A DNA stretch of 64,000 nt from assembly GCA_002269645.1 (NCBI GenBank), contig NIVC01000385.1, forward strand, positions 124,001 to 188,000, in the 5' to 3' direction. A program made the position numbers and the translations under genes. Positions 1 through 64,000 of the stretch are shown here, one piece after another. The notes below the pieces were generated by a model, which searched no databases, was not told where the DNA came from, and saw only the letters and a list, made by a program, of their open reading frames with translations. Each line of letters starts with the position of its first letter. The first letter of the stretch is position 1. This DNA comes from Macrostomum lignano (taxonomy: Eukaryota).

Positions 1-3000
1 CAGGTTATAGATAACTAAAACCATATCACTAATAGCTATAGATAACTATAAGCTAGATTACAACTTCAGAGCTATTAGTCAGCCTCACTCAACTCATTTT
101 ATAATATAAGTAAAGTAAAAATTTTATATAATAATATTTATTATTCTGGAAGATTTTTTTATTAGTAATACTAGTAAGTAGTATTATAACAAAATTTTTG
201 AAGTAATAGCATTGTACTATTGTACCACAAGGGTGGCAGCAAAAAAGAAACAAAACACAATCCAATAGATTTTCATGATTAAAATCATTCAAATTTTGAT
301 TTTTTAGTAAAAATGTATATTTGTCAAAACAATCACTATAAACTTGAAAACTACTCAACTCAAAACAAGCTAAGCTTACTCAACTCAAGGCAATAAAACT
401 TGATTCACTACTCAATAATACTATAATACTGCTAGTATATTATATTGTACAAAAACAGTAATCTAAAAATTTAAAGATGTAAAGATTAAAATATTAAAAT
501 AACAGTAATAACAGTAATAACAGTACAGTAGCTCCTGAAACCCGAGGTCGTCCGATTTTATCAACCTAGTAGATAACTAACCATGCACGGTAACTAACTA
601 TAAAATAAATATAGCGACGCGGTATTTTTTAATTTTAAATTGATGCAAGGTAACAACAATTAGATCAATTTTAAAATAACGCCTCAAGGTATGAAGTACT
701 AGACTGACATAGAAATGTAATTGAATAAGCAGTAAATAAATATGAATTGTGAGTCCATAATTTTGCTTCGAACCAAACAAAGAAATTGAACGACCACAAA
801 AACTTTGTGGCATGCTGCTCGTCGTAAGATGAACCCTGTGTCCCTGTGGAAGTAGATGTGTTAGGCCTACCTCGAATATATATATTTGATGGGTTTCGGC
901 CTTTTCGGCTTCTTTGGAGAGAAAGCCTTTGGGCCTCAGGTCTCAGAAATCAATCCGTTAGAGTCCTGGCCCCCCACTCCTGTCAGATGGTCAGCCCCGA
1001 GGTAGCTTGAACTGTGGCGAGCAGTCTAGGTCCTATAGCTAAGAGAGGGACAGCGAGAGATAAGCAGGGAGGATTTTGGAGGTAAAGATCAGCTAATCCG
1101 CAGATTAACTAACCCGCTGCCACCAGGTGCGCTCTGGCTCACCAAACCGGAACTTTCGAAATCAGGCTTCCGACTACATGTGAGAAGGGGCTTAGCAACT
1201 TACCTGCCAACTAGTGTCTTTTTGCTGTCAATCTCGAAGTCATAGCCGATGATAAGGGACACTGCTGGGACTTGATCGCATTGGCCATGCAGGAACAGTG
1301 GGGATCGACTTGTGCAGGGGATTCTCTTGCACTAGCGAGGCAAGGGTACGTATAGCTACTATCATGTACTACATTGCTAAATACGAGGGTTTGTGCTTTT
1401 GGCCTTCAACGCGCCAACCATGCAGCCTCTCGTAGCGCTGATGATAGACTAACTCGAACTTCGGAGACCGCATGATTCACCTCTACATCTCTACATCTCT
1501 AGCGCGCACCGATTTTGCACTATATTGGCAATTTCGCTAACTGATTTGATATTCGCTAACTAATTTGATAGATTGATCGACTGAGAACTGCCTTGTCATT
1601 GGTCCACTGTGATTGGCGCCTACTAGTAGCTTAGCTACTCATCTGAGCCATCGGCGAACAAAGAAATAAAACCGATTAAAAATAACTGCCAGATTTAACA
1701 GCTTCTCACTGAATTAATTCACACTTCAGATTGATCATTGGAGCAATCAGACTACTAACAGTATTATTGAATGATTTCTGCCTCAATAAACAGCACTACT
1801 GAACAAAATGAGCAAAAGTGTGCGCCTAATCCAGCTACTGAAATAGGGGACAGATAAGGAATCACCCAATCAAGAAAGTCTAGCTAGGTAGCCTCTCACC
1901 CAACCAATCGGATCAACAGCCACTCACTCAACAGCCACTAATCCACAGTGACCGAATCGGCTTAGTGCTTCGCAGCTGTAGACCGGGATGATGATGTTGC
2001 AGTCTTTATTGATAACTAGCAGGTGATAATCTTAAACTTGTCGATCGATGCCATTATCGATTTCTCTTCACCATCTTCACTTTCTATTTAATGAAATCTT
2101 TCTAATGCATACTTTTTCATTAATTTTTGTAAAGTTACGCGAAAACTTCTACGCGAAAGGTCATAAATCATAATGTAGCGATTTTGAGTGATTTATGACA
2201 GCACCTGGTGTAGTCACGTGAGTTTGAGTGGAAACAAGCTCAGCCAATCAGAAAATTCGATTTCAGTTATAAAAAATCGGCTCAGCCAAATCAGCGTCGA
2301 GGTGTTTCATTATAACAAATTGCGGTCCAGTTGGCGGCTATATAAACCGATATGTTTTTGGCCCGTTCGGACTCAACTTTCTGACGACTCGTCCTGACTT
2401 CGTCAGCCTTTTTGGACTCCCGGACTCATACCTCTGGAGTCACGACCGTCGTCTCTTGATCCCCGGATTGCGATAATCCCCTCATCATCAAGGACGAATC
2501 CCCCGGTCAATCCCAAAGTACTTTTAGGGGTAAAATGCATAGCTGTCAAAGCTGTCACACGCTTGAGTGAACACGAACCATAGGCCCTGACCTCGTAAAT
2601 CTGATGGCCTGTCAAAAATAATGAGAAAAAAGTTACCACCTGCATCATCTCAGACCATCTGGTGCCAGCCAGCTCAACACTGAGTGAGGCGCAGGTGGGT
2701 GTCAGACCAGCTCAAAAGCAATGATTAAGGACCCCAAGAGTAGCGAAAACCGCGCCTATGTTATTATGACTACAATTATGGCAAAATCATATAGCTACAA
2801 AGATCCTACTAGTATGAATTCTAGGAAAATTACATAAAGAAGGGAGAAAAATGCTCGTAGCCTGCTGTTAGTAGGCCAACAAGTTTGGAGCTCATGTGCG
2901 AGCGTGACATTTTGAAAAAAAGTGCGCCCTCATCAAATAATAGAATCTTAGCCTAGAATGTAGCCTTGAAGCTAATCCGCATTTGAAGCTAATTTTTCAT

Positions 3001-5873
3001 TGATGGCATTGGAAAGGAAATTAGCCTGAACCGCTTTTTACATTCTCCATATATACCATTTAGTATATAGTCGCATAATGTACGTGTGGTACATCATGTT
3101 CATGTAATCATTGATCCTTTTTATACTGTATGCTGTATGCTGACCGCAGCTGTACGACTTGAAGCTGTATTCATTAACATATATATAGCAATGTACATGT
3201 AAATGCAGTATTAATACTGTACGTGGTACATTTACATGTAAATCGATTTCAATAATTATAAATAGACGGGATTGAGTAAAAAAATAAATTACATCAATCG
3301 TCGTCATTCAATAGCAACACTACGGGAAAATCACTAACAATTACAGAAAAGAATTGTGTGTCCCTGCCTTCTTTTAGCCGTACATGAATAACCAAGGACA
3401 ACATAAGAACACAACAAGATGCTACCAGGGACTACTTACATGTAAATAGTTCCTGGGTACTACACACGCGATAATAAGAAAGATTGAGAAAAATGCTTGA
3501 AGATGATTTACTGGTACAAAGTGAAGAACATGTTTCCTTCACTTTAAAACGGACAAGGCCGTCAATCAACTACATGTACCTGCTTCCTTTAGGAAGCTAT
3601 ACGAACCAATACGAGCCTCCAAAGAGTACTTACGACGGACGTAGTGAATTTTTCACCGCTTCTGTATTGGCTGGGCATCCTGCAGTACCCATAACACTTC
3701 ATACGCATTGTTCCGGCTAAAAGCCTAAAATATTTGGAAAATAATTTTGCCCTTGAATGCGTCGATCTTACTTCCCATCCGTATTTTTTGCTGTTTGACA
3801 GAAATCGAGATGTTGTGTATTCATACCCATGCAGCAATACGTACATGTAACGGCCAAAAAGTCACAGAAGCCACAGAAGGTGCATTACTACGACCGCGAC
3901 CCTTTTCGAAGCCTGTCAATATTCGGGATCGTGCAACATACTGTGTTCTTCAGTGGTGCTTCTGTAGTAGGACATTGTCGCTCAACTGTACATGTATGCA
4001 TCGATCCAATTTGCTAGCTTATCGACGCTTGCTGACCAGCGAGGGTTACTTTTTGGCCGAGTGACTATTGTACAGTACGAATTTGTGCTTGGCTGCCAAT
4101 TCAATGCATTTTACATTTAGACGACATATTTATTTTTAGTAAAACTGACAGCGACAGTCACATGTAACTGTAGCATGCACAGTAAGTACATGTATTCATC
4201 CAGTGGGGTAGTGGGGTGACTATTGTACAATATACTATTACATAAGTTGAAACATTTTGCACAATCATCCGACGTCTGCGACGCTGGCCGATGTACGGGA
4301 AGTCTATCGACGTCGCTGACAATATGTACTTTTACATTGCACTAACGTTCAGCCCCCGTTTAGCCGCCGACGGACGACGCCGTTATCCGTCGATGAATGT
4401 AAAAGTACATGGTTGTCAGCAACCTCGATAGAAGTCGGAACGTCGGTCAACATCGCTGATGTTGAATTGATGTACGGGTTTATAGCATATGCAGGTGCGA
4501 ATACCGGTAGTGCATAGATTAGGCATAACTATAATAAATGGAACGCCATCGACTGCTTGGTCAAGGATCAGTTGAGGTAATTACAATAATTTATTAAATA
4601 GAAGCCAGCCAATAGTAAATAGATAGAAAAGAGCTGCATTCGATGGTATTCTGAATCAAGACGCTGCAATCAATGCCTACTTAATGGTGTCCACCAGCTT
4701 CTGGTTCGCCATTTCCGTTCTTTTTGCTTTTATTTGCGCTGCAAATCCGAAACAGATAGCTCTGAGAATGATGGCCAGGTCTCTTGAAAACATGTAAACC
4801 ACAAACACGACAGCAATGCACGCCAAGGTGAGAGTCAGTAACTTCTGCCAGGCAATTAGCCATAAAATACGGTTGATTTCGGCTTCGCTAAAGCCTTTCT
4901 GCGGAGGATAACCTTGTAACATCTGGAATATAAAATATGTAGTCAGTGAGCTGCGACGAACGTGTACTCAGTTCAGTTATATGTACTCCTTTTATTGCAT
5001 TTAGAAACCCTCGATACGAGTTTCAATGCTTTGCGAGATGTTAGAAGCTGAATTACTGCGATTCTTTCAGAGCTGATGGTCGGACACACGCACATGAGCG
5101 AAGCTTTCCCAACACACATTTCCTACTGTATTCGCTCCCTGCCCAATCATTTGCGCTACTGAATTTCCTTACATTCGAGTCTTCTCTGTTCATGCATGTG
5201 CCAGATGCCAATGGCAACTGTGAATAATAACAGCAGCAGCCAACAATATGCGCATGCATTTTCAGCATGAAGTCCTTAATCATCTGGGACTATATGTATT
5301 CTACCTATAGCTGTCCACCTGGAAACGATGACTTATAAGAAGCAATTATCTTCCTGCCCATGCTTTTCCAGAGTTTAAGGAGATCGCCAGTGGAGTTAGG
5401 CAGCAGGGCAAAATGGGATGACACGGGCCGAGTGACGGGCAGTTCGGATGCAGCAATCATCGAAGCGCTGTGGCGGAAGCACGAAAAAGCCCAGGTACTG
5501 TGCGTCTGAATTAATATCAACATCGTATCTTCCCATTCTGCCCTGAACTGTGTCTGGACCAATTTCCGTCACCTGAAGTGCTATGTTTCTGCTTGGAATG
5601 GCCTGACTTCCCCTTGATACGCTAATGCAATACAGCACGCAACTCTTACCTGGCAAACTAAATAAAACTCATAGGCGTTGAGAACATCGAGTTCATTGCG
5701 GTGCATACATTTTTTCTCTTATACTGTTTCGCTCTTCGAAGCTTAAGCGAGATTATAAATACTGGAATGATAGCTGATGTTCTGATGGCAACATCTGCAC
5801 ATCTGCAGAACTCTCTCTGGGCCGTCATATCGCCAGCTAGCAAATGGCCCCTTCCGGTTTGCGACAGTAGTAT

Positions 5874-6120
5874 AAGGACCACTAGCAGTAGTATATCAGG
5901 ACGTTACACTGAAAGATCGTGTAATTATGTAACATGCTGTGCATGCTAAATTAAAAGAATGGTAATAATCTTCAGCAAGCGAGGTCAAATGCAATTGTTG
6001 ATTTTGTGATGAAAAATGTTTTGTTCTTATCTCTGCGGTGAATTTTTACGGAAATCGGTCTCCAAACAAAATTTCACGATCTTTGAGGGCAGCGTCCTGA
6101 CATACTGCTAGTGGTCCTTG
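5874..6120. mobile_element. MITE-like element with ~50-bp imperfect terminal inverted repeats
   Basis: Left end AAGGACCACTAGCAGTAGTATATCAGGAC...AAAGATCGTG matches the reverse complement of the right end CACGATCTTT...GTCCTGACATACTGCTAGTGGTCCTT. No coding capacity; TSD not evident. Confidence 0.6.
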
Positions 6121-6885
6121 GACAGCAGCTGTCTAGCTGACTCTGAGCTGAGGCTCAACCCAAGACCCCATCGAACGTGCTAGCACCGATGCTACTATCT
6201 GATACACATGCAATATGACAGGAAAGCCCCTTCCTAAGACCTCTCTTGTCTCTTATCTTTCCTATCTTATTTGACGCTGTCTCTCATTTCTCAGATTTAA
6301 CATCATAGTTTTAGGGTCCTAACAACTCTCTTTCGAATTGCTTGTCATCATCGTCAACGGAATAAAGTACACGCACGCGTGCCACTTCTTCATTTCAGAA
6401 TTTATACCCACTTACCTTTGAGTACTGCTGACAAGTCTCGAGTAATGAAGAAGATAGTCGGGCTGCGGGTATCTTGATTCAGTATAGCAAACTATCTAAT
6501 TTTATTATTCATAGGAAGGTTGTACTATGTGGAAAAACTAAGTACTTCGATGAGTGGATCGAGAGAGACATACTGAGGAAGAAATGTTGATAGATTGAAA
6601 ATTGAAAACTCCACCACGATTGTATGAAACTCTCGACGCAAAAGACTGCCCAAAATTAGTTTTTGTCTAAGGCCAAACCTGACTAAGAAATTTTTGTATA
6701 ATTATTCGAGTGTTTATTCGAATATGTTCAGCTATTCTATGTCGTATTAATAGCTTGCTCGAACCTAGAGTCCTTATATGCTTTGAAACATGGAGCTGGA
6801 AAAGATGCTTGAACATAAATTTTCCCTGGCAATTGATTATTGAACTGCTTGCTCCCACACCTCGACCGGCTTGCAAAATGCTACC

Positions 6886-7581
6886 AAGGAATATTCAAAT
6901 AGAAGGACGGGAAACCCCGTTTCTTAGAAAATTTTGGAGGCAGGTTTTTCCGAAAAAATACAGTGTATGGAGATAAGAAGTATTCATTTTTTCAGCACAA
7001 ACATTTTTACTGCTATTAATAGGAGGCAGACCCAATGTTCATCTTTTGATATGTTGTGCCTTTCTATAACTCTATTAATATTCATAAGGCTTTTCGTTCA
7101 GATAATTAGGATTCTATGTTAACTTTTTATTCAACGTACAATTGCATATGCTTGTCCTGTGCTTAAAAACATTAAAATGGCACGACTCGGCTCATTGGTT
7201 TTATAAATCTATGAATATTTTGTCATTCTTAGCTGACTGTGTGACGATATGTGTAACAGAGATTATAAAATATATTCCAAAACCAAAGATTCGAACTGCG
7301 CCATGCATTTTTATGATTTATAGGTGCAGAAAATGTTCGTAGAATAAAAAATTAACATAGAATCGTGATGTTTGATGCGACAAGCTCTACGAAAATCAGT
7401 AGAGCTATAAGAAATGCAAGACATATCAAACGATTAACATTGGGTCTGCCTCCTATCGAAAGCAATGACAATTTTTGTGCTGAAGAAATGAAAAATTCCT
7501 ATCTTTGTACTGTACTTTTTCGAAAAAACCTAAAATTTTCTAAGAAACGGGGTTTCCCGTCCTTCTACTTTAGTAGTTCTT
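6886..7581. mobile_element. MITE with ~70-bp TIRs and a second, internal inverted pair
   Basis: TAGAAGGACGGGAAACCCCGTTTCTTAGAAAATTTT near 6900 is mirrored near 7530-7570. Internal ATTCTATGTTAACTTTTTATTC (~7110) is mirrored by GAATAAAAAATTAACATAGAAT (~7342). Confidence 0.7.
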
Positions 7582-8721
7582 GAATGCTACAGCCTACATT
7601 ATTAACGATGGACTCTCTCCTTGCGGGAGAATGTGCACGATGGTAGCAGCATAATAAATCACTTGGCCTAGCAAAGTTGGAGTGGCAACAACTCGAATAT
7701 ACTCGTAGCAGCAAGTGCTCTACAAGTGTAATTCATCTGTACCAGTGATACGGTACTGATTTGCAGCTTGTCATTTTTGCCAGTTGTTTGATTTTATTCT
7801 AATTTATAGCATCATGCCTGTAACTGGCCAAAATTCGACACAACTTCCATTGGCCAAGTGTGGTTTATCTTCTGGCAAATATTTGCTAGAACTAATGCAT
7901 TACTGGCTGCTCCATGAAAATCAACTCGCTTATTTTATTCATTTCTGGCTTATGCGCGCATTAGCCATCCTTAGCATGCTCAGAAATATACAAAAGGCAA
8001 AGATCAGCTAAACCGCACAGTTATTGCTGACCCTTCGCAGAAATTCGATCTGGCAGTAATTAGATCTTGCAATGCCGCTTGCTGAATCGTCATGAGTCTG
8101 ACTTTTTGTGGCTCACGCGATGTGCAAGCATAAAACCGATAATGGATTAAAAGCAATTTTTTGGCCCGTGGTTTTGTGCATCGACCGGTCAACCGTCTCG
8201 AAAACAGATTGATTTGCATGATTCGATTAGTAAGTATCGCATGAGATAACGTGCAAAGGGCAGGACGCAGGTACGATAAAGCAGCTGAAAGAGGTCCATC
8301 AAGCCCTAAATCGACCAATGAATGCAGGGGGTTTTATATAAAATTCAAAACGACTCGGAAAAATGCGGAATTGAAAAGCTGACGGTTAAATGTTTGAATA
8401 TCAGGTAGGTCGGCTGCAGAGTCTACTGTGATGCGATGGGTCGGGTGTCGAGCAACGTTGCTAGTCATCGGGAGTCATCGAGAGAGAAATAAGCATATAG
8501 TGTACGAGTTTAGCACAGGTGAGGCAAACGGTAGTCTTGAAACACGGTTAAATAAATACTTCGTCCAGTCCTTGATCAAGATCGGAAAACTCCATCAGCA
8601 AATTGATTTCTAAATACGGGCCCTATTCAGTTTCCAAGGAAAAAACATCACTGGTTGTACGGGGACTGGTGCATCGCTTTTAGAATCGGCCACTATTGTG
8701 CATTTGATATTTACAGTACGC

Positions 8722-8996
8722 CAGGGGTCAGCGAATTTTCACCTCAAGGGCCAGATACAGAACGTAGCGCATCAATGCGGGCCAGAGGAGGGGGGGAGAG
8801 GAAATTGAGAAGAGAAGTAGGAGAAAGGAGAGGCGAGAGAATAAAGGAGAAGAGGGGAGACAATAGGAGAGGAGAGATGAAGAGAAGAGGAGAGGAGAGG
8901 AGAGGAGAGGAGAGGAGAGGACAGGAGAGGAGACGAGTTGAGCGGAGAAGAGAGAGGAGAGAAGAGAAGAGAGGAGAGGAGGGGAGATGAGATGAG

Positions 8997-9081
<85 letters not shown>

Positions 9082-9182
9082 ACATTTGAGAAGAGAAAAG
9101 ACACAAAGCTTACACCCGAGGGCTGGATAGGGAGGCTTTGCAGGCCGCATTGGGTCCACGGGCCGGAGTTTGCCGACCCCTT
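8722..9182 (+). mobile_element. hAT (Charlie/MER58-like) MITE filled with AG-rich simple repeats
   Basis: 5' CAGGGGTCAGCGAATTTT...AAGGGCCAGATA and 3' GGGCCGGAGTTTGCCGACCCCT ends resemble MER58-type hAT termini. Imperfect 8-bp TSD cagtacgc / cagtacat. Confidence 0.7.
9001..9076. repeat. (AG)38 microsatellite, preceded by a GGAGA-type purine tract (~8790-9000)
   Basis: Read directly. It explains the spurious SL/ER-repeat ORFs. Confidence 0.97.
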
Positions 9183-9372
9183 CAGTACATGTATTCTTAG
9201 TGAGCATATGTAAGTTAAGCATAGTGCTGTGCAGTAGTTTACAAAAGCTTCCTCTTCGGCAAATAATAATCTGTCAGAACACCCGGGTAGTTAATCGGTC
9301 GAAAGTGTCTGGTCAGTTTGACAGTTTCAGTAGTTCGTGCATGCAAGATGCGTCTAGAATCTATCGTTTTCA

Positions 9373-10521
9373 TCAGACAAGCCCCAGCGTCTGATCTTCA
9401 TCGTCAATATACGGCAGGTCGCCCTGAGTATCGCGAAGAGCAGTCTCAGTGACACAGGTGAGCTGCGGCTGCCAAATCGATGCTGTTGCTGAATGAGTTG
9501 TCGTCGCTCTGCGCAGCGGCAGATTCGCAAGCCGCAGCAGGTTAGAGAGAAACACTCGCCGCTGTTGACCTACAGTGCCGACAATATCTCTGGCATCATC
9601 GCCTTGCGGATCGCGATGTCTATGCTGGCGAAGCTGCCGCATCCGTGGCAAGCGCAGTCGTCGCCGGAAAACCTGTCTGCGCCGGCCTGGAACTCGCAGC
9701 AGCAGACGTTGGCATATTCGACGCAGCTCCGTCTGGAAGTTGTAGTTAAAGAAGCCGTAGAACACTGGGTTCAGACAGGCGGACACCAGCACTAGTAGCG
9801 GAGGAGCGAAGTGCAAAGCCACTGTGGCTGCAACGCTGCTGCGACCAACGGACTCAATGTTCCTTAGGGTATGGAAACTTCCGCCTTCCGAGGTGCTGTT
9901 TTGGCCCCCATCACCGGGTTGCTGCTGTTGCTCCGACGCTGAAGAAACCTGCTGCACGCTAAGATCAGCGATATCGTGGTAGACGTTGCAGAGAGTCAGG
10001 GGCAGCCAGGAAACTGCGAAAACTACCGCTATTAACAGTAGGACAAGGTTAGCCCGCCGTCCTCTGCGTTGCTCCAAGTACAGGCGACGGCGCTGGAATG
10101 CAGTGGCCGCGTTGTTATAATAACTGCAGGCGTTCATGTTATTGGTGCAGTTTGCATTGTTAGCAATGCCAATAGTGTTGTTGCTTGGCAAGCCAGCTGT
10201 CCCAGCGTGACGCCGGCGAACTTTCTGATTGAGCCGGCGGCAGACGGTTCCATACGCGATCACCACCATGGATAGCGGAATCAGGTATTGAAATACGAGC
10301 ACTATTCCGCTATAAATGGCCTTCCAACGCTTCACCGTTGCATCGGTAGTCATTTCGCCGCAGAAAACCGCGTCTGCGCCTCCAAACGGGTCGGGCACGG
10401 TGGTGACGGAGGCAAACCAGGCGAGGGGACTCGCTAGCAAAGCCGAGGCCACCCAGAGACAGGCCACGCAGATGCTTGCCGCACTGCTGCCTTGGCTGGC
10501 CAGGTTTGGGTAGGCAATCAC
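9373..10521 (-). CDS. Neuropeptide Y/F receptor-like class A GPCR, exon 2 (TM4-TM7 and C-tail)
   Basis: Acceptor ctgcag|GTG at 10521 in phase 0 joins DRFQ|VIAYP. Motifs: QYLIPL (TM5), FAVSWLPL (TM6), SACLNPVFYGFFNYNF (TM7). Stop at 9373. Confidence 0.88.
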   Translation of the reverse strand: MIAYPNLASQGSSAASICVACLWVASALLASPLAWFASVTTVPDPFGGADAVFCGEMTTDATVKRWKAIYSGIVLVFQYLIPLSMVVIAYGTVCRRLNQKVRRRHAGTAGLPSNNTIGIANNANCTNNMNACSYYNNAATAFQRRRLYLEQRRGRRANLVLLLIAVVFAVSWLPLTLCNVYHDIADLSVQQVSSASEQQQQPGDGGQNSTSEGGSFHTLRNIESVGRSSVAATVALHFAPPLLVLVSACLNPVFYGFFNYNFQTELRRICQRLLLRVPGRRRQVFRRRLRLPRMRQLRQHRHRDPQGDDARDIVGTVGQQRRVFLSNLLRLANLPLRRATTTHSATASIWQPQLTCVTETALRDTQGDLPYIDDEDQTLGLV

Positions 10522-11793
10522 CTGCAGACAGTTTGTTGATTAGTTTTAGTTAATTAGCAAACCATAAACTGGCCTTCGCAGCAATGAGGACTGCGAGACC
10601 AAAGATCCTTTACGAGAATAGTACCTGTCCAAAGTGCTATGTGGGGGTAGAAAGGGAAGTTCACTTCCTTTTTGAGTTGAGCTGGAACATTTATAATGAT
10701 AAGTTTTGGACAGGAAGTCTTAGATTAAGTTTCAAATTAAAAAAACTTACTGCAGAGGATAAAGTATTGTATAGGCATAATGGAAAGTCTAGTAATATTC
10801 ATCAAAGACATGATGACACAAGCTAGAATGCAACTGCCCCGGGGCTTCATACGAACTATTAGCTTCATAAACAAGCTTGAATACTATTTTACGTCGAAAA
10901 TATATACCATTTATTCACTAGCTTTGGTAGCTATTTTTTCTTGGACTGTCTTAACTAGTTTAAGTTAATCAATATTACAATAAAATTAAAAAATCAGCAC
11001 CCCAGCGCATGTAAAATGAGTGATAATGTTAACGTGCAGTGCACATTATTTTATTGAAGGTTGTTTCTCTTAGAACCGGGCATTTTCTTAGATAATCTCA
11101 GATGAGCTAATCTGAGTTAATGCTCTTTATTTAGAATGCTTTATATTGACTGCTTTGAAGACGCTACACACCTTGACAAAAATGAATCTTAGGCCCATGA
11201 GTATGTTGTGACTTTTCACAAGTTGTAGTCATCAGTACACAGTTGCTCAGCCAAATGCAATGTTTATTATTCCTTGACTAGGAGAATCGATTTGCCCCAG
11301 GGTCTACTTAATTCAGAATATTTAGTACCCAAGAGACCGATGATGTTGTGCTTTCAATCAAAATATTTTTCTAACTCTCTATTCCACGCTTGTAACAAAT
11401 TGCAGACTAAGCAACTGTACGCTGTAAATGGGAGTTAATTGACCAGATAATCAATATAAGCCCGCAGACAGTTGTGCAGGAGAATCGTTTTGCAGAAGTC
11501 TCAAGGGCACAGTTTTGGGAGCCACATGACGAATTCCCAAGCAAAAAACGCAATGAAGAGGGTTTAAACGCCTGTAAAATAACAAGACGCCTTAACGGCT
11601 GCCGCAAAGAGTACTCATGAAAATTAACAAATTTCTCGTGATCCTCAGTGACCTTCAGTTCAACTAGTTTTTTTGCTGCCCAAGTGTTCAAAGAAAGCTC
11701 CTTAAGTATTCAATCTTGCCTTCAAAACAAAAAAACCTTACTGAGTAAGATTTCTAGGCTCAAACTGCCCTTATGAAGTTGAAATTGACCAAC

Positions 11794-12333
11794 CTGAAAC
11801 CTGTCCAAGGCGATGGCAGTGATGGCGTATGTTGACAGAAATACATTGACTCCAGTGACCGTGTTGACCGTCTTGCAGAGAAACAGCCCGAACTCCCAGC
11901 TGCGGTATCTCTGGAACAGTCGGACTATGTTTAACGGCTGCGTGAATGCGCACAGAATGAGGTCGGAGATGGCCAGGTTCACGATGTACAGGTTCCTGGG
12001 TGTCCGCATGTGCCTGTTAGCGGCCACAGCATAAATCACCAAACCGTTGCCAACGACGCCGAAAGCCATGAACACGGCGTAGACAGAAATGATCGCCTGG
12101 ATCAGGGGGAGCTCGCTTCTTCGGCTGTCCTGCAAGGATCTGTAAGCCAGGCGAATCGCCTCAACAAAGTCGGTCTTGTTGGCGCACCGAAAGTAGTTGA
12201 TCATGGGAGTGGGATCGGCCGGATTCAGCCCCATGCTGGCCTGCAGCTGCTGAAGGCACCCGTCATTCATTGACGCCTCCGAGCCTGCAGGGTCCAGCTT
12301 CGATATTGATGCTGAATTCGTGTCCATGTCCAT
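11794..12333 (-). CDS. Neuropeptide Y/F receptor-like class A GPCR, exon 1 (N-terminus to TM3)
   Basis: GNGLVIYAV (TM1), RTPRNLYIVNLAISDL (TM2), WEFGLFLCK, AIALDRFQ followed by donor CAG|GTTGGT at 11793. Spliced product is 562 aa. Confidence 0.9.
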
Positions 12334-12888
12334 CAGATGCTTTCACTGAAAGTTCAATAGAGTCGCAAGTTTCCAGCTTCCAGTGCCACCTGCACGCATT
12401 TGGCTGAATAAGATGAAATGCCAGGGGCCAATAGGCTGCTTTCGGTGTCTGATTGGTTGGGAATCTGCGGGACAAGAATGTTCCACATGCGATCGGATGT
12501 CATGAGCACAGCAATAAAGTACTCTCCAGCAGTAAGTCGTAAAAAAGCCATGACCTAAATTAAATTCGCTCAAACGGCAGCAGATAAGCATGCAAATATG
12601 TTATTAATCACTCATACCAAAAATCCATACAAATCGAGCCACTGGACTGATTAATTTTGGCGCTATCTGTGGGATTATGTACGCAAGAAGAGCACTACTG
12701 CTAATAAAATGATTAATCATGGCTCACGCAGCTGACATCAATTTAATTGCTAGCACGCTTCGTAGCTCATATCCGAAAATCTCTAGAGCATTTTAAATTT
12801 GGAAGCCATCAGACAGCAAGCATACATGCATACCAGTTAATAATATTAATCTAGCTGTTGAGTAGAAATGGACCCAACAATTTTTCCC

Positions 12889-13071
12889 AAGGACTACTCA
12901 AGTAGAAGGACGGGAAACTACGGGATGTAAAATTAACATAGAATCCTAACGCAATAACAATTTTTGCGTTGAAAAAATGGAAACCTCTCCGCAATGTATT
13001 TTTTGGTAAAACCTGCCTCGTAAAATTTTCCAAGAAACGTTGCTTTCCGTCGCACTACTTGAGTAGTCCTT
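12889..13071. mobile_element. Short MITE of the same family as 6886-7581
   Basis: TIR AAGGACTACTCAAGTAG at both ends. Shares TAGAAGGACGGGAAAC and AAATTAACATAGAATC with the 6886-7581 copy. Confidence 0.7.
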
Positions 13072-13933
13072 TATTTCCCTCTATAATTGTACTTTTTTCT
13101 TTATGATCCAAGTACAACAGACTGAAAAATGAATTAGTATTATCTTAGTACGAGCTATTGGCAGTAATAAGTTATTAACGTTTATTTACTTCGATGATGA
13201 AGACTGCATGGTTTCTAGGCCGAGGAGCAGCCTCGGGCATAGATACATGTAGTATAATCCCCTAGATGGGCCACTCTATTCAAACAATGTTAAAAATTTG
13301 CCCCGAAAAAGTTAGAAAAAATATTTTAGCCGACCACAGTCGCTTTAAGTCTATGTTCCTCAGTTCAGTAGCTGAGGGACATATAATGTTCAAAATGTCT
13401 ATGGTAATTTACGTTAAGGCAACGACATTCGAGCAATGACCGGTCATTGTTTGAAATTGACAATAAAGCAATTTACCAGGATATCGGGATAAAATTGTCT
13501 ATGGCTGTAAGGGGGGCTTCGCCCCCACACCCCCATTCCCCCTTCCCACTCGGATCCTGATGAACAAATTGAACAATCAAGTTAGCTATCGCCGCTCGTG
13601 TCTTGAATTCTCACTTCCAGACAACCCCCATCTCCTATTACCTGCTCCGGATCAAAACTGTCTGTGCTCACAGCTACCCAAGGAACAAGGTACGTGTGGT
13701 TTTGTTTATCCGTATTGTTGTGCTTTAATATTATTCAAGTAATTACATGTACGCTCGTACAACTAAATTTAATATATACAGCTTTCAGAATGACATGCAC
13801 TATAGTATGCATTGGTATATGCAAAACGTGGCTCTTTTCTACTGTTGGTAAGTTTCTGATGTTGGCTTTTTTTCTTAATATTTTTATTAGTGTTTTAATA
13901 GTTTGAGTAATTGCAGTGCAATTTACATGTAAT

Positions 13934-15250
13934 GCAACAGCAACAACAACAAAATACGCGGTCAGCGTCACAGGGCGAGCTTCAGAGCAAGGTCGAGAAC
14001 GAACGCAACGCCGCCGGCCGAATCTACGGGCGTCGGCGTCTGCTAGCAGTCAGTCGACGAAACGCCGAGTGCGCGCCTGCCCCCGCCGGTGGGGTGCCTG
14101 CAGCGTTAGCAGCAGCACCTCATGGGCAGTACGTCTCGGTGCGGATGATGTGGCCTGCCAGCTGGAGTCACCGACGACGCAACAGGTTGTTTAGACAGAC
14201 TCGGAAGTCTAGTCACCTGCCCGTCAGCGCCTCGGCAGAAAATTACAGCCTTGATGTCGTCCGACACGCAGAGCCCGACGGTCTTCGCGTGTTGACCACC
14301 AGGCCGGCACTCGCCGCAATCATGTTGCGGTCGTGTTGTCGCTGTGCTCCTTCGACAGTTAAGGACAGCGAGGCGAGATCGTCGGCGTAGCCAAGAACGC
14401 TGAGCCGCCTCTCCGGTTGGCGTCGACCCACGCGTCGCCGCAACAGAAAGGCGTCGTCGTTGGTAGGAAGAGCGGTCCGCAGCACCCAGTCAAGCACCAT
14501 AACGAACGGGAACGGCGCAAGCTGTGTATCTCCCTGAAGCACCCCAGAGTATATCTCAAAGAAGTCCGATAGGCCGTCCGATTTTGAAACAGCAGCTTTC
14601 GCATCACGGTACATCGACATGATGGCGGAAATCAGCTGCTCTGGCACGTTGTACGCACGGAGCACCTTTGGAAGCACAGACCTGACGACAGAGTCGAATG
14701 CCTTCTTGAAATCAATTATGATAACAATTAGGATCAATTGGCGTGTCCGCGCCTCTTCGATGACTCGGTGAAGAGCCAGTATCTGCGCCAGTATGCCGCG
14801 ACGAGGCCGAAAGCCATTCTGCTCAGGACGCAGGTACGGATCCAGCACCGGCTGCAACAGCGATAGCCCCGGATCAGCCTTAGACACCTGCAGTGCGATG
14901 ATATCACAGCTTAGGTCGGGCTCTGGCCAGCTTTGCCAGAGCCCCTCTTCGCCAGGCACCCTTGAGCGTGCGGCAGTTCAACGTCCTCGCGTCCCGACCC
15001 AAAGCATGCCCTGTGGAAGGCTGGGGATCGATATGCCTCTTGGCCCTTATGGCGCCACCCAGAAGATTCGTATGGGCCAGCGCAGTAGCAGCCGACGCTC
15101 AACACGCCGACGCTCGTTTTGCTGCCCTCACTTTGTTGCCCTCGCTTGGTCCTGCCGCTTCTGGCCGCCGCAGCAGTTAAGTGCGGCTCACCGTTGTCCT
15201 GACCACGTGGAGGTCGCGGCATTTACTTGCCAATGCAGTGCGAAGTGCCA
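13934..15250 (-). mobile_element. Degenerate, internally deleted RTE-like non-LTR retrotransposon
   Basis: RT motifs EQNGFR, IDFKKAFDSV, GVLQGD, LGYADD in ORF 14243-14959. APE N-terminal remnants TLNCRTLK and DIIALQ. C-terminal LQLAGHIIR. 3' (TTG)n tail at ~13935-13953. Confidence 0.85.
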
Positions 15251-17198
15251 ATGGCAGTGCCAATGAGGTGCCAATGCGAGTGTCAGGGTGCGGAATGTAA
15301 GTCAGAGATGCCAAAATGAGTATCAGGTGGTGCATAATTTAAGTCACAGCAGGTTCCAATGTGAGTGTCACTTGGGTGTACATGTAGGAATGTATAAGTT
15401 GGAGGTGACAAACCAGTGTCAGGGTGCAGAATATGTTTATGAGAGGCGCCATGCACTGCAACGTGAATGTCAATGTGCAAAAATTTACGTCAGAGGCGTC
15501 AAAGTATAGTGCAATTAACACCCTCAAACCCGCTTGGCTGCTCTGCAGCCATCTGCCATCCGCGGAATGCCCGCCGCCACAGTTGTCTGTGGCCAGGACC
15601 AGCGGCACCCTGCAACTCACTCTGCGAAAATCCACTGTTGTTGCAGAGCAGCCATTAAAGAAATAGCACTCATTTTCACACACCTAATTTAGTGAATCTA
15701 CATGTATGGGCTTCTCTGTAGCCAGTGGGTTTTCAAAGAGTGAATGCTGTGGGTGCTTGTGGGAAGACGCAGATGTCTATGGCTGCTCTGCAGCCAACGG
15801 GTTTTCTCAGAGTGAGTGCACAGGCTTGAGGGGCAGAAGTGGTTAAATGAGAGGCCTAGATCCCCGCTGTTGGCAAAAGTAAATGTGTACGATCCACACA
15901 CGCCACCAGAATGACTGCCTGCTGAAGAAATCGCTCAGAGATTGCCAATCCTATCTGTCCATACATGTACCTGCCACAAGTACTGTATGATCGCGGGAAT
16001 GATGTGCATATATGTTATATTGTGCATATAATATGCATGCAGACAGAATTCTCCAAAATTTATTGCTTTAATGGTTCGATAGTGATTCGATAAGCAGCAT
16101 GACGTTTTCTATACCATGCACATAAGTCGTACTGGAAAGTTCTTTCATATCTAATCTAACAGTTATAACCTTTGAACTTTGAGCGCTCCTGCAACTGCAA
16201 ATTAAGATTTGGTGAGCCTTTTTCCTTTAAGATCGGATTTTGTCAAGCTGCAGTTCACTTTAAATCGAGCACCTGTATATGCAATTAGATTTTTGACGGC
16301 AGTTTCTTACACTGCAGCATAGAGGCAGGACCGTCAAGGGTTATTGTGATAGAAGCTTTTGTCACTATGCAGTGACTTCTGGGCATACTTTTCTCACTAA
16401 AAGCATCACACCGCCATCAAAGAAGCTTTCGATTCACACGAATTATGTGCAGAACGATGAAAAATGGCTGTGTACAAAATTAGCTCAATCAATGGCGGTG
16501 TGAAGGAGGGAGGGTTAATAAAAGTATAGCAAAATTTATTAACTCGTAATCAAAGCAACATGAAAACATTTACTATACGCCGTCACGTGATAATATTGGT
16601 CATTTTACTATCAAAACTGTTGGATAACACGTCTGTAGAGTCGGCAGACCAGGGCATGCACAGCGATTGCGAATAGGAATATCAAAGCACCAAAATCGCT
16701 AGCAAAGATCGCACAGACAGAAAACTTCCGAAGACGTCTGTATGCATAGGCTTGAGTTGCGAGTATCCAGCTAGGCATCATTAATATCAATTTGTGGAAT
16801 ATTACCATTCAAATGTAAGCTTGTATTACAATTAACAAACACTTTATAGCCCACATACACTTGGTTTATAGCAAGCAATGTTATACATCTTGATTTTAAT
16901 AGATTTTTCAATTTGCAGACAAAAAGCTACAGCCAAAAGAAAAGAGCCCAAAGAAGCTCTACGATAAGGAACCTACAGCGTTAAAGTCGAATCAGTTTAA
17001 AAAATTCGATACATTCCATGCGATGTGACCGAATCACACCATCAGTATCATAGACACGATCAGAAACATATAGCTGGGCATAAGTTTGTAGTTCGGAAAC
17101 GTAATTAGATATTTCAGATACGCAATCACCCGACACTAATCAGATGCCACATTATTCAAAATGGCACCTTTGTAGCTCGTAAGCCTCGCGGCAGGCCT

Positions 17199-18355
17199 TC
17201 AGCTCTTCACAGACATGGCGGCTGCAAGCAGCTCTCTGCTGATGATGAGGCGCTGAATCTGTGAAGTGCCCTCATAGATCTGGAAGATCTTAGCATCGCG
17301 CATGAGCTTCTCAACCGGGTACTCCTTGTTGTAGCCGTTGCCGCCGAACACCTGCACAGCATCGGAGGCAGACTTGTTAGCCACGTCGGAGGCGAACGCT
17401 TTTGCCACGCTGGCATAGTAGGTGTTGCGCCGGCCGCAGTCGGCCTCGTAGGCCGCGCGCCACACAGCGAGTCGAGCCGTCTCCAGCCCGATGGCCATGT
17501 CCGCGAGCAGAAAAGCCACAGCCTGGTGCTGGGCGATGGGCACTCCCATGGTCTTGCGCTGCATGGCATATTGCGTAGCTTCATGCAGAGCGCGCTTCGC
17601 AATACCCACGGCGCCGGCACCAACTGGAGCGCGAGTCTTATCGAAAGCACCCATGGCGATCTTGAAACCCATGCCTGGCGTGCCAAGGACATTTTTGGCT
17701 GGGACCACCACATCCTCGAAAGTGATTCCGCGAGTGTCTGAGGCCCGCTGGCCAAGGTTGTCCTCCTTGCGGCCGGGATTCACACCGGGAGTGTCCCGGT
17801 CGACGACGAACCCGGTGAAAGCTTTGCCAGCTGGAGTCTTCGGGTCGGGGTCGCTTCTGGCTAGGACAAAATACCAATTAGCCACTCCGCCATTGGTGAT
17901 CCACATCTTTTGGCCATTGATCACCCAATCATCGCCTTTGCGCACAGCTGTAGTTTTAATCCCGGCTACATCGCTGCCAGCGCCAGGCTCAGTGACAGCA
18001 TAGGCGCACATCAATGGCTCATCTATAAGCCTCCCAAGGTACTCTTTCTGCTGTTCTTTAGTGCCAAACATGAGCAAAGGGCTGGCGCCCAGTCCATTGC
18101 CAAGAATGGCAGTCTGAATTCCAGAGCAACCGAAAGAGAATTCCTCAGTAGCTAGGCACTCATCAAAGACACCCAATTCAAGCCCGCCGAGCCACTTGGG
18201 CAGACTAAGATTCATCAGGCCAAGTGAGTGTGCCTTGCGAATTACTGGCCATGGATACTCGCCAGAGACATCGTACTGTGCCGCCACTGGTAGAATTTCA
18301 TCTGCAGTAAACTTTCGCGCCAGCTCCTGCAAGGACTGCTGTTCTTCAGAAAGCT
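17199..18355 (-). CDS. ACADM: Medium-chain acyl-CoA dehydrogenase, exon 2
   Basis: [63 protein letters not shown] (catalytic Glu in the MCAD position). Acceptor tttgtag|AG at 18355. Confidence 0.95.
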
Positions 18356-19011
18356 CTACAAATTTTGGGTGGTTGAGAATACTTAGACAGGTGATAGTTT
18401 CACGAGGCAGACATGAAAAAATACTGTATTTCACAAACTGACACATTGCTTCAACAATGTTTCAGAGCACACATGCATTGTATATACACATTTAGGGCTT
18501 TATTATAATGCATGACACATTGAGACAATATAGCTAATCCTTTTCCTTCTTTTCAGATAATATTATAAAGGTTAAAAATCAATTAGCATCGAGGCTTGAC
18601 AACCTTCGAGTGTACCAAAGATCAATTCACTTAAGCACTACGAGCTATTTTATATATAAACAGCTAGGTAATGCAATGGTTAGAATAGAGATTTCAAAAT
18701 CTTAGAAACTTTACTATTAAGTTAATATGGGTTATAATTCCTATTGGAGCAGCGGAAAATTCGAATCAATCTTAATTTTAAAGGAGTTCGATCTTGGCTT
18801 AGCTTAGAAAATTGCACCTATCATCTAGCATACAATTTTTCTTCAATTATATACACAATACATTTAGACAGTTAGACTAGAGTTAGACTTATAGACTTAT
18901 ATGTAAACTTATTAAAGTTTACAGAAGCATATGTAATCAATACAATAAGAGCCTAATCATGTAAGCTCTCAGACAGGCACTAATATAAAAATACGAGTAT
19001 ATAACGCTTAC

Positions 19012-19111
19012 TAAATGAAATTCCACCAACAAGTTCTGTAGGCGCAGAACAAAGGCGAGCGCGAGAAGCGCTGCCAACCAATTGAACTGATTTTAAGACG
19101 CCGTTTAACAT
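19012..19111 (-). CDS. ACADM: Medium-chain acyl-CoA dehydrogenase, exon 1 (mitochondrial presequence)
   Basis: MLNGVLKSVQLVGSASRARLCSAPTELVGGISF plus a phase-1 donor A|GTAAGC joins to give GISFKLSEEQQ, matching the MCAD GFSFE.TEQQ region. Total 418 aa. Confidence 0.8.
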
Positions 19112-19532
19112 TCTCAAAAGGGAAGCAGATTAGCCTAATGCGAACTGATAGAAGGGGAAATTTAAAGTAGTTCGTAAAGGAAGCGGAAGGCTGAAGCCGA
19201 TGCACTATGCCTAAACAATTCTTAGTGGAATATAAAATGAGTATTAATTATTTTGTAGAAACTTCATATATTAAAAATGATTGTTTACAAAACTCGTATA
19301 ACAAACGTATCAAATAAAATATTCCATCAGATGTGTAAATGCAAGGAAATTATCTGTTTCCCGTCCTACAGCTTTTTAAAAATCTGTGCAATAAAATTTT
19401 TCAGAGTTTTCAAAAAAATATCTAAGTCAGATATTAATTTCCTTAATCTAAGAATAATTAGATTAAAATAATTCTTTTCATAAATCACAATGAATGCCAA
19501 AAATATCATTTCTCAGTGGTAGCCATAGGCCT

Positions 19533-20244
19533 GGTCGACGGTCGTTTCGTCTGCTGCCAGTTCGTCTGCCATTCTTTCGTCTGCAAAAATATGATGCAGT
19601 CATTTCGTCTGCCACAAAATATTAAGACATATTACGACACCACCAGTACATATAATACTAAAAATATCTGTATATCTTAAAAAAGTACTTATATATAGTG
19701 AAGATAATGAATTAATTACGTTAGAAGCACAAGCGTACGATTTAAAAAAATATTTTCCTAAGGGACCCATAGTATAGGCCTACATGTACACTAGGCCAAA
19801 CTTTTTGTTTGTTATATGAATTTTGTCAGCTGAATATAATTGTTCACAATGAAAATGAATCATCATTGGATGGTGTCATAACAATGGCCACATTGCTCAT
19901 AACAGCCGGCTGATCATATTCAACAGCAAACTCTGTCTCGGCCTTCAATATTCATGATTGCAGCTCCATCCAATGGCATCCATCCATCCATCCATAATAA
20001 TTTCTTTTTTCAATGGATGTTTAAAATTGATATCATATTTCTTTAAAATATTGCAATAAAGAAAATTAGGCCTATGCTTAGAAAAACTGACAGCCCACTT
20101 TAACTTTTTTTGCATGACTCGCAATATTTAATTGTGAAAAATAAGCTTTGTTAGCTATGTAGAGCTCTATACCTTAACTTTTAAAAAAAAAGTCATTCTG
20201 TCTGCCGGCAGATGAAAAGGTGGCAGACAAAATGACCACGCACC
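19533..20244. mobile_element. MITE-like element with repeated subterminal TTCGTCTGCC motifs
   Basis: GGTCGTTTCGTCTGC at the left end is mirrored by GCAGACAAAATGACC at the right end. The motif is reiterated 4-5 times near the left end and about 2 times near the right. Confidence 0.5.
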
Positions 20245-22989
20245 ATAGCCAGGCCTATTCAAGATCACTTTATAAGATTGCTTGTCACAGACAGTGTAAC
20301 ATTTTTATGACAAAGTTACAAAAATGTGATTTTTGCAACTAGTCTTATCAATTAAAAAAATTCTTAGAGAATTTTGATAGAAACAAAAAAGTTTATTTTA
20401 GGTCTAGCTTATAATTTATTTAGGCCTAATTTAATCATGAAACTAACAAAAAGATATTAATAGGGCCTAGGCCTATTTCAAAAGATTTCAAAAAATTTTT
20501 GATCAAAAAAATCAAAATCAAAAAATCAAAAAACAAAATTTCAAGATATTAATAAGTTGGTGATAAGATTAGATCTTGCTATATATAGGGCCTAGGCCAA
20601 TTCTTGTTGTTGTAATTTGTAACTTCTTTTTGCAGATTCTCAACTTTTACTATTTAATATTTTTGATTGTAGTAGGCATATTTCCTTTGTCTATTTATTT
20701 AAATATCCTATAAGCTGCCACCAAAGTTGTCATAGAGGAAACTTCTATTCTATAATTAATTCCATTGTTATGTCACCAAGTTGTACTAAATCCTATTGTC
20801 CTATTAATTCTAAGTTGTAGTAATATTCCGGTAGCATTCTAGAATCTAGTAATGTTCTTAATAGCATTCTGGTAGCATTTTTATACTGTGGCCTGAGTGG
20901 TCTTATTGATATATGTACTTTGTTTCCTGTCTGGGCATTATTGAGATTAGAGACTAGAGAGTCATGGCGCTTACTCTTAGTACTCCCTATGCATGAGTTC
21001 CCAACTTCTTTCAACCTTCTAGCAAGTTTCTTTACAACACTCTTAGAATCTCTTACTCGTAAAATGATTAATGCTTTGAAGATTTGAGAATGAGTTTATT
21101 GAACACATTTTGAGCTTATAACTAACAAATGAGTGAAAACACAAGTTGCTCTTCTCTCCTTAAACCTTGCTCGTATTTCTACTATGCTGATTGCATATAT
21201 TTAACCAAACCTTGAATATTAAAAATATTTTGCAAATTAAAACAAACATAATTTTTTGCATACTTTTAGAACTAAGGTTTCTAACAAATATTGATCTCTT
21301 CTATACGATTTAGGTAAAAAAAGGCCTATCAACCATGATAGGCCTAGTCAAGAAAATGGCCTTTTTGCTTGAAAATTCCAGTGTATATTGGCCTAGCCAC
21401 CATTTTTTTAGTGTATATTCAGTGTGTATAGCATGCATATGCTGTATATGATATGCATGTGTATATATTGTATATATAGTGTATATAATGATGCTACAAT
21501 GTATACATTGGTGCTGTGCTATGGCATATATACAATATTAGCATATGCCACAAAAATGAAATATATATTTTCATTAAAATATTTTCATTTTAAAAAATGT
21601 TGTTTCGTAATTGCTAGTAATATATTCTTTATGATGTATTTTAGTTTAAAAATGGTATGATTTGTTTTTTTTGTAGGCCTACCATGTTTTTTAATGTAAA
21701 AAATGACATTTCTTATTGCATTAGATGCATAATGTAGATAGATATCGCCTAGATATCGTCATGTATTTGGTATTCAGAAAATTGCATACACAAATTAAAT
21801 ATACATTTGGTATATTAAGGCTGCTTCCCAAAGGGCCTATCAACTTAAGCTTATAAAGTAGAGCCCAAGTAATCTATGTATATAAATAATACATTATTGT
21901 GCTCACAATGACACCAGAAAACTGAATTTGTACAATGACAAAAATAGACTGACTACTATGGCCTATCAATTAAAAGAAAATTCACATTGTCCTTGGAACT
22001 TGGCTTGATTTATCCTGTCTTGAATTTATAAGTGACTATTTCAAGGCAATTCTATTTTGATATAGCTATTCTCAATACTAAAAAATTCTTTGGTCTTCCA
22101 TTTTTTCTTTGAAACTAAGCTTTGAATTAGAATTGAGATATAGAATTATAAAATAGGGAGAGGGGTTGGGGCATATTTTAATCATGAGTAGGAGCACTAT
22201 ACAGTGTTGCCACCACTGGGATTTTTTATCGCTCAGCAATTTTTAATGCCCTTTTTTTAATCACTGAGTGATAATTTTGTCCATTTTGCTCATTTCCTGC
22301 AATTTTTTGTGGACACCAGTCCTTTCAATTTTTTATCAAGTACTGTGTTTCATTTTGTGCTAAATTTAAGTGTCATGAATGTCATCAATATAGCGTGAGG
22401 CTGTGCAAGCCTCCGGTTTTGAAGCTTGGCGAAAGGAGATTGAGCATGCTGCAGTTGAGCGAGCACTGAAGAAAGCTGCTGATGAAATGGCTCGGTGAAA
22501 GAGACAGGCAGAGTTTGACGCTCAATCTGTCCTGCCAAAGGTTCCAAAGAAAAAATGAACATCCACTGATGAGCCTGCAGTTTTGCCTGACTAACATTTG
22601 ACTAGCCAAACAAAGATTCACATAAAAGTATTTCTTCCCCTACAGTTACCGACATTGATAAACAATAAAAACATTAAAAGAATTCATTTCAGCTATATAG
22701 AATTGAGAACAGATTCAGACAACTGGAATATGCACAAAATTTAGTTGTAAAATATAACATTGACAACTGCAAAATTCTATGTCAATAAGATTGTCATTAA
22801 CTTAATCAATGCAAGAAATTCGTGGGTAACAATGTGGAAATTTGCGGGCACTATGTTAGAGATAGGCAGAAAGTTGAGAAAGTCTATGGTCAAAGGCTAT
22901 TTTTTTTGGTGGATGGGCAAATCTTTGTGCCATAGACTAAACACTCAGATTAATTGAGAGAACGGGGCTATGGAGCCGCATTTTGAAGC

Positions 22990-23830
22990 AACAATTCTAG
23001 AAAGTTCTGTCTGTCTAATCAACTACTAAGAATTTTGAACTATGCAAATCTGCCCAACCAACTTATCAGTGGTCTGTCAATAGAGGAGTTGAATTGGGTG
23101 TCGTCAGAGTCAGCAACCCGCTATTTGAAAGAATTGAGTGGCAAGTTTGCTTGACAACTAGATGCTAAAGAGATTCAGGACCTAAGCAAAGATGCGCTTG
23201 AGGAACTTAAAGAAATTGAATGAGAAGGAATCCCAAAGTCCTCTGAAAGACAGATGGCAGATGCTGTGAGGAGGTTTCAAACGTTTTTGACTGATAAGCA
23301 ATTGTCATCAGATCTGATGCGAGTACCTCCTACTATTTTGAACAACTATCTGCGTTTCTTCTATTCAACGCTAAGGACCCAGGATGGCCTGTTCTATGCG
23401 CCTCCAACACTGATTTGCATTCAAGCCAGACTCTGTAAGTTCTTCAATCTCAACTGTCCAGGAGTAAACATTATCGGAGATCCCGTGTTTACCGCTGCCA
23501 ATCAGATGCTAGTTTCCATGGTCCAAAAATAGAAGCGTGCAAACCAGCCAAAGGTCCGAGACGAGTTCGCTGCCATTGAGAAGAACAATCTGGTCAAAAT
23601 CATGGCCTACTTTGATCAGACAAATGGTGCAGTACTGCAGCAGGAGGTAATATTCCACCTAATTTAATAATTCAGACTATGTGGACGAGAGACGCTCCCT
23701 TTGCTAGACAAAGCAAGCTTTGTTTTTCAAAAGGACTCGGAAGGCAGAGAGTATGTCACTCTAAACCATGAAATTATCAGCAAGAATTCAAAGGCTTCGT
23801 TAAAACCCAGCAAGTTCCAGGATGCCAAGA
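22990..23830 (+). pseudogene. Crypton-type tyrosine recombinase (DUF3504-like) relic
   Basis: One frame with several in-frame stops: IPKSSERQMADAVRRF...LNNYLRFFYSTLRTQDGLFY...NIIGDPVF...LQQEVIFH...CGRE...DSEGREYV...KN...ARMY, which is the Crypton/KCTD1-QRICH1-ZMYM pattern. The C-terminal catalytic part is absent. Confidence 0.75.
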
Positions 23831-24527
23831 AGGCGCGCATGTATGATAGGTACAAAATTATAAAAGTACGAAAGCATAAAAGAAAACTAAATCATAATAA
23901 TCCTATAAAAGTATAATTTCTTTTGAAATATAAGAGTGTACTTGGTTGGAACTTGTTTTACCATAGACTACAAAAATCCGAGATGAAATTTCATTTATTG
24001 ATACCCCGAAAAGGGACACTTGAGCTAAGAAAAGTTAATGGTAGATTAAATCTATGGTTACAGACTTGGATAATGATCACAGTCACGAGTGATCATTATA
24101 TGGTAATGATCAGATAAACTTCTGATCATTATTTAATTCTGAAACCATAGACATAATCGCATTATCATATAGACTAGCATTTTCAGTTGATCATTATGCA
24201 ATGCCATTAAGCCACGCCATGAAGTAATGCTGCAGTCTTTGTGCCATAGATATTGGCTCGGCAGTGAGCAGGGTCAAAGGACACAGCTCCCTTGCGGGAG
24301 TGTGTGGGCAGAGCCCCCAATAATCGGACCATAGACAATTTTTTAGAATACAGTTCTCTAAAAGAAAAGCTTGACCATGAAGTCTGTTAGGAAGTTAAGA
24401 ACTAGAAGTAAGAAGTGAGAGAAATCAAATTAAAAATGCCTCTTATCAACTGAAAAAATCTACTGGTCGACAGTTTAGATGGTGAGTTTTCTGAGATTTT
24501 CTAGATTTTCTGAGTGAACTGAGTGCC

Positions 24528-24850
24528 ATGAACTACAGTTCCAATGAAATTCTTGGAGATTTTATTGACTACCTGTCTAAAATCAAGACGGCTGATGAGG
24601 CTGCTACAGTTTCTAGTGTTGAGCTTCCAGAACTATCTGATTTACCCAGTGCGATGGATTTTGTTGAACTGGAATCACTGCCAAGCACTACACGAGAACA
24701 CATTTTTCTGTATGGCAAAATGTTCGTGGAGTTTTTAAAGAAGCATGGTGCTATGGATGTGAGCGTGATCATTGACAGTCGCTTGGCTGAATTTTTAAGG
24801 TTCTTTTACTTCTATCTAAAAAAATCTGACGGCAGTTGCTATTTGCCAGT
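24528..24850 (+). pseudogene. Second Crypton-like N-terminal (core-binding) fragment
   Basis: LAEFLRFFYFYLKKSDGSCYLP parallels LNNYLRFFYSTLRTQDGLFYAP of the upstream relic. Confidence 0.55.
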
Positions 24851-26610
24851 TTGCTTTGCTATATCCTTGATCTGTTTCCTGTTAAAGTTGTTGCTTAAAT
24901 TAATAAAACAGTGAATTTCTTGCTCATAATCTATGGCAATTTATTGTGACTTAGCTCATAACAGCTTCATTAAAAATGCATTAAAAAACAATAGTCTATA
25001 TGATAATAACAATTGTTGTTACTCATCAGCAGTTGTAGCATCTTGTGTTTTAGTTGGTTGCTCTGGTCGGTTCCATAATGAACATCAGTAATCTATATTA
25101 TATGTATGCCTGTCTTCCCTTAAATGCTTGTGTTGTATGACTACTTCACTGATTCAATGTAAATGAGAGTTGCATGCAGTTATTGCAAATTGTATTAGTA
25201 AGTTCTTTTTGGTCAAATAGAAGATGGAATTAGAAATGGAAAGCTAAAAAAGAAAGTTGTTTTCACATACTGGTGCCTTTTTCTCTATGACAAATAAGAA
25301 ATTTGTTCCTGCGATTTTTTTCTTATCCTGCAATAATTTCTTTGGTTGTTGTAGTGGCAACACTGACTACTATAAAGGGGCACAATACTAAGCTAAATGA
25401 GGGAAGTAAAGACTTTTTAAGTTTTTAGGGCAAAGGAAAAGGGCCTATCAATGGCTATCATTGCCAATGACAAAGGAAGGCAACTAGACCTTCCCCTAAA
25501 TCTGTTACTAAAAATGTTAACATTTGTTTTTGCCATTAATCCATTAGTGTTATTTTCTTTTTATTTCTAAAGAATTCATAATAATGGATTTTAGTTAATA
25601 GTAGTTTTGTCTATTGCCAGTTTATCTAAAACTTGTTTGCTAAAATTTAATGTAGGACCTAGTCATTTTGTTTGCCATAAAATATTAAGTATAATATTAG
25701 CATTATGAGTTTAATGAGATAGTAATAAAATAATTATTTTTACTTGTTGGATTTATAGATTAATGGTAATTACTTTGATCTTTATTATTAAGTTGATGTT
25801 TAAGCATGATTTCAATAGGTTAAAAATTAAATAGCTTTGAAAATAAAGAGTCTATAAAATAGGTTTCTAGGCTTACCTATAAACTAAGCTAACATAAACA
25901 ATATTATTCAATTAAAAATGTCTTTAAAAATCGTATCTTGAAATAAAGCCTACCCTATCATATTTTAGACTAACACTAGCAATCTACGCCCCCCGTTGGG
26001 GAGCCAAAGAAATGCAATACATGTTTTTTTAATAAGCTACATGTAGCCTTGAAATCTTAAAAAATCTCCTGTCAAACTTCTAACCCTAACCAAAACCCTA
26101 AATTCAATATTTTGTCCAAGAGTTTTTGCATGATCGATGCTTCTATGATTTTTGGCATGACGCTTCCATTGTTTTTGCATGACGCTTCCATTATTTTTGC
26201 ATGATGCTTCCATGATAAACATTTTTAATAAGGTACATGAGCTAAGTTATAAGCTACCTTAACCCTAACCCTAACCCAAATCTTAACATAATAACCCTGA
26301 ACCTAACCTTAAACCTAAACCCTAATACCAACCCTAACACTAACCCTACAGCCTGACATCTGCATAAGTTTGTGAAGTACTAGTAGTAGTTTTTTTTAGC
26401 TTAGTATCTTAGCGTTAGGGAGCCAAAAATGCAGTACAAGTTTTGTAATAAACTACATGTAGCATCTCTTTGCAATATACCTCAGAAGTCCCTTGTAAGC
26501 CTTGAAATGTCAGTAATTCCCCCACAAGCTTTAACAAATCAACTTCCCCCCTTGACATCTCAGCGATGCCCCCAAAAAGCCTTGAAATCTAAAAAAAATC
26601 TGTCAACCTT

Positions 26611-26672
26611 CTAACCCTAACCCTAACCCTAGCCTAACCCTAACCCTAACCCTAACCCTAACCTAACCCTAA
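26611..26672. repeat. Interstitial telomere-like (CCCTAA)n tract; degenerate copies at ~26260-26348 and ~27040-27085
   Basis: About 10 CCCTAA-type units inside Helitron copy A. Confidence 0.85.
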
Positions 26673-27506
26673 AGCATTGAATTTTCAGTAATTCTCTCTA
26701 AGAGTCATTATAGCACTACTACAGCATTATAGCGATTCCCTGCAAGCCTCGACATCGTAGGGATTCCCAAATGAATCTCTTAACTTTGACATGAAGCTTC
26801 TTTTATTTTTACATTACGCTTTTTCTATCAGCGAGCCCTGAGGAGTCAACAAATAATGGAATAAAAAGTTTTCAATAAACTACATGTAGCTTCTGACTTA
26901 AGCCTTGAAATCTTATTTATACCCCCGTGAGCCTTGACATCTCAGCTATTCCCCCCGTAAGCCTTGACATGTCAGCGATGCCCCCCATAAATCTTGAAAT
27001 CTAAAAAATCCCTTGTTAACCTTGAAACCCGATAAAATATAACCCTCAACCCACACTTGACCTAAACCTAACTTTAACCCAACCTAAAGCCTTAAAAACT
27101 CAGCAATTCTTCTCCCCTAAGCCTTGGAATTTTAGTGATTCCTTCTTTAAGAATCACAGCACTATAACGATTTCCACCAAGCTTTGACATCGTAGCAATT
27201 CCCAAATGAATCTTTTAACTTCGACATGACTTTTCTTTTATGTATACATAGTGCTACTTTTATTTTTTACATGACTCTTCTTCTATCAGCGCCCCCCCCG
27301 TGGCGAGCCAACAAAGAATGTAATTAAAAAATTGAGTAAAGTACATGAACTTTGAAGTAGCTTCTGACTTTTGCTTTGACATCTCAGAACCCCCCCCCTG
27401 TAATCTCAGTTATTCTCTGTGAGCCTTGACGTCTCAGTAATTCTCCCCAGAACAGTGCTGTACTATAGCTTCATTTAATTTTTATATGACACCTTTCATG
27501 TCTGAC

Positions 27507-29165
27507 ATGACGCTTCTTTTGATTTTCACATGACGCTTCTTATATTCTTCCATTTTGCTTCTTAATTTTTTTAATGACACTTTCATTAGTTTTTATATGA
27601 GGCTTCTATGATTTTTTCATGACGCTTCTATGATTTTTACACGACGCTTCTATGATTTTTTCATGACGCTTCTATGATTTTTTCATGACGCTTCTATGAT
27701 TTTTTACATGACGCTTCTATGATTGTTTACATGACGCGTCTATAATTGTTTATATGACGCTTCTATGATTTTTATATGACGCTTCTACGATTGTTTACAT
27801 GACGCTTCTATGATTTTTATATGGCGCTTCTACAATTGTTAACATGACGCTTCTATAATTTTTTACATGACGCTTCTATGATTTTTTACATGACGCTTCT
27901 ATGATTTTTATATGGCGCTTCTACAATTGTTAACATGACGCTTCTATAATTTTTTACATGACGCTTCTATGATTTTTTACATGACGCTTCTATGATTGTT
28001 TACATGACGCGTCTATAATTGTTTATATGACGCTTCTATGATTTTTATATGACGCTTCTACGATTGTTTACATGACGCTTCTATGATTTTTATATGGCGC
28101 TTCTACAATTGTTAACATGACGCTTCTATAATTTTTTACATGACGCTTCTATGATTTTTTACATGACGCTTCTATGATTTTTATATGGCGCTTCTACAAT
28201 TGTTAACATGACGCTTCTATAATTTTTTACATGACGCTTCTATGATTTTTTACATGACGCTTCTATGATTTTTCATGACGCTTCTATGATTTTTTTATGA
28301 CGTTTCTATGATTTTTACATGACGCTTCTATGATTTTTTACATGACGCTTCTATAATTTTTTACATGACGCTTCTATGATTTTAACATGACGCTTCTATA
28401 ATTTTTTACATGACGCTTCTATGATTTTTTACATGACGCTTCTATGATTGTTTACATGACGCTTCTACGATTTTTTATGACGTTTCTATGATTTTTACAT
28501 GACGCTTCTATGATTTTTTACATGACGCTTCTATGATTCTTACATGACGCTTCTATGATTTTTTCATGACGTTTCTATGATTTTTACATGACGCTTCTAT
28601 GATTTTTACATGACGCTTCTCTGATTTTTACATGACGCTTCTCTGATTTTTACATGACGCTTCTATGATTTTTACATGACGCTTCTATGATTTTACATGA
28701 CGCTTTTATGATTTTTTTATGACGTTTCTATGATTTCTACATGACGCTTCTATGATTTTTTACATGACGCTTCTATGATTCTTACATGACGCTTCTATGA
28801 TTTTTTCATGACGTTTCTATGATTTTTACATGACGCTTCTCTGATTTTTACATGACGCTTCTCTGATTTTTACATGACGCTTCTCTGATTTTTACATGAC
28901 GCTTTTATGATTTTTACATGACGCTTCTATGATTTTACATGACGCTTCTATGATTTTTCATGACGCTTTGATGATTTTTTTATGACGTTTCTATGATTTT
29001 TACATGACGCTTCTATGATTTTTTACATGACGCTTCTATGATTGTTTACATGACGCTTCTATGATTTTTTCATGACGTTTCTATGATTTTTACATGACGC
29101 TTCTATGATTTTTACATGACGCTTCTATGATTTTTACATGACGCTTCTATGATTTTACATGACGC
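27507..29165. repeat. Minisatellite array, 21-23-bp unit CATGACGCTTCTATGATTTTTA (about 70 copies)
   Basis: Read directly; located inside Helitron copy A. Confidence 0.95.
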
Positions 29166-30007
29166 AATTCTTTTTAAAAAGTCTTTCAGTTTTCCTGACG
29201 ATGAAAAGCTTTAATTAAAAAAATTATACTCTATGAAAATTCGAACCACCGTCGCTGCATTTAGCAGTTCAGTCTGTTTACCTCTAGGCTAGCTCTCATC
29301 GTTTTGATAACATCAAATTTTGCACTTATATAATTCAACACTTTAAAATCCAAGCATAGAGTAAATCACACGAAGCAGTTATGACATAATCAGTTTCTCA
29401 GTCAGTCAGTATCAGTTAACAATATGGTTACGCAATTTAAATCAAGTCTGGTGCTACGCTTCCACACTGCATTTTCAATTCAAGTCGGAGTTACAATTCA
29501 GTGATGATGCAATCTATTTCAGAATCAGAATCAACCAGTCAGTTTTTTCTCTAGCATTCTTACAATGCATTTCAAGTCGAAAAGTTTGCTTGACCTTTGC
29601 AAAAAAGCATGTTTTTCGAATATTTAATGCCTTTAGCATCGAGCAATTTCTTAGCCACGATGCATGTACCGTCACAGGAAAATTTCTGATCGAACAGTGC
29701 AAATTCGAACAAAATCGGTCAAGCCATTCAGGAGAAAATCGATTTCGTACAAACAAACAAACATCACATTTTTAGTATATGGACTAGCAATCTACGCCCC
29801 CCGTTGGGGAGCCAAAGAAATGCAATACACGTTTTTTTAATAAGCTACATGTATCCTTGAAATCCTAAAAAATCTTCTGTCAAACCTTGTAAGCCTTGAC
29901 ATGTCAGTTATCCCCCCCCCACAAGCTTTAACATATCAACTTCCCCCCTTGACATCTCAGCAATGCCCCCAATAAGCCTTGGAAATCTAAAAATATCTGT
30001 CAACCTT

Positions 30008-30063
30008 CTAACCCTAACCCTAGCCTAACCCTAACCCTAACCCTAACCCTAACCTAACCCTAA
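30008..30063. repeat. Interstitial telomere-like (CCCTAA)n tract, paralog of 26611-26672
   Basis: Read directly. Confidence 0.85.
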
Positions 30064-30924
30064 AGCATTGAAATTTCAGTAATTCTCTCTAAGAGTCATT
30101 ATAGCACTACTACAGCATTATAGCGATTCCCTGCAAGCCTCAACATCGTAGGGATTCCCAAATGAATCTCTTAACTTCGACATGAAGCTTATTTTATTTT
30201 TTACATTACGCTTTTTTATCAGCGATCCCTCCCCTGAGGAGGCATCAAATAATGTAATAAAAAGTTTTCAATAAACTACATGTAGCTTCTGACTTTAGCC
30301 TTGAAATCTCATTTATACCCCCGTGAGCCTTGACATCTCAGCTATTCCCCCCGTAAGCCTTGACATGTCAGCAATGGCCCCCATAAACCTTGAAATCTAA
30401 AAAATCCCCTGTTAACCTTGAAACCCGATAAAATATAACCCTCAACCCACACCTGACCTAAACCTAACTTTAACCCAACCTAAAGCCTTGAAATCTCAGC
30501 AATTCTTCTCCCCTAAGCCTTGACATTTTAGTGATTCCTTCTTTAAGAATAACAGCACTATAACGATTTCCACCAAGCTTTGACATCGTAGCAATTCCCA
30601 AATGAATCTTTCAACTTCGACATGACTTTTCTTTTATGTATACATAGTGCTACTTTTATTTTTTACATGACTCTTCTTCTATCAGCGCCCCCCCCGTGAC
30701 ATGAACTTTGAAGTAGCTTCTGACTTTTGCTTTGACATCTCAGAAACCCCCCCCCCCGTAATCTCAGTTATTCTCTGAGAGCCTTTACGTCTCAGTTTTT
30801 CTCCCCAGCACAGCATTATAATTGCATTTAATTTTTACATGAACCCTTCATGTCTGACATGACGTTTTTTTATTCTACCGTGACGCTTCTTAATTTTTTA
30901 AATGACACTTTCATTAGTTTTTAA

Positions 30925-32141
30925 ATGAGGCTTCTATGATTTTTTCTTGACGCTTCTATGATTTTTACATGACGCTTCTATGATTTTTATATGACGCTTC
31001 TATGATTGTTTACATGACGCTTCTATGATTGTTTACATGACGCTTCTATGATTGTTTACATGACGCTTCTACGATTTTTTACATGACACTTCTATGATTG
31101 TTTACATGACGCTTCTATGATTTTTTACATGGCGCTTCTATGATTGTTTACATGACGCTTCTATGATTGTTTACATGACGCTTCTATGATTGTTTACATG
31201 ACGCTTCTACGATTTTTATATGACGCTTCTATGATTTTTTACATGGCGCTTCAATGATTTTTTAATGACGCTTCTATGATTTTTTACATGACGCTTCTAT
31301 GATTTTTTACATGACGCTTCTATGATTGTTTACATGACGCTTCTATGATTGTTTACATGACGCTTCTATGATTGTTTACATGACGCTTCTATGATTGTTT
31401 ACATGACGCTTCTATGATTGTTTACATGACGCTTCTATGATTGTTTACATGACGCTTCTATGATTGTTTACATGACGCTTCTATGATTGTTTACATGACG
31501 CTTCTATAATTGTTTACATGACGCTTCTATGATTTTTTAAATGACGCTTTTATGATTTTTTAAATGACGCTTCTATTATTTTTTAATGACGCTTCTATGA
31601 TTGTTTACATGACGCTTCTATGATTGTTTACATGACGCTTCTATGATTTTTTGAATGACGCTTCTATGATTTTTATATGACGCTTCTATGATTTTTTACA
31701 TGACGCTTCTACGATTTTTATATGACGCTTCTATGATTTTTTAAATGACGCTTTTATGATTTTTTAAATGACGCTTCTATTATTTTTTAATGACGCTTCT
31801 ATGATTGTTTAAATGACGCTTCTATGATTGTTTACATTACGCTTCTATGATTTTTTACATGACGCTTCTATGATTGTTTACATGACGCTTCTATGATTTT
31901 TTAAATGACGCTTCTATGATTTTTATATGACGCTTCTATGATTTTTTACATGACGCTTCTATGATTGTTTACATGACGCTTCTACGATTTTTTAAATGAC
32001 GCATCTATGATTTTTATATGACGCTTCTATGATTTTTTAAATGACGCTTCTATGATTGTTTACATGACGCTTCTATGATTTTTTTACATGACGCTTCTAT
32101 GATTTTGTAAATGACGCTTCTATGATTTTTACATGACGCTT
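30925..32141. repeat. Minisatellite array of the same 22-23-bp family (about 50 copies)
   Basis: Read directly; located inside Helitron copy B. Confidence 0.95.
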
Positions 32142-32851
32142 CTTTTTAAAAAGTCTTTTAGTTTTCCTGACGTTGAAAAGCTTTAATTAAAAAAATTATA
32201 CTCTATGAAAATTCGAACCATCGTCGCTGCATTTAGCAGTTCAGTCTGTTTACCTCTAGGCTAGCTCTCATCGTTTTGATAACATCAAAATTTGCACTTA
32301 TATAATTCAACACTTGAAAATCCAAGCATAGAGTAAATCACACGAAGCAGTTATGACATAATCAGTTTCTCAGTCAGTCAGTATCAGTTAACAATATGGT
32401 TACGCAATTTAAATCAAGTCTGGTGCTACGCTTCCACACTGCATTTTCAATTCAAGTCGGAGTTACAATTCAGTTATGATGCAATCTATTTCAGAGTCAG
32501 AATTCAACCAGTCAGTTTTTTCTCTAGCATTCTTACAATGCATTTCAAGTCGAAAAGTTTGCTTGACCTTTGCAAAAAAGCATGTTTTTCGAATATTTAA
32601 TGCCTTTAGCATCGAGCAATTTCTTAGCCACGATGCATGTACAGTCACGGGAAAATTTCTGATCGAACAGTGCAAGTTCGAACAAAATCGGTCCAGCCAT
32701 TTTTTCTCTAATCGATCACATAGACACAGACAGACCATTTTTAGTATATAGGAAACCATAGACTAGCTTGCAAAACCATGAGAACTACAAGACCAAAGAT
32801 CCCTTATGAGAATAGGGCTTTCCCAAAATGTCACATGGGAGTAGAAAGTGA

Positions 32852-33070
32852 CTAGCAATCAGCACCCCCATTGGGGAGCCAACAAAGAACAAAGAACGGG
32901 CTATATTTTTTTATAAACTACATATAGCTTTTAGTCTCAGCTTTGGCATCTCAGCTATTCTCCTCAGGAGTCACAGCATTATAGCTATTTCCCCTAAGCC
33001 TTGACATTGTAGCAATTCCCAACTGAATTTTCTATATGTTTGGCATGACACTTCTTTTATGCCTGAATAA
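32852..33070 (-). mobile_element. Truncated third Helitron 3' end
   Basis: ACTAGCAATCAGCACCCCCATTGGGGAGCC is a variant of the hairpin plus CTAG end, followed by diverged homology to copies A and B. Confidence 0.6.
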
Positions 33071-33434
33071 CACTTTTATATTTATTGTGATGCTTCCTTT
33101 ACTTCCTTTAGTTCATTTCCTGTTTAAGTCTAGTAAAAAATTATAGTGCTTCCCATGATTAATTTGAATAGGATACTTCTAATAAATTTTCAAAATAAAA
33201 GATATTGAGGCCAAGTTATTTTTTTACCTATTAACTCAAAAAGATACAGACATAATAGAAATTCCATAAAAATTCATCAGACATAAGCCAGAATCCAACT
33301 GCCTCAGGGTATGGCTGGGTACCAGAGTCAAGCCAATTCTCCAATGCTGTGCTCACATATGAGACTTCTTTTAAACTGCCATACTACTGCATGTATTATT
33401 TGCAAGTGCATTTCTCTTTGCAGCTCACCAGAGA

Positions 33435-33593
33435 ATGGGAAACACACCTGGCAGCGACAGTGGCAGATCGCGGCGACCTTCGTCTGGATTGGCGGAGAAT
33501 GCTGGCTACCAGCCCCCTTTGAAAAAGAAGCCACATGAAGACTCGCAAGATGGCCAATCGGACGGCTCTACTGATCTATCAGCTATTATTAAG
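33435..33593 (+). CDS. PRKAB: AMP-activated protein kinase beta subunit, exon 1
   Basis: MGNT myristoylation start; donor AAG|GTAAGT, phase 0. Confidence 0.8.
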
Positions 33594-33683
33594 GTAAGTT
33601 AATGCTACTCACACTACTCCTTGCTACTCATACTATTATTTATCCTTGTCCTATTGGTTTTTTCTTTTAAAGCTGGCGTCGGC

Positions 33684-33815
33684 AAACTCTATGCGGCCCC
33701 CGTATCCTTTAAAACTTTACAGTAGCAACCCGTCCCGCTCAAAGCTTATGTCTATTCTCAGCTCTTCTATTTTCTCTCTCCTCTCTTCCCTCCTCTCCTC
33801 CCTCGTCTCCCTTCT
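33684..33815 (-). mobile_element. Partial hAT MITE related to 8722-9182 (in AMPK-beta intron 1)
   Basis: GTCGGCAAACTC..GCGGCCC terminal motif followed by ...CAAAGCTT and a CT-rich tract. Confidence 0.45.
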
Positions 33816-33983
33816 AAAGTGAGTACTGCCAAAGCTTCACTGCACAACTGCTGCAAGCTTTTCTGCACTAAATTAATGCTAACTTTTCTTCCTAAACTCT
33901 ACTACAACTTACCTACAAGCAATCTTTAGTATATTGCCGTGAACAGTGTACAATAAAACACTATTTCAATAACATCCCACTAG

Positions 33984-34159
33984 AATGTCAGCGAAGAAGA
34001 GCATTTCCGCTTGCGAGCGGCCACTCTGAGCGAGAAGCCGGGCGATCACGTGACTGCCAGCAAATTGCCGACAGTATTCAAATGGGAAGGCGGCGGCAAG
34101 CAGGTGTTTCTTACCGGCAGTTTTAACTCTTGGCAGACCAAAATTCCTTTGGTGAAAAG
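33984..34159 (+). CDS. PRKAB: AMPK beta, exon 2 (start of the carbohydrate-binding module)
   Basis: cactag| acceptor; PTVFKWEGGGKQVFLTGSFNSWQTKIPLVK; donor AG|GTGAGT, phase 2. Confidence 0.92.
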
Positions 34160-35404
34160 GTGAGTCGTTTGGGGTGATGCTTAAAATGATTTTAGTTATT
34201 GAGCGGTCGCAACAACACAGTGAATTGATTCAGGATGAGATCGCCTGGAATAAGGGATTGGTCCTGTGCTTATTTATTTATTGAAAGATAACACGGCAGC
34301 AAAGAAATAATTCATAAATGAAAATTTATTTGAAGTCCCAAATCCGATTTGAACTGCATTTGCGAGATTACAAAAATGAGCATTTTTGTCACTAAATTGA
34401 CTATTTCTCACCAGGACGCCCATGCCCAGAGATAAAAAAGTGCTGCTATTTGGAGTTTCTCTTCAAGATGTACTTTTTCGAAATGTATTTTTTGATAGAT
34501 TTTTCACACCCAGAGATTGTCTTGTCTGTGGCAAAAATCAATGGACACAAAAGTTTCGAAAATTAGAAAACAAAAATAACAGGTAATTTTGCTTGCTTCC
34601 GGTCTACGCATGGGTTGAAAAATAGGATGCTATATGGATAGAAAGAATCAGTGCGATAAGATACAGTAGAAGTGCTGACTGATTTACGGACAAATCGTGT
34701 AGCTTCTTTACTGTAGTCTATCGGAAAGCTATAGAGCTAGCCAATCAAGCCTAAATTCAAAGTCACTTTTGTCAAATTCCAGGTTAAAAAAGTACATGTA
34801 CGAGCTAGTAAATTACTAGGAACGTATTTACTAGCTGACTTGTAAACCAACCTCCAACCAAACGCATAAGAAATTTATGTATATTGGATGTCCGTACACT
34901 GTAAATAAAAAGTAGCCGAAAAAGTAGCCTGAAGGGTGCCGGTTGTAAGTAGCCGGATAGGTGCCGAAAGTGTCCAATTTTCGGCGCCTTTTTCAATATT
35001 AGGGTGCCGCAAGCGGCTAATTCTAGGCTTTAAAAAGTGCCGCATGCAGCCACTTTTAGGTTAAAAAAGTAACCGCTTGTGACACTTTTTTGTAGAAAAG
35101 GGCGCCGAAAATTAGACACTTTCGGCACCTATCCGACTAATTACAACCGGCACCCTTTAGTCCACTTTTTGATGATTAAAATATGGCCCTTCCAAGAACT
35201 TACTCCTTCAATATCCTGAGCGTTTCAACTAACCAGCTTTCTTTCGGTCATTTGATGTATGTAGTTGGTTAGTTAGTTAATAATAGTGAAAAAAATCATT
35301 CAGTGGCAAATCTTGAGTGCATAATTTTTAAGGTTTGAAAAAAATAATGTAATTTTGAAGTTAAGCATATATTTAAAATTAGACACTGTTTTCAGCAAAT
35401 TGGG

Positions 35405-36251
35405 TTAGCTAGTAGCATGAAAAATTGCACAGAGAGCATGTTTAGCACCTTAAAAGAGTCAAGCAATGAAAATAAGAAATAGTACTTTAATTTTAGTCAG
35501 TGAACAACAAGGTTTAGCTAGTAGCATGAAAAATTGCACAGAGAGCATGTTTAGCACCTTAAAAGAGTCAAGCAATGAAAATAAGAAATAGTACTTTAAT
35601 TTTAGTCAGTGAACAACAAGGTTTAGCTAGTAGCATGAAAAATTGCACAGAGAGCATGTTTAGCACCTTAAAAGAGTCAAGCAATGAAAATAAGAAATAG
35701 TACTTTAATTTTAGTCAGTGAACAACAAGGTTTAGCTAGTAGCATGAAAAATTGCACAGAGAGCATGTTTAGCACCTTAAAAGAGTCAAGCAATGAAAAT
35801 AAGAAATAGTACTTTAATTTTAGTCAGTGAACAACAAGGTTTAGCTAGTAGCATGAAAAATTGCACAGAGAGCATGTTTAGCACCTTAAAAGAGTCAAGC
35901 AATGAAAATAAGAAATAGTACTTTAATTTTAGTCAGTGAACAACAAGGTTTAGCTAGTAGCATGAAAAATTGCACAGAGAGCATGTTTAGCACCTTAAAA
36001 GAGTCAAGCAATGAAAATAAGAAATAGTACTTTAATTTTAGTCAGTGAACAACAAGGTTTAGCTAGTAGCATGAAAAATTGCACAGAGAGCATGTTTAGC
36101 ACCTTAAAAGAGTCAAGCAATGAAAATAAGAAATAGTACTTTAATTTTAGTCAGTGAACAACAAGGTTTAGCTAGTAGCATGAAAAATTGCACAGAGAGC
36201 ATGTTTAGCACCTTAAAAGAGTCAAGCAATGAAAATAAGAAATAGTACTTT
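35405..36251. repeat. 109-bp tandem repeat, about 7.8 apparently identical copies
   Basis: AGTAGCATGA recurs at 35411, 35520, 35629 and onward to 36174. Confidence 0.97.
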
Positions 36252-36420
36252 TGATTTTGATTGATAATCAGTTGCTTTCAGTCCTTGTCAGTCAAGAAAT
36301 TATTTTTATAGTAGAATATGTATTTACCTAATGAATTTTTGCATACATTATTCTATGAAAGCAACCTGCTATCAATCACATGATCAGTCACAGGTTCAAA
36401 AGTCCTTCATTCAGTCACCT

Positions 36421-38103
36421 TCACGGAAGAATTCGTGAAACATTTTTCACGGTGGCATTGCGGGTCCGCTTGGGGTTTCGAAGTCCCATGAAAATTTCAA
36501 TTAGTTGAACTGCATTCTCAGTTTGGCAGTCATGCTTAAGATTTAGTGCCGGAAACACGAGTACATAAACTAAAATTGCTTCCAGTGCGGTGTCAGTTTT
36601 CACCAGATGGCCAGGCACAGCAACACCAGTCCAACGAGCATCGAAGTTCTCAGCCTGAATGCTGACAAGGCGCTTAGCATTGAAGAAGCCATCCAAAGAC
36701 ACAACTTTTGCTTTGATTGACAGCAGCATTAGGCCTCTTTTGACATTTGTATCAGAGTCATCACTGGACTCAAGATAGGGCCCGGCACGCTTGCACCTAG
36801 CAAACAAAGATGCACTGCGACCAAACCAAAGCAATAGAAATTTTAGGCGCTCAAATAAATATTCAACAGATGTGCTTGACTGTGGCAAGTAGTCACTGGA
36901 CTTGGCAGAGGTGTACAACTCAATGACGCGGAGTGCCTCATCACACAAAAGTTGAGGATGGCCCAACAATGGGTAACGTGACAGTTGCTGAGCAACTGTC
37001 ATGTACTGAGCAGCTTGCACACGGTGTTGGAAAGTTGTCTTCATCAGCTCAGATGCCGTCCCAATAGGAACAGTTAACTCGCCATTTGTAATCATCTCCT
37101 GCATTGCTGATTCAGTTGCATCACCATCCAGAGTCCCTTCTGGCCCATGATCTTCTATCATTGATGCCAGATCACTAGCTCGAACTTCGGACTCATCATC
37201 ATCATTGTTGTCATCGTCCTTATCATTGTCACTACTTTCAGATTGGCCAGCAGAAGGCAAATTTTCTTCAGCAGATTCAGGATCCAATTGAGGTGGCCGG
37301 CGGCGCTTAGATCCAGAGGCACAAGCCTCACCTTGTGATTCAGTGGCAGCAGCAGCATCAGAGCTTTTCCTCCCAAACTTTTCACGCATCTCCAAAATTT
37401 TTGGTGGCAGGTCAGAAGAATTGGTAAATGTGGTTTCACGCCAATTCCTGATGCGACGCCGAATTCCAATCCGCCAGAAGGTATGACCAAGTCCACCTTT
37501 GACAGGATTCCACCGTTCTGCATCAGCAAGATTAGGAAACTGTCCAACAATTGCACTTGAAAAGACTTTCATCTCTTTTGAGCTTAAGTGTGGTTTTGTT
37601 GCATTGATGTACTTTGTTGTGATGTCATTCATAATTGGCCTGAGCAGTGCATTCACAAAACCTTGATCATTCTTCAATACAGCAGCCTTCTCTTTTGTGT
37701 TTGCCTGGCTTATTTTCTCAACAAATGTCTCTGGATAGCTAGGCAGCTCATATGTGGCAGGGACTTCTTGGACTTGAACCTGTGAACTACTGGAAGTGTT
37801 TTCCTTATCAGGTCCCATTTCCTTGGAAACTGTTGATGGCTCAGGCTCTACATTTGAGGCTTTAAAAAGGAAGACCTGGCTGCTTGGATTATCGGCAGTG
37901 ATTGCTTTCCAAGTGTCAGAATCTGCAATTTCGAAGCCATCCTCTGTGCAAACAAGTGGGCTTGGCACATTGCTGATTCCTAGGGCTGTACATCCAGCAG
38001 TTACAAAATTGTCAAAGTCAGAATTTTGCAGGTTGATCAGAACTTTCTTCTCCTTTCCAACTGCAGAAATTTTGTACAATGGCATGAATTCAGCTGCGGG
38101 CAT
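36421..38103 (-). CDS. Transposon accessory protein (ORF2, 560 aa; SAMD3-like class with an N-terminal PB1/CIDE-N-like segment)
   Basis: Open 560-codon ORF downstream of the transposase and inside the TIRs. LVCTEDGFEIADSDTW resembles the CIDE-N/PB1 motif; acidic linker; C-terminal AILVYVLVFPALNLKH is like EnSpm-associated SAMD3-like proteins. Confidence 0.65.
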   Translation of the reverse strand: MPAAEFMPLYKISAVGKEKKVLINLQNSDFDNFVTAGCTALGISNVPSPLVCTEDGFEIADSDTWKAITADNPSSQVFLFKASNVEPEPSTVSKEMGPDKENTSSSSQVQVQEVPATYELPSYPETFVEKISQANTKEKAAVLKNDQGFVNALLRPIMNDITTKYINATKPHLSSKEMKVFSSAIVGQFPNLADAERWNPVKGGLGHTFWRIGIRRRIRNWRETTFTNSSDLPPKILEMREKFGRKSSDAAAATESQGEACASGSKRRRPPQLDPESAEENLPSAGQSESSDNDKDDDNNDDDESEVRASDLASMIEDHGPEGTLDGDATESAMQEMITNGELTVPIGTASELMKTTFQHRVQAAQYMTVAQQLSRYPLLGHPQLLCDEALRVIELYTSAKSSDYLPQSSTSVEYLFERLKFLLLWFGRSASLFARCKRAGPYLESSDDSDTNVKRGLMLLSIKAKVVSLDGFFNAKRLVSIQAENFDARWTGVAVPGHLVKTDTALEAILVYVLVFPALNLKHDCQTENAVQLIEIFMGLRNPKRTRNATVKNVSRILP

Positions 38104-38339
38104 TAATAATAAAATTTTGAAGTGATTAATTTCAGAGTTCAGACATTACTTAGACATTGGACATTAAGTAGACATTATATTGAAACAATAGTCTTAGGTC
38201 TTTCTTAGGAATTGTGGCCAGCAATTTTTTAAGATTTTTCTTATAACAAATTCATAATCTTGCTATATATCAAAACCATGATTCAATGCATATTCTTTTT
38301 CCACATTTAAAAACATAGTTTTAAGATTATGGACACTGA

Positions 38340-41030
38340 TTAGAAGGGCAAAAAGGAAGATAAAATAGCATAGTGTTTACCTGCAATTATGTCTACAAAT
38401 ACTGGTGGATGGAGAAATTTGTGTACTGGATCAATAATATTAACTTGTGATGTTGGTTTACAATAAAAAGTAAAGTATGATGGCAAAAAAATGGAATTGT
38501 AATTTTTTGTTACCAAAAGCCACTTGCCCTTAATGCATATAATTTTAAAAAGTGATGATAGGGTTAGATCATAGCAATCATCAAAGTCTTGATGTTTACT
38601 TTGAAAAATAATCATTGACTTGTACTTAGTTGGAGCTTTAAACTCTAATGACCCTATTTTTAAACTACTTGCTACAATACAATCCTTAGGCATATCATTT
38701 ATACTAGGCAACTGCAAATAACTAGCAATGGTTTCGATTGTTTGAAAATCAAAAAGATTAACAAGTGATACTTGTTGTAAATTTGAAGCCAATGGAACAT
38801 CAAATTCAACAGTAGACATTGTAATAGCTTGATGCAGTTGAAACCTTTGTGCTGCTGTTGCACATACATTTTTAAAGCAACGTACTATAGGTATTATTTT
38901 TTTAAAGTACTGATGGATTGACTCAAATCTCATTGTCCATGCTACTTTCAATCCATTATACATAGGGATTAGGTCTGGATAATGCAACATATAATGGAGT
39001 TTACATTTTTTTGATAATTGATTGTTTGATACTTTGTATATTAGGTTATTATGTTCATTTATTAAGGTAGCAATATAGTCTGAATTGTGTTCTTCTTCAT
39101 CTAAAGTTGATAATAAAATGGCCAGAACTTCACAATGTATTAATAGAAGATTCATGATATCATACTTAATTGGATTATTACTGGAAAGAACATAAGGCCC
39201 AAAATATAGAGGCATTCGATGGATAATGTGAATCATATCTGCTGCACAGAATGGCAATCTATTATTGTTGATGTGTGCTGGCAAAAGAGAAGGCATTGAG
39301 ACAGGGAAAAGTTTGAAAAGCCTTTTGATATTATCAAAATTTAGGATTTTGTGCCTTAATAAGAATTTAATAGCAAGACAAGCAACGAAGTGTGATGTAC
39401 CTTCTAGTAAATCATGAAAAAAATCTGGGGGGAAAAAGTAAGGCATGGTAACATATCCAAGACCATTGAATGGACAGTTTTGCTTAATTCCAGTTTGAAT
39501 GCTAATGTCCCAGCTATCATCTCTACTTAAGTCATCATGCTTAGTTAGACAAAAATCAATGTCAGTAGCCTTTGCAATACAAAATCTACATGCTTGGCCT
39601 GATACAAAATTTGTCCCAAGTCCAACAAGTGAATTAATTGATAGGTTGTCACCAGTACATAAACATGCAATAACTGGAACATTTATTTTTTCCCCATTTA
39701 AAGCTTCAAATGTAATTCCATAGTCATACAGATTATTCAATTCTTCAATCAAAGGAGAATATAGCTCTTCAAGGTTGAGGATATTATCTTGAATAATTTT
39801 ATATTTTACTAAGCAAGCTAAAAAGAAACACTTTTCTTGAGATGCAATTTCCTTTGGCAGATTTAAAATTCGATAGTAAATTGCATAAATTTTATGCTTA
39901 CACCTAGCTTTACCAATTGGGTTTGCCACTTCAAATTCATCTGTATATAGTGCAAGATAAATAGCATCTTTAGGGTCATTTTCAATTAATGGTTTGATAT
40001 AATTTTCAAAGTATGGACTAGAAAAGAAAGGTGATTTTTCCTTTAATTCCCCAGTAAAAATCATAGATTGAAAATATTTATTTTGTAAAACTGAAGAAAT
40101 ATTGCTTTTGATTGGAATATAAACAATACTATTCCTATTAAATAATGGTACTTCAATAGGTTCAACAAATTGATAATGCCCTTTAATAAAACTTAACAAC
40201 TGTGAATCACTTTCTAATATTTCAAGGCAAGTATCAAAGAATGATTCTAATTGCAAGAAATCTTGGACCCCTTGGATGGTTTTATTTGGAATACCTTTTT
40301 CTTTCAGGAATTGACAAATGGTTGATAGATATAATATACTAAAGGAAGAAAAAATGCCTTTTACTTGTAAACTTAATGACCTTGCTGTACTATTTGGTAA
40401 GCTGAAATAATCTCTAGCTTGAAAATAAAACTTTGCCATGTTGCAACCACTGTTTGATTTTAACTTTTCTTTCAATTCCCATGCAGATGATTCTGGCCTG
40501 GCTAGTGCTAACATAGAAACAGGAGGCCTAACTAGGTTTGATAAATCTCTAGACCCTTCTTGGTTTTTAAATTCAGCATGTACAAGCTGGTTTTGTTCAA
40601 TGTCAATAGGCATATTTATTGTAGAAGATCCAGTCAGTAAGTGTTCATTCATATGCATATCATTGGCACTGGCTTGATTGCTAGGACTTATGTCTGTAAC
40701 ATCAAATTGAAATGGCTCAGTTAAGCTTTGACTTAGGATAGTATCACTGTGGAACCTAGAAATATGCTTGATAGTGGCTTCTTTCGAGGATGAAAATACA
40801 AAACAATTCTGTAATGGACACTGAAACTTCAGTTGAATTTCAGCTGACCTAGTGGACAAGAGAGGACAATAATGGCGATAATGCTTTAAAAACTGGGATA
40901 AAGAAGTGCTCTTACAACCACATTTACATGTGAACATGGACAAGGAGTTATGACTTGCCATCATAAAAAAAATGAAGCCAAAGTAAAGCTTAATAGCTTT
41001 GGAACTATACAAGTAAAATTCAGGAGCCAT
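38340..41030 (-). CDS. EnSpm/CACTA-type transposase with N-terminal C2H2-like zinc fingers (start probably the MMASH Met)
   Basis: CKCGC...HYRHYC and CPLQNC...HISRFH fingers; LYTDEFEVANPIG...KHKI, GDNLSIN, CRFC, PPDFFHDLLEG, CKLHYMLHYP, WTMRFESIHQYFK. Confidence 0.88.
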   Translation of the reverse strand: MAPEFYLYSSKAIKLYFGFIFFMMASHNSLSMFTCKCGCKSTSLSQFLKHYRHYCPLLSTRSAEIQLKFQCPLQNCFVFSSSKEATIKHISRFHSDTILSQSLTEPFQFDVTDISPSNQASANDMHMNEHLLTGSSTINMPIDIEQNQLVHAEFKNQEGSRDLSNLVRPPVSMLALARPESSAWELKEKLKSNSGCNMAKFYFQARDYFSLPNSTARSLSLQVKGIFSSFSILYLSTICQFLKEKGIPNKTIQGVQDFLQLESFFDTCLEILESDSQLLSFIKGHYQFVEPIEVPLFNRNSIVYIPIKSNISSVLQNKYFQSMIFTGELKEKSPFFSSPYFENYIKPLIENDPKDAIYLALYTDEFEVANPIGKARCKHKIYAIYYRILNLPKEIASQEKCFFLACLVKYKIIQDNILNLEELYSPLIEELNNLYDYGITFEALNGEKINVPVIACLCTGDNLSINSLVGLGTNFVSGQACRFCIAKATDIDFCLTKHDDLSRDDSWDISIQTGIKQNCPFNGLGYVTMPYFFPPDFFHDLLEGTSHFVACLAIKFLLRHKILNFDNIKRLFKLFPVSMPSLLPAHINNNRLPFCAADMIHIIHRMPLYFGPYVLSSNNPIKYDIMNLLLIHCEVLAILLSTLDEEEHNSDYIATLINEHNNLIYKVSNNQLSKKCKLHYMLHYPDLIPMYNGLKVAWTMRFESIHQYFKKIIPIVRCFKNVCATAAQRFQLHQAITMSTVEFDVPLASNLQQVSLVNLFDFQTIETIASYLQLPSINDMPKDCIVASSLKIGSLEFKAPTKYKSMIIFQSKHQDFDDCYDLTLSSLFKIICIKGKWLLVTKNYNSIFLPSYFTFYCKPTSQVNIIDPVHKFLHPPVFVDIIAGKHYAILSSFLPF

Positions 41031-41730
41031 TGATTACAGTACAGTACAGGCAAAAATTAAAACGATAAGGATGGCTTACTAAATATTAGGACAGAAATAA
41101 AAACTATCAGTAGCTAAAATACAAAGTTTCTACAAAGAGCAACGAGACAGTCAGACACTGTTATTCACAAAGAAATAATTGTAGCAAGTTAGTTGTCTGA
41201 AACTGAAAACGAATATTCGACAAATTTGACAATTAGGAGATTTTAAGCATGCAATAATCACTCTGCTCAAGCAAAAGTGTTTGATTTTTAAAAAGAAATC
41301 ATTATAAGAAAACATACAAGCATCTTTTTTCAATTATAAAACTATCAAGCTTCAAGTTATTTATATGCTATTCATAAAGCACATGCATTTAGATACTTTG
41401 CTTTACAGACTTTTGTAAATGAATTCCAATCTTAAGTATAGGTACTTTGTACGTTGTACAACTGGCTACTTTTTAATTATGCAGCTCCCATGGCTTTGTC
41501 AGGATTCCCTGCGGATTTTTTCAGTATGAAAAATACCTAGCAGGTTGCAGATAATGAAAACTAAATATATGTAACTATTTTTGAAGTGATTTAAGAAATT
41601 CAACAACCGGCTACTAAAGACTATTTTACAACCGGCTACTTCTGCGGCCACTTTTAATTTACAGTGTACGCAGAGAAATATTGCATTTAGTGGTTTTGCA
41701 AAGTTCTTTGCGCATTTTTAACAATTTCAG

Positions 41731-41824
41731 TCGGGACAATTTCTACACCATCGTTGAGCTGCCCCAAGGCGTCCACGAATACAAGTTCATTGTAGACGAT
41801 GCTTGGAAGCACGATGGGAAGCAG
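41731..41824 (+). CDS. PRKAB: AMPK beta, exon 3
   Basis: tttcag|T; (S)RDNFYTIVELPQGVHEYKFIVDDAWKHDGKQ; donor CAG|GTTGGT. Confidence 0.92.
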
Positions 41825-42488
41825 GTTGGTGCTGCTGTGGATTGTGTAAAAACCTTGTCTGTTCTGTGCATAAGCAAGACACTTAAATCTGAATTGCTTC
41901 AGTTCACTCAGCTGTAAAATTGGAGCCAGCATTAGCTGGGGTAATTGAGGGTGCGTTGCGACCCTCAGTCCTTGTACTGAACTGAACACCGATAACACGG
42001 CAGCAAAGAAAAAAAGGAAAGCTCGTTCACATTGTCTTAATGTTTAAAGAGATCAAAACTCATGTATGAAGGGTGCTGCAGAAGTTCCCGGACTAATTCT
42101 CAGTACATGGGCAGTTCAAGTCAGAATTTGACTGAAACGTAATTCAGAGATCATGTAAATTGTATTTACTCAAAGCATCAAGTGTGAAAATTGATGACCA
42201 ATTTAGTCATCATTGATCGAATTCACAAATTTGATTTTCTAGTCACAGCTCCCGATCGCTATGGCCGGCTGTGTCTACCGGTTGGTTGCTGGCGCGTTTG
42301 ACATAGTGTCTATTGAGATGCATTTTGATAGCATTCGACTGGAGCTTAAAATGTGCTCAAAATTCCACATCGTCGAAAGAAAATCTTTCACAAACCCAAA
42401 ATTTCTTAAGCGCAAAGTTTCATATCGTTGAAAATTCCTGCTGGTCACCTTCACGCGATCGAGAAGTTCTGTCACTTTCGGGAGCTCA

Positions 42489-42760
42489 AAATTTCGGGTC
42501 TATGAGAATTTCTCGTAGGAAGTTTTCCCGCAGCGAGGTGTGCCCGCACGAACTTTTCGCGCAGCGAGTTTTTAACGCAGGGTTTTTCCAGTCTGGGTTT
42601 CAAGTCGAATTCAATCGGATTTGAAATCTAGTCTAGTGTAGGCTAGTTCTAATTTAGTCCAGTCCAGCATTATCTATAGACTGGATTTGACTTGAAATTC
42701 CGACTGGAACCCTGCGGGAAACTTCCTGCCAGAAATTCTCATACCGTAGACCCGAAATTT
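42489..42760. repeat. Imperfect long inverted repeat (hairpin or MITE remnant) in AMPK-beta intron 3
   Basis: AAATTTCGGGTCTA / TAGACCCGAAATTT, TGAGAATTTCT / AGAAATTCTCA, GGAAGTTTTCCCGCAG / CTGCGGGAAACTTCC, TTTCAAGTC / GACTTGAAA. Confidence 0.7.
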
Positions 42761-43099
42761 CACATTGCATTTCACATCGTAATTGCGAGCAAATCTCGGC
42801 AGGCAATTCGTCTGCGGACAATTCTCATGGACCCGTAAAATTCAGACTAATTCGATATCAAATTTCATCAAATTTGATGTGGATTGACCATGTAGTGAGC
42901 ATTAGTCTGGAAACTTTTGGCAGCACCAGCACCCCGGGTACAAGCAAAAAGGACCTCCTTTGATGGCGATCCAAACGAGCTTTTGGCACAGCATGAGCTA
43001 TTCTAAACCATAGAATCTATTTAATTTTCGTGCTTACGAGCTTACATGGAGCTAATTACAGCTAAATGCTCAAACAGAAAAACTCACTTTCAATTTTAG

Positions 43100-43274
43100 C
43101 CTACTGTGCCCAACAACATGGGCTCGGTGAACAACCGGATCGAAGTCAAGGCGTCCGACTTTGAAGTGTTTGAAGCCTTGGCCATGGACATTGCAGAGTC
43201 CAATCAGCCAAAGGACACTACAACTCAATCGGAGGTCTCCGAGCGCACCCGCCACCGTTCCGGCAGTCCACCTG
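43100..43274 (+). CDS. PRKAB: AMPK beta, exon 4
   Basis: ttttag|; PTVPNNMGSVNNRIEVKASDFEVFEALAMD...SGSPP; donor G|GTAATT, phase 1. Confidence 0.9.
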
Positions 43275-43549
43275 GTAATTAATGCTGGTTACTAATTGTC
43301 AATCAATGTAGAATAGCTCACTGTGAAAAATTTAAAAACTTCTCATTTTTAATTAAAGTACAAGCGTGCAAAGTTATGGCCAATTTATTAGTGTTTGATC
43401 ATAGTCATAAATATGATTTTCTAGTCATAGCTCCCGATTGCTATGAACGGCTGCTTCTACAGGTTGGTGGCTGGCGCGTTTCACATAATCATTGAGATGC
43501 ACCTTGAAATTCAAAACTTTTCGCTTGGGGTATTGTGATGTATTTCCGT

Positions 43550-43957
43550 GTGCGACTTGCATCTCCCTCTGCGACTTACATCTCCCTCTGCGACTTACAT
43601 CTCCATCTGCGAATTGCATCTCCATCTGCGAATTGCATCTCCATCTGCGAATTGCATCTCCATCTGCGACTTGCATCTCCATCTGCGAATTGCATCTCCA
43701 TCTGCGAATTGCATCTCCATCTGCGAATTGCATCTCCATCTGCGAATTGCATCTCCATCTGCGAATTGCATCTCCATCTGCGAATTGCATCTCCCTCTGC
43801 GAATTGCATCTCCATCTGCGAATTGCATCTCCATCTGCGAATTGCATCTCCATCTGCGAATTGCATCTCCCTCTGCGAATTGCATCTCCATCTGCGAATT
43901 GCATCTCCATCTGCGAATTGCATCTCCCTCTGTGACTTACGTCTCCCTCTGTGACTT
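43550..43957. repeat. 19-bp minisatellite ATCTGCGAATTGCATCTCC (about 21 copies) in AMPK-beta intron 4
   Basis: Read directly. It explains the stacked 19-aa-period ORFs. Confidence 0.97.
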
Positions 43958-44075
43958 ATTTCCCCCTTTTATGATTTAAAACTCTGCCTCTGCAAGCCTG
44001 TCAATGTTTATCCGGCTGAGTGGTGCCCAGCTTTACCTTAGCTCAATCATTGCCATTTAATAATTCCACTGACAG

Positions 44076-44338
44076 GCCGCTACACCAACACAGTGCCGCA
44101 GCCAAGAGCCTCGGGGCCCGGCAGGAACCCTCCCGCTCTGCCCCAGCAACTACTCCAAGTAATATTGAACAAGCCAACTGACGCCAAGTACGATCCGAAC
44201 CTTCTGCCCGAGCCAGATCACGTGATGCTCAACCACCTGTACGCTTTGAGCATAAAGGACGGCGTTATTGTGCTGTCCACAATACACCGCTATAGGAAGA
44301 AGTTTGTTACTACTGTCATGTACAAACCTTGCGACTAG
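44076..44338 (+). CDS. PRKAB: AMPK beta, exon 5 (alpha/gamma-binding domain)
   Basis: gacag|GC; PPALPQQLLQVILN...DPNLLPEPDHVMLNHLYALSIKDGVIVLSTIHRYRKKFVTTVMYKP. Full CDS is 867 nt, 288 aa. Confidence 0.95.
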
Positions 44339-45052
44339 AGGCTTTCAATCATTGAGGTGAACACGTGGATATAGTGAAAACTGTGGACGAACTTAAATGT
44401 TCTCAGGCTATCCGATTACATTAGAAATTTTTTCACCATTTAGTTTTGTGTCCTTGTATTCTGAGTAATCAATTTTACAGCGCAAACCTGCCATATTTGC
44501 TCAATGCAAACGGCATTATCGATGCGCTCACAGTATTTTTCTCTTATGTTTTCGATCATGAATTATTAGTTAATGTGTATCAAAACAGCTTTCCCGCGTA
44601 CCCTAATTGTTACAATTATATCTTACGAGAAATTTAGCTTTAAGAAAACTGAAGTTTTCTTCTTCCTTTAGGTCTATATTGTTAGTTGTGATGTGATTTG
44701 TACTGTTAACTTTAGTAGTTTAGTCTGTCATATAAAGGATATTATAGTGCTCATGCTGAACTGTTACCGCGACCTAGACCTGTTATTTAGAAAATGTTAT
44801 AAATATTTGCCAATCAACTGGCTTCAGAACTCATCTTTAACTCATGATATCTGCTCTTTGGCCGAATCAGTGACTTCTTTAATATTTCGATCTTATAATA
44901 CTCGTATTAAAAAGAGCTGCTTCTATGTTGCTTCTAATTCATTGTCGGAATGTCACCGAATTTTTATTATTATTCATGCAATGTGCGACTGTGCGTGCCC
45001 TTGCCCTAGCTTCTTCTAATCTCACTGAGTTCGCTATGAGAATCCTATTTCC

Positions 45053-45260
45053 GGCGGGTGTCGTAGCCTAATGGTCTAGCGTTCTTATGTGCCAGCGGCT
45101 CAGGCTCGATTCCAGGTCCGCCCTTGAGGACCAACCCCCCCCCCCCAAGGCACAGTGAAGTGTACATGCCTAACAATAAATAACGTTAGGGCCGCTGTAC
45201 ACTCCTGTGTGTGCCTGTGCCTGATCCTTTATCCGTCTTGAGCTAAAATAGCAATCAATC
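45053..45260 (+). mobile_element. tRNA-derived SINE
   Basis: A-box TAGCCTAATGG, B-box-like GGCTCGATTCC, GGCGGG/TCCGCC acceptor-like stem, unrelated body and an (AATC)n tail. Confidence 0.6.
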
Positions 45261-46589
45261 TGAAAGCGTTTGTAATTTCCATTTCAGAGATTTTATTCGG
45301 CTTCGAGATTAAACATGGCTTTTTCGGGAGCTATTTTCTAAAGTCCCTCAAAGGCACGTTTAATCTTCTACAGTTTAGCTAAACTAGTAATTTATACTCT
45401 TAAATACTGTAGACGTTGTTGTGTAAATTTTGCGTTTCGATATCCGCATGATTAAAAAGGATCGATTTTTGCCTTACTTCTTGCTGATTGTTGGCCTGCA
45501 GCTGCATCAGGAATTTTGTGATAAAAATTTCGATATTTTTTAAATTCCGCAGAAAATTATAGGCTGATTAGTAATTGACATTAATAGTTCAGGTTTCAAC
45601 TTCTTGGTCTAAATAACTAAGCTAAGTTATGTGCGCTCGCTTGTTAAATGGTCAGCGATAAAATATAATTATAGCGCAAAAGACGCAGAGCCAGTTCTTT
45701 GCACAGCTTTATAGACACTCCACCTGTACCATTATGTAGGCTTCATAGATGCATTGCTGCATTTTTCTGCCCAAGTCGCACTCCTATCGTAAAATCAGAT
45801 TTGTCCGATACGCTTCTCCGACAAACAGATGCGTGTGTTAGTCAGAGTAAGCATAGCGTCATCATGTCATTGTACTCTCTGCCGTTTAGTTCTCAAGGCG
45901 ACGACTACTGAGCAATTCTTGTTGAGTTTTTTATTCATACTTGAAGCCTAGCTCTATTTTTACTGTGGATTTGTAGCCACTGATTTGATGATAGTGTATT
46001 AAACGCCTCGTTTGCTTCGTATTTTAGCTGTCTTGCCCCACAATTATAATATTCGAAACATTATTGAAACTCTTTGACATGACAAACCTGTGTTGTCTTG
46101 AAATAGAATTGTAAACCTTGATAGTACTCGTAAGCAGGCTGAAAATTATTATCACTTAAATTAATTAAATTATGAATAATACTGTCGTGTAGTTTAAACC
46201 TAATTGCTTATAATTAATAATTTTTTGATTATTTTCACCTTTCAGCAACAAAGACCAGTACGCAGTGTTATATGGTTTCATTATAAACCATATGTCAGTA
46301 TGTCAAATTTGCGTTTTTGCCTTTAAGATATTTAGTTTTTGAAACTTCAAAAATCGCCTCTGGCTTTCTACGAGCAAACACGTTAAAATTAGCATATCCG
46401 TCCTGTCTTACTGGCTCCAAACTGCTTCAGGCTCGATATGTTTAGTATTTACTATTTATGGAATAAAGACCAATTGTTTCATGTAGGAAAACTTGGAAAA
46501 AGCAATCCAGTTCGTGTGCATAGCGGGCAAGAGAAAAAAGGGGTAGCGCCCCAGCTAAGGCCGATAAACAGTTTGGCTGTTTGGCAGTT

Positions 46590-46990
46590 TGACTTCGACG
46601 TTTTTCCTTACTGCTCTCTCATTGGCTGAGCTAGATTGGGCCTGCCCTAGACTGCTTCGTCCTTCTGGCTTTGCCGGTTTGACCTCTTCTCCTTACTGCT
46701 CTCTCATTGGCTGAGCTAGATTGGGCTTGCCCTAGACTGCTTCGTCCTTCTGGCTTTGCCGGTTTGACCTCTTCTTCTTACTGCTCTCTCATTGGCTGAG
46801 CTAGATTGGGCCTGCCCTAGACTGCTTCGTCCTTCTGGCTTTGACGGTTTGACCTCTTCTCCTTACTGCTCTCTCATTGGCTGAGCTAGATTAGGCTTGC
46901 CCTAGACTGCTTCGTCCGTCTGGCTTTGACGGTTTGACCTCATCTCTTTACTGCTCTCTCATTGGCTGAGCTAGATTATGCCTGCCCTCT
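46590..46990. repeat. 85-bp tandem repeat, about 4.5 copies
   Basis: TTACTGCTCTCTCATTGGCTGAG recurs at 46608, 46693, 46778, 46863 and 46948. Confidence 0.95.
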
Positions 46991-47329
46991 AGGTTGAGTT
47001 TCCAGTCTTGCGTTCACTTTCAGTACATGTACTGTACATAAAAGTTAAATGCTTGTTGTTCATTCTTGACCCCACGTATTCTTGGGGCCGCAAACCCCGA
47101 AGGAAAAATTTTAGCTGCCACAAAAATTTCAGCGACACCGCGCAAACAAACTAGTTTAAAAAAGTAGACGCTTTACTTTTTTCACAGCTTTAATTGCGAG
47201 GGCTTGGATGTATCTAGGTACAGTATTCCAGTACCTGCGGTACACTCACAACACGACCCAAAAGTTTTGCATACTATCTCTGTGATTCAGAAATTCAGAC
47301 GCCAGTGCAGTGCGTCATAAGGAAAGTGG

Positions 47330-47600
47330 GAGGGGGGTTGCGCAACGCAATTCGCACATTGGAACAGGCCGCCAAAGGCGGCCGCTCTAGGCATGAATCC
47401 TATCGAGCCTGTCTGGGACTTCGTGAAGCAAAGAGTTGGCAAGGGTGTCTGCAGAATGCTGAACAGGTTGCGACAGTCGGTTCTGAATGCCTGGCAGCAG
47501 CTGCCCCAAGAGTTAACCAACTGGCTGGTGATCAGGATGCTACGATGAGTGACAACACTTGCACTTTTGCATGCTCGTGGTTCCTACTCACGGTGATACT
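47330..47600 (+). pseudogene. Tc1-type (DD34E) transposase C-terminal relic
   Basis: Frame reads MNPIEPVWDFVKQRV...LRQSVLNAWQQLPQE...ARG, matching the Tc1 LNPIE..W..LK.RV...W..IP...ARG pattern; contains stops. Confidence 0.6.
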
Positions 47601-49094
47601 GAAACAAGCATTAAAGACATTGCTCAACTTTTGTGCCGCGTGACAGTGTCAGTTGAGAGGGAGGGGGGGGGCTTAGGTTGCTGCTGAGTAGCCAGTAGCG
47701 GCGCAGGGGGTGGGGGCTGCGGCCTCCAAGTGACCTGCACTCTCCCGTCCCTCCAAGGGGGTGACCGCAATAATATTCTTTAAGTATATGCCTTCTTGTG
47801 AGATTTTAGTGTAATGCATACTAAACATCCACCCCCGCCGCCATTGCATGCGTATAGTCTACGAGTATACTGTATTTTTCGAATAGCTACTACCTATTTC
47901 TCTGTAATTCTCTTTTATTCTGCATTAAATAAACCTTAAGGCTTTTACGTAGCTTAGGTAGCTCAACCGTTTGTCCAGCTACTACCTGTTTGCAACATGT
48001 ATTAAAATGCATACATTTTGCGGATGCATATATCAAGGCCGACCCTTGATCAGTCTGCCGAAATCATGCCCAAAGTTCCCCTGGAGAATATCGGCACCTA
48101 TCTTCCTATAATGAGTTTGCCTACCAGACAGCCTATACTAGTTGGGTCTGGGGCCCTGAGGGAAACTGAGGTAGACAAGCGACTCGCCCTTCCTATAATG
48201 TACTTAATGGCAGGATTCTGATGTAAGAACTGACACGGCGGTGAAAGTCAGGTCAGTGCATGTAGTGTATAGTACGAACTAGCTTATTAAATTGAGAGGC
48301 CTGCCACTTCATATAATAAGCATTACTGCACCAGAGTGTTTCCCTATTTGCCTATTCCTCATCTCTCGTCGTTGCCTAGGACACAAGTTCTAGAGCCTCT
48401 GAGTGCATGGGTGCGCACACACTGAAGAATGGGGGCAGCGGTGGGCCAGTCAACCTTTTTCCTTTTCATTCACTCAAGCATGATCGCTGCATCCGCCCAA
48501 GGCGGCTGGGAGAAGCAGAGAGAACTGCACTGTACTCTGCTCAGGCTTGAGGGTTGGAAAAGTGCGTTCATTTTCATTCTGCGGACTTCTGCGCACGAAT
48601 ACAGCATCCAATGCCATTGTTTCGGGGGTGTGGTTGCCATGGTTTGGGGCAGAGAATTTTTACTCTCTACCCCTTGCTCTCTAATGAATGAAGCATAGCA
48701 TCTGAGCTGTTGGGTATTTAGGTAGAATTTTAGTATAGTGGATGTGCAGCAACAGCCACTCTTTCAGGTTATTGCAAGGCCACACACCCACTGCAAAGGT
48801 TAGTTGCATACATAGTTAGGTAGCTCTTGCAAACTCAGCTCAAATATCAGAAAAAACAGTAAATTCTATTAACCTTGCGTACCATTCGTCAGCTAAAGCT
48901 TTCCTTTGCTCATAGGTAAGTGTTGCTTTTATTACATTTGTGTATGTAGAGATACGAATTGCTGGGGATACTAGGATACTACACTGAATTAAATAGTGAA
49001 TTAAGATAATAATAGCTTGGAACTCGTCAGACGCTTTTATGTAGAACAGGCGTCGGCAATTTTTTTTACATCATAACCAGCTACATGTAAAAGT

Positions 49095-49174
49095 GGAGAG
49101 GAGAGAGAATAGACGATGAGAAATGAGACAAGAGAGGAGAGGCGAGAGATGGGATGAGAGAAGAGAGAGTGGGA

Positions 49175-49219
<45 letters not shown>

Positions 49220-49329
49220 AGATAAGATGAGAGAAGAGGGAAGAGGAGGGGAAGGAGAGAGGGGAAAGAAGAGAAAGGAAAGAGGATAGGGGAGACGTGG
49301 CCCGCGGGACGGAGTTTTCCGACCCTTGA
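49095..49329 (+). mobile_element. Partial hAT MITE with an AG tract including (AG)18, related to 8722-9182
   Basis: 3' end GGCCCGCGGGACGGAGTTTTCCGACCCTTG; purine tract upstream; 5' TIR absent. Confidence 0.55.
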
Positions 49330-50136
49330 TAATATTGAATAGATTAAAATATAGGACGATTTCCAAGACATTATTTATCCAGTGCTTTATTCGGTAATAT
49401 TCAATATTATCGCGAAACTTGAACGGAGAATACAATAACATTACAATACAATACAATAACAATCTACAGTTTGTCACCTTGTTTGACTTCTACATACATG
49501 GGCTCCACAAGCCTAATGCTGGCGAGATAGCAAATCTAACTTGACAATTCAATGCTCAGTTTAGTTTAATACTTAATACAATACTTAATCTCCGCTGCTA
49601 CACACAGCCAAAACAAATAATAACAATGTACATTTATAATGTAGCCATTGTAGGTGCATATCTTAATGAAATCATTTTTACATATTCTGCAAAAAATCTT
49701 GAGGCGAATGCGAGCCAAATTGATTACTACCCACTGTGTGTAACAGCCATTAGTCAGTCATTCGCAAGCTAGCAGCTACATGTTCGTGAAGTGTGGCCAA
49801 AAATTCCACCCTTGTTAATTCTCGCTCAAAATTCTTTATATATCACAGACAGTCAATCTTGTCAAATCTAGCAGGCGATAAAGGAAAGCTTTAATAAAGT
49901 CACACGATTCTATAACTATTGTTTACACAAGATACGCTCGTACCAGCATTATAACAAGCATTAACATTTTCTCACTGCAACGAAACACACATTATGTTTT
50001 GAATAAAGCAGCATTAGAAGTCGACTCTTCTCAAAGATTAAAAAAATGAATTTAAAATACGCTCGTAATTATTCACACCAATTTTAGACGTAACAAGCTA
50101 AAGCAAAATTCCTAAATCGGCAGTAACACGAGAAGC

Positions 50137-51567
50137 ATGGTAAGTCATCGCCTAAGTAAGCATAAATCTTCAGAATGCAGCACCCGCGTTGCGACCAACT
50201 CAACCACTACTATTGAGCTTCGAGAGGCTGTACAAGATGCAGAAATGGAAGAAGACTCCTCGCGAAATGGGTTCAGCTGCATTCGTCGAAGCAACTGTGC
50301 ACTGAAGATCCCAGCAGATGCTCCAACGAGGACCGAAGCGTACAAGGCTTACATGAGTTCCCATCCGACTGCCAAGCTCATCGGAATCAACGGTGGATGG
50401 TACGACATTTCCAAATTCATCCCGCACCACCCAGGCGGCTCTGTGATTGCTCAGTTTGTTGGCAAAGACGCTACTCCCGTGTTCAAAGGGCTGCACACCA
50501 AGGATGTGCTCAAACACATGCGGCCTGTAGCCACCTACAGACTGAGCGAAGACGACCCTGCCGCTGAGGCGTTCGCAGAGCTGCACCAGTTCTTCATCAA
50601 GCAGGGCTTCTTTCAAACCAGTGCAGTGTGGTATGCCGGCAAGATGGCGTTTGCAGCCTCTTTGTTGGCTCTCACGTTGTTTCTGGTTGTGGGCTGCAGC
50701 TCTTGGTACTGGCACTGTCTGGCCAGCTGCAGCCTCGCTCTGTTTTGGCAGCAATGCGGATTCTTCATGCACGACTTCATGCACAGCCAAGGCTTCCACG
50801 AGCGCAAGATTGACAACTGGATCGGCCTCGCGTGTGGAACGCTCGGTGTGGGCGTCAACAGCTTCTGGTGGCAGGAAGAGCACTACGTCCACCACGCACT
50901 CACCAATACGGTCGACTATGAGAATGGGTTTTTCGACCCTCAGATGAAAGAGGAATCGTGGGCGCAAAACAAAAAGTTGTTTCCATTCTTCACAATGAAA
51001 CTGCAGCATAAGCTGATAAAAATCCAGCATTGGACATTCCTTCCTGCCTGCATAATACTTGGTCGAACTGCTATAATCATCACTGCATTCAAGAGTGAAA
51101 GAAGACCTATTGTGTGGCTGGCTCTGATTTTGCACATTATCTGGGTGAGCGTTCTCTTGTGCCAACTTCCAACATGGACTCAAGTTTTTGTAACTTACTC
51201 CTTGGCGTCAATGCTAGAAGGAATTCTCCATGTCCAGCTATTAGTGAGTCACTACTGTAAGCCTTTCTACGAGCGCAAAGAAGTCTGCGAGGAGACTAAC
51301 TGGTACCGAATGCAGGTTGAGTGCAACATCAACATAAAGAACCCCGTGTGGATGGACTGGTTTCATGGCGGGCTGAACTTTCACATCGAGCACCACCTGT
51401 TTCCGCTGATGCCAAGACACCGGTTCAGGGAAGCGAGCAAACATATAAAGGCTGTGTGCGCTCGACTCGGGATTGAGTACGACGAGTGTTACTGGACGAC
51501 TGCTCTGGTGAGGACCCTGCAACAGCTGAAGAATGCTGCGGTTGTCTTCTCCCTGGATCCGAGATGA
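50137..51567 (+). CDS. Cytochrome-b5-fused (front-end type) fatty acid/sphingolipid desaturase, copy 1, intronless, 476 aa
   Basis: HPGG heme motif, HDFMH, HYVHH, third box HIEHH (GGLNFHIEHHLFP); hydrophobic helices. Confidence 0.92.
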   Translation: MVSHRLSKHKSSECSTRVATNSTTTIELREAVQDAEMEEDSSRNGFSCIRRSNCALKIPADAPTRTEAYKAYMSSHPTAKLIGINGGWYDISKFIPHHPGGSVIAQFVGKDATPVFKGLHTKDVLKHMRPVATYRLSEDDPAAEAFAELHQFFIKQGFFQTSAVWYAGKMAFAASLLALTLFLVVGCSSWYWHCLASCSLALFWQQCGFFMHDFMHSQGFHERKIDNWIGLACGTLGVGVNSFWWQEEHYVHHALTNTVDYENGFFDPQMKEESWAQNKKLFPFFTMKLQHKLIKIQHWTFLPACIILGRTAIIITAFKSERRPIVWLALILHIIWVSVLLCQLPTWTQVFVTYSLASMLEGILHVQLLVSHYCKPFYERKEVCEETNWYRMQVECNINIKNPVWMDWFHGGLNFHIEHHLFPLMPRHRFREASKHIKAVCARLGIEYDECYWTTALVRTLQQLKNAAVVFSLDPR

Positions 51568-53389
51568 GAACGAAACGAGTTCTTATCGCGTACGGACCAA
51601 CTGACGTAGTTTTCGTAGTGTACGAGCGTATAATCGCTTCGAATAATTTTGTTTTTTGTACTGCTGAAAAGTAGCCGATGTTACGTACCAATCAGGATTG
51701 GTTGTAGAAATTTTATGGGTGGAGTTTTATGGATTTGGGACTCATTCTTAATAAATCAGGTGTAGCCAGAAGCTTAGAGCTTAGTCGAATGTGCTTCTCT
51801 GCCTCTGGAGCATGCGAGAAACGGCATATAAATGTACAGACTATTGTAGCGATAGCGTTACTTTTCAGCTTTCGACTCTAGGGGTTAGTTTATAATATTT
51901 GAAATGCAGCGGCCAAGGATCTAATTCTGACGTACAGTTTCTAGCGTGCGTTGATAGGGCAGATGCAAATTCTACTGCTTTTATTGTGCTTAATCAGTCT
52001 TCACCGAAAATTTACTCAAACTGACAATTATCTGGTTGAACTAAGCATTCCATTGTTGCCTAGTAGGGGCCTTGGCCAAGTTCTGTGCCTTTTCAAGTGA
52101 TATACGATTTGTAGGTTACCTCAACCTTTTTTAACTGAATCGGATTTTACTGGCTTTTTAAATCAAAACTAGAAATAGTTTTGTGTGTTTAAACGTGACA
52201 ACAAGTGATTAAAAGATGATTTTTATTGCTCCCTTTCAACTGCTTGACTGCTTACTTTTTCCTTAGCTTTTTCTAGAATTAATTGAGCTGCTATCTACGA
52301 GCGTATGGCATACTTTCCCTTGTGAGCGGACGAATATTGTTTTGTACTGCTTTGACGTTGATGTCTTTTGATTTGATCTATAAAATTTGACGAAAATATC
52401 TTTCAAAAAACTAGATTTAGATATCTTGTTAAATGCTTCATTCTGCCTGTGCTCGGACTCTATTTAATCCTTTTAGAGTGATCTACATGTATCATGCTTT
52501 TTGTCTTTTTTTAATTTTTATACTGTCATTTCTGATCTAGTACTTTATGACAACTTAAAATTTTGTTTGACTTATTGAATTTTTTCAGCCGCCAATCTCT
52601 ATTCGGTAAATAACATTGTCCGCTCTGTATTCGAGTTGAATTCTCTCTGGCATTGATTTTATTCATAGAAACAAGTTGGCAGATATAGCTCCAGATAAAA
52701 CACAATGAGTTTATTGTAAATATGTACCAACAAACAAATGACATGTCCGCACGTGAGGTAAAATAAACCAAGCTGCATGTAGTTCGTCGATCGTTCATCG
52801 CCAAACCTATCGTATATGGCGGGCTCGCGTTATCGAAATGCGGTGTTGAAATGTAGGAGTACGCTATTTAGTTAGATCTAAAATATTCTCTTTGCCGTAT
52901 GGCTACAACTTTGCCATATCCTATAGTTTTTTCTGCCAAGGCCCACGCTCCACCCCAGGTGATTACAGACGGGGCGCGCAGACACACAGCCCTGCTATAT
53001 GTATGCCAATAAACAGAGCATCGGAAAGGTGTTCAATAATAACATATCAATGCAGTATATCTGATTCGTATAGAATCTATAGAGCTCTATTTTCATGCTC
53101 TAATTATTGAGCAATAAATAATTCGTAATTAGCTACCTAAAATATATGACCACTTTTTGGAACTTGAAACGATATAGGACGAGTGATGGAAGAATCAGAT
53201 ATTCTTCGGGATAGTAACAATGTATCATATCGTCACACAGTAAAGTATTATTGTTCTAAATCTGAACGAATGGAGACATTGCTAATTCTATCACGTTTCT
53301 ATTGTCAACTTCAAAAAGAAGCTGCGTTATGTATCTTTTTGAAGTTGACTCTTAAATTAGATTCCTAAAGTTGAGCTCCTTTGGCCAAT

Positions 53390-54740
53390 GATTGCCAAAA
53401 GGTTCCATCGTTATATCTGGGGTCGTACGGCGCAAGTGCAAAGCGACCACAAGCCACGAATCGATCTGTAAGAAGGCTTTGCGTGACACTACTCCTCGAA
53501 TTCAGCGACTCCTTGCTTCAGTTGCAACCTTACGCTCGTATGACATCCGCGTGAAGTACACGCCCGACTAAGACCTTTACGTAGCCGACACTTTAAGTCG
53601 AGCTCACGGTGCAGCTGATCTTCTCACTATTCAGCTTGAGGCTGCGCTTCACGGCCAAGATTTTTTAGTGGAATGCTGCTTTAGTGGTGATCGAGAAATC
53701 TTGCAGGTTATAAAGGCTGCGACAGAAAATGCAACTTAGCGAGAGGTTGCAAACTGTAATCATGGAGGCTTGGCCAGAGCATCGGTCGAAGTTGGCAGAC
53801 GACGAATTTGAAGCCTTCTTTGGGATATCCGAAATAACCTGACGTTTGCCTCTGGTCTTCGATGCCGTATTTAGGACCGTATCTATGGTATGTCGGCTCC
53901 AAAATCGGAGCAATTAAAATCCTTCGTTTGAGGCACCCTAGCATTTTAAAAATGGACCTCAAGGCCAAGAACTATTTTCTACTGGCCAGGAATGTGGAAC
54001 AGCGTGAAGCAGGTGGTTAGTGAATGCGAATTCATGCCAGCAGGATATGATGACTCAGTCAAAAGTAACGTTGATGCCAAATTTTTCAACGGACCCATTT
54101 GAGTTCCCTGGTGGATCCTACTTTGTGTACGTTGACTCCTACAGTCGCTGGATGAGTGTCACGCGGATGAGACCAGCCCTAGCTTGGCTGTGGCGCATGT
54201 GATACGAGATCATTTAAAAAAATTGGAGTGCCAGAGAAGCTAGTCAGTGATGGAGGTCCGCAGTTTTCTGCTCTCGAGTTTCGACAAACAATGGCTGAGT
54301 TGAAGGTGGAGCGCACGTACCCGCAGTCGAACGGTAGAGCCAAGCGCTACGCATAGACAGTCAAAAACATGCTGAAAAAATGTCCCAAGATAGGCCAAAG
54401 TTTATAGTTGGCACTGCTTCACTACTGCAACACTCCGGTTGGCAGCGGCTTTCCAAGCCCGGCGGAGATGGCTTTCGGCCGTAAGCTTCGTTGTGACCTG
54501 CCAGCGAATTTCAAGGACCTGTAAACAATGGAAACTCGTCTTCACACCAGCATAGAGGCTTTTGTAAAACAGATAACCGCAGCTATATAATTGTGGAGCT
54601 CCAACCCTTGCGGAAACTAGCAGCTGGTGATCTGGTGTGGTTACAACGCGGTCGTCGCGAATGGGTGGTAGCTGAGATTGATAGCGAGTGTGAGAACTCT
54701 TCAGGGTCGTACTGGGTCAAACAGCTCAAAATACTCGTCA
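53390..54740 (+). mobile_element. Old degenerate Ty3/gypsy RNase H-integrase fragment
   Basis: Frame-broken motifs: RFHRYIWGR..VQSDHKP, LYVADTLSRA, YFYWPGM...V.ECE, VDSYSRW, SDGGPQF, YPQSNG, NTP...PSPAEMAFGRKLR. Confidence 0.75.
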
Positions 54741-55619
54741 ACAGTATAGTCCTATCAATAAAAAATATTCATCTAAAATTGCTGATTTTATTATGTCAAA
54801 ACAAACAAGAAAAAACGTTAAAAGAGACGAAACTGCAAACTGCAAACTATGCAAACCATTACGAAAATCGGCCTCCAACGAATTTTCCACGAAAGTTGAG
54901 TCTTGCGTCCTATATATACGTTACTTTAGTCGTCCTTGAGCCGGCCTTGGGCAGCGAGATGGGGCCTAGGCCGTATCGTGGCCGAGCTTATCAAGACTCC
55001 TGAGTACTACCAGGCGGCCTAAGCCTAAGTAAACCGATTTGCCATTGACTGTCACTTTATTTAACAGTTATTTTTGCGCTCACTTAAACTACCACTCGTA
55101 TTTTAAGCATCCAAATACTCAGCTTACTCAGCTACACACTAGTATACTATGCGTATTGTATATGAGATCATTCTGTGGTTATCTAATAACTCAGATTGCA
55201 GGACTTTCAGGAGTATTCTAGGTATCAGATATTCTGATACCAAATATGATTTTGTTCCTTAGTTCTTTTCTTTTCTTTTCTTTCGTTCAAAAAATTGCAT
55301 TATCATTCCTTCACTAGGGATGCAAGTTCGTAACCAAAGTTCCTTTCGTTTAGATCGTTTCAAACAGAAATCTTTCGAAGGGTGATGTTGTGTATTGCAT
55401 TCAATGACTACTTATAACTCTACTTAGAGTTGTTAAGTAGTCCTTGATTGCATTTTGTATCAGTTGTTTTGGTTTAACTGCAGGATCGAGAGCTCTAGCC
55501 CAATCAATCCAATATACTAAAATGCTTTATTCATGCGCACCGGCTTTAGGTTCTAGTGTAAAATGTAGAACCTACATTCTACACCGCATCGCTCGTCTAT
55601 TTAAAATATATTAACTTGT

Positions 55620-55838
55620 GGCTAAGTGGCTTTTTGAAGTGAATCACCCTCCAGCACTACAGTTTTTGTGAGTGGTTTGTCGAATTTCGACATGGCCTAC
55701 GGAGTCTGGATGATGACGAGTGCAGCGGCCGTCTCCCTATCAAGCAAGCGATGAGAATTTTGCTGCTATTCCGGCTATGATTGAGGATGATGCCAGGGTA
55801 ACTGTGTCTCAGATAGAGGCATAAGTATGCATCCCATA
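55620..55838 (+). mobile_element. Mariner transposon, 5' part (HTH region); 5' TIR not found
   Basis: EFRHG..SLDDDECSGR...ENFAAIPAMIEDDARVT; interrupted by the LTR element. Confidence 0.7.
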
Positions 55839-55848
55839 TGTTGTGTAG

Positions 55849-56901
55849 TTGGTTTGCAGATTTGTACATATGTACAGTGAGTGGAAGAGCCTGTTTGAAA
55901 ACTACTTAATGGCGGTGGGCTTCGACACTCTACCAGACGCGAGAAAGCGAGCCCTGCTTCTGCACTGCCTGGGTGCTGAAGGACAGCGGATCTTCGCAGC
56001 GATGCAGCCACCACGATCTCAGAATTCGGATGATGAACAGCCACCGCTGGGATTCGACGAAACCGTGAAGCTGCTAAAGGAGCAGTTTGGTGGCAAGACC
56101 AACGTGGTGGCGGAGCGCCACAGGTTTCGGCAGCGAGGGCAGCGACCCGGTGAGAAAATCACTGACTTTGTGGCAGCGCTGTACACGCTGGCCGGCTCGT
56201 GCGAGTTTGGCGGCATGATGGACGAGATGATTCGCGATCAGATCGTGGAGAAGGTCAGCGACAGGCGGATCAGAGAGCGCCTGCTCATCGAGGACGGCCT
56301 GACACTCAAGAAGGCGGTGACGCTGAGTCAGCAGTGGAAGACCAGCATCGCGGAAGCCAGCGCGATCGAGACTGGCGGCGCAGTTGCCATGGCAAGTCGA
56401 GGCGAGGCAGAGGTGAACAAGGTGCAACATCAGTTCGGAAAGTCCAGAGCTCAAGAACAGGCGACTGTCGGGCGAGAGTCCTGTCCGAACTGCGGAGGCG
56501 GCCACAACAGGCGAGCGCGATGTCCTGCTGAAGGCAAGTCCTGTTATGCCTGTGGCAAGCAGAACCATTTTGGCAGGGTGTGCAGGTCGCAGGGCACTAA
56601 GGTGGCCGAGGTCGGAGACGAGAGCAGCCGCGAGGTCTTCACCGTGCGTGGTACGGCCAGTCCCGACATCAGGTGCCGGCTGAAGGTCCAGGGCAGCTGG
56701 CTGAGCCTGCTGGTCGACTCGGGCGCGAAAGTGTCCATTCTATCGGAGAGGACCTACCGGAAGCTCGGGTCCATGGCGCCGCTGCAGCCATCCAGCAGGA
56801 AGCTCATCGCGTACAACGGCAAGGCTATCGACGTGCTGGGACAGCGGTGCTGTCGGTCAACTACTGCGGGCAGAGTGTGCCGCTCTTCTGCTTCACAGTA
56901 G
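55849..56901 (+). CDS. Gag (two zinc knuckles) plus aspartic protease, 5'-truncated, frameshifted near 56845
   Basis: LLHCLG, ERHRFRQRGQRPGE, CPNC...H..RC and CYACGKQNHFGRVC, LLVDSGAKVSIL. Confidence 0.8.
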   Translation: MVCRFVHMYSEWKSLFENYLMAVGFDTLPDARKRALLLHCLGAEGQRIFAAMQPPRSQNSDDEQPPLGFDETVKLLKEQFGGKTNVVAERHRFRQRGQRPGEKITDFVAALYTLAGSCEFGGMMDEMIRDQIVEKVSDRRIRERLLIEDGLTLKKAVTLSQQWKTSIAEASAIETGGAVAMASRGEAEVNKVQHQFGKSRAQEQATVGRESCPNCGGGHNRRARCPAEGKSCYACGKQNHFGRVCRSQGTKVAEVGDESSREVFTVRGTASPDIRCRLKVQGSWLSLLVDSGAKVSILSERTYRKLGSMAPLQPSSRKLIAYNGKAIDVLGQRCCRSTTAGRVCRSSASQ

Positions 56902-58727
56902 TGCAGAAGGGATCCGACATCATGGGCACCGATCTGATGCAGCCGCTCAGCTTCCAAGTGGTGGACCGGGACGGCGACCTGGTGGGCACCGTGGACAAGA
57001 CCAGGCAGCTGCAGGCTTGGCTTCCAGACCGCTTCGAGCAGCTGACGCGAGGACTCGGCCGGATTCGAGGGTTCGAGCACCGGCCCCGAGTGAACCCCGC
57101 AGTGCCTCCAGTGGCGCAGCCTCTCCGCCGGACGCCGCTCAGCCTCAAGGAAAAGGTCCAAGCTGAGATCGATCAGCTTCTAGCGGACGGGATCGTCGAG
57201 GAGATCCAGGCATCCGAGTGGATTTCGAATCTGGTGGTCGTCCCAAAGCCTGACGGTAAGATCCGAATCTGCAATGACCTCAGGTGCCCCAAAAAGGCAA
57301 TTGTGCCGGACAAGCAGCCTCTGCCGACATTCGAGGAGCTGACCACGGAGTTCAAGGGCTCGACGGTTTTCTCAAAACTAGATCTGAACTCATCGTATCT
57401 GCAGCTTGAGCTCGCCGAAGACAGACGCGATATGACGGCCTTCATCACGGAGAAAGGTCTCTATCGGTACAAGCGGGTTTGTTTCGGTCTCAACGGCGCT
57501 CCGGCAGCCTTCCAGAAGGTGCTGAGCAAGATTATGCACGGCTGCTCAGGAACGGTGCACTACATCGACGACATAGTCGTGCACGCTGCCAGTGAGGCTG
57601 AGCATCACGAGCGGCTCACTGCGGTGCTCGACAAGCTGCTGGCCCACGGCGTCACTCTGAACGCAGGCAAGTGCCAGTGGGCTGCTGAGTCTGTGCAGTT
57701 CCTGGGCTACATCGTCTCTGCAAGCGGCCTGCGACCGATGCAGTCAAACGTGGAAGCTATCGAGCAGGTGCCGGAGCCGAAGAGCGCTGAGGCGGTGGCG
57801 GCATTCCTTGGAATGGTGAAATTTTACGCCAACTTTTTTCAAAATGTGTCGGATGTCGCCGAGCCGCTGCTGAAGCTGCTGAGGAAAGACGTGCCCTGGG
57901 ACTGGTCCGCAGACTGCCAGAAGGCTTTCACAACGCTCAAGAAGATGGTGCTGGCGCCGACCTGTCTGAGGTTTTTTAGTCCGGATGAGAAGATCATCGT
58001 TGCCTGCGACAGCTCGGCGCACGCTCTGGGCGCCGTTCTGCTTCAAGAAGACGGCGCCGGCGTCCGGAGATCAGTCGCGTTTGCGTCCAGAACCCCATCA
58101 GCGACTGAGCGCAAGTACTTCGCGTCTGAAAGAGAGGCATTGGCATGCATCTTCGCCTGTGAGAGGTGGCACTATTTCCTGTTCGGCCGGAGATTCGAGC
58201 TGCACACGGACCATCAGGCGCTGACTACGTTGCTGACGGCTCAGGGCAGCGGCCACCGGCCATTGAGACTGCACCGGTGGGCCGACCGCCTGCTCGCGTA
58301 TGACTTCCAGGTCTGCCACGTTCCGGGGAAAAAGAACACCGTTGCGGACTTTTTGTCGCGACACGGCGCCCGCAACGACAGCGGCGAGGAGGACCCGGCG
58401 GAGCTCCAAGTGAACGCCGTCCTGCTGTCTGGCGCGCTGCAGATCGTGAGCCCAAGCGAACTGGCTGAGGCATCTCTACAGGACCCGGTGATCAGCCAGG
58501 CAATCGAGATGACGCTGGAGGGCTGGCCGAGTTCCATCAAGCAGTTTTGGCCGGAGCTGCAGCCGTTCTGGCGGATCAAGGAGCAGCTCACAGTCTGGAA
58601 CGAAGGCAAGTGCCTGGCGAATGGGTTAATCGCGGTGATCTCCGCGTCGTTGAGAGAGAAGACGCTGCAGCTGGCGCACTTTGGGCACCTCGGAGTGAGC
58701 AGAATGAAGCAGACTGGGTGCGCGTGA
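56847..58727 (+). CDS. Pol fragment: RT, RNase H and start of integrase (core deleted)
   Basis: WISNLVVVPKPDGKIRICNDLR, KLDLNSSYLQ, FGLNGAPAAFQ, YIDDIVV, ACDSSAHALGAVL, ELHTDHQAL, NTVADFLSR, HLGVSRMK. Confidence 0.85.
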   Translation: MLSVNYCGQSVPLFCFTVVQKGSDIMGTDLMQPLSFQVVDRDGDLVGTVDKTRQLQAWLPDRFEQLTRGLGRIRGFEHRPRVNPAVPPVAQPLRRTPLSLKEKVQAEIDQLLADGIVEEIQASEWISNLVVVPKPDGKIRICNDLRCPKKAIVPDKQPLPTFEELTTEFKGSTVFSKLDLNSSYLQLELAEDRRDMTAFITEKGLYRYKRVCFGLNGAPAAFQKVLSKIMHGCSGTVHYIDDIVVHAASEAEHHERLTAVLDKLLAHGVTLNAGKCQWAAESVQFLGYIVSASGLRPMQSNVEAIEQVPEPKSAEAVAAFLGMVKFYANFFQNVSDVAEPLLKLLRKDVPWDWSADCQKAFTTLKKMVLAPTCLRFFSPDEKIIVACDSSAHALGAVLLQEDGAGVRRSVAFASRTPSATERKYFASEREALACIFACERWHYFLFGRRFELHTDHQALTTLLTAQGSGHRPLRLHRWADRLLAYDFQVCHVPGKKNTVADFLSRHGARNDSGEEDPAELQVNAVLLSGALQIVSPSELAEASLQDPVISQAIEMTLEGWPSSIKQFWPELQPFWRIKEQLTVWNEGKCLANGLIAVISASLREKTLQLAHFGHLGVSRMKQTGCA

Positions 58728-59432
58728 GTTGGCCGTTCGCGCGTGACAAGCTGAGCAGCCGGCTGTCCGAGCCATTGGAGATCTCGAGAATCGCGAGCGC
58801 CACCACAGTGACCCTCAGTGACGGCTCTCGGTGGCACGTCGACAACTGCGTGCGGGTGCAGCGGCCAGCAGGAGCGCTACCGCAGTGGCCCGCGCCAGCC
58901 GCCACGACGGCTCCGACACCCGCGGCGGCGGCGGTAGCGGCGGCAGAGGCGGCCGAAGAGCTGCCGTCGCATCAACGAGCACCGACGGCGGTTCGTGCGA
59001 GTGCGAGGAGTCGGGCTCCGCCGCAGTGGTACGGGGATGTGGTGATTCACTGATTGAAATATCTGCAAAGGATTTTTGAATTGCAAGCCTTTGGTTTTTT
59101 AGTTTTCTATTTAAGGTTTTTTGCGATTGGGACTTAATGTCGAACTCTTTCAAATATTTTATTCCTAATGTTCATGTCTGTTTTATTGTTTTTAAATATG
59201 TAATCGATTTTCGAATATTTCGTCGACAAGGCAACTCGTTCGCGAGGGAGAGTGAATGTTGTGTAGTTGGTTTGCAGATATGTACATCTGTCATCTGCTA
59301 TGTACATTTGTTTGCCGATATTGATTTGACGCAGCTAAATAAATATCTAAGTATAAATATACTAGTCGAAGGCCAACGTGGTCTAAGTTCGTGTGTACCC
59401 CCAAAATCAGTCTGACTTTCTCGACACAACCA

Positions 59433-60226
59433 CCATCCTCAACCTCAACCTGAGCAAGATTTCTGCACGCTGGGTGCCTCATCACCCTGATGGAGAAACA
59501 AAGAAGGCTCGGGGTGGCTTCGTACAATGCCATGCTCGACAGATTCGATGATGACCGCTCAGACTCGGTCTGGGAACTCGTCAGTGGTGACGTATCCTGG
59601 ATCTGTAGTTTTGACCAGAGTCCAAGCAACAGTCGGCCCGGTGGACACCAGCTGGAAGCCCCACCATTGAAGCTGCAGCAAGAGCGCAGCGTGGCAAAGC
59701 AGATGCTGGCCAATTTTGTGATGAAAGCTGGTCATCTAGCGATAGTGCCACTTGTGCAGCAGCGCACAGCCACTGGCGACCGTTATACCAACTACTGCTT
59801 GCCAGAAGTGCTGAGTGCCCTCTCCATTTGCCGCCCAAGGACTTAGCTCGGGTGTGCTTCTTCATCACGACAACACCCCCGCCCACAAGTCCAGGCAAGT
59901 GGTCGAATTCCTGACTGGAGAACGCATTCAAGAGCTCGGCCATCCACCCTGCAGCCCAGATCTGGCCCCGTGCGACTTCTTCGTGTTTCCGAGATTCAAG
60001 CAGAAGATGTGTGGCAATTCATCGCCGGAAGCTGCAGTCGAGGCCTTCATCAAGCATGTCAAGGGGGTGCCAAGTTCGTAGTGGTCCAGCTGCTTCAATA
60101 GGTGATTTGAAGGTATGCAACGGTGCATAGATTCTTCTGCAGAGTACCTTGAAAAAATATGACTGTCAGTTGCTCTCTAACTATTTCAGTCTTTCACATC
60201 CGGAAAACTTATTGAATAACCCCTCG
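59433..60226 (+). mobile_element. Mariner transposon, 3' part (D34D catalytic domain and right TIR)
   Basis: KISARWVPH, SGDVSW, HHDNTPAH, SPDLAPCDF with 34 residues between the second and third D; TIR CCGGAAAACTTATTGAATAACCCCTCG followed by TA. Confidence 0.85.
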
Positions 60227-60713
60227 TATGTATAGAAGTATGGGCTCTCTTTGGAGCCAATTCCTTCAACGGAAAATTTCTGTGCCCATATTTCAGAGTG
60301 CGTACAAGGCAAAGTGGGGTACGTTCGCCCGCTTTTCTCCACGCGCTCGCAGCATGACTAATGCCCTAGTGGAATCCTCTCCAAGTAGATTTTGGTGTGG
60401 GCTGTCTGGTAAATCTATTTTTAGAACAGGCCATCAAACCATTGCTGTATGGTCCGAGCAAATATGAAGCGTAGTGCAGCATGCTACGTACAAGTGTGCA
60501 AGTACGAAGGTTCATATTATGGGGTGTTCAATCTGACCGTTCCGTATCTCGACCACTCATGTACGTATTCTAAAACCTCTATATATTCCTTAACTCTGAC
60601 TAGGACTCCATTTTGCTTTCGAATTTGAACTGTTAAAGAAAAAATACGTGACGAGCTTACCACTTGCATGAAGTTAACAAGATAAATTAAAACACCCTAA
60701 CTATCAAACAAGC

Positions 60714-62156
60714 ATGGTGAGTCATCGCCTAGGAAAGCATCAATCAGAATGCAACGCTAGCATTTCAGCGAAGGCCGCTACTTTTAAAATCCGTGAAACC
60801 AATAAGCATGAACTGGCAGCACAAGATTCTGAAACGGAAGAAGACTCCTCGCGAAATGGGTTCAGCTGCATTCGTCGAAGCAACTGTGCACTGAAGATCC
60901 CAGCAGATGCTCCAACGAGGACCGAAGCGTACAAGGCTTACATGAGTTCCCATCCGACTGCCAAGCTCATCGGAATCAACGGTGGATGGTACGACATTTC
61001 CAAATTCATCCCGCACCACCCAGGCGGCTCTGTGATTGCTCAGTTTGTTGGCAAAGACGCTACTCCCGTGTTCAAAGGGCTGCACACCAAGGATGTGCTC
61101 AAAAACATGCGGCCTGTAGCCACCTACAGACTGAGCGAAGCTGACCCTGCCGCTGAGGCGTTCGCAGAGCTGCACCAGTTCTTCATCAAGCAGGGCTTCT
61201 TTCAAACCAGTGCAGTGTGGTATGCCGGCAAGATGGCTTTTGCAGCCTCTTTGTTGGCTCTCACGTTGTTTCTGGTTGTGGGCTGCAGCTCTTGGTACTG
61301 GCACTGTCTGGCCAGCTGCAGCCTCGCTCTGTTTTGGCAGCAATGCGGATTCTTCATGCACGACTTCATGCACAGCCAAGGCTTCCACGAGCGCAAGATT
61401 GACAACTGGATCGGCCTCGTGTGTGGAACGCTCGGTGTGGGCGTCAACAGCTTCTGGTGGCAGGAAGAGCACTACGTCCACCACGCACTCACCAATACGG
61501 TCGACTATGAGAATGGGTTTTTCGATCCTCAGATGAAAGAGGAATCGTGGGCGCAAAACAAAAAGTTGTTCCCATTCTTCACAACGAGACTGCAGCGCGC
61601 GCTGATTGCTATTCAGCATTGGACGTTCCTTCCCATCTGCATCATTGTGGGAAGACCGTACATCGTTATAGCAGCAATTGTGAGTGAAAGAAGACCTATT
61701 GTGTGGCTGGCTCTGATTTTGCACATTATCTGGGTGAGTGTTCTCTTGTGCCAACTTCCAACATGGACTCAAGTGTTTGTAACTTACTCCTTGGCGTCAA
61801 TGCTAGAAGGAATTCTCCATGTCCAGCTATTGGTAAATCACTACTGCAAGCCTTTCTACGAACGTAAGGAGGTCTGCGAGGAGACCAACTGGTACCGAAT
61901 GCAGGTTGAGTGCAACATCAACATAAAGAACCCCGTGTGGATGGACTGGTTTCATGGCGGGCTGAACTTCCACATCGAGCACCACCTGTTTCCGCTGATG
62001 CCAAGACACCGGTTCAGGGAAGCGAGCAAACATATAAAGGCTGTGTGCGCTCGACTCGGGATTGAGTACGACGAGTGTTACTGGACGACTGCTCTGGTGA
62101 GGACCCTGCAACAGCTGAAGAATGCTGCGGTTGTCTTCTCCCTGGATCCGAGATGA
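60714..62156 (+). CDS. Cytochrome-b5-fused desaturase, copy 2, intronless, 480 aa
   Basis: Same motifs as copy 1 (HPGG, HDFMH, HYVHH, HIEHH). Confidence 0.92.
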   Translation: MVSHRLGKHQSECNASISAKAATFKIRETNKHELAAQDSETEEDSSRNGFSCIRRSNCALKIPADAPTRTEAYKAYMSSHPTAKLIGINGGWYDISKFIPHHPGGSVIAQFVGKDATPVFKGLHTKDVLKNMRPVATYRLSEADPAAEAFAELHQFFIKQGFFQTSAVWYAGKMAFAASLLALTLFLVVGCSSWYWHCLASCSLALFWQQCGFFMHDFMHSQGFHERKIDNWIGLVCGTLGVGVNSFWWQEEHYVHHALTNTVDYENGFFDPQMKEESWAQNKKLFPFFTTRLQRALIAIQHWTFLPICIIVGRPYIVIAAIVSERRPIVWLALILHIIWVSVLLCQLPTWTQVFVTYSLASMLEGILHVQLLVNHYCKPFYERKEVCEETNWYRMQVECNINIKNPVWMDWFHGGLNFHIEHHLFPLMPRHRFREASKHIKAVCARLGIEYDECYWTTALVRTLQQLKNAAVVFSLDPR

Positions 62157-63215
62157 GAACGAAAGCATGAGTGATTGTGTACTTAAGAATTTCTTAAAAT
62201 ATTTACCTCCTATTTTATCACTCAAATACTGCTGCAAATGTAAGGGTATCTACCGCGTGCAAGGGTATTTTTTAATTTTTTAACTGTGGGTAAGTGGCTG
62301 CTTTTAGCCTGAGGTTTACATAAACTAACAGTCTAACAGTCCAACAGCATGACAGCAGTAGTTTCAAGGCATTATCCATGAATGTTTCAAAATCAAACTC
62401 TTGGCTCTTCCACCTCTACCAATCAGAGCTAGGTAACACTTGATAGGCAGCTGAGGTACAGAAGCGACAGTTTGATTTCTGATGGACTTCACGCTAGCAA
62501 TTCGCAACAAGTTGCCATTGTGCGTCTCTGCCCGAATAAATCCAATAGATATGAGTAGCAAAGTGAATTTTCTCTTTAGTGGCTAATTTACCCCCATATT
62601 GACGACTATTCATTCATGACTAACCGTTGATATGTAAATTTGGTAATCTCCAGTTGAGTTCACCTCAAAGTACTCCTATATACATGCTTATTTTAAGTAC
62701 GCTCGTATATATTCACTTCTAGCAAAATAGCTCGTACGCTCTTTACTCGCAATTTTCTGGGTGCACAAAGAAAATGACTGATTTGAAAAAAAACAAAGGA
62801 AATTTAAATGCCATGGTGCAACAAATTATATATCAGCAAGCTTAAAAAACTCAATTGTGTCAGTTCGCTTTTTCTTAGCTATTTATGTTGTAATCAATTG
62901 TTATTTAAAAATATTTATTTGAACTTTTATTGACAGTACCATGATTTTTTTGTACAATCGAGCATCTGTTTCGCTCTTTTATCTAAAAATATCTTATTGA
63001 GGACTGAATATTTATGCTTTTTTAATGAGATAGGCTTAGTCTTTGATTTTCACGAATCCTGTTCGCGATGCCTCTCGTGATTCAAAATATAATTTGCCGA
63101 TAACCGGAAGGATCATTTCTGTATCCGCATGAGTACTGTGTACTGTACTCTAGAAGAAATGCTTTATTTAAGATTCTAAATATCTAATAGAACAGTTTTG
63201 TGCAGCTGCAAACCT

Positions 63216-63565
63216 ACCCACTGATCTCTGCTGGAGCATCACTACTCACAGGTTCCTTATCGAGTATCGCTACACACTGGTGCCTGATGGAGCATCGCTA
63301 CTCACTGATCCCTGGTGGAGCATCGCTACCCACTGATCCCTGGTGGAGCATCGCTACCCACAGGTTCCTTATCGAGTATCGCTACACACTGGTGCCTGAT
63401 GGAGCATCGCTACTCACTGATCCCTGGTGGAGCATCGCTACCCACTGATCCCTGGTGGAGCATCGCTACCCACTGATCCCTGCTGGAGCATCGCTACTCA
63501 CAGGTTCCTTATCGAGTATCGCTACACACTGGTGCCTGATGGAGCATCGCTACGCACTGGTCTGA
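63216..63565. repeat. 28-bp minisatellite (GAGCATCGCTACCCACTGATCCCTGGTG type) with higher-order structure
   Basis: Period 28; a variant pair recurs at ~63249, 63361 and 63501. Confidence 0.93.
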
Positions 63566-64000
63566 TAGAGTTTCGCTAACTTTTTCTGGAACTCAGCCAC
63601 ACCTTACCTGCTATTTAATCTAGTGTAACAATGTTTTTTAGCCCTCTTCCAAGATTTATTGATCAACCCAGCTCATAAACGCGATGAGCGGAACAGAAGT
63701 ACATGTAGTTCGAATTTTGAAATTTCGATGCCAGCTTAGCAGCAATTTCTTCCTACAGAAAGCAGAAATACGTTAATACTCGTACATGGATAACATGCCT
63801 AAATGCTCTGGTCTAAGCAATGCGACGTTATTAAAATTGTGATCTCAAATTTTCGTACTGCTGCGCTGCAGAAGAATAAATTTTAAATTTTCGTGCACAC
63901 TGTATTTGTCTAGCAGTGTACAGTCTAGTTAAAATATAGGTGAATGGGCTGGAAGGTTAGTCTAGGACGACTTTACACTCAAGATTTTTCTCAAAGCATG

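Follow-up and report, generated by a model that had tools for sequence, protein, structure and literature searches.

Two coding sequences for desaturases, uninterrupted by introns, lie in a stretch of 64,000 nucleotides of the Macrostomum lignano genome (hereafter the window), and an earlier note took them for fungal- or plant-type front-end enzymes and for candidates for horizontal transfer, or for an enzyme making delta-8 sphingoid bases. The locus raises the question of where these genes came from and on which lipid their products act. The integrity of the genes, their domains, the family to which they belong, its taxonomic spread, the exon structures and the selection on them were computed directly. 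The reading that we favor, at a probability of roughly 0.7, is that the genes encode functional tandem desaturases of an H-box family, vertically inherited and evolving in concert, whose substrate would be a sphingoid long-chain base.

Two single-exon desaturase genes

Both reading frames were confirmed as an uninterrupted pair on the + strand (Table 1), and each of the motifs quoted earlier was located (LFWQQCGFFMHDFMHSQGF, FWWQEEHYVHH, GILHVQLLV(S/N)H and WMDWFHGGL). Protein identity between copies A and B (MligA and MligB) is 91%, DNA identity over 1351 nt is 95.6%, and Pfam detects in each a Cyt-b5 domain (E ~1e-10) and an FA_desaturase domain (E ~3e-31), far beyond chance. Both frames align with orthologs over their whole length, and the AlphaFold model of copy B is confident over the full length (pLDDT 87.7, pTM 0.84), with disorder confined to residues 1-57. 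From the open frames, the alignment and the model we conclude that the coding sequence is indeed intronless. The M. lignano protein has already been deposited under the name hypothetical protein BOX15_Mlig019763g1. The encoded proteins are predicted to be membrane di-iron desaturases of the ER type that carry their electron donor, cytochrome b5, as a fused domain: electrons would pass from NADH-cytochrome b5 reductase through the fused b5 haem to a di-iron centre held by eight histidines, which would abstract two hydrogens and thereby place a double bond in a lipid chain.

Table 1. Features of the window discussed in the text (positions count from the first nucleotide of the window; L001 is the second M. 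lignano locus)
Feature	Position	Strand	Details
7tm_1 GPCR	9373-12333	-	split gene
Acyl-CoA dehydrogenase	17199-18446	-	full-length 415-aa single ORF, all three ACAD domains
Desaturase copy A	50137..51567	+	complete single-exon CDS, 476 aa; ORF, Pfam, dN/dS 0.08 vs L001 counterpart
Copy A variable N-terminal extension	50137..50310	+	~58 aa
Copy A cytochrome b5 domain	50377..50520	+	Pfam PF00173; HPGG 50428-50439 (aa 98-101)
Copy A FA_desaturase domain	50704..51486	+	Pfam PF00487
Copy A His boxes	50770-50784, 50881-50895, 51382-51396	+	HDFMH, HYVHH, HIEHH
Copy A family-signature block	50935..50991	+	DPQMKEESWAQNKKLFPFF
Copy A divergent block	50992..51105	+	aa 286-323, first helix region of second membrane hairpin
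Ty3/gypsy-like retroelement	55838..59437	+	3.6-kb internal fragment; gag/protease, RT-RNase H; Pfam
Desaturase copy B	60714..62156	+	complete single-exon CDS, 480 aa; ORF, Pfam, AlphaFold, dN/dS 0.06 vs L001 copy 3
Copy B variable N-terminal extension	60714-60890	+	~58 aa
Copy B cytochrome b5 domain	60966..61109	+	Pfam PF00173; HPGG 61017-61028 (aa 102-105)
Copy B FA_desaturase domain	61293..62075	+	Pfam PF00487
Copy B His boxes	61359-61373, 61470-61484, 61971-61985	+	HDFMH, HYVHH, HIEHH
Copy B family-signature block	61524-61580	+	counterpart of the copy A block
Copy B divergent block	61581..61694	+	aa 290-327

A tandem cluster with near-identical cores

A second M. lignano locus (L001, NIVC01001967.1), on an independent 217-kb contig, is collinear with the window, 94-98% identical and has the same gene order; its desaturase genes adjoin an SH2 tyrosine kinase. 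Because L001 holds a third copy, which differs in its N-terminus, the cluster comprises at least three copies. Homology between copies ends exactly at the edges of the coding sequence. The Ty3/gypsy-like fragment is inserted in the spacer of the window, is absent from L001 and forms no part of the desaturases.

Within the core, dN/dS is 0.06-0.17 and the differences between copies form a mosaic pattern. The local copies would thus evolve in concert, with most of the core homogenised under purifying selection, presumably by gene conversion as read from the pattern of differences. Two parts appear to be kept copy-specific, namely the N-terminal tail and one 38-aa membrane-helix block. The N-terminal extension is predicted to be disordered and is the fastest-diverging stretch of the coding sequence. 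Copies A and B differ at 11 amino acids of the divergent block, while the rest of the core is nearly identical, and in copy B the block carries derived residues (K299A, G/A316Y and F322I) at positions conserved in the family.

Placement in an H-box family

The third histidine box is HIEHH in both copies, with H where front-end desaturases have Q. Under the definition of a front-end desaturase sensu stricto (PMC6010785, PMC3877899), the proteins possess a b5 domain with HPGG and the first and second boxes (HxxxH, Hxx(x)HH) within PF00487, but they lack QxxHH, as do all near relatives, which have HxxHH; we rejected that assignment. The b5 fusion together with a third box of the HxxHH form, set in GGL(N/Q/H)xHxxHH, places both copies in an H-box b5-fusion family with boxes HDxxH / HxxHH / HxxHH, characterized by GGLNxHxEHH and the block DPQMxExxWxQNKKLxPFF. 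The third box is of the H type in ~95 of the best 120 homologs, including every named animal, and Q is found in distant matches. When 50% clusters were searched exhaustively, the best ~38 representatives were all H-type wherever the motif was detectable, and at least 41 H-type clusters were present among the best 150. The H-box bipartition has 100% bootstrap support in an NJ tree of 110 sequences and 96% in one of 156 sequences that includes starfish FADS and plant SLDs.

Q-box SLD/delta-6 enzymes of plants, algae and fungi resemble the Macrostomum proteins in their b5 fusion, three His boxes, WxDWFHGGL-like context and similar length. They are, however, only ~30-32% identical, have a QxxHH third box (GGLQFQxEHH) and a WWKxxHNxHH second box, lack the DPQM...QNKKL block and form a separate clade. 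Membership among plant/fungal SLDs was rejected, as the copies have no Q-box and do not cluster with the named SLDs (Klebsormidium, Genlisea). The label of fungal/plant-type, Mortierella-type delta-6 enzymes given to them earlier is therefore not supported, and the copies fall in a separate family (bootstrap 96-100%). Metazoan FADS1/2/3 share the overall b5-desaturase architecture, but copy B is only 23% identical (96 bits) to the Patiria FADS P0252 ("acyl-CoA 6-desaturase-like"; boxes HDLGH / HYQHH / QIEHH, with FTGHLNFQIEHH), which lies outside the H-box clade. Membership in FADS1/2/3, marked by clustering with animal FADS and by HDxGH / HFQHH-type / QIEHH boxes, was likewise rejected, in agreement with the earlier view that the proteins are not of the vertebrate FADS type.

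The sole characterized H-box member identified is Swiss-Prot Q4G2T3 (DESAT_THAPS; P0168), the Thalassiosira pseudonana sphingolipid 10-desaturase (Michaelson et al. 2013, cited in PMC4440215). In the NJ tree it falls in a diatom H-box subclade and groups with Macrostomum to the exclusion of Q-box SLD/delta-6 enzymes and FADS, and copy B scores higher against it (236 bits) than against the Klebsormidium delta-8 enzyme (198 bits) or the Patiria FADS. Both have an N-terminal b5 domain with HPGG, an H-initial third box (GGLNFHYSHH in the diatom, GGLNFHIEHH in Macrostomum) and a common block, DPQM(K/R)E..W.QNKKL.PFF, that is absent from the Q-box delta-8 enzyme. In contrast, the two are only 33% identical, the diatom sequences form a long branch of their own, the first His box is HDAEHH in the diatom and HDFMH in Macrostomum, and a diatom-clade HMM gives the Macrostomum proteins no higher score than a Q-box HMM.

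Distribution and exon structure in animals

The closest relatives, at 45-57% identity, are from a brachiopod, annelids, a priapulid, a bryozoan, tunicates and an acoel; further H-box members occur in a rotifer relative and a choanoflagellate, and the family is present in at least eight animal phyla. RefSeq names those of Lingula anatina (XP_013413396-8) and Priapulus caudatus as "sphingolipid 10-desaturase(-like)", which are predicted functions; the orthologs of Owenia, Watersipora, Styela, Ciona, Clavelina, Convolutriloba, Dimorphilus and Seison are unnamed proteins. The animal orthologs have the same motifs and length as the Macrostomum proteins. Subgroup HMMs score copies A and B at ~640 bits for protostome Group 1, 545 for tunicates plus acoel, 520 for Group 2, 470 for diplonemids, 425 for the choanoflagellate clade, 285 for Q-box enzymes and 270 for diatoms. 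The copies nest among metazoan orthologs, as the earlier note had set out for a conventional origin, but these are not the "ordinary" FADS it had in mind. The nested nodes leading out from Macrostomum have 6-38% support in the 156-sequence tree, where diplonemids adjoin the animal sequences, so that the NJ tree does not establish the animal sequences as monophyletic.

Groups 1 and 2 are paralogs that co-occur in Priapulus, Lingula and Owenia. Since they are common to an ecdysozoan and spiralians, the family is older than the protostome radiation. Only Group 1 copies are apparent in Macrostomum, as the tandem cluster. Intronless coding sequence is the H-box norm in protostomes: orthologs are intronless in Priapulus, Lingula, Watersipora, Dimorphilus and an ENA contig, and almost so in Owenia. 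The tunicate gene has five introns and the acoel gene two, with no position or phase in common. Many animal phyla are missing among the matches, and molluscs and echinoderms are not among the named H-box matches.

Vertical descent, transfer and contamination

If Macrostomum or flatworms had recently acquired an intronless front-end desaturase from a fungus, plant or alga, this would explain the lack of introns, the proteins' dissimilarity to FADS, their superficial motif resemblance to delta-8/delta-6 enzymes and the family's absence from many animal phyla. The best matches, however, are all animal, with diatom, algal and plant proteins at 29-35% identity; the animal subgroup HMMs score far above all others, the third box is unlike that of plant/fungal-type enzymes, and both ancient paralog groups are common to Ecdysozoa and Spiralia. 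Codon usage is also host-like (GC3 0.62, against 0.61-0.69 in host genes). Lack of introns loses its value as a sign of transfer, because it extends to orthologs from at least five other phyla and, contrary to the statement that introns are present in all the other host genes, the acyl-CoA dehydrogenase in the window is a single ORF. We rejected horizontally acquired status on the animal relatives, the phylum count and GC3, and consider recent transfer very improbable.

M. lignano cultures are fed on diatoms, and the characterized relative comes from a diatom, so assembly contamination by this food or by another co-sequenced eukaryote was considered. The genes are flanked by flatworm sequence, a host-type retroelement interrupts their spacer, GC3 is that of the host, and identity to the diatom clade is just ~33-35%. 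Synteny in two independent sequences, the window and the L001 contig, rules contamination out for practical purposes.

An older event is unlikely, though far less so: an intronless gene could have passed from a marine protist to an early bilaterian or metazoan and then descended vertically with many losses, or passed from animals to diplonemids. Both protostome paralog groups are intronless, the unshared tunicate and acoel introns fit later lineage-specific gains, the animal distribution is patchy, and diplonemids lie next to animals in the NJ tree. Against this, the choanoflagellate member is nearer to animals (37-41% identity to protostome and tunicate proteins, 35% to acoel) than to diatom, plant and algal proteins (27-28%), which fits vertical holozoan ancestry; stem-lineage intron loss through retroposition accounts for the same data, and deep nodes lack the resolution to name a donor. 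Taken together, an old animal family, paralogs predating the Ecdysozoa-Spiralia split and intronless coding sequences general in protostomes argue for vertical inheritance: by sequence comparison, the Macrostomum genes would be inherited animal genes of an old family and not a recent fungal or plant import.

Probable substrate

Because the only characterized H-box member acts on sphingolipid bases, the substrate of the Macrostomum enzymes is likely, by analogy, the sphingoid long-chain base of a ceramide or glycosyl-ceramide, desaturated at a delta-8/delta-10-type position; this agrees with the earlier suggestion that they are plausible makers of unusual unsaturated sphingoid bases. Ceramide bases are indeed substrates of b5-fusion desaturases in animals, as the delta-14Z sphingoid-base desaturase FADS3 of mammals shows (PMC11765627). 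Delta-10 desaturation of the d18:2(4,8) sphingoid base is an activity known for the diatom enzyme alone (PMC4440215), and the distance and box differences from Q4G2T3 mean that delta-10 regiospecificity cannot be assumed for the Macrostomum proteins.

The enzymes could alternatively be fatty-acyl (acyl-CoA or acyl-lipid) front-end desaturases for PUFA synthesis, which we regard as a minority possibility of some weight. Their architecture is that of delta-4/5/6/8 fatty-acid desaturases, head-group and regiospecificity are unpredictable from sequence in this superfamily (PMC5037126), and the single functional anchor is distant. Moreover, 4,8,10-triene bases are best known from molluscs and echinoderms (PMC2444003), classic taxa that seem to be without the H-box family, leaving the correlation between gene and lipid incomplete. 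On the other side, H replaces the canonical Q of fatty-acid front-end desaturases, that anchor works on sphingolipid bases (PMC4440215), and the family occurs in tunicates, with triene bases reported from an ascidian. We retain the sphingoid-base reading.

Implications

More tentatively, the H-box family may be the missing animal system for extra sphingoid-base double bonds (4,8-dienes and 4,8,10-trienes) in marine invertebrates. Group 1, including the Macrostomum genes, and Group 2 would then supply different double-bond positions, and copies A and B would differ in substrate or position, as marked by the helix block that has stayed copy-specific in the face of gene conversion. An intronless gene, acquired or produced by retroposition ahead of the bilaterian radiation, may be the origin of the family, which animal desaturase surveys, filtering on QxxHH, would have overlooked. 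Motif filters that require QxxHH discard the entire family, and the locus cautions that lack of introns with a "non-animal look" did not here equal horizontal transfer.

If the enzymes are sphingoid-base desaturases, they would be the first of the b5-fused long-chain-base type known from animals apart from the FADS3 lineage; in a survey of 2018, such enzymes were described as "yet to be identified in metazoan taxa" (PMC6010785). The genes would also open the unusual diene and triene sphingolipids of marine invertebrates to genetic study. RNAi is routine in Macrostomum lignano, which makes a tractable model.

Two intact desaturase genes embedded in flatworm DNA

The two neighbouring desaturase genes, copies A and B (proteins MligA and MligB), share 91% protein identity, and each product contains an N-terminal Cyt-b5 domain (E ~1e-10) and an FA_desaturase domain (E ~3e-31) in Pfam searches. 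All of the motifs quoted in the earlier note were located in the two copies, and the ORFs, the Pfam domains and a confident structural model show that the pattern did not arise by chance. Overlooked there was the third histidine box, which reads HIEHH in both copies and not QxxHH, the form regarded as the hallmark of front-end desaturases (PMC3877899; PMC6010785). For copy B, AlphaFold2 run on an alignment of 42 sequences gave a model with a pLDDT of 87.7 and a pTM of 0.84, in which disorder is limited to residues 1-57. Seven of the eight conserved histidines are invariant (H216, H220, H253, H256, H257, H423 and H424) and H420 is nearly so; the fused b5 domain carries HPGG, and the desaturase architecture includes two hydrophobic hairpins. 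As predicted from these sequence features, the architecture is that of an ER di-iron desaturase receiving electrons through its own cytochrome b5. Sequence and fold searches of the PDB returned no solved front-end desaturase among the matches, which were confined to cytochrome b5 domains, 8xqw_M and 8xks_K (Chlamydomonas Ycf2/Orf2971-FtsHi motor complexes) and AlkB, and an NCBIfam search of the desaturases gave only sub-threshold matches to bacterial DesA/DesB. Exact gene record look-ups found none for the window's own protein, Lingula_1 (P0004) or Priapulus_2 (P0200).

Features of the window, with positions on the forward strand
Feature	Position	Strand	Remarks
Rhodopsin-family (7tm_1) GPCR	9373-10521 and 11722-12333	-	at least two exons, intron ~1.2 kb
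Reverse-transcriptase fragment (RVT_1)	14243-14959	-	remnant of another retroelement
Acyl-CoA dehydrogenase (N, middle, C domains)	17199-18446	-	full-length, single 415-aa ORF; intronless host gene
560-aa ORF	36421-38103	-	no Pfam match; adjoins transposase ORF
tnp2-family transposase domain	38340-41030	-	896-aa ORF; GC 0.32, GC3 0.25
GA-rich microsatellite	49096-49293		source of spurious minus-strand SLSLSL ORF
Desaturase copy A	50137-51567	+	intact ORF, 476 aa
Ty3/gypsy-like retroelement internal fragment	55838-59437		3.6 kb, GC ~0.60; in spacer between desaturases
Retroelement gag (two zinc knuckles) and aspartyl protease	55849-56901
Retroelement RT-RNase H	56673-58727
Desaturase copy B	60714-62156	+	intact ORF, 480 aa
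Minisatellite	63214-63562		28-bp unit, 12.5 copies, 112-bp higher-order period; also present in L001

The top database match of the window desaturase is an M. lignano protein at 97% identity. Window positions 47378-64000 align collinearly, at 94-98% identity, with a second M. lignano locus, L001 (NIVC01001967.1), which contains, in order, the same 476-aa gene, a 480-aa-type gene, a third copy whose N-terminus differs and an SH2 tyrosine kinase. Contamination of the assembly was ruled out, since two independent sequences both place the desaturases within flatworm DNA. Their GC3 (0.62) matches that of the acyl-CoA dehydrogenase gene and GPCR exons (0.61-0.69). The third L001 copy (L001 15245-16561), lying past the 3' end of the window, is an intact ORF with the alternative N-terminus MDNGDSGG...; the window ends ~2 kb short of where such a copy would sit. 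The second L001 copy is frameshifted near residue 400, by either a real or an assembly indel, and the public protein model P0001 is a chimera of L001 copies 2 and 3.

Mobile DNA accounts for other parts of the window. The transposase ORF and the adjoining 560-aa ORF probably constitute a DNA transposon, whose composition is unlike that of the host genes. The ORF of the retroelement between the desaturases breaks off where integrase begins, and screening the spacer region for LTRs revealed no direct repeat reaching 40 bp, indicating an LTR-less internal fragment; a 36-bp direct repeat is present (55838-55873 and 59256-59291). The entire element is missing from collinear L001, so the insertion is haplotype- or homeolog-specific. 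It is a private spacer insertion, unrelated to the desaturases.

The desaturases belong to an H-box family

Among the best 120 homologs, the third box opens with H (GGLNxHxEHH) in ~95, a set comprising all named animal proteins, diplonemids and a diatom subgroup. Homologs further away have GGLQFQxEHH, among them a Klebsormidium 'sphingobase delta-8 desaturase'. Public databases already list the proteins, as hypothetical protein in M. lignano and under the automatic name 'sphingolipid 10-desaturase' in Lingula and Priapulus, a RefSeq name that follows from the presence of Swiss-Prot Q4G2T3, the Thalassiosira pseudonana 'sphingolipid 10-desaturase', in the cluster of the diatom subgroup. MligB is 33% identical to Q4G2T3 (236 bits), 32% to the Klebsormidium delta-8 enzyme (198 bits) and 23% to a Patiria FADS-type protein (96 bits). 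The block DPQMxExxWxQNKKLxPFF is common to MligB and Q4G2T3, whereas the Klebsormidium enzyme lacks it. Of 1.84 billion cluster representatives searched exhaustively, 264 matched at E≤1e-30; the best ~38 were all H-type where the motif was detectable, and the best 150 included at least 41 H-type clusters.

In neighbour-joining trees with bootstrap counted on bipartitions, the H-box family was split from Q-box (QxxHH) enzymes and FADS at 100% (110 sequences) and 96% (156 sequences). In the 110-sequence tree, 100% was also obtained for each of the clades formed by Macrostomum, tunicates, diplonemids and diatoms; the order of groups within the family was weakly supported, at 6-38% for nested nodes outward from Macrostomum (156 sequences). 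Both copies were also scored on subgroup HMMs built without Macrostomum, giving ~640 bits for protostome Group 1 (one of two animal paralog groups), 545 for tunicates plus acoel, 520 for protostome Group 2, 470 for diplonemids, 425 for the choanoflagellate-containing clade, 285 for Q-box enzymes and 270 for the diatom delta-10 clade. These scores argue that the affiliation of the Macrostomum copies with animal orthologs is robust and that their link to Q4G2T3, the sole characterised enzyme, is remote.

Taxonomic spread and exon structure argue against recent transfer

Named animal members were found in Platyhelminthes, Brachiopoda (two paralogs), Annelida (Owenia, Groups 1 and 2; Dimorphilus), Priapulida (Groups 1 and 2), Bryozoa, Syndermata (Seison), Tunicata (three genera) and Acoela. 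This distribution is a minimum, as many close homologs come from ENA/Logan/JGI contigs with no assigned organism; no named mollusc, echinoderm, cnidarian, arthropod, nematode or vertebrate member was found in the homology searches. Both groups occur in Priapulus, in Lingula and in Owenia, so the duplication is older than the Ecdysozoa-Spiralia split. The marine choanoflagellate Diaphanoeca grandis also has a member; it shares 37-41% identity with those of protostomes and tunicates, 35% with its acoel counterpart and 28% with the diatom enzyme.

The earlier note had taken the intronless state as a sign of horizontal acquisition and had contrasted it with introns in other host genes. Neither argument held: the full-length acyl-CoA dehydrogenase occupies one ORF, so intronless host genes are not unusual in the window, and orthologs in other animals are intronless too. 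Single exons encode Priapulus_1, Lingula_2, the Watersipora and Dimorphilus proteins and P0003 (an ortholog on an ENA contig); Owenia_1 has a large exon and a tiny 5' exon. Intron absence is therefore a trait of the family and not specific to Macrostomum, and the data lend no support to a recent fungal, plant or algal donor. Styela has five introns and Convolutriloba two, with no position or phase in common by exact junction mapping. An ancestral tunicate/acoel intron near MligB residue 390 was considered and rejected, the candidates being in phase 0 and phase 1, ~10 residues apart, and the phase 1 intron lying within an acoel-specific insertion. Ancient retroposition, or an ancient transfer before bilaterians radiated, may account for the intronless state; alternatively, introns gained independently may suffice to explain the observed structures. 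The patchy H-box distribution keeps all three in contention. Marine diplonemid flagellates (P0036, P0046, P0058, P0060, P0076) carry H-box desaturases 41-46% identical to animal proteins, a similarity about equal to that of the tunicate proteins; this likeness may reflect either shared ancestry or protist-animal transfer.

Copies A and B differ in discrete segments

Nucleotide similarity between copies A and B spans from 4 nt upstream of the ATG to 8 nt past the stop codon, and the flanks are unalignable. Within the coding sequence, differences are strongly clustered in the first ~60 codons and one block of ~30 codons (residues 286-323 in copy A, 290-327 in copy B; 34 nucleotide and 11 amino acid changes), the other ~350 codons being nearly identical. 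Core-region dN/dS was 0.17 for copy A versus copy B, 0.08 for window copy A versus L001 copy 1 and 0.06 for window copy B versus L001 copy 3. L001 retains both A-type and B-type blocks. The copy B block has derived residues at family-conserved positions (K299A, G/A316Y and F322I), and copy B also carries S375N outside it. An origin of copy B as a retrogene of copy A was rejected: homology ends at the CDS edges, no remnant of a poly(A) tract is seen, and orthologs are intronless anyway. We suggest instead that an old tandem duplication gave rise to both copies, that gene conversion homogenises their coding cores under purifying selection, and that a membrane-helix segment would be kept distinct despite the homogenised core. 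The segment may mark a difference in how the two copies handle substrates. Owenia fusiformis (L002, CAIIXF020000001.1) has two Group 1 genes in tandem on the same strand, ~3 kb apart, so tandem duplication in the H-box family recurs in another phylum.

Candidate function in sphingoid-base desaturation

Literature searches returned nothing relevant on Macrostomum desaturases and no description or test of the H-box family, or of a sphingolipid delta-8/10 desaturase, in any animal; according to a 2018 survey, which explicitly required QxxHH, sphingolipid desaturases of the b5 type still awaited identification in Metazoa (PMC6010785). The sole functional anchor in the family is Q4G2T3, which desaturates sphingoid bases at delta-10 (PMC4440215); its activity shows that catalysis is possible with an H-type third box. 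Bases of the 4,8,10-triene and 9-methyl-triene types occur in marine invertebrates, including starfish sperm, squid nerve, scallop, ascidian and anemone (PMC2444003; PMC11765627; PMC4440215), and no animal enzyme assigned to them was found in the literature. Given this anchor and these unassigned bases, the likeliest function of the Macrostomum desaturases would be sphingoid-base desaturation, at roughly even odds. Against this reading, the anchor is only 33% identical to MligB, and classic triene taxa (molluscs, echinoderms) were without named H-box members in the homology searches. Regiospecificity and head-group preference in the superfamily are also not predictable from sequence (PMC5037126). 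Taken together, the desaturases are not the case of horizontal transfer proposed earlier, and are of moderate interest for lipid biochemistry.

Follow-up and report, generated by a model that had tools for sequence, protein, structure and literature searches.

Third-box variants among membrane desaturases

The HxxHH motif is the ordinary form of the third histidine box in the membrane desaturase superfamily. Stearoyl-CoA desaturase carries nine histidines, and the first histidine of its third box serves as a metal ligand. For the borage delta-6 enzyme, Sayanova et al. are said to have found in 2001 that replacing the glutamine at this position with histidine abolishes activity. The third-box motif is written in general form as H/Q-X2-3-HH (PMC3423564; PMC4286622), and a glutamine at its first position is described as a distinguishing mark of cytochrome-b5-fused carboxyl-end desaturases (bioRxiv 10.1101/2025.08.12.669868; PMC3423564; PMC4286622). 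The initial annotation of the locus described here had called Q-X2-3-HH typical of the b5-fused front-end enzymes, in agreement with this literature. In animal desaturase surveys, QXXHH has been used as an inclusion criterion (PMC6010785; PMC10597677; bioRxiv 797753).

Several described systems are close to the genes reported here. Crustacean b5-desaturases with an HXXHH box are reported to be without fatty-acyl desaturation capacity and serve as “sphingolipid desaturase” outgroups (PMC10597677; PMC8080000). Among them, the decapod “delta-6 Fad-like” genes are held not to be front-end and are provisionally classed as sphingolipid desaturases (PMC10597677; PMC8080000), with functional data in support of the delta-6-like name being absent (PMC8080000). 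A cytochrome-b5-fusion sphingolipid delta-10 long-chain-base desaturase from Thalassiosira pseudonana is described as characterized in the account given by PMC4440215, which cites Michaelson et al., 2013, Phytochemistry 90:50, and the same account places its similarity to the fungal SLD8-type delta-10 enzyme below 20%. Trienic long-chain bases are known from an anemone, a sponge, an ascidian and starfishes (PMC4440215).

A tandem pair of fusion genes in Macrostomum lignano

The window analyzed here is a 64,000-nucleotide stretch of the Macrostomum lignano genome (assembly GCA_002269645.1, contig NIVC01000385.1, positions 124,001 to 188,000 of the forward strand). It contains two neighboring + strand ORFs, each uninterrupted, single-exon and encoding a fusion of cytochrome b5 with a desaturase. 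Their features, in window coordinates, are as follows.

50137..51567, + strand: copy 1, single-exon ORF of 476 aa, Cyt-b5 and FA_desaturase domains, gene call in GCA_002269645.1
60714..62156, + strand: copy 2, single-exon ORF of 480 aa, Cyt-b5 and FA_desaturase domains, paralog of copy 1
50428..50439 (copy 1, aa 98-101) and 61017-61028 (copy 2, aa 102-105), + strand: HPGG heme-binding motif, invariant in alignment A1
50770..50784 (copy 1) and 61359-61373 (copy 2), + strand: histidine box 1, HDFMH, inside the signature MHDxMH
50881..50895 (copy 1) and 61470-61484 (copy 2), + strand: histidine box 2, HYVHH
50935..50943 (copy 1) and 61524-61532 (copy 2), + strand: DPQ motif with Q269, clade-discriminating, mostly DPD in Q-type sequences
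50995..51093 (copy 1, aa 287-319) and 61584-61682 (copy 2), + strand: paralog-divergent patch, in a helix between box 2 and box 3 that is predicted to lie in the membrane
51250..51252 (copy 1, H372) and 61839-61841 (copy 2, H376), + strand: histidine invariant in H- and Q-type sequences, candidate ninth metal ligand
51382..51396 (copy 1, aa 416-420), + strand: histidine box 3, HIEHH, encoded by CAC ATC GAG CAC CAC, with H416 as CAC at 51382-51384
61971..61985 (copy 2, aa 420-424), + strand: histidine box 3, HIEHH, with H420 as CAC at 61971-61973

The gene calls of GCA_002269645.1 cover both copies as Cyt-b5/FA_desaturase genes of 476 and 480 aa, with 91% identity between their proteins. Copy 2 agrees with a database entry from the same species (P0001, M. 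lignano BOX15_Mlig019763g1) in its length of 480 aa and in its 91% identity to copy 1. The Pfam Cyt-b5 profile (PF00173) matches both proteins over the full domain length with 41.6 and 41.8 bits (cutoff 23.7, E~1e-10), and the FA_desaturase profile (PF00487) matches positions 2-251 of its 253 with 109.6 and 109.9 bits (cutoff 29.7, E~3e-31). Both copies thus belong to the PF00487 superfamily, scoring above the gathering threshold with the HX3-4H, HX2-3HH and (H/Q)X2-3HH boxes intact, and both are cytochrome-b5 fusions, with the N-terminal b5 domain and its HPGG heme motif in place. An AlphaFold2 model of copy 1, built from a 146-sequence alignment, has a mean pLDDT of 90.5 and a pTM of 0.87, with disorder confined to aa 1-52. 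Foldseek comparison with the PDB returned no close solved desaturase, the matches being limited to b5 domains and to a subunit of a chloroplast complex (best TM-scores 0.46-0.57).

The observation that drew attention to the locus, HIEHH in both paralogs with CAC at 51382 and 61971 in intact ORFs, can be read directly from the sequence, and in both copies the box stands in the context FHIEHH. A sequencing or assembly error is very unlikely to be the source of this histidine and was rejected, as the CAC codon is identical in both copies, the public assembly has gene calls for both, and the encoded histidine is found clade-wide. Contamination from a diatom diet was also rejected. The 639 kb contig carries animal genes (a rhodopsin-type GPCR and an acyl-CoA dehydrogenase), and the closest relatives of copy 1 are animal proteins, the Lineus-type P0005 at 58% and the Lingula protein at 53% identity, against about 31-32% for diatom members of the same clade in alignment A1.

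Divergence between the copies is uneven. By the Nei-Gojobori method dN is 0.037 and dS 0.161, giving a dN/dS of 0.23, and across the C-terminal third that holds box 3 (aa 331-476) the ratio is 0.02 with a dS of 0.13. Synonymous divergence is about 0.02 at aa 46-280, 0.57 in the N-terminal tail and 0.87 at aa 281-330, where dN is 0.18 with 18.5 non-synonymous differences and the listed changes fall within aa 287-319. Given the intact ORFs, these ratios and the retention of every near-invariant residue of the clade described below, we consider both copies to be functional genes under purifying selection. Decay into pseudogenes was rejected on the same grounds, in line with the initial annotation, which had also argued against it.

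At the DNA level the copies are 95.6% similar over 1351 bp (50226-51575 versus 60815-62164), a stretch that is essentially coding, with flanks that cannot be aligned. The genes are tandem paralogs, and their mosaic divergence fits an old duplication that has been partly homogenized through gene conversion. Neofunctionalization inferred from asymmetric evolution of the divergent patch was considered and rejected, as the signal is weak and the helix is variable family-wide; copy 2 is the more derived by a narrow margin, with no marked excess in either protein. The interval between the genes holds a truncated Ty3/gypsy-like retroelement, for which no flanking LTRs or direct repeats were found within 52000-60700; it consists of a gag-like ORF followed by reverse transcriptase and RNase H.

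A separate clade with histidine in box 3

Homology searches place the M. lignano proteins in a large group of H-type sequences. In a word-indexed search that yielded 100 homologs, 93 of the 95 with a third box have H at its first position, the other two being distant sequences with Q. When 1.84 billion cluster representatives were scanned exhaustively with phmmer, which uses no word index, 36 of the best 38 representatives showed a third box and all 36 were H-type; Q-type sequences, comprising delta-6/delta-5 and delta-8-sphingolipid desaturases, take over only below about E 1e-58. When a protist member (P0079, from the diatom clade) was used as the query of a second search, the diatom, choanoflagellate and diplonemid proteins recovered all had HxxHH together with the box 1 form MHDxMH, and the plant and fungal delta-8 sphingolipid desaturases recovered, at about 26-32% identity to P0079, had GHDSGH and QxxHH. 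A third search, with the nearest Q-type match as query, led to the classical front-end enzymes that desaturate fatty-acyl chains at delta-6/delta-5 (Lobosphaera, Marchantia MpDES6, Tribonema, Pythium and one FADS1-type protein from a fish). The group ranges over marine invertebrates, choanoflagellates, diplonemids and diatoms, spanning several eukaryotic supergroups, and includes the ascidians Styela, Ciona and Clavelina; diatom homologs from Nitzschia, Amphora and Synedropsis are H-type and fall inside the clade. The survey of H versus Q that the initial annotation had proposed therefore finds the H-type to be common, already annotated and already deemed non-front-end in the invertebrate literature.

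In a neighbor-joining tree of a 189-sequence alignment, 123 of the 125 full-length H-type proteins group with the window proteins in a single clade that has only H-type members. The clade received 88 of 100 bootstraps in a thinned 71-taxon neighbor-joining set that had delta-6/delta-5 and SLD8 sequences as outgroups, a value that refers to the tree without the outliers P0095 and P0098. A single strict bipartition of every H-type sequence appears in only 15 of 50 bootstraps because these two proteins constitute a separate small H-type group (about 23% identity, motif DQA...HIEHHFFA, shared by P0097 and P0100). Within the clade the window pair joins P0002, then P0003, P0007 and P0008, and then the Lingula (P0004) and Owenia (P0006) proteins, so that both copies lie inside the clade with animal members nearest. 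Both also have all three elements of the clade signature, MHDxMH, DPQ and HxxHH.

This placement is mirrored in individual alignment columns. The clade has 46 near-invariant columns (at least 93% conserved), and each copy holds the consensus residue at 46 of 46. Nine histidines are conserved, in copy 1 numbering H212, H216, H249, H252, H253, H372, H416, H419 and H420, as is HPGG. Three columns split the clade from Q-type sequences: H416 (100% H versus 100% Q), Q269 (DPQ versus DPD, 98% each) and G309 (versus A). Among about 440 sequences, aspartate at the position equivalent to 269 occurs in none of approximately 208 H-type and in about 199 of 228 Q-type proteins, and positions 416 and 269 are therefore coupled.

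Comparison with the better known b5-fused enzymes gives the same division. Classical front-end desaturases (animal FADS1/FADS2 and plant/algal delta-6/delta-5/delta-4) resemble the two copies in their b5 domain with HPGG, three boxes, length, predicted topology and Pfam domains. They differ in having QxxHH in box 3, (A/G/S)HDxxH in box 1 and DPD, are only 24-32% identical, and lie on the sister/outgroup side of the 88%-supported split. Neither copy has a box-3 Q or is placed among the delta-4/5/6/8 fatty-acyl desaturases, as would be expected of a front-end Fads/Fed protein. The plant and fungal SLD/SLD8 enzymes, which act on sphingoid bases, are the nearest named sphingolipid enzymes in the searches and share the b5 fusion, but with GHDSGH in box 1 and QxxHH in box 3 they too group with the Q-type sequences, outside the H clade. 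Neither copy has these motifs, and neither clusters with the plant and fungal SLD proteins. The decapod HXXHH genes, compared here by description only, resemble the copies in being animal, b5-fused and in having HXXHH in place of QXXHH; no crustacean names occur among the matches listed.

Taken together, these comparisons indicate that the box-3 histidine is a fixed hallmark of an old and widespread clade rather than a local Q-to-H change, and that H is the ancestral state of the clade, not one derived in the flatworm lineage. The initial annotation had treated the residue as a substitution peculiar to the two paralogs and had brought in the borage mutagenesis on that basis. Neither step can be maintained: the borage result concerns a Q-type background, and it does not transfer to a clade that is separate and ancient and in which H appears fixed. 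The M. lignano pair are further members of a known, poorly characterized clade that is already annotated and whose H-type box is recognized in the invertebrate lipid literature. As the histidine is the signature of a separate clade and not a point change, whether harmful or innovative, the pair should stay out of PUFA front-end desaturase counts when the long-chain PUFA capacity of a flatworm is judged. Members of the clade occur widely among marine animals and protists, and a QXXHH filter systematically drops them from animal desaturase surveys.

Substrate and chemistry of the H-type proteins

We consider the two proteins to be probably sphingoid long-chain-base desaturases of the delta-10 or delta-8 type, by analogy, rather than fatty-acyl desaturases. 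In NCBI/UniRef the name “sphingolipid 10-desaturase” is given to clade members from Lingula, Priapulus, Branchiostoma and Diplonema, whose identity to the window proteins is 44-53%. Such names are apparently an automatic transfer from the characterized diatom enzyme, to which they are linked by annotation only; a literature search with this phrase returned no papers, the sequence clusters looked up carried no curated diatom name, and no demonstrated activity for animal H-clade members was found in the literature searched. Compared by description and annotation only, the T. pseudonana delta-10 desaturase is, like the window proteins, a membrane desaturase fused to cytochrome b5, and diatom clade members have H(S/I)(P/V)HH in box 3 where the window proteins have HIEHH. 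A sphingoid-base substrate is suggested by this annotation link combined with the negative fatty-acyl results for the crustacean HXXHH proteins, and also by the marine distribution of the clade, which matches the occurrence of polyunsaturated sphingoid bases.

In the proposed mechanism, electrons would pass from NADH-cytochrome-b5 reductase to the fused b5 domain, with its HPGG heme ligand, and on to a di-iron center presumably held by the nine conserved histidines. H416 would itself bind metal, the role that this histidine has in stearoyl-CoA desaturase and in most other membrane desaturases, and H372 is a candidate for the ninth ligand by the same analogy. Oxygen activated at this center would strip two hydrogens from the substrate, probably the long-chain sphingoid base within a ceramide or glucosylceramide, to leave a double bond, and the products would contribute to the di- and tri-unsaturated bases that occur in marine organisms. 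The window proteins share with SCD1, for which the ligand role is known, the first histidine of box 3 and the set of nine conserved histidines. Animal SCD1 differs in having no fused N-terminal b5 domain; the PDB search detected no sequence match to it, and it is absent from the top Foldseek matches.

The most serious competing reading is that the proteins are fatty-acyl desaturases (acyl-CoA or acyl-lipid) acting at an unconventional position, such as delta-11-like, mid-chain or very-long-chain, and not on sphingoid bases. Cytochrome-b5-fusion desaturases have varied substrates, and sequence similarity is a poor guide to their regiospecificity (PMC4440215); a moss sphingolipid fatty-acyl desaturase, moreover, has a fused b5 domain and is a relative of the long-chain-base desaturases (bioRxiv 10.1101/2025.08.12.669868). 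Some clade members also carry the JGI labels “delta8-fatty-acid desaturase” or “fatty acid desaturase”, but these are automatic, and sphingolipid 10-desaturase is the sole curated-looking name in the clade. Since the crustacean HXXHH proteins are reported without fatty-acyl capacity (PMC10597677) and the decapod delta-6-like genes are without functional support (PMC8080000), we regard a fatty-acyl substrate as unlikely, if still worth keeping in mind. As for conventional enzymes, no HIEHH homolog was found to be characterized as a front-end desaturase in the literature searched.

Departures from desaturation itself appear considerably less probable. Few residue changes can toggle FAD2 variants between desaturation and hydroxylation, which shows that di-iron enzymes of the superfamily can switch between these reactions, and the clade does possess a coupled signature, H416 with Q269, that is proximal to the active site. 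A histidine in box 3 could on this basis mark a hydroxylase, conjugase, acetylenase or epoxygenase acting on a lipid. HxxHH is, however, normal in ordinary desaturases, including methyl-end enzymes, so that H alone implies no new chemistry, and no homology-search match is named a hydroxylase or conjugase; we judge such a change of reaction to be improbable. The initial annotation had seen in the histidine a different regiochemistry or a different reaction. The former idea survives in part, delta-5/delta-6 fatty-acyl desaturation being very probably not the activity of these proteins, while the analysis gave no sign of a hydroxylase or conjugase. Least credible of all is that the copies are relics without catalytic activity, or b5 proteins with no enzymatic role, in which H reflects a lost front-end function. 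The reported inactivity of the borage Q-to-H mutant would suit that reading, as would crustacean HXXHH proteins without fatty-acyl activity (PMC10597677), but it is hard to reconcile with strong purifying selection around box 3, with nine histidines and HPGG that are invariant over several eukaryotic supergroups, and with a histidine that appears ancestral to the clade rather than derived in this lineage.

With sphingoid-base desaturation as the preferred reading, the two genes offer a convenient entry point to the presumed sphingolipid role of the clade, because M. lignano is a tractable flatworm in which RNAi and transgenesis can be used. A broader and distinctly speculative scheme, which we put forward as unlikely, is that the H-clade is the missing animal machinery for the polyunsaturated sphingoid bases specific to marine invertebrates (4,8-dienes and 4,8,10-trienes). 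Paralogous lineages would then have split delta-8 from delta-10 desaturation, possibly including the two copies described here, which differ mainly in the helix at aa 287-319, and the coupled pair H416 and Q269, where classical front-end enzymes have Q and D, might represent reciprocal changes in the second shell of the di-iron site that set sphingoid-base apart from fatty-acyl front-end chemistry.

The DPQ motif and the second H-type group

Among the cytochrome-b5 fusion desaturases, the state of the third histidine box (box 3) co-varies with the DPQ motif found after box 2, the glutamine of which is Q269 in copy 1 and Q273 in copy 2:

50935-50943, + strand, DPQ motif of copy 1
61524-61532, + strand, DPQ motif of copy 2

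Asp is found at this position in none of the H-type sequences (HxxHH in box 3), and DPD is present in ~87% of the Q-type sequences (QxxHH). About 20 Q-type sequences feature Gln here, and these may be intermediates. The co-variation itself could represent a reciprocal change in the second shell of the di-iron site.

The main H clade, which holds both copies, is not the only source of H-type homologs. Another small set of H-type cytochrome-b5 desaturases (homologs P0095, P0097, P0098, and P0100; ~23-26% identity) features HIEHHFFA in box 3 and DQA replacing DPQ, with one member carrying the JGI label 'delta-13 desaturase'. In the tree, P0095 and P0098 are placed outside the main H clade, and their motif is common to P0097 and P0100. 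The b5 fusions have therefore gained or retained the box 3 His on more than one occasion.

The sole arthropod-named match among the 100 homologs of the first search is P0089 from the fly Condylostylus longicornis, an H-type protein of 318 aa that is annotated 'acyl-CoA 6-desaturase-like' and whose alignment covers only 24% of the query. Its name may be a mis-annotation of the same kind as that described for decapods.

Divergence and gene models of the paralogs

In the DNA alignment of the two copies (50226-51575 vs 60815-62164), similarity does not extend beyond the CDS. Within the CDS, synonymous divergence is a mosaic, with dS of ~0.02 across aa 46-280, 0.87 across aa 281-330, and 0.13 across aa 331-476 (copy 1 numbering). 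Taken together, these observations suggest an old tandem duplication that gene conversion would have homogenised in part. In the public annotation (GCA_002269645.1 NIVC01000385.1:172137-188156), the gene range given for copy 1 covers 12 kb (2001-14020 of that locus) and overlaps the copy 2 gene at its start, while the copy 1 CDS is a single exon of 1.4 kb. The public model is probably a read-through or has an over-extended UTR.

Mobile elements and other genes in the window

Mobile elements are abundant in the window, and one lies between both desaturase genes:

55849-58727, + strand, Ty3/gypsy-like retroelement fragment, a gag-like ORF followed by an RVT_1 and RNase H ORF
38340-41030, - strand, 896-aa ORF with a Transposase_21 (tnp2) domain
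36421-38103, - strand, adjoining 560-aa ORF without a Pfam match
14243-14959, - strand, separate RT fragment

The gag-like ORF has PNMA and aspartyl-protease matches, both of which are weak. No integrase ORF was seen in the retroelement fragment, and no flanking direct repeats of at least 80 bp were found around it within 52000-60700.

Other genes include the following:

9373-10521, - strand, rhodopsin-family GPCR ORF, second half (7tm_1 profile positions 100-229)
11722-12333, - strand, rhodopsin-family GPCR ORF, first half (7tm_1 profile positions 1-85)
17199-18446, - strand, single-exon acyl-CoA dehydrogenase ORF, 415 aa, three of three ACAD domains

The two GPCR ORFs are probably exons of one receptor gene. 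The acyl-CoA dehydrogenase ORF is a further intronless lipid-metabolism gene that shares the contig with the desaturases.
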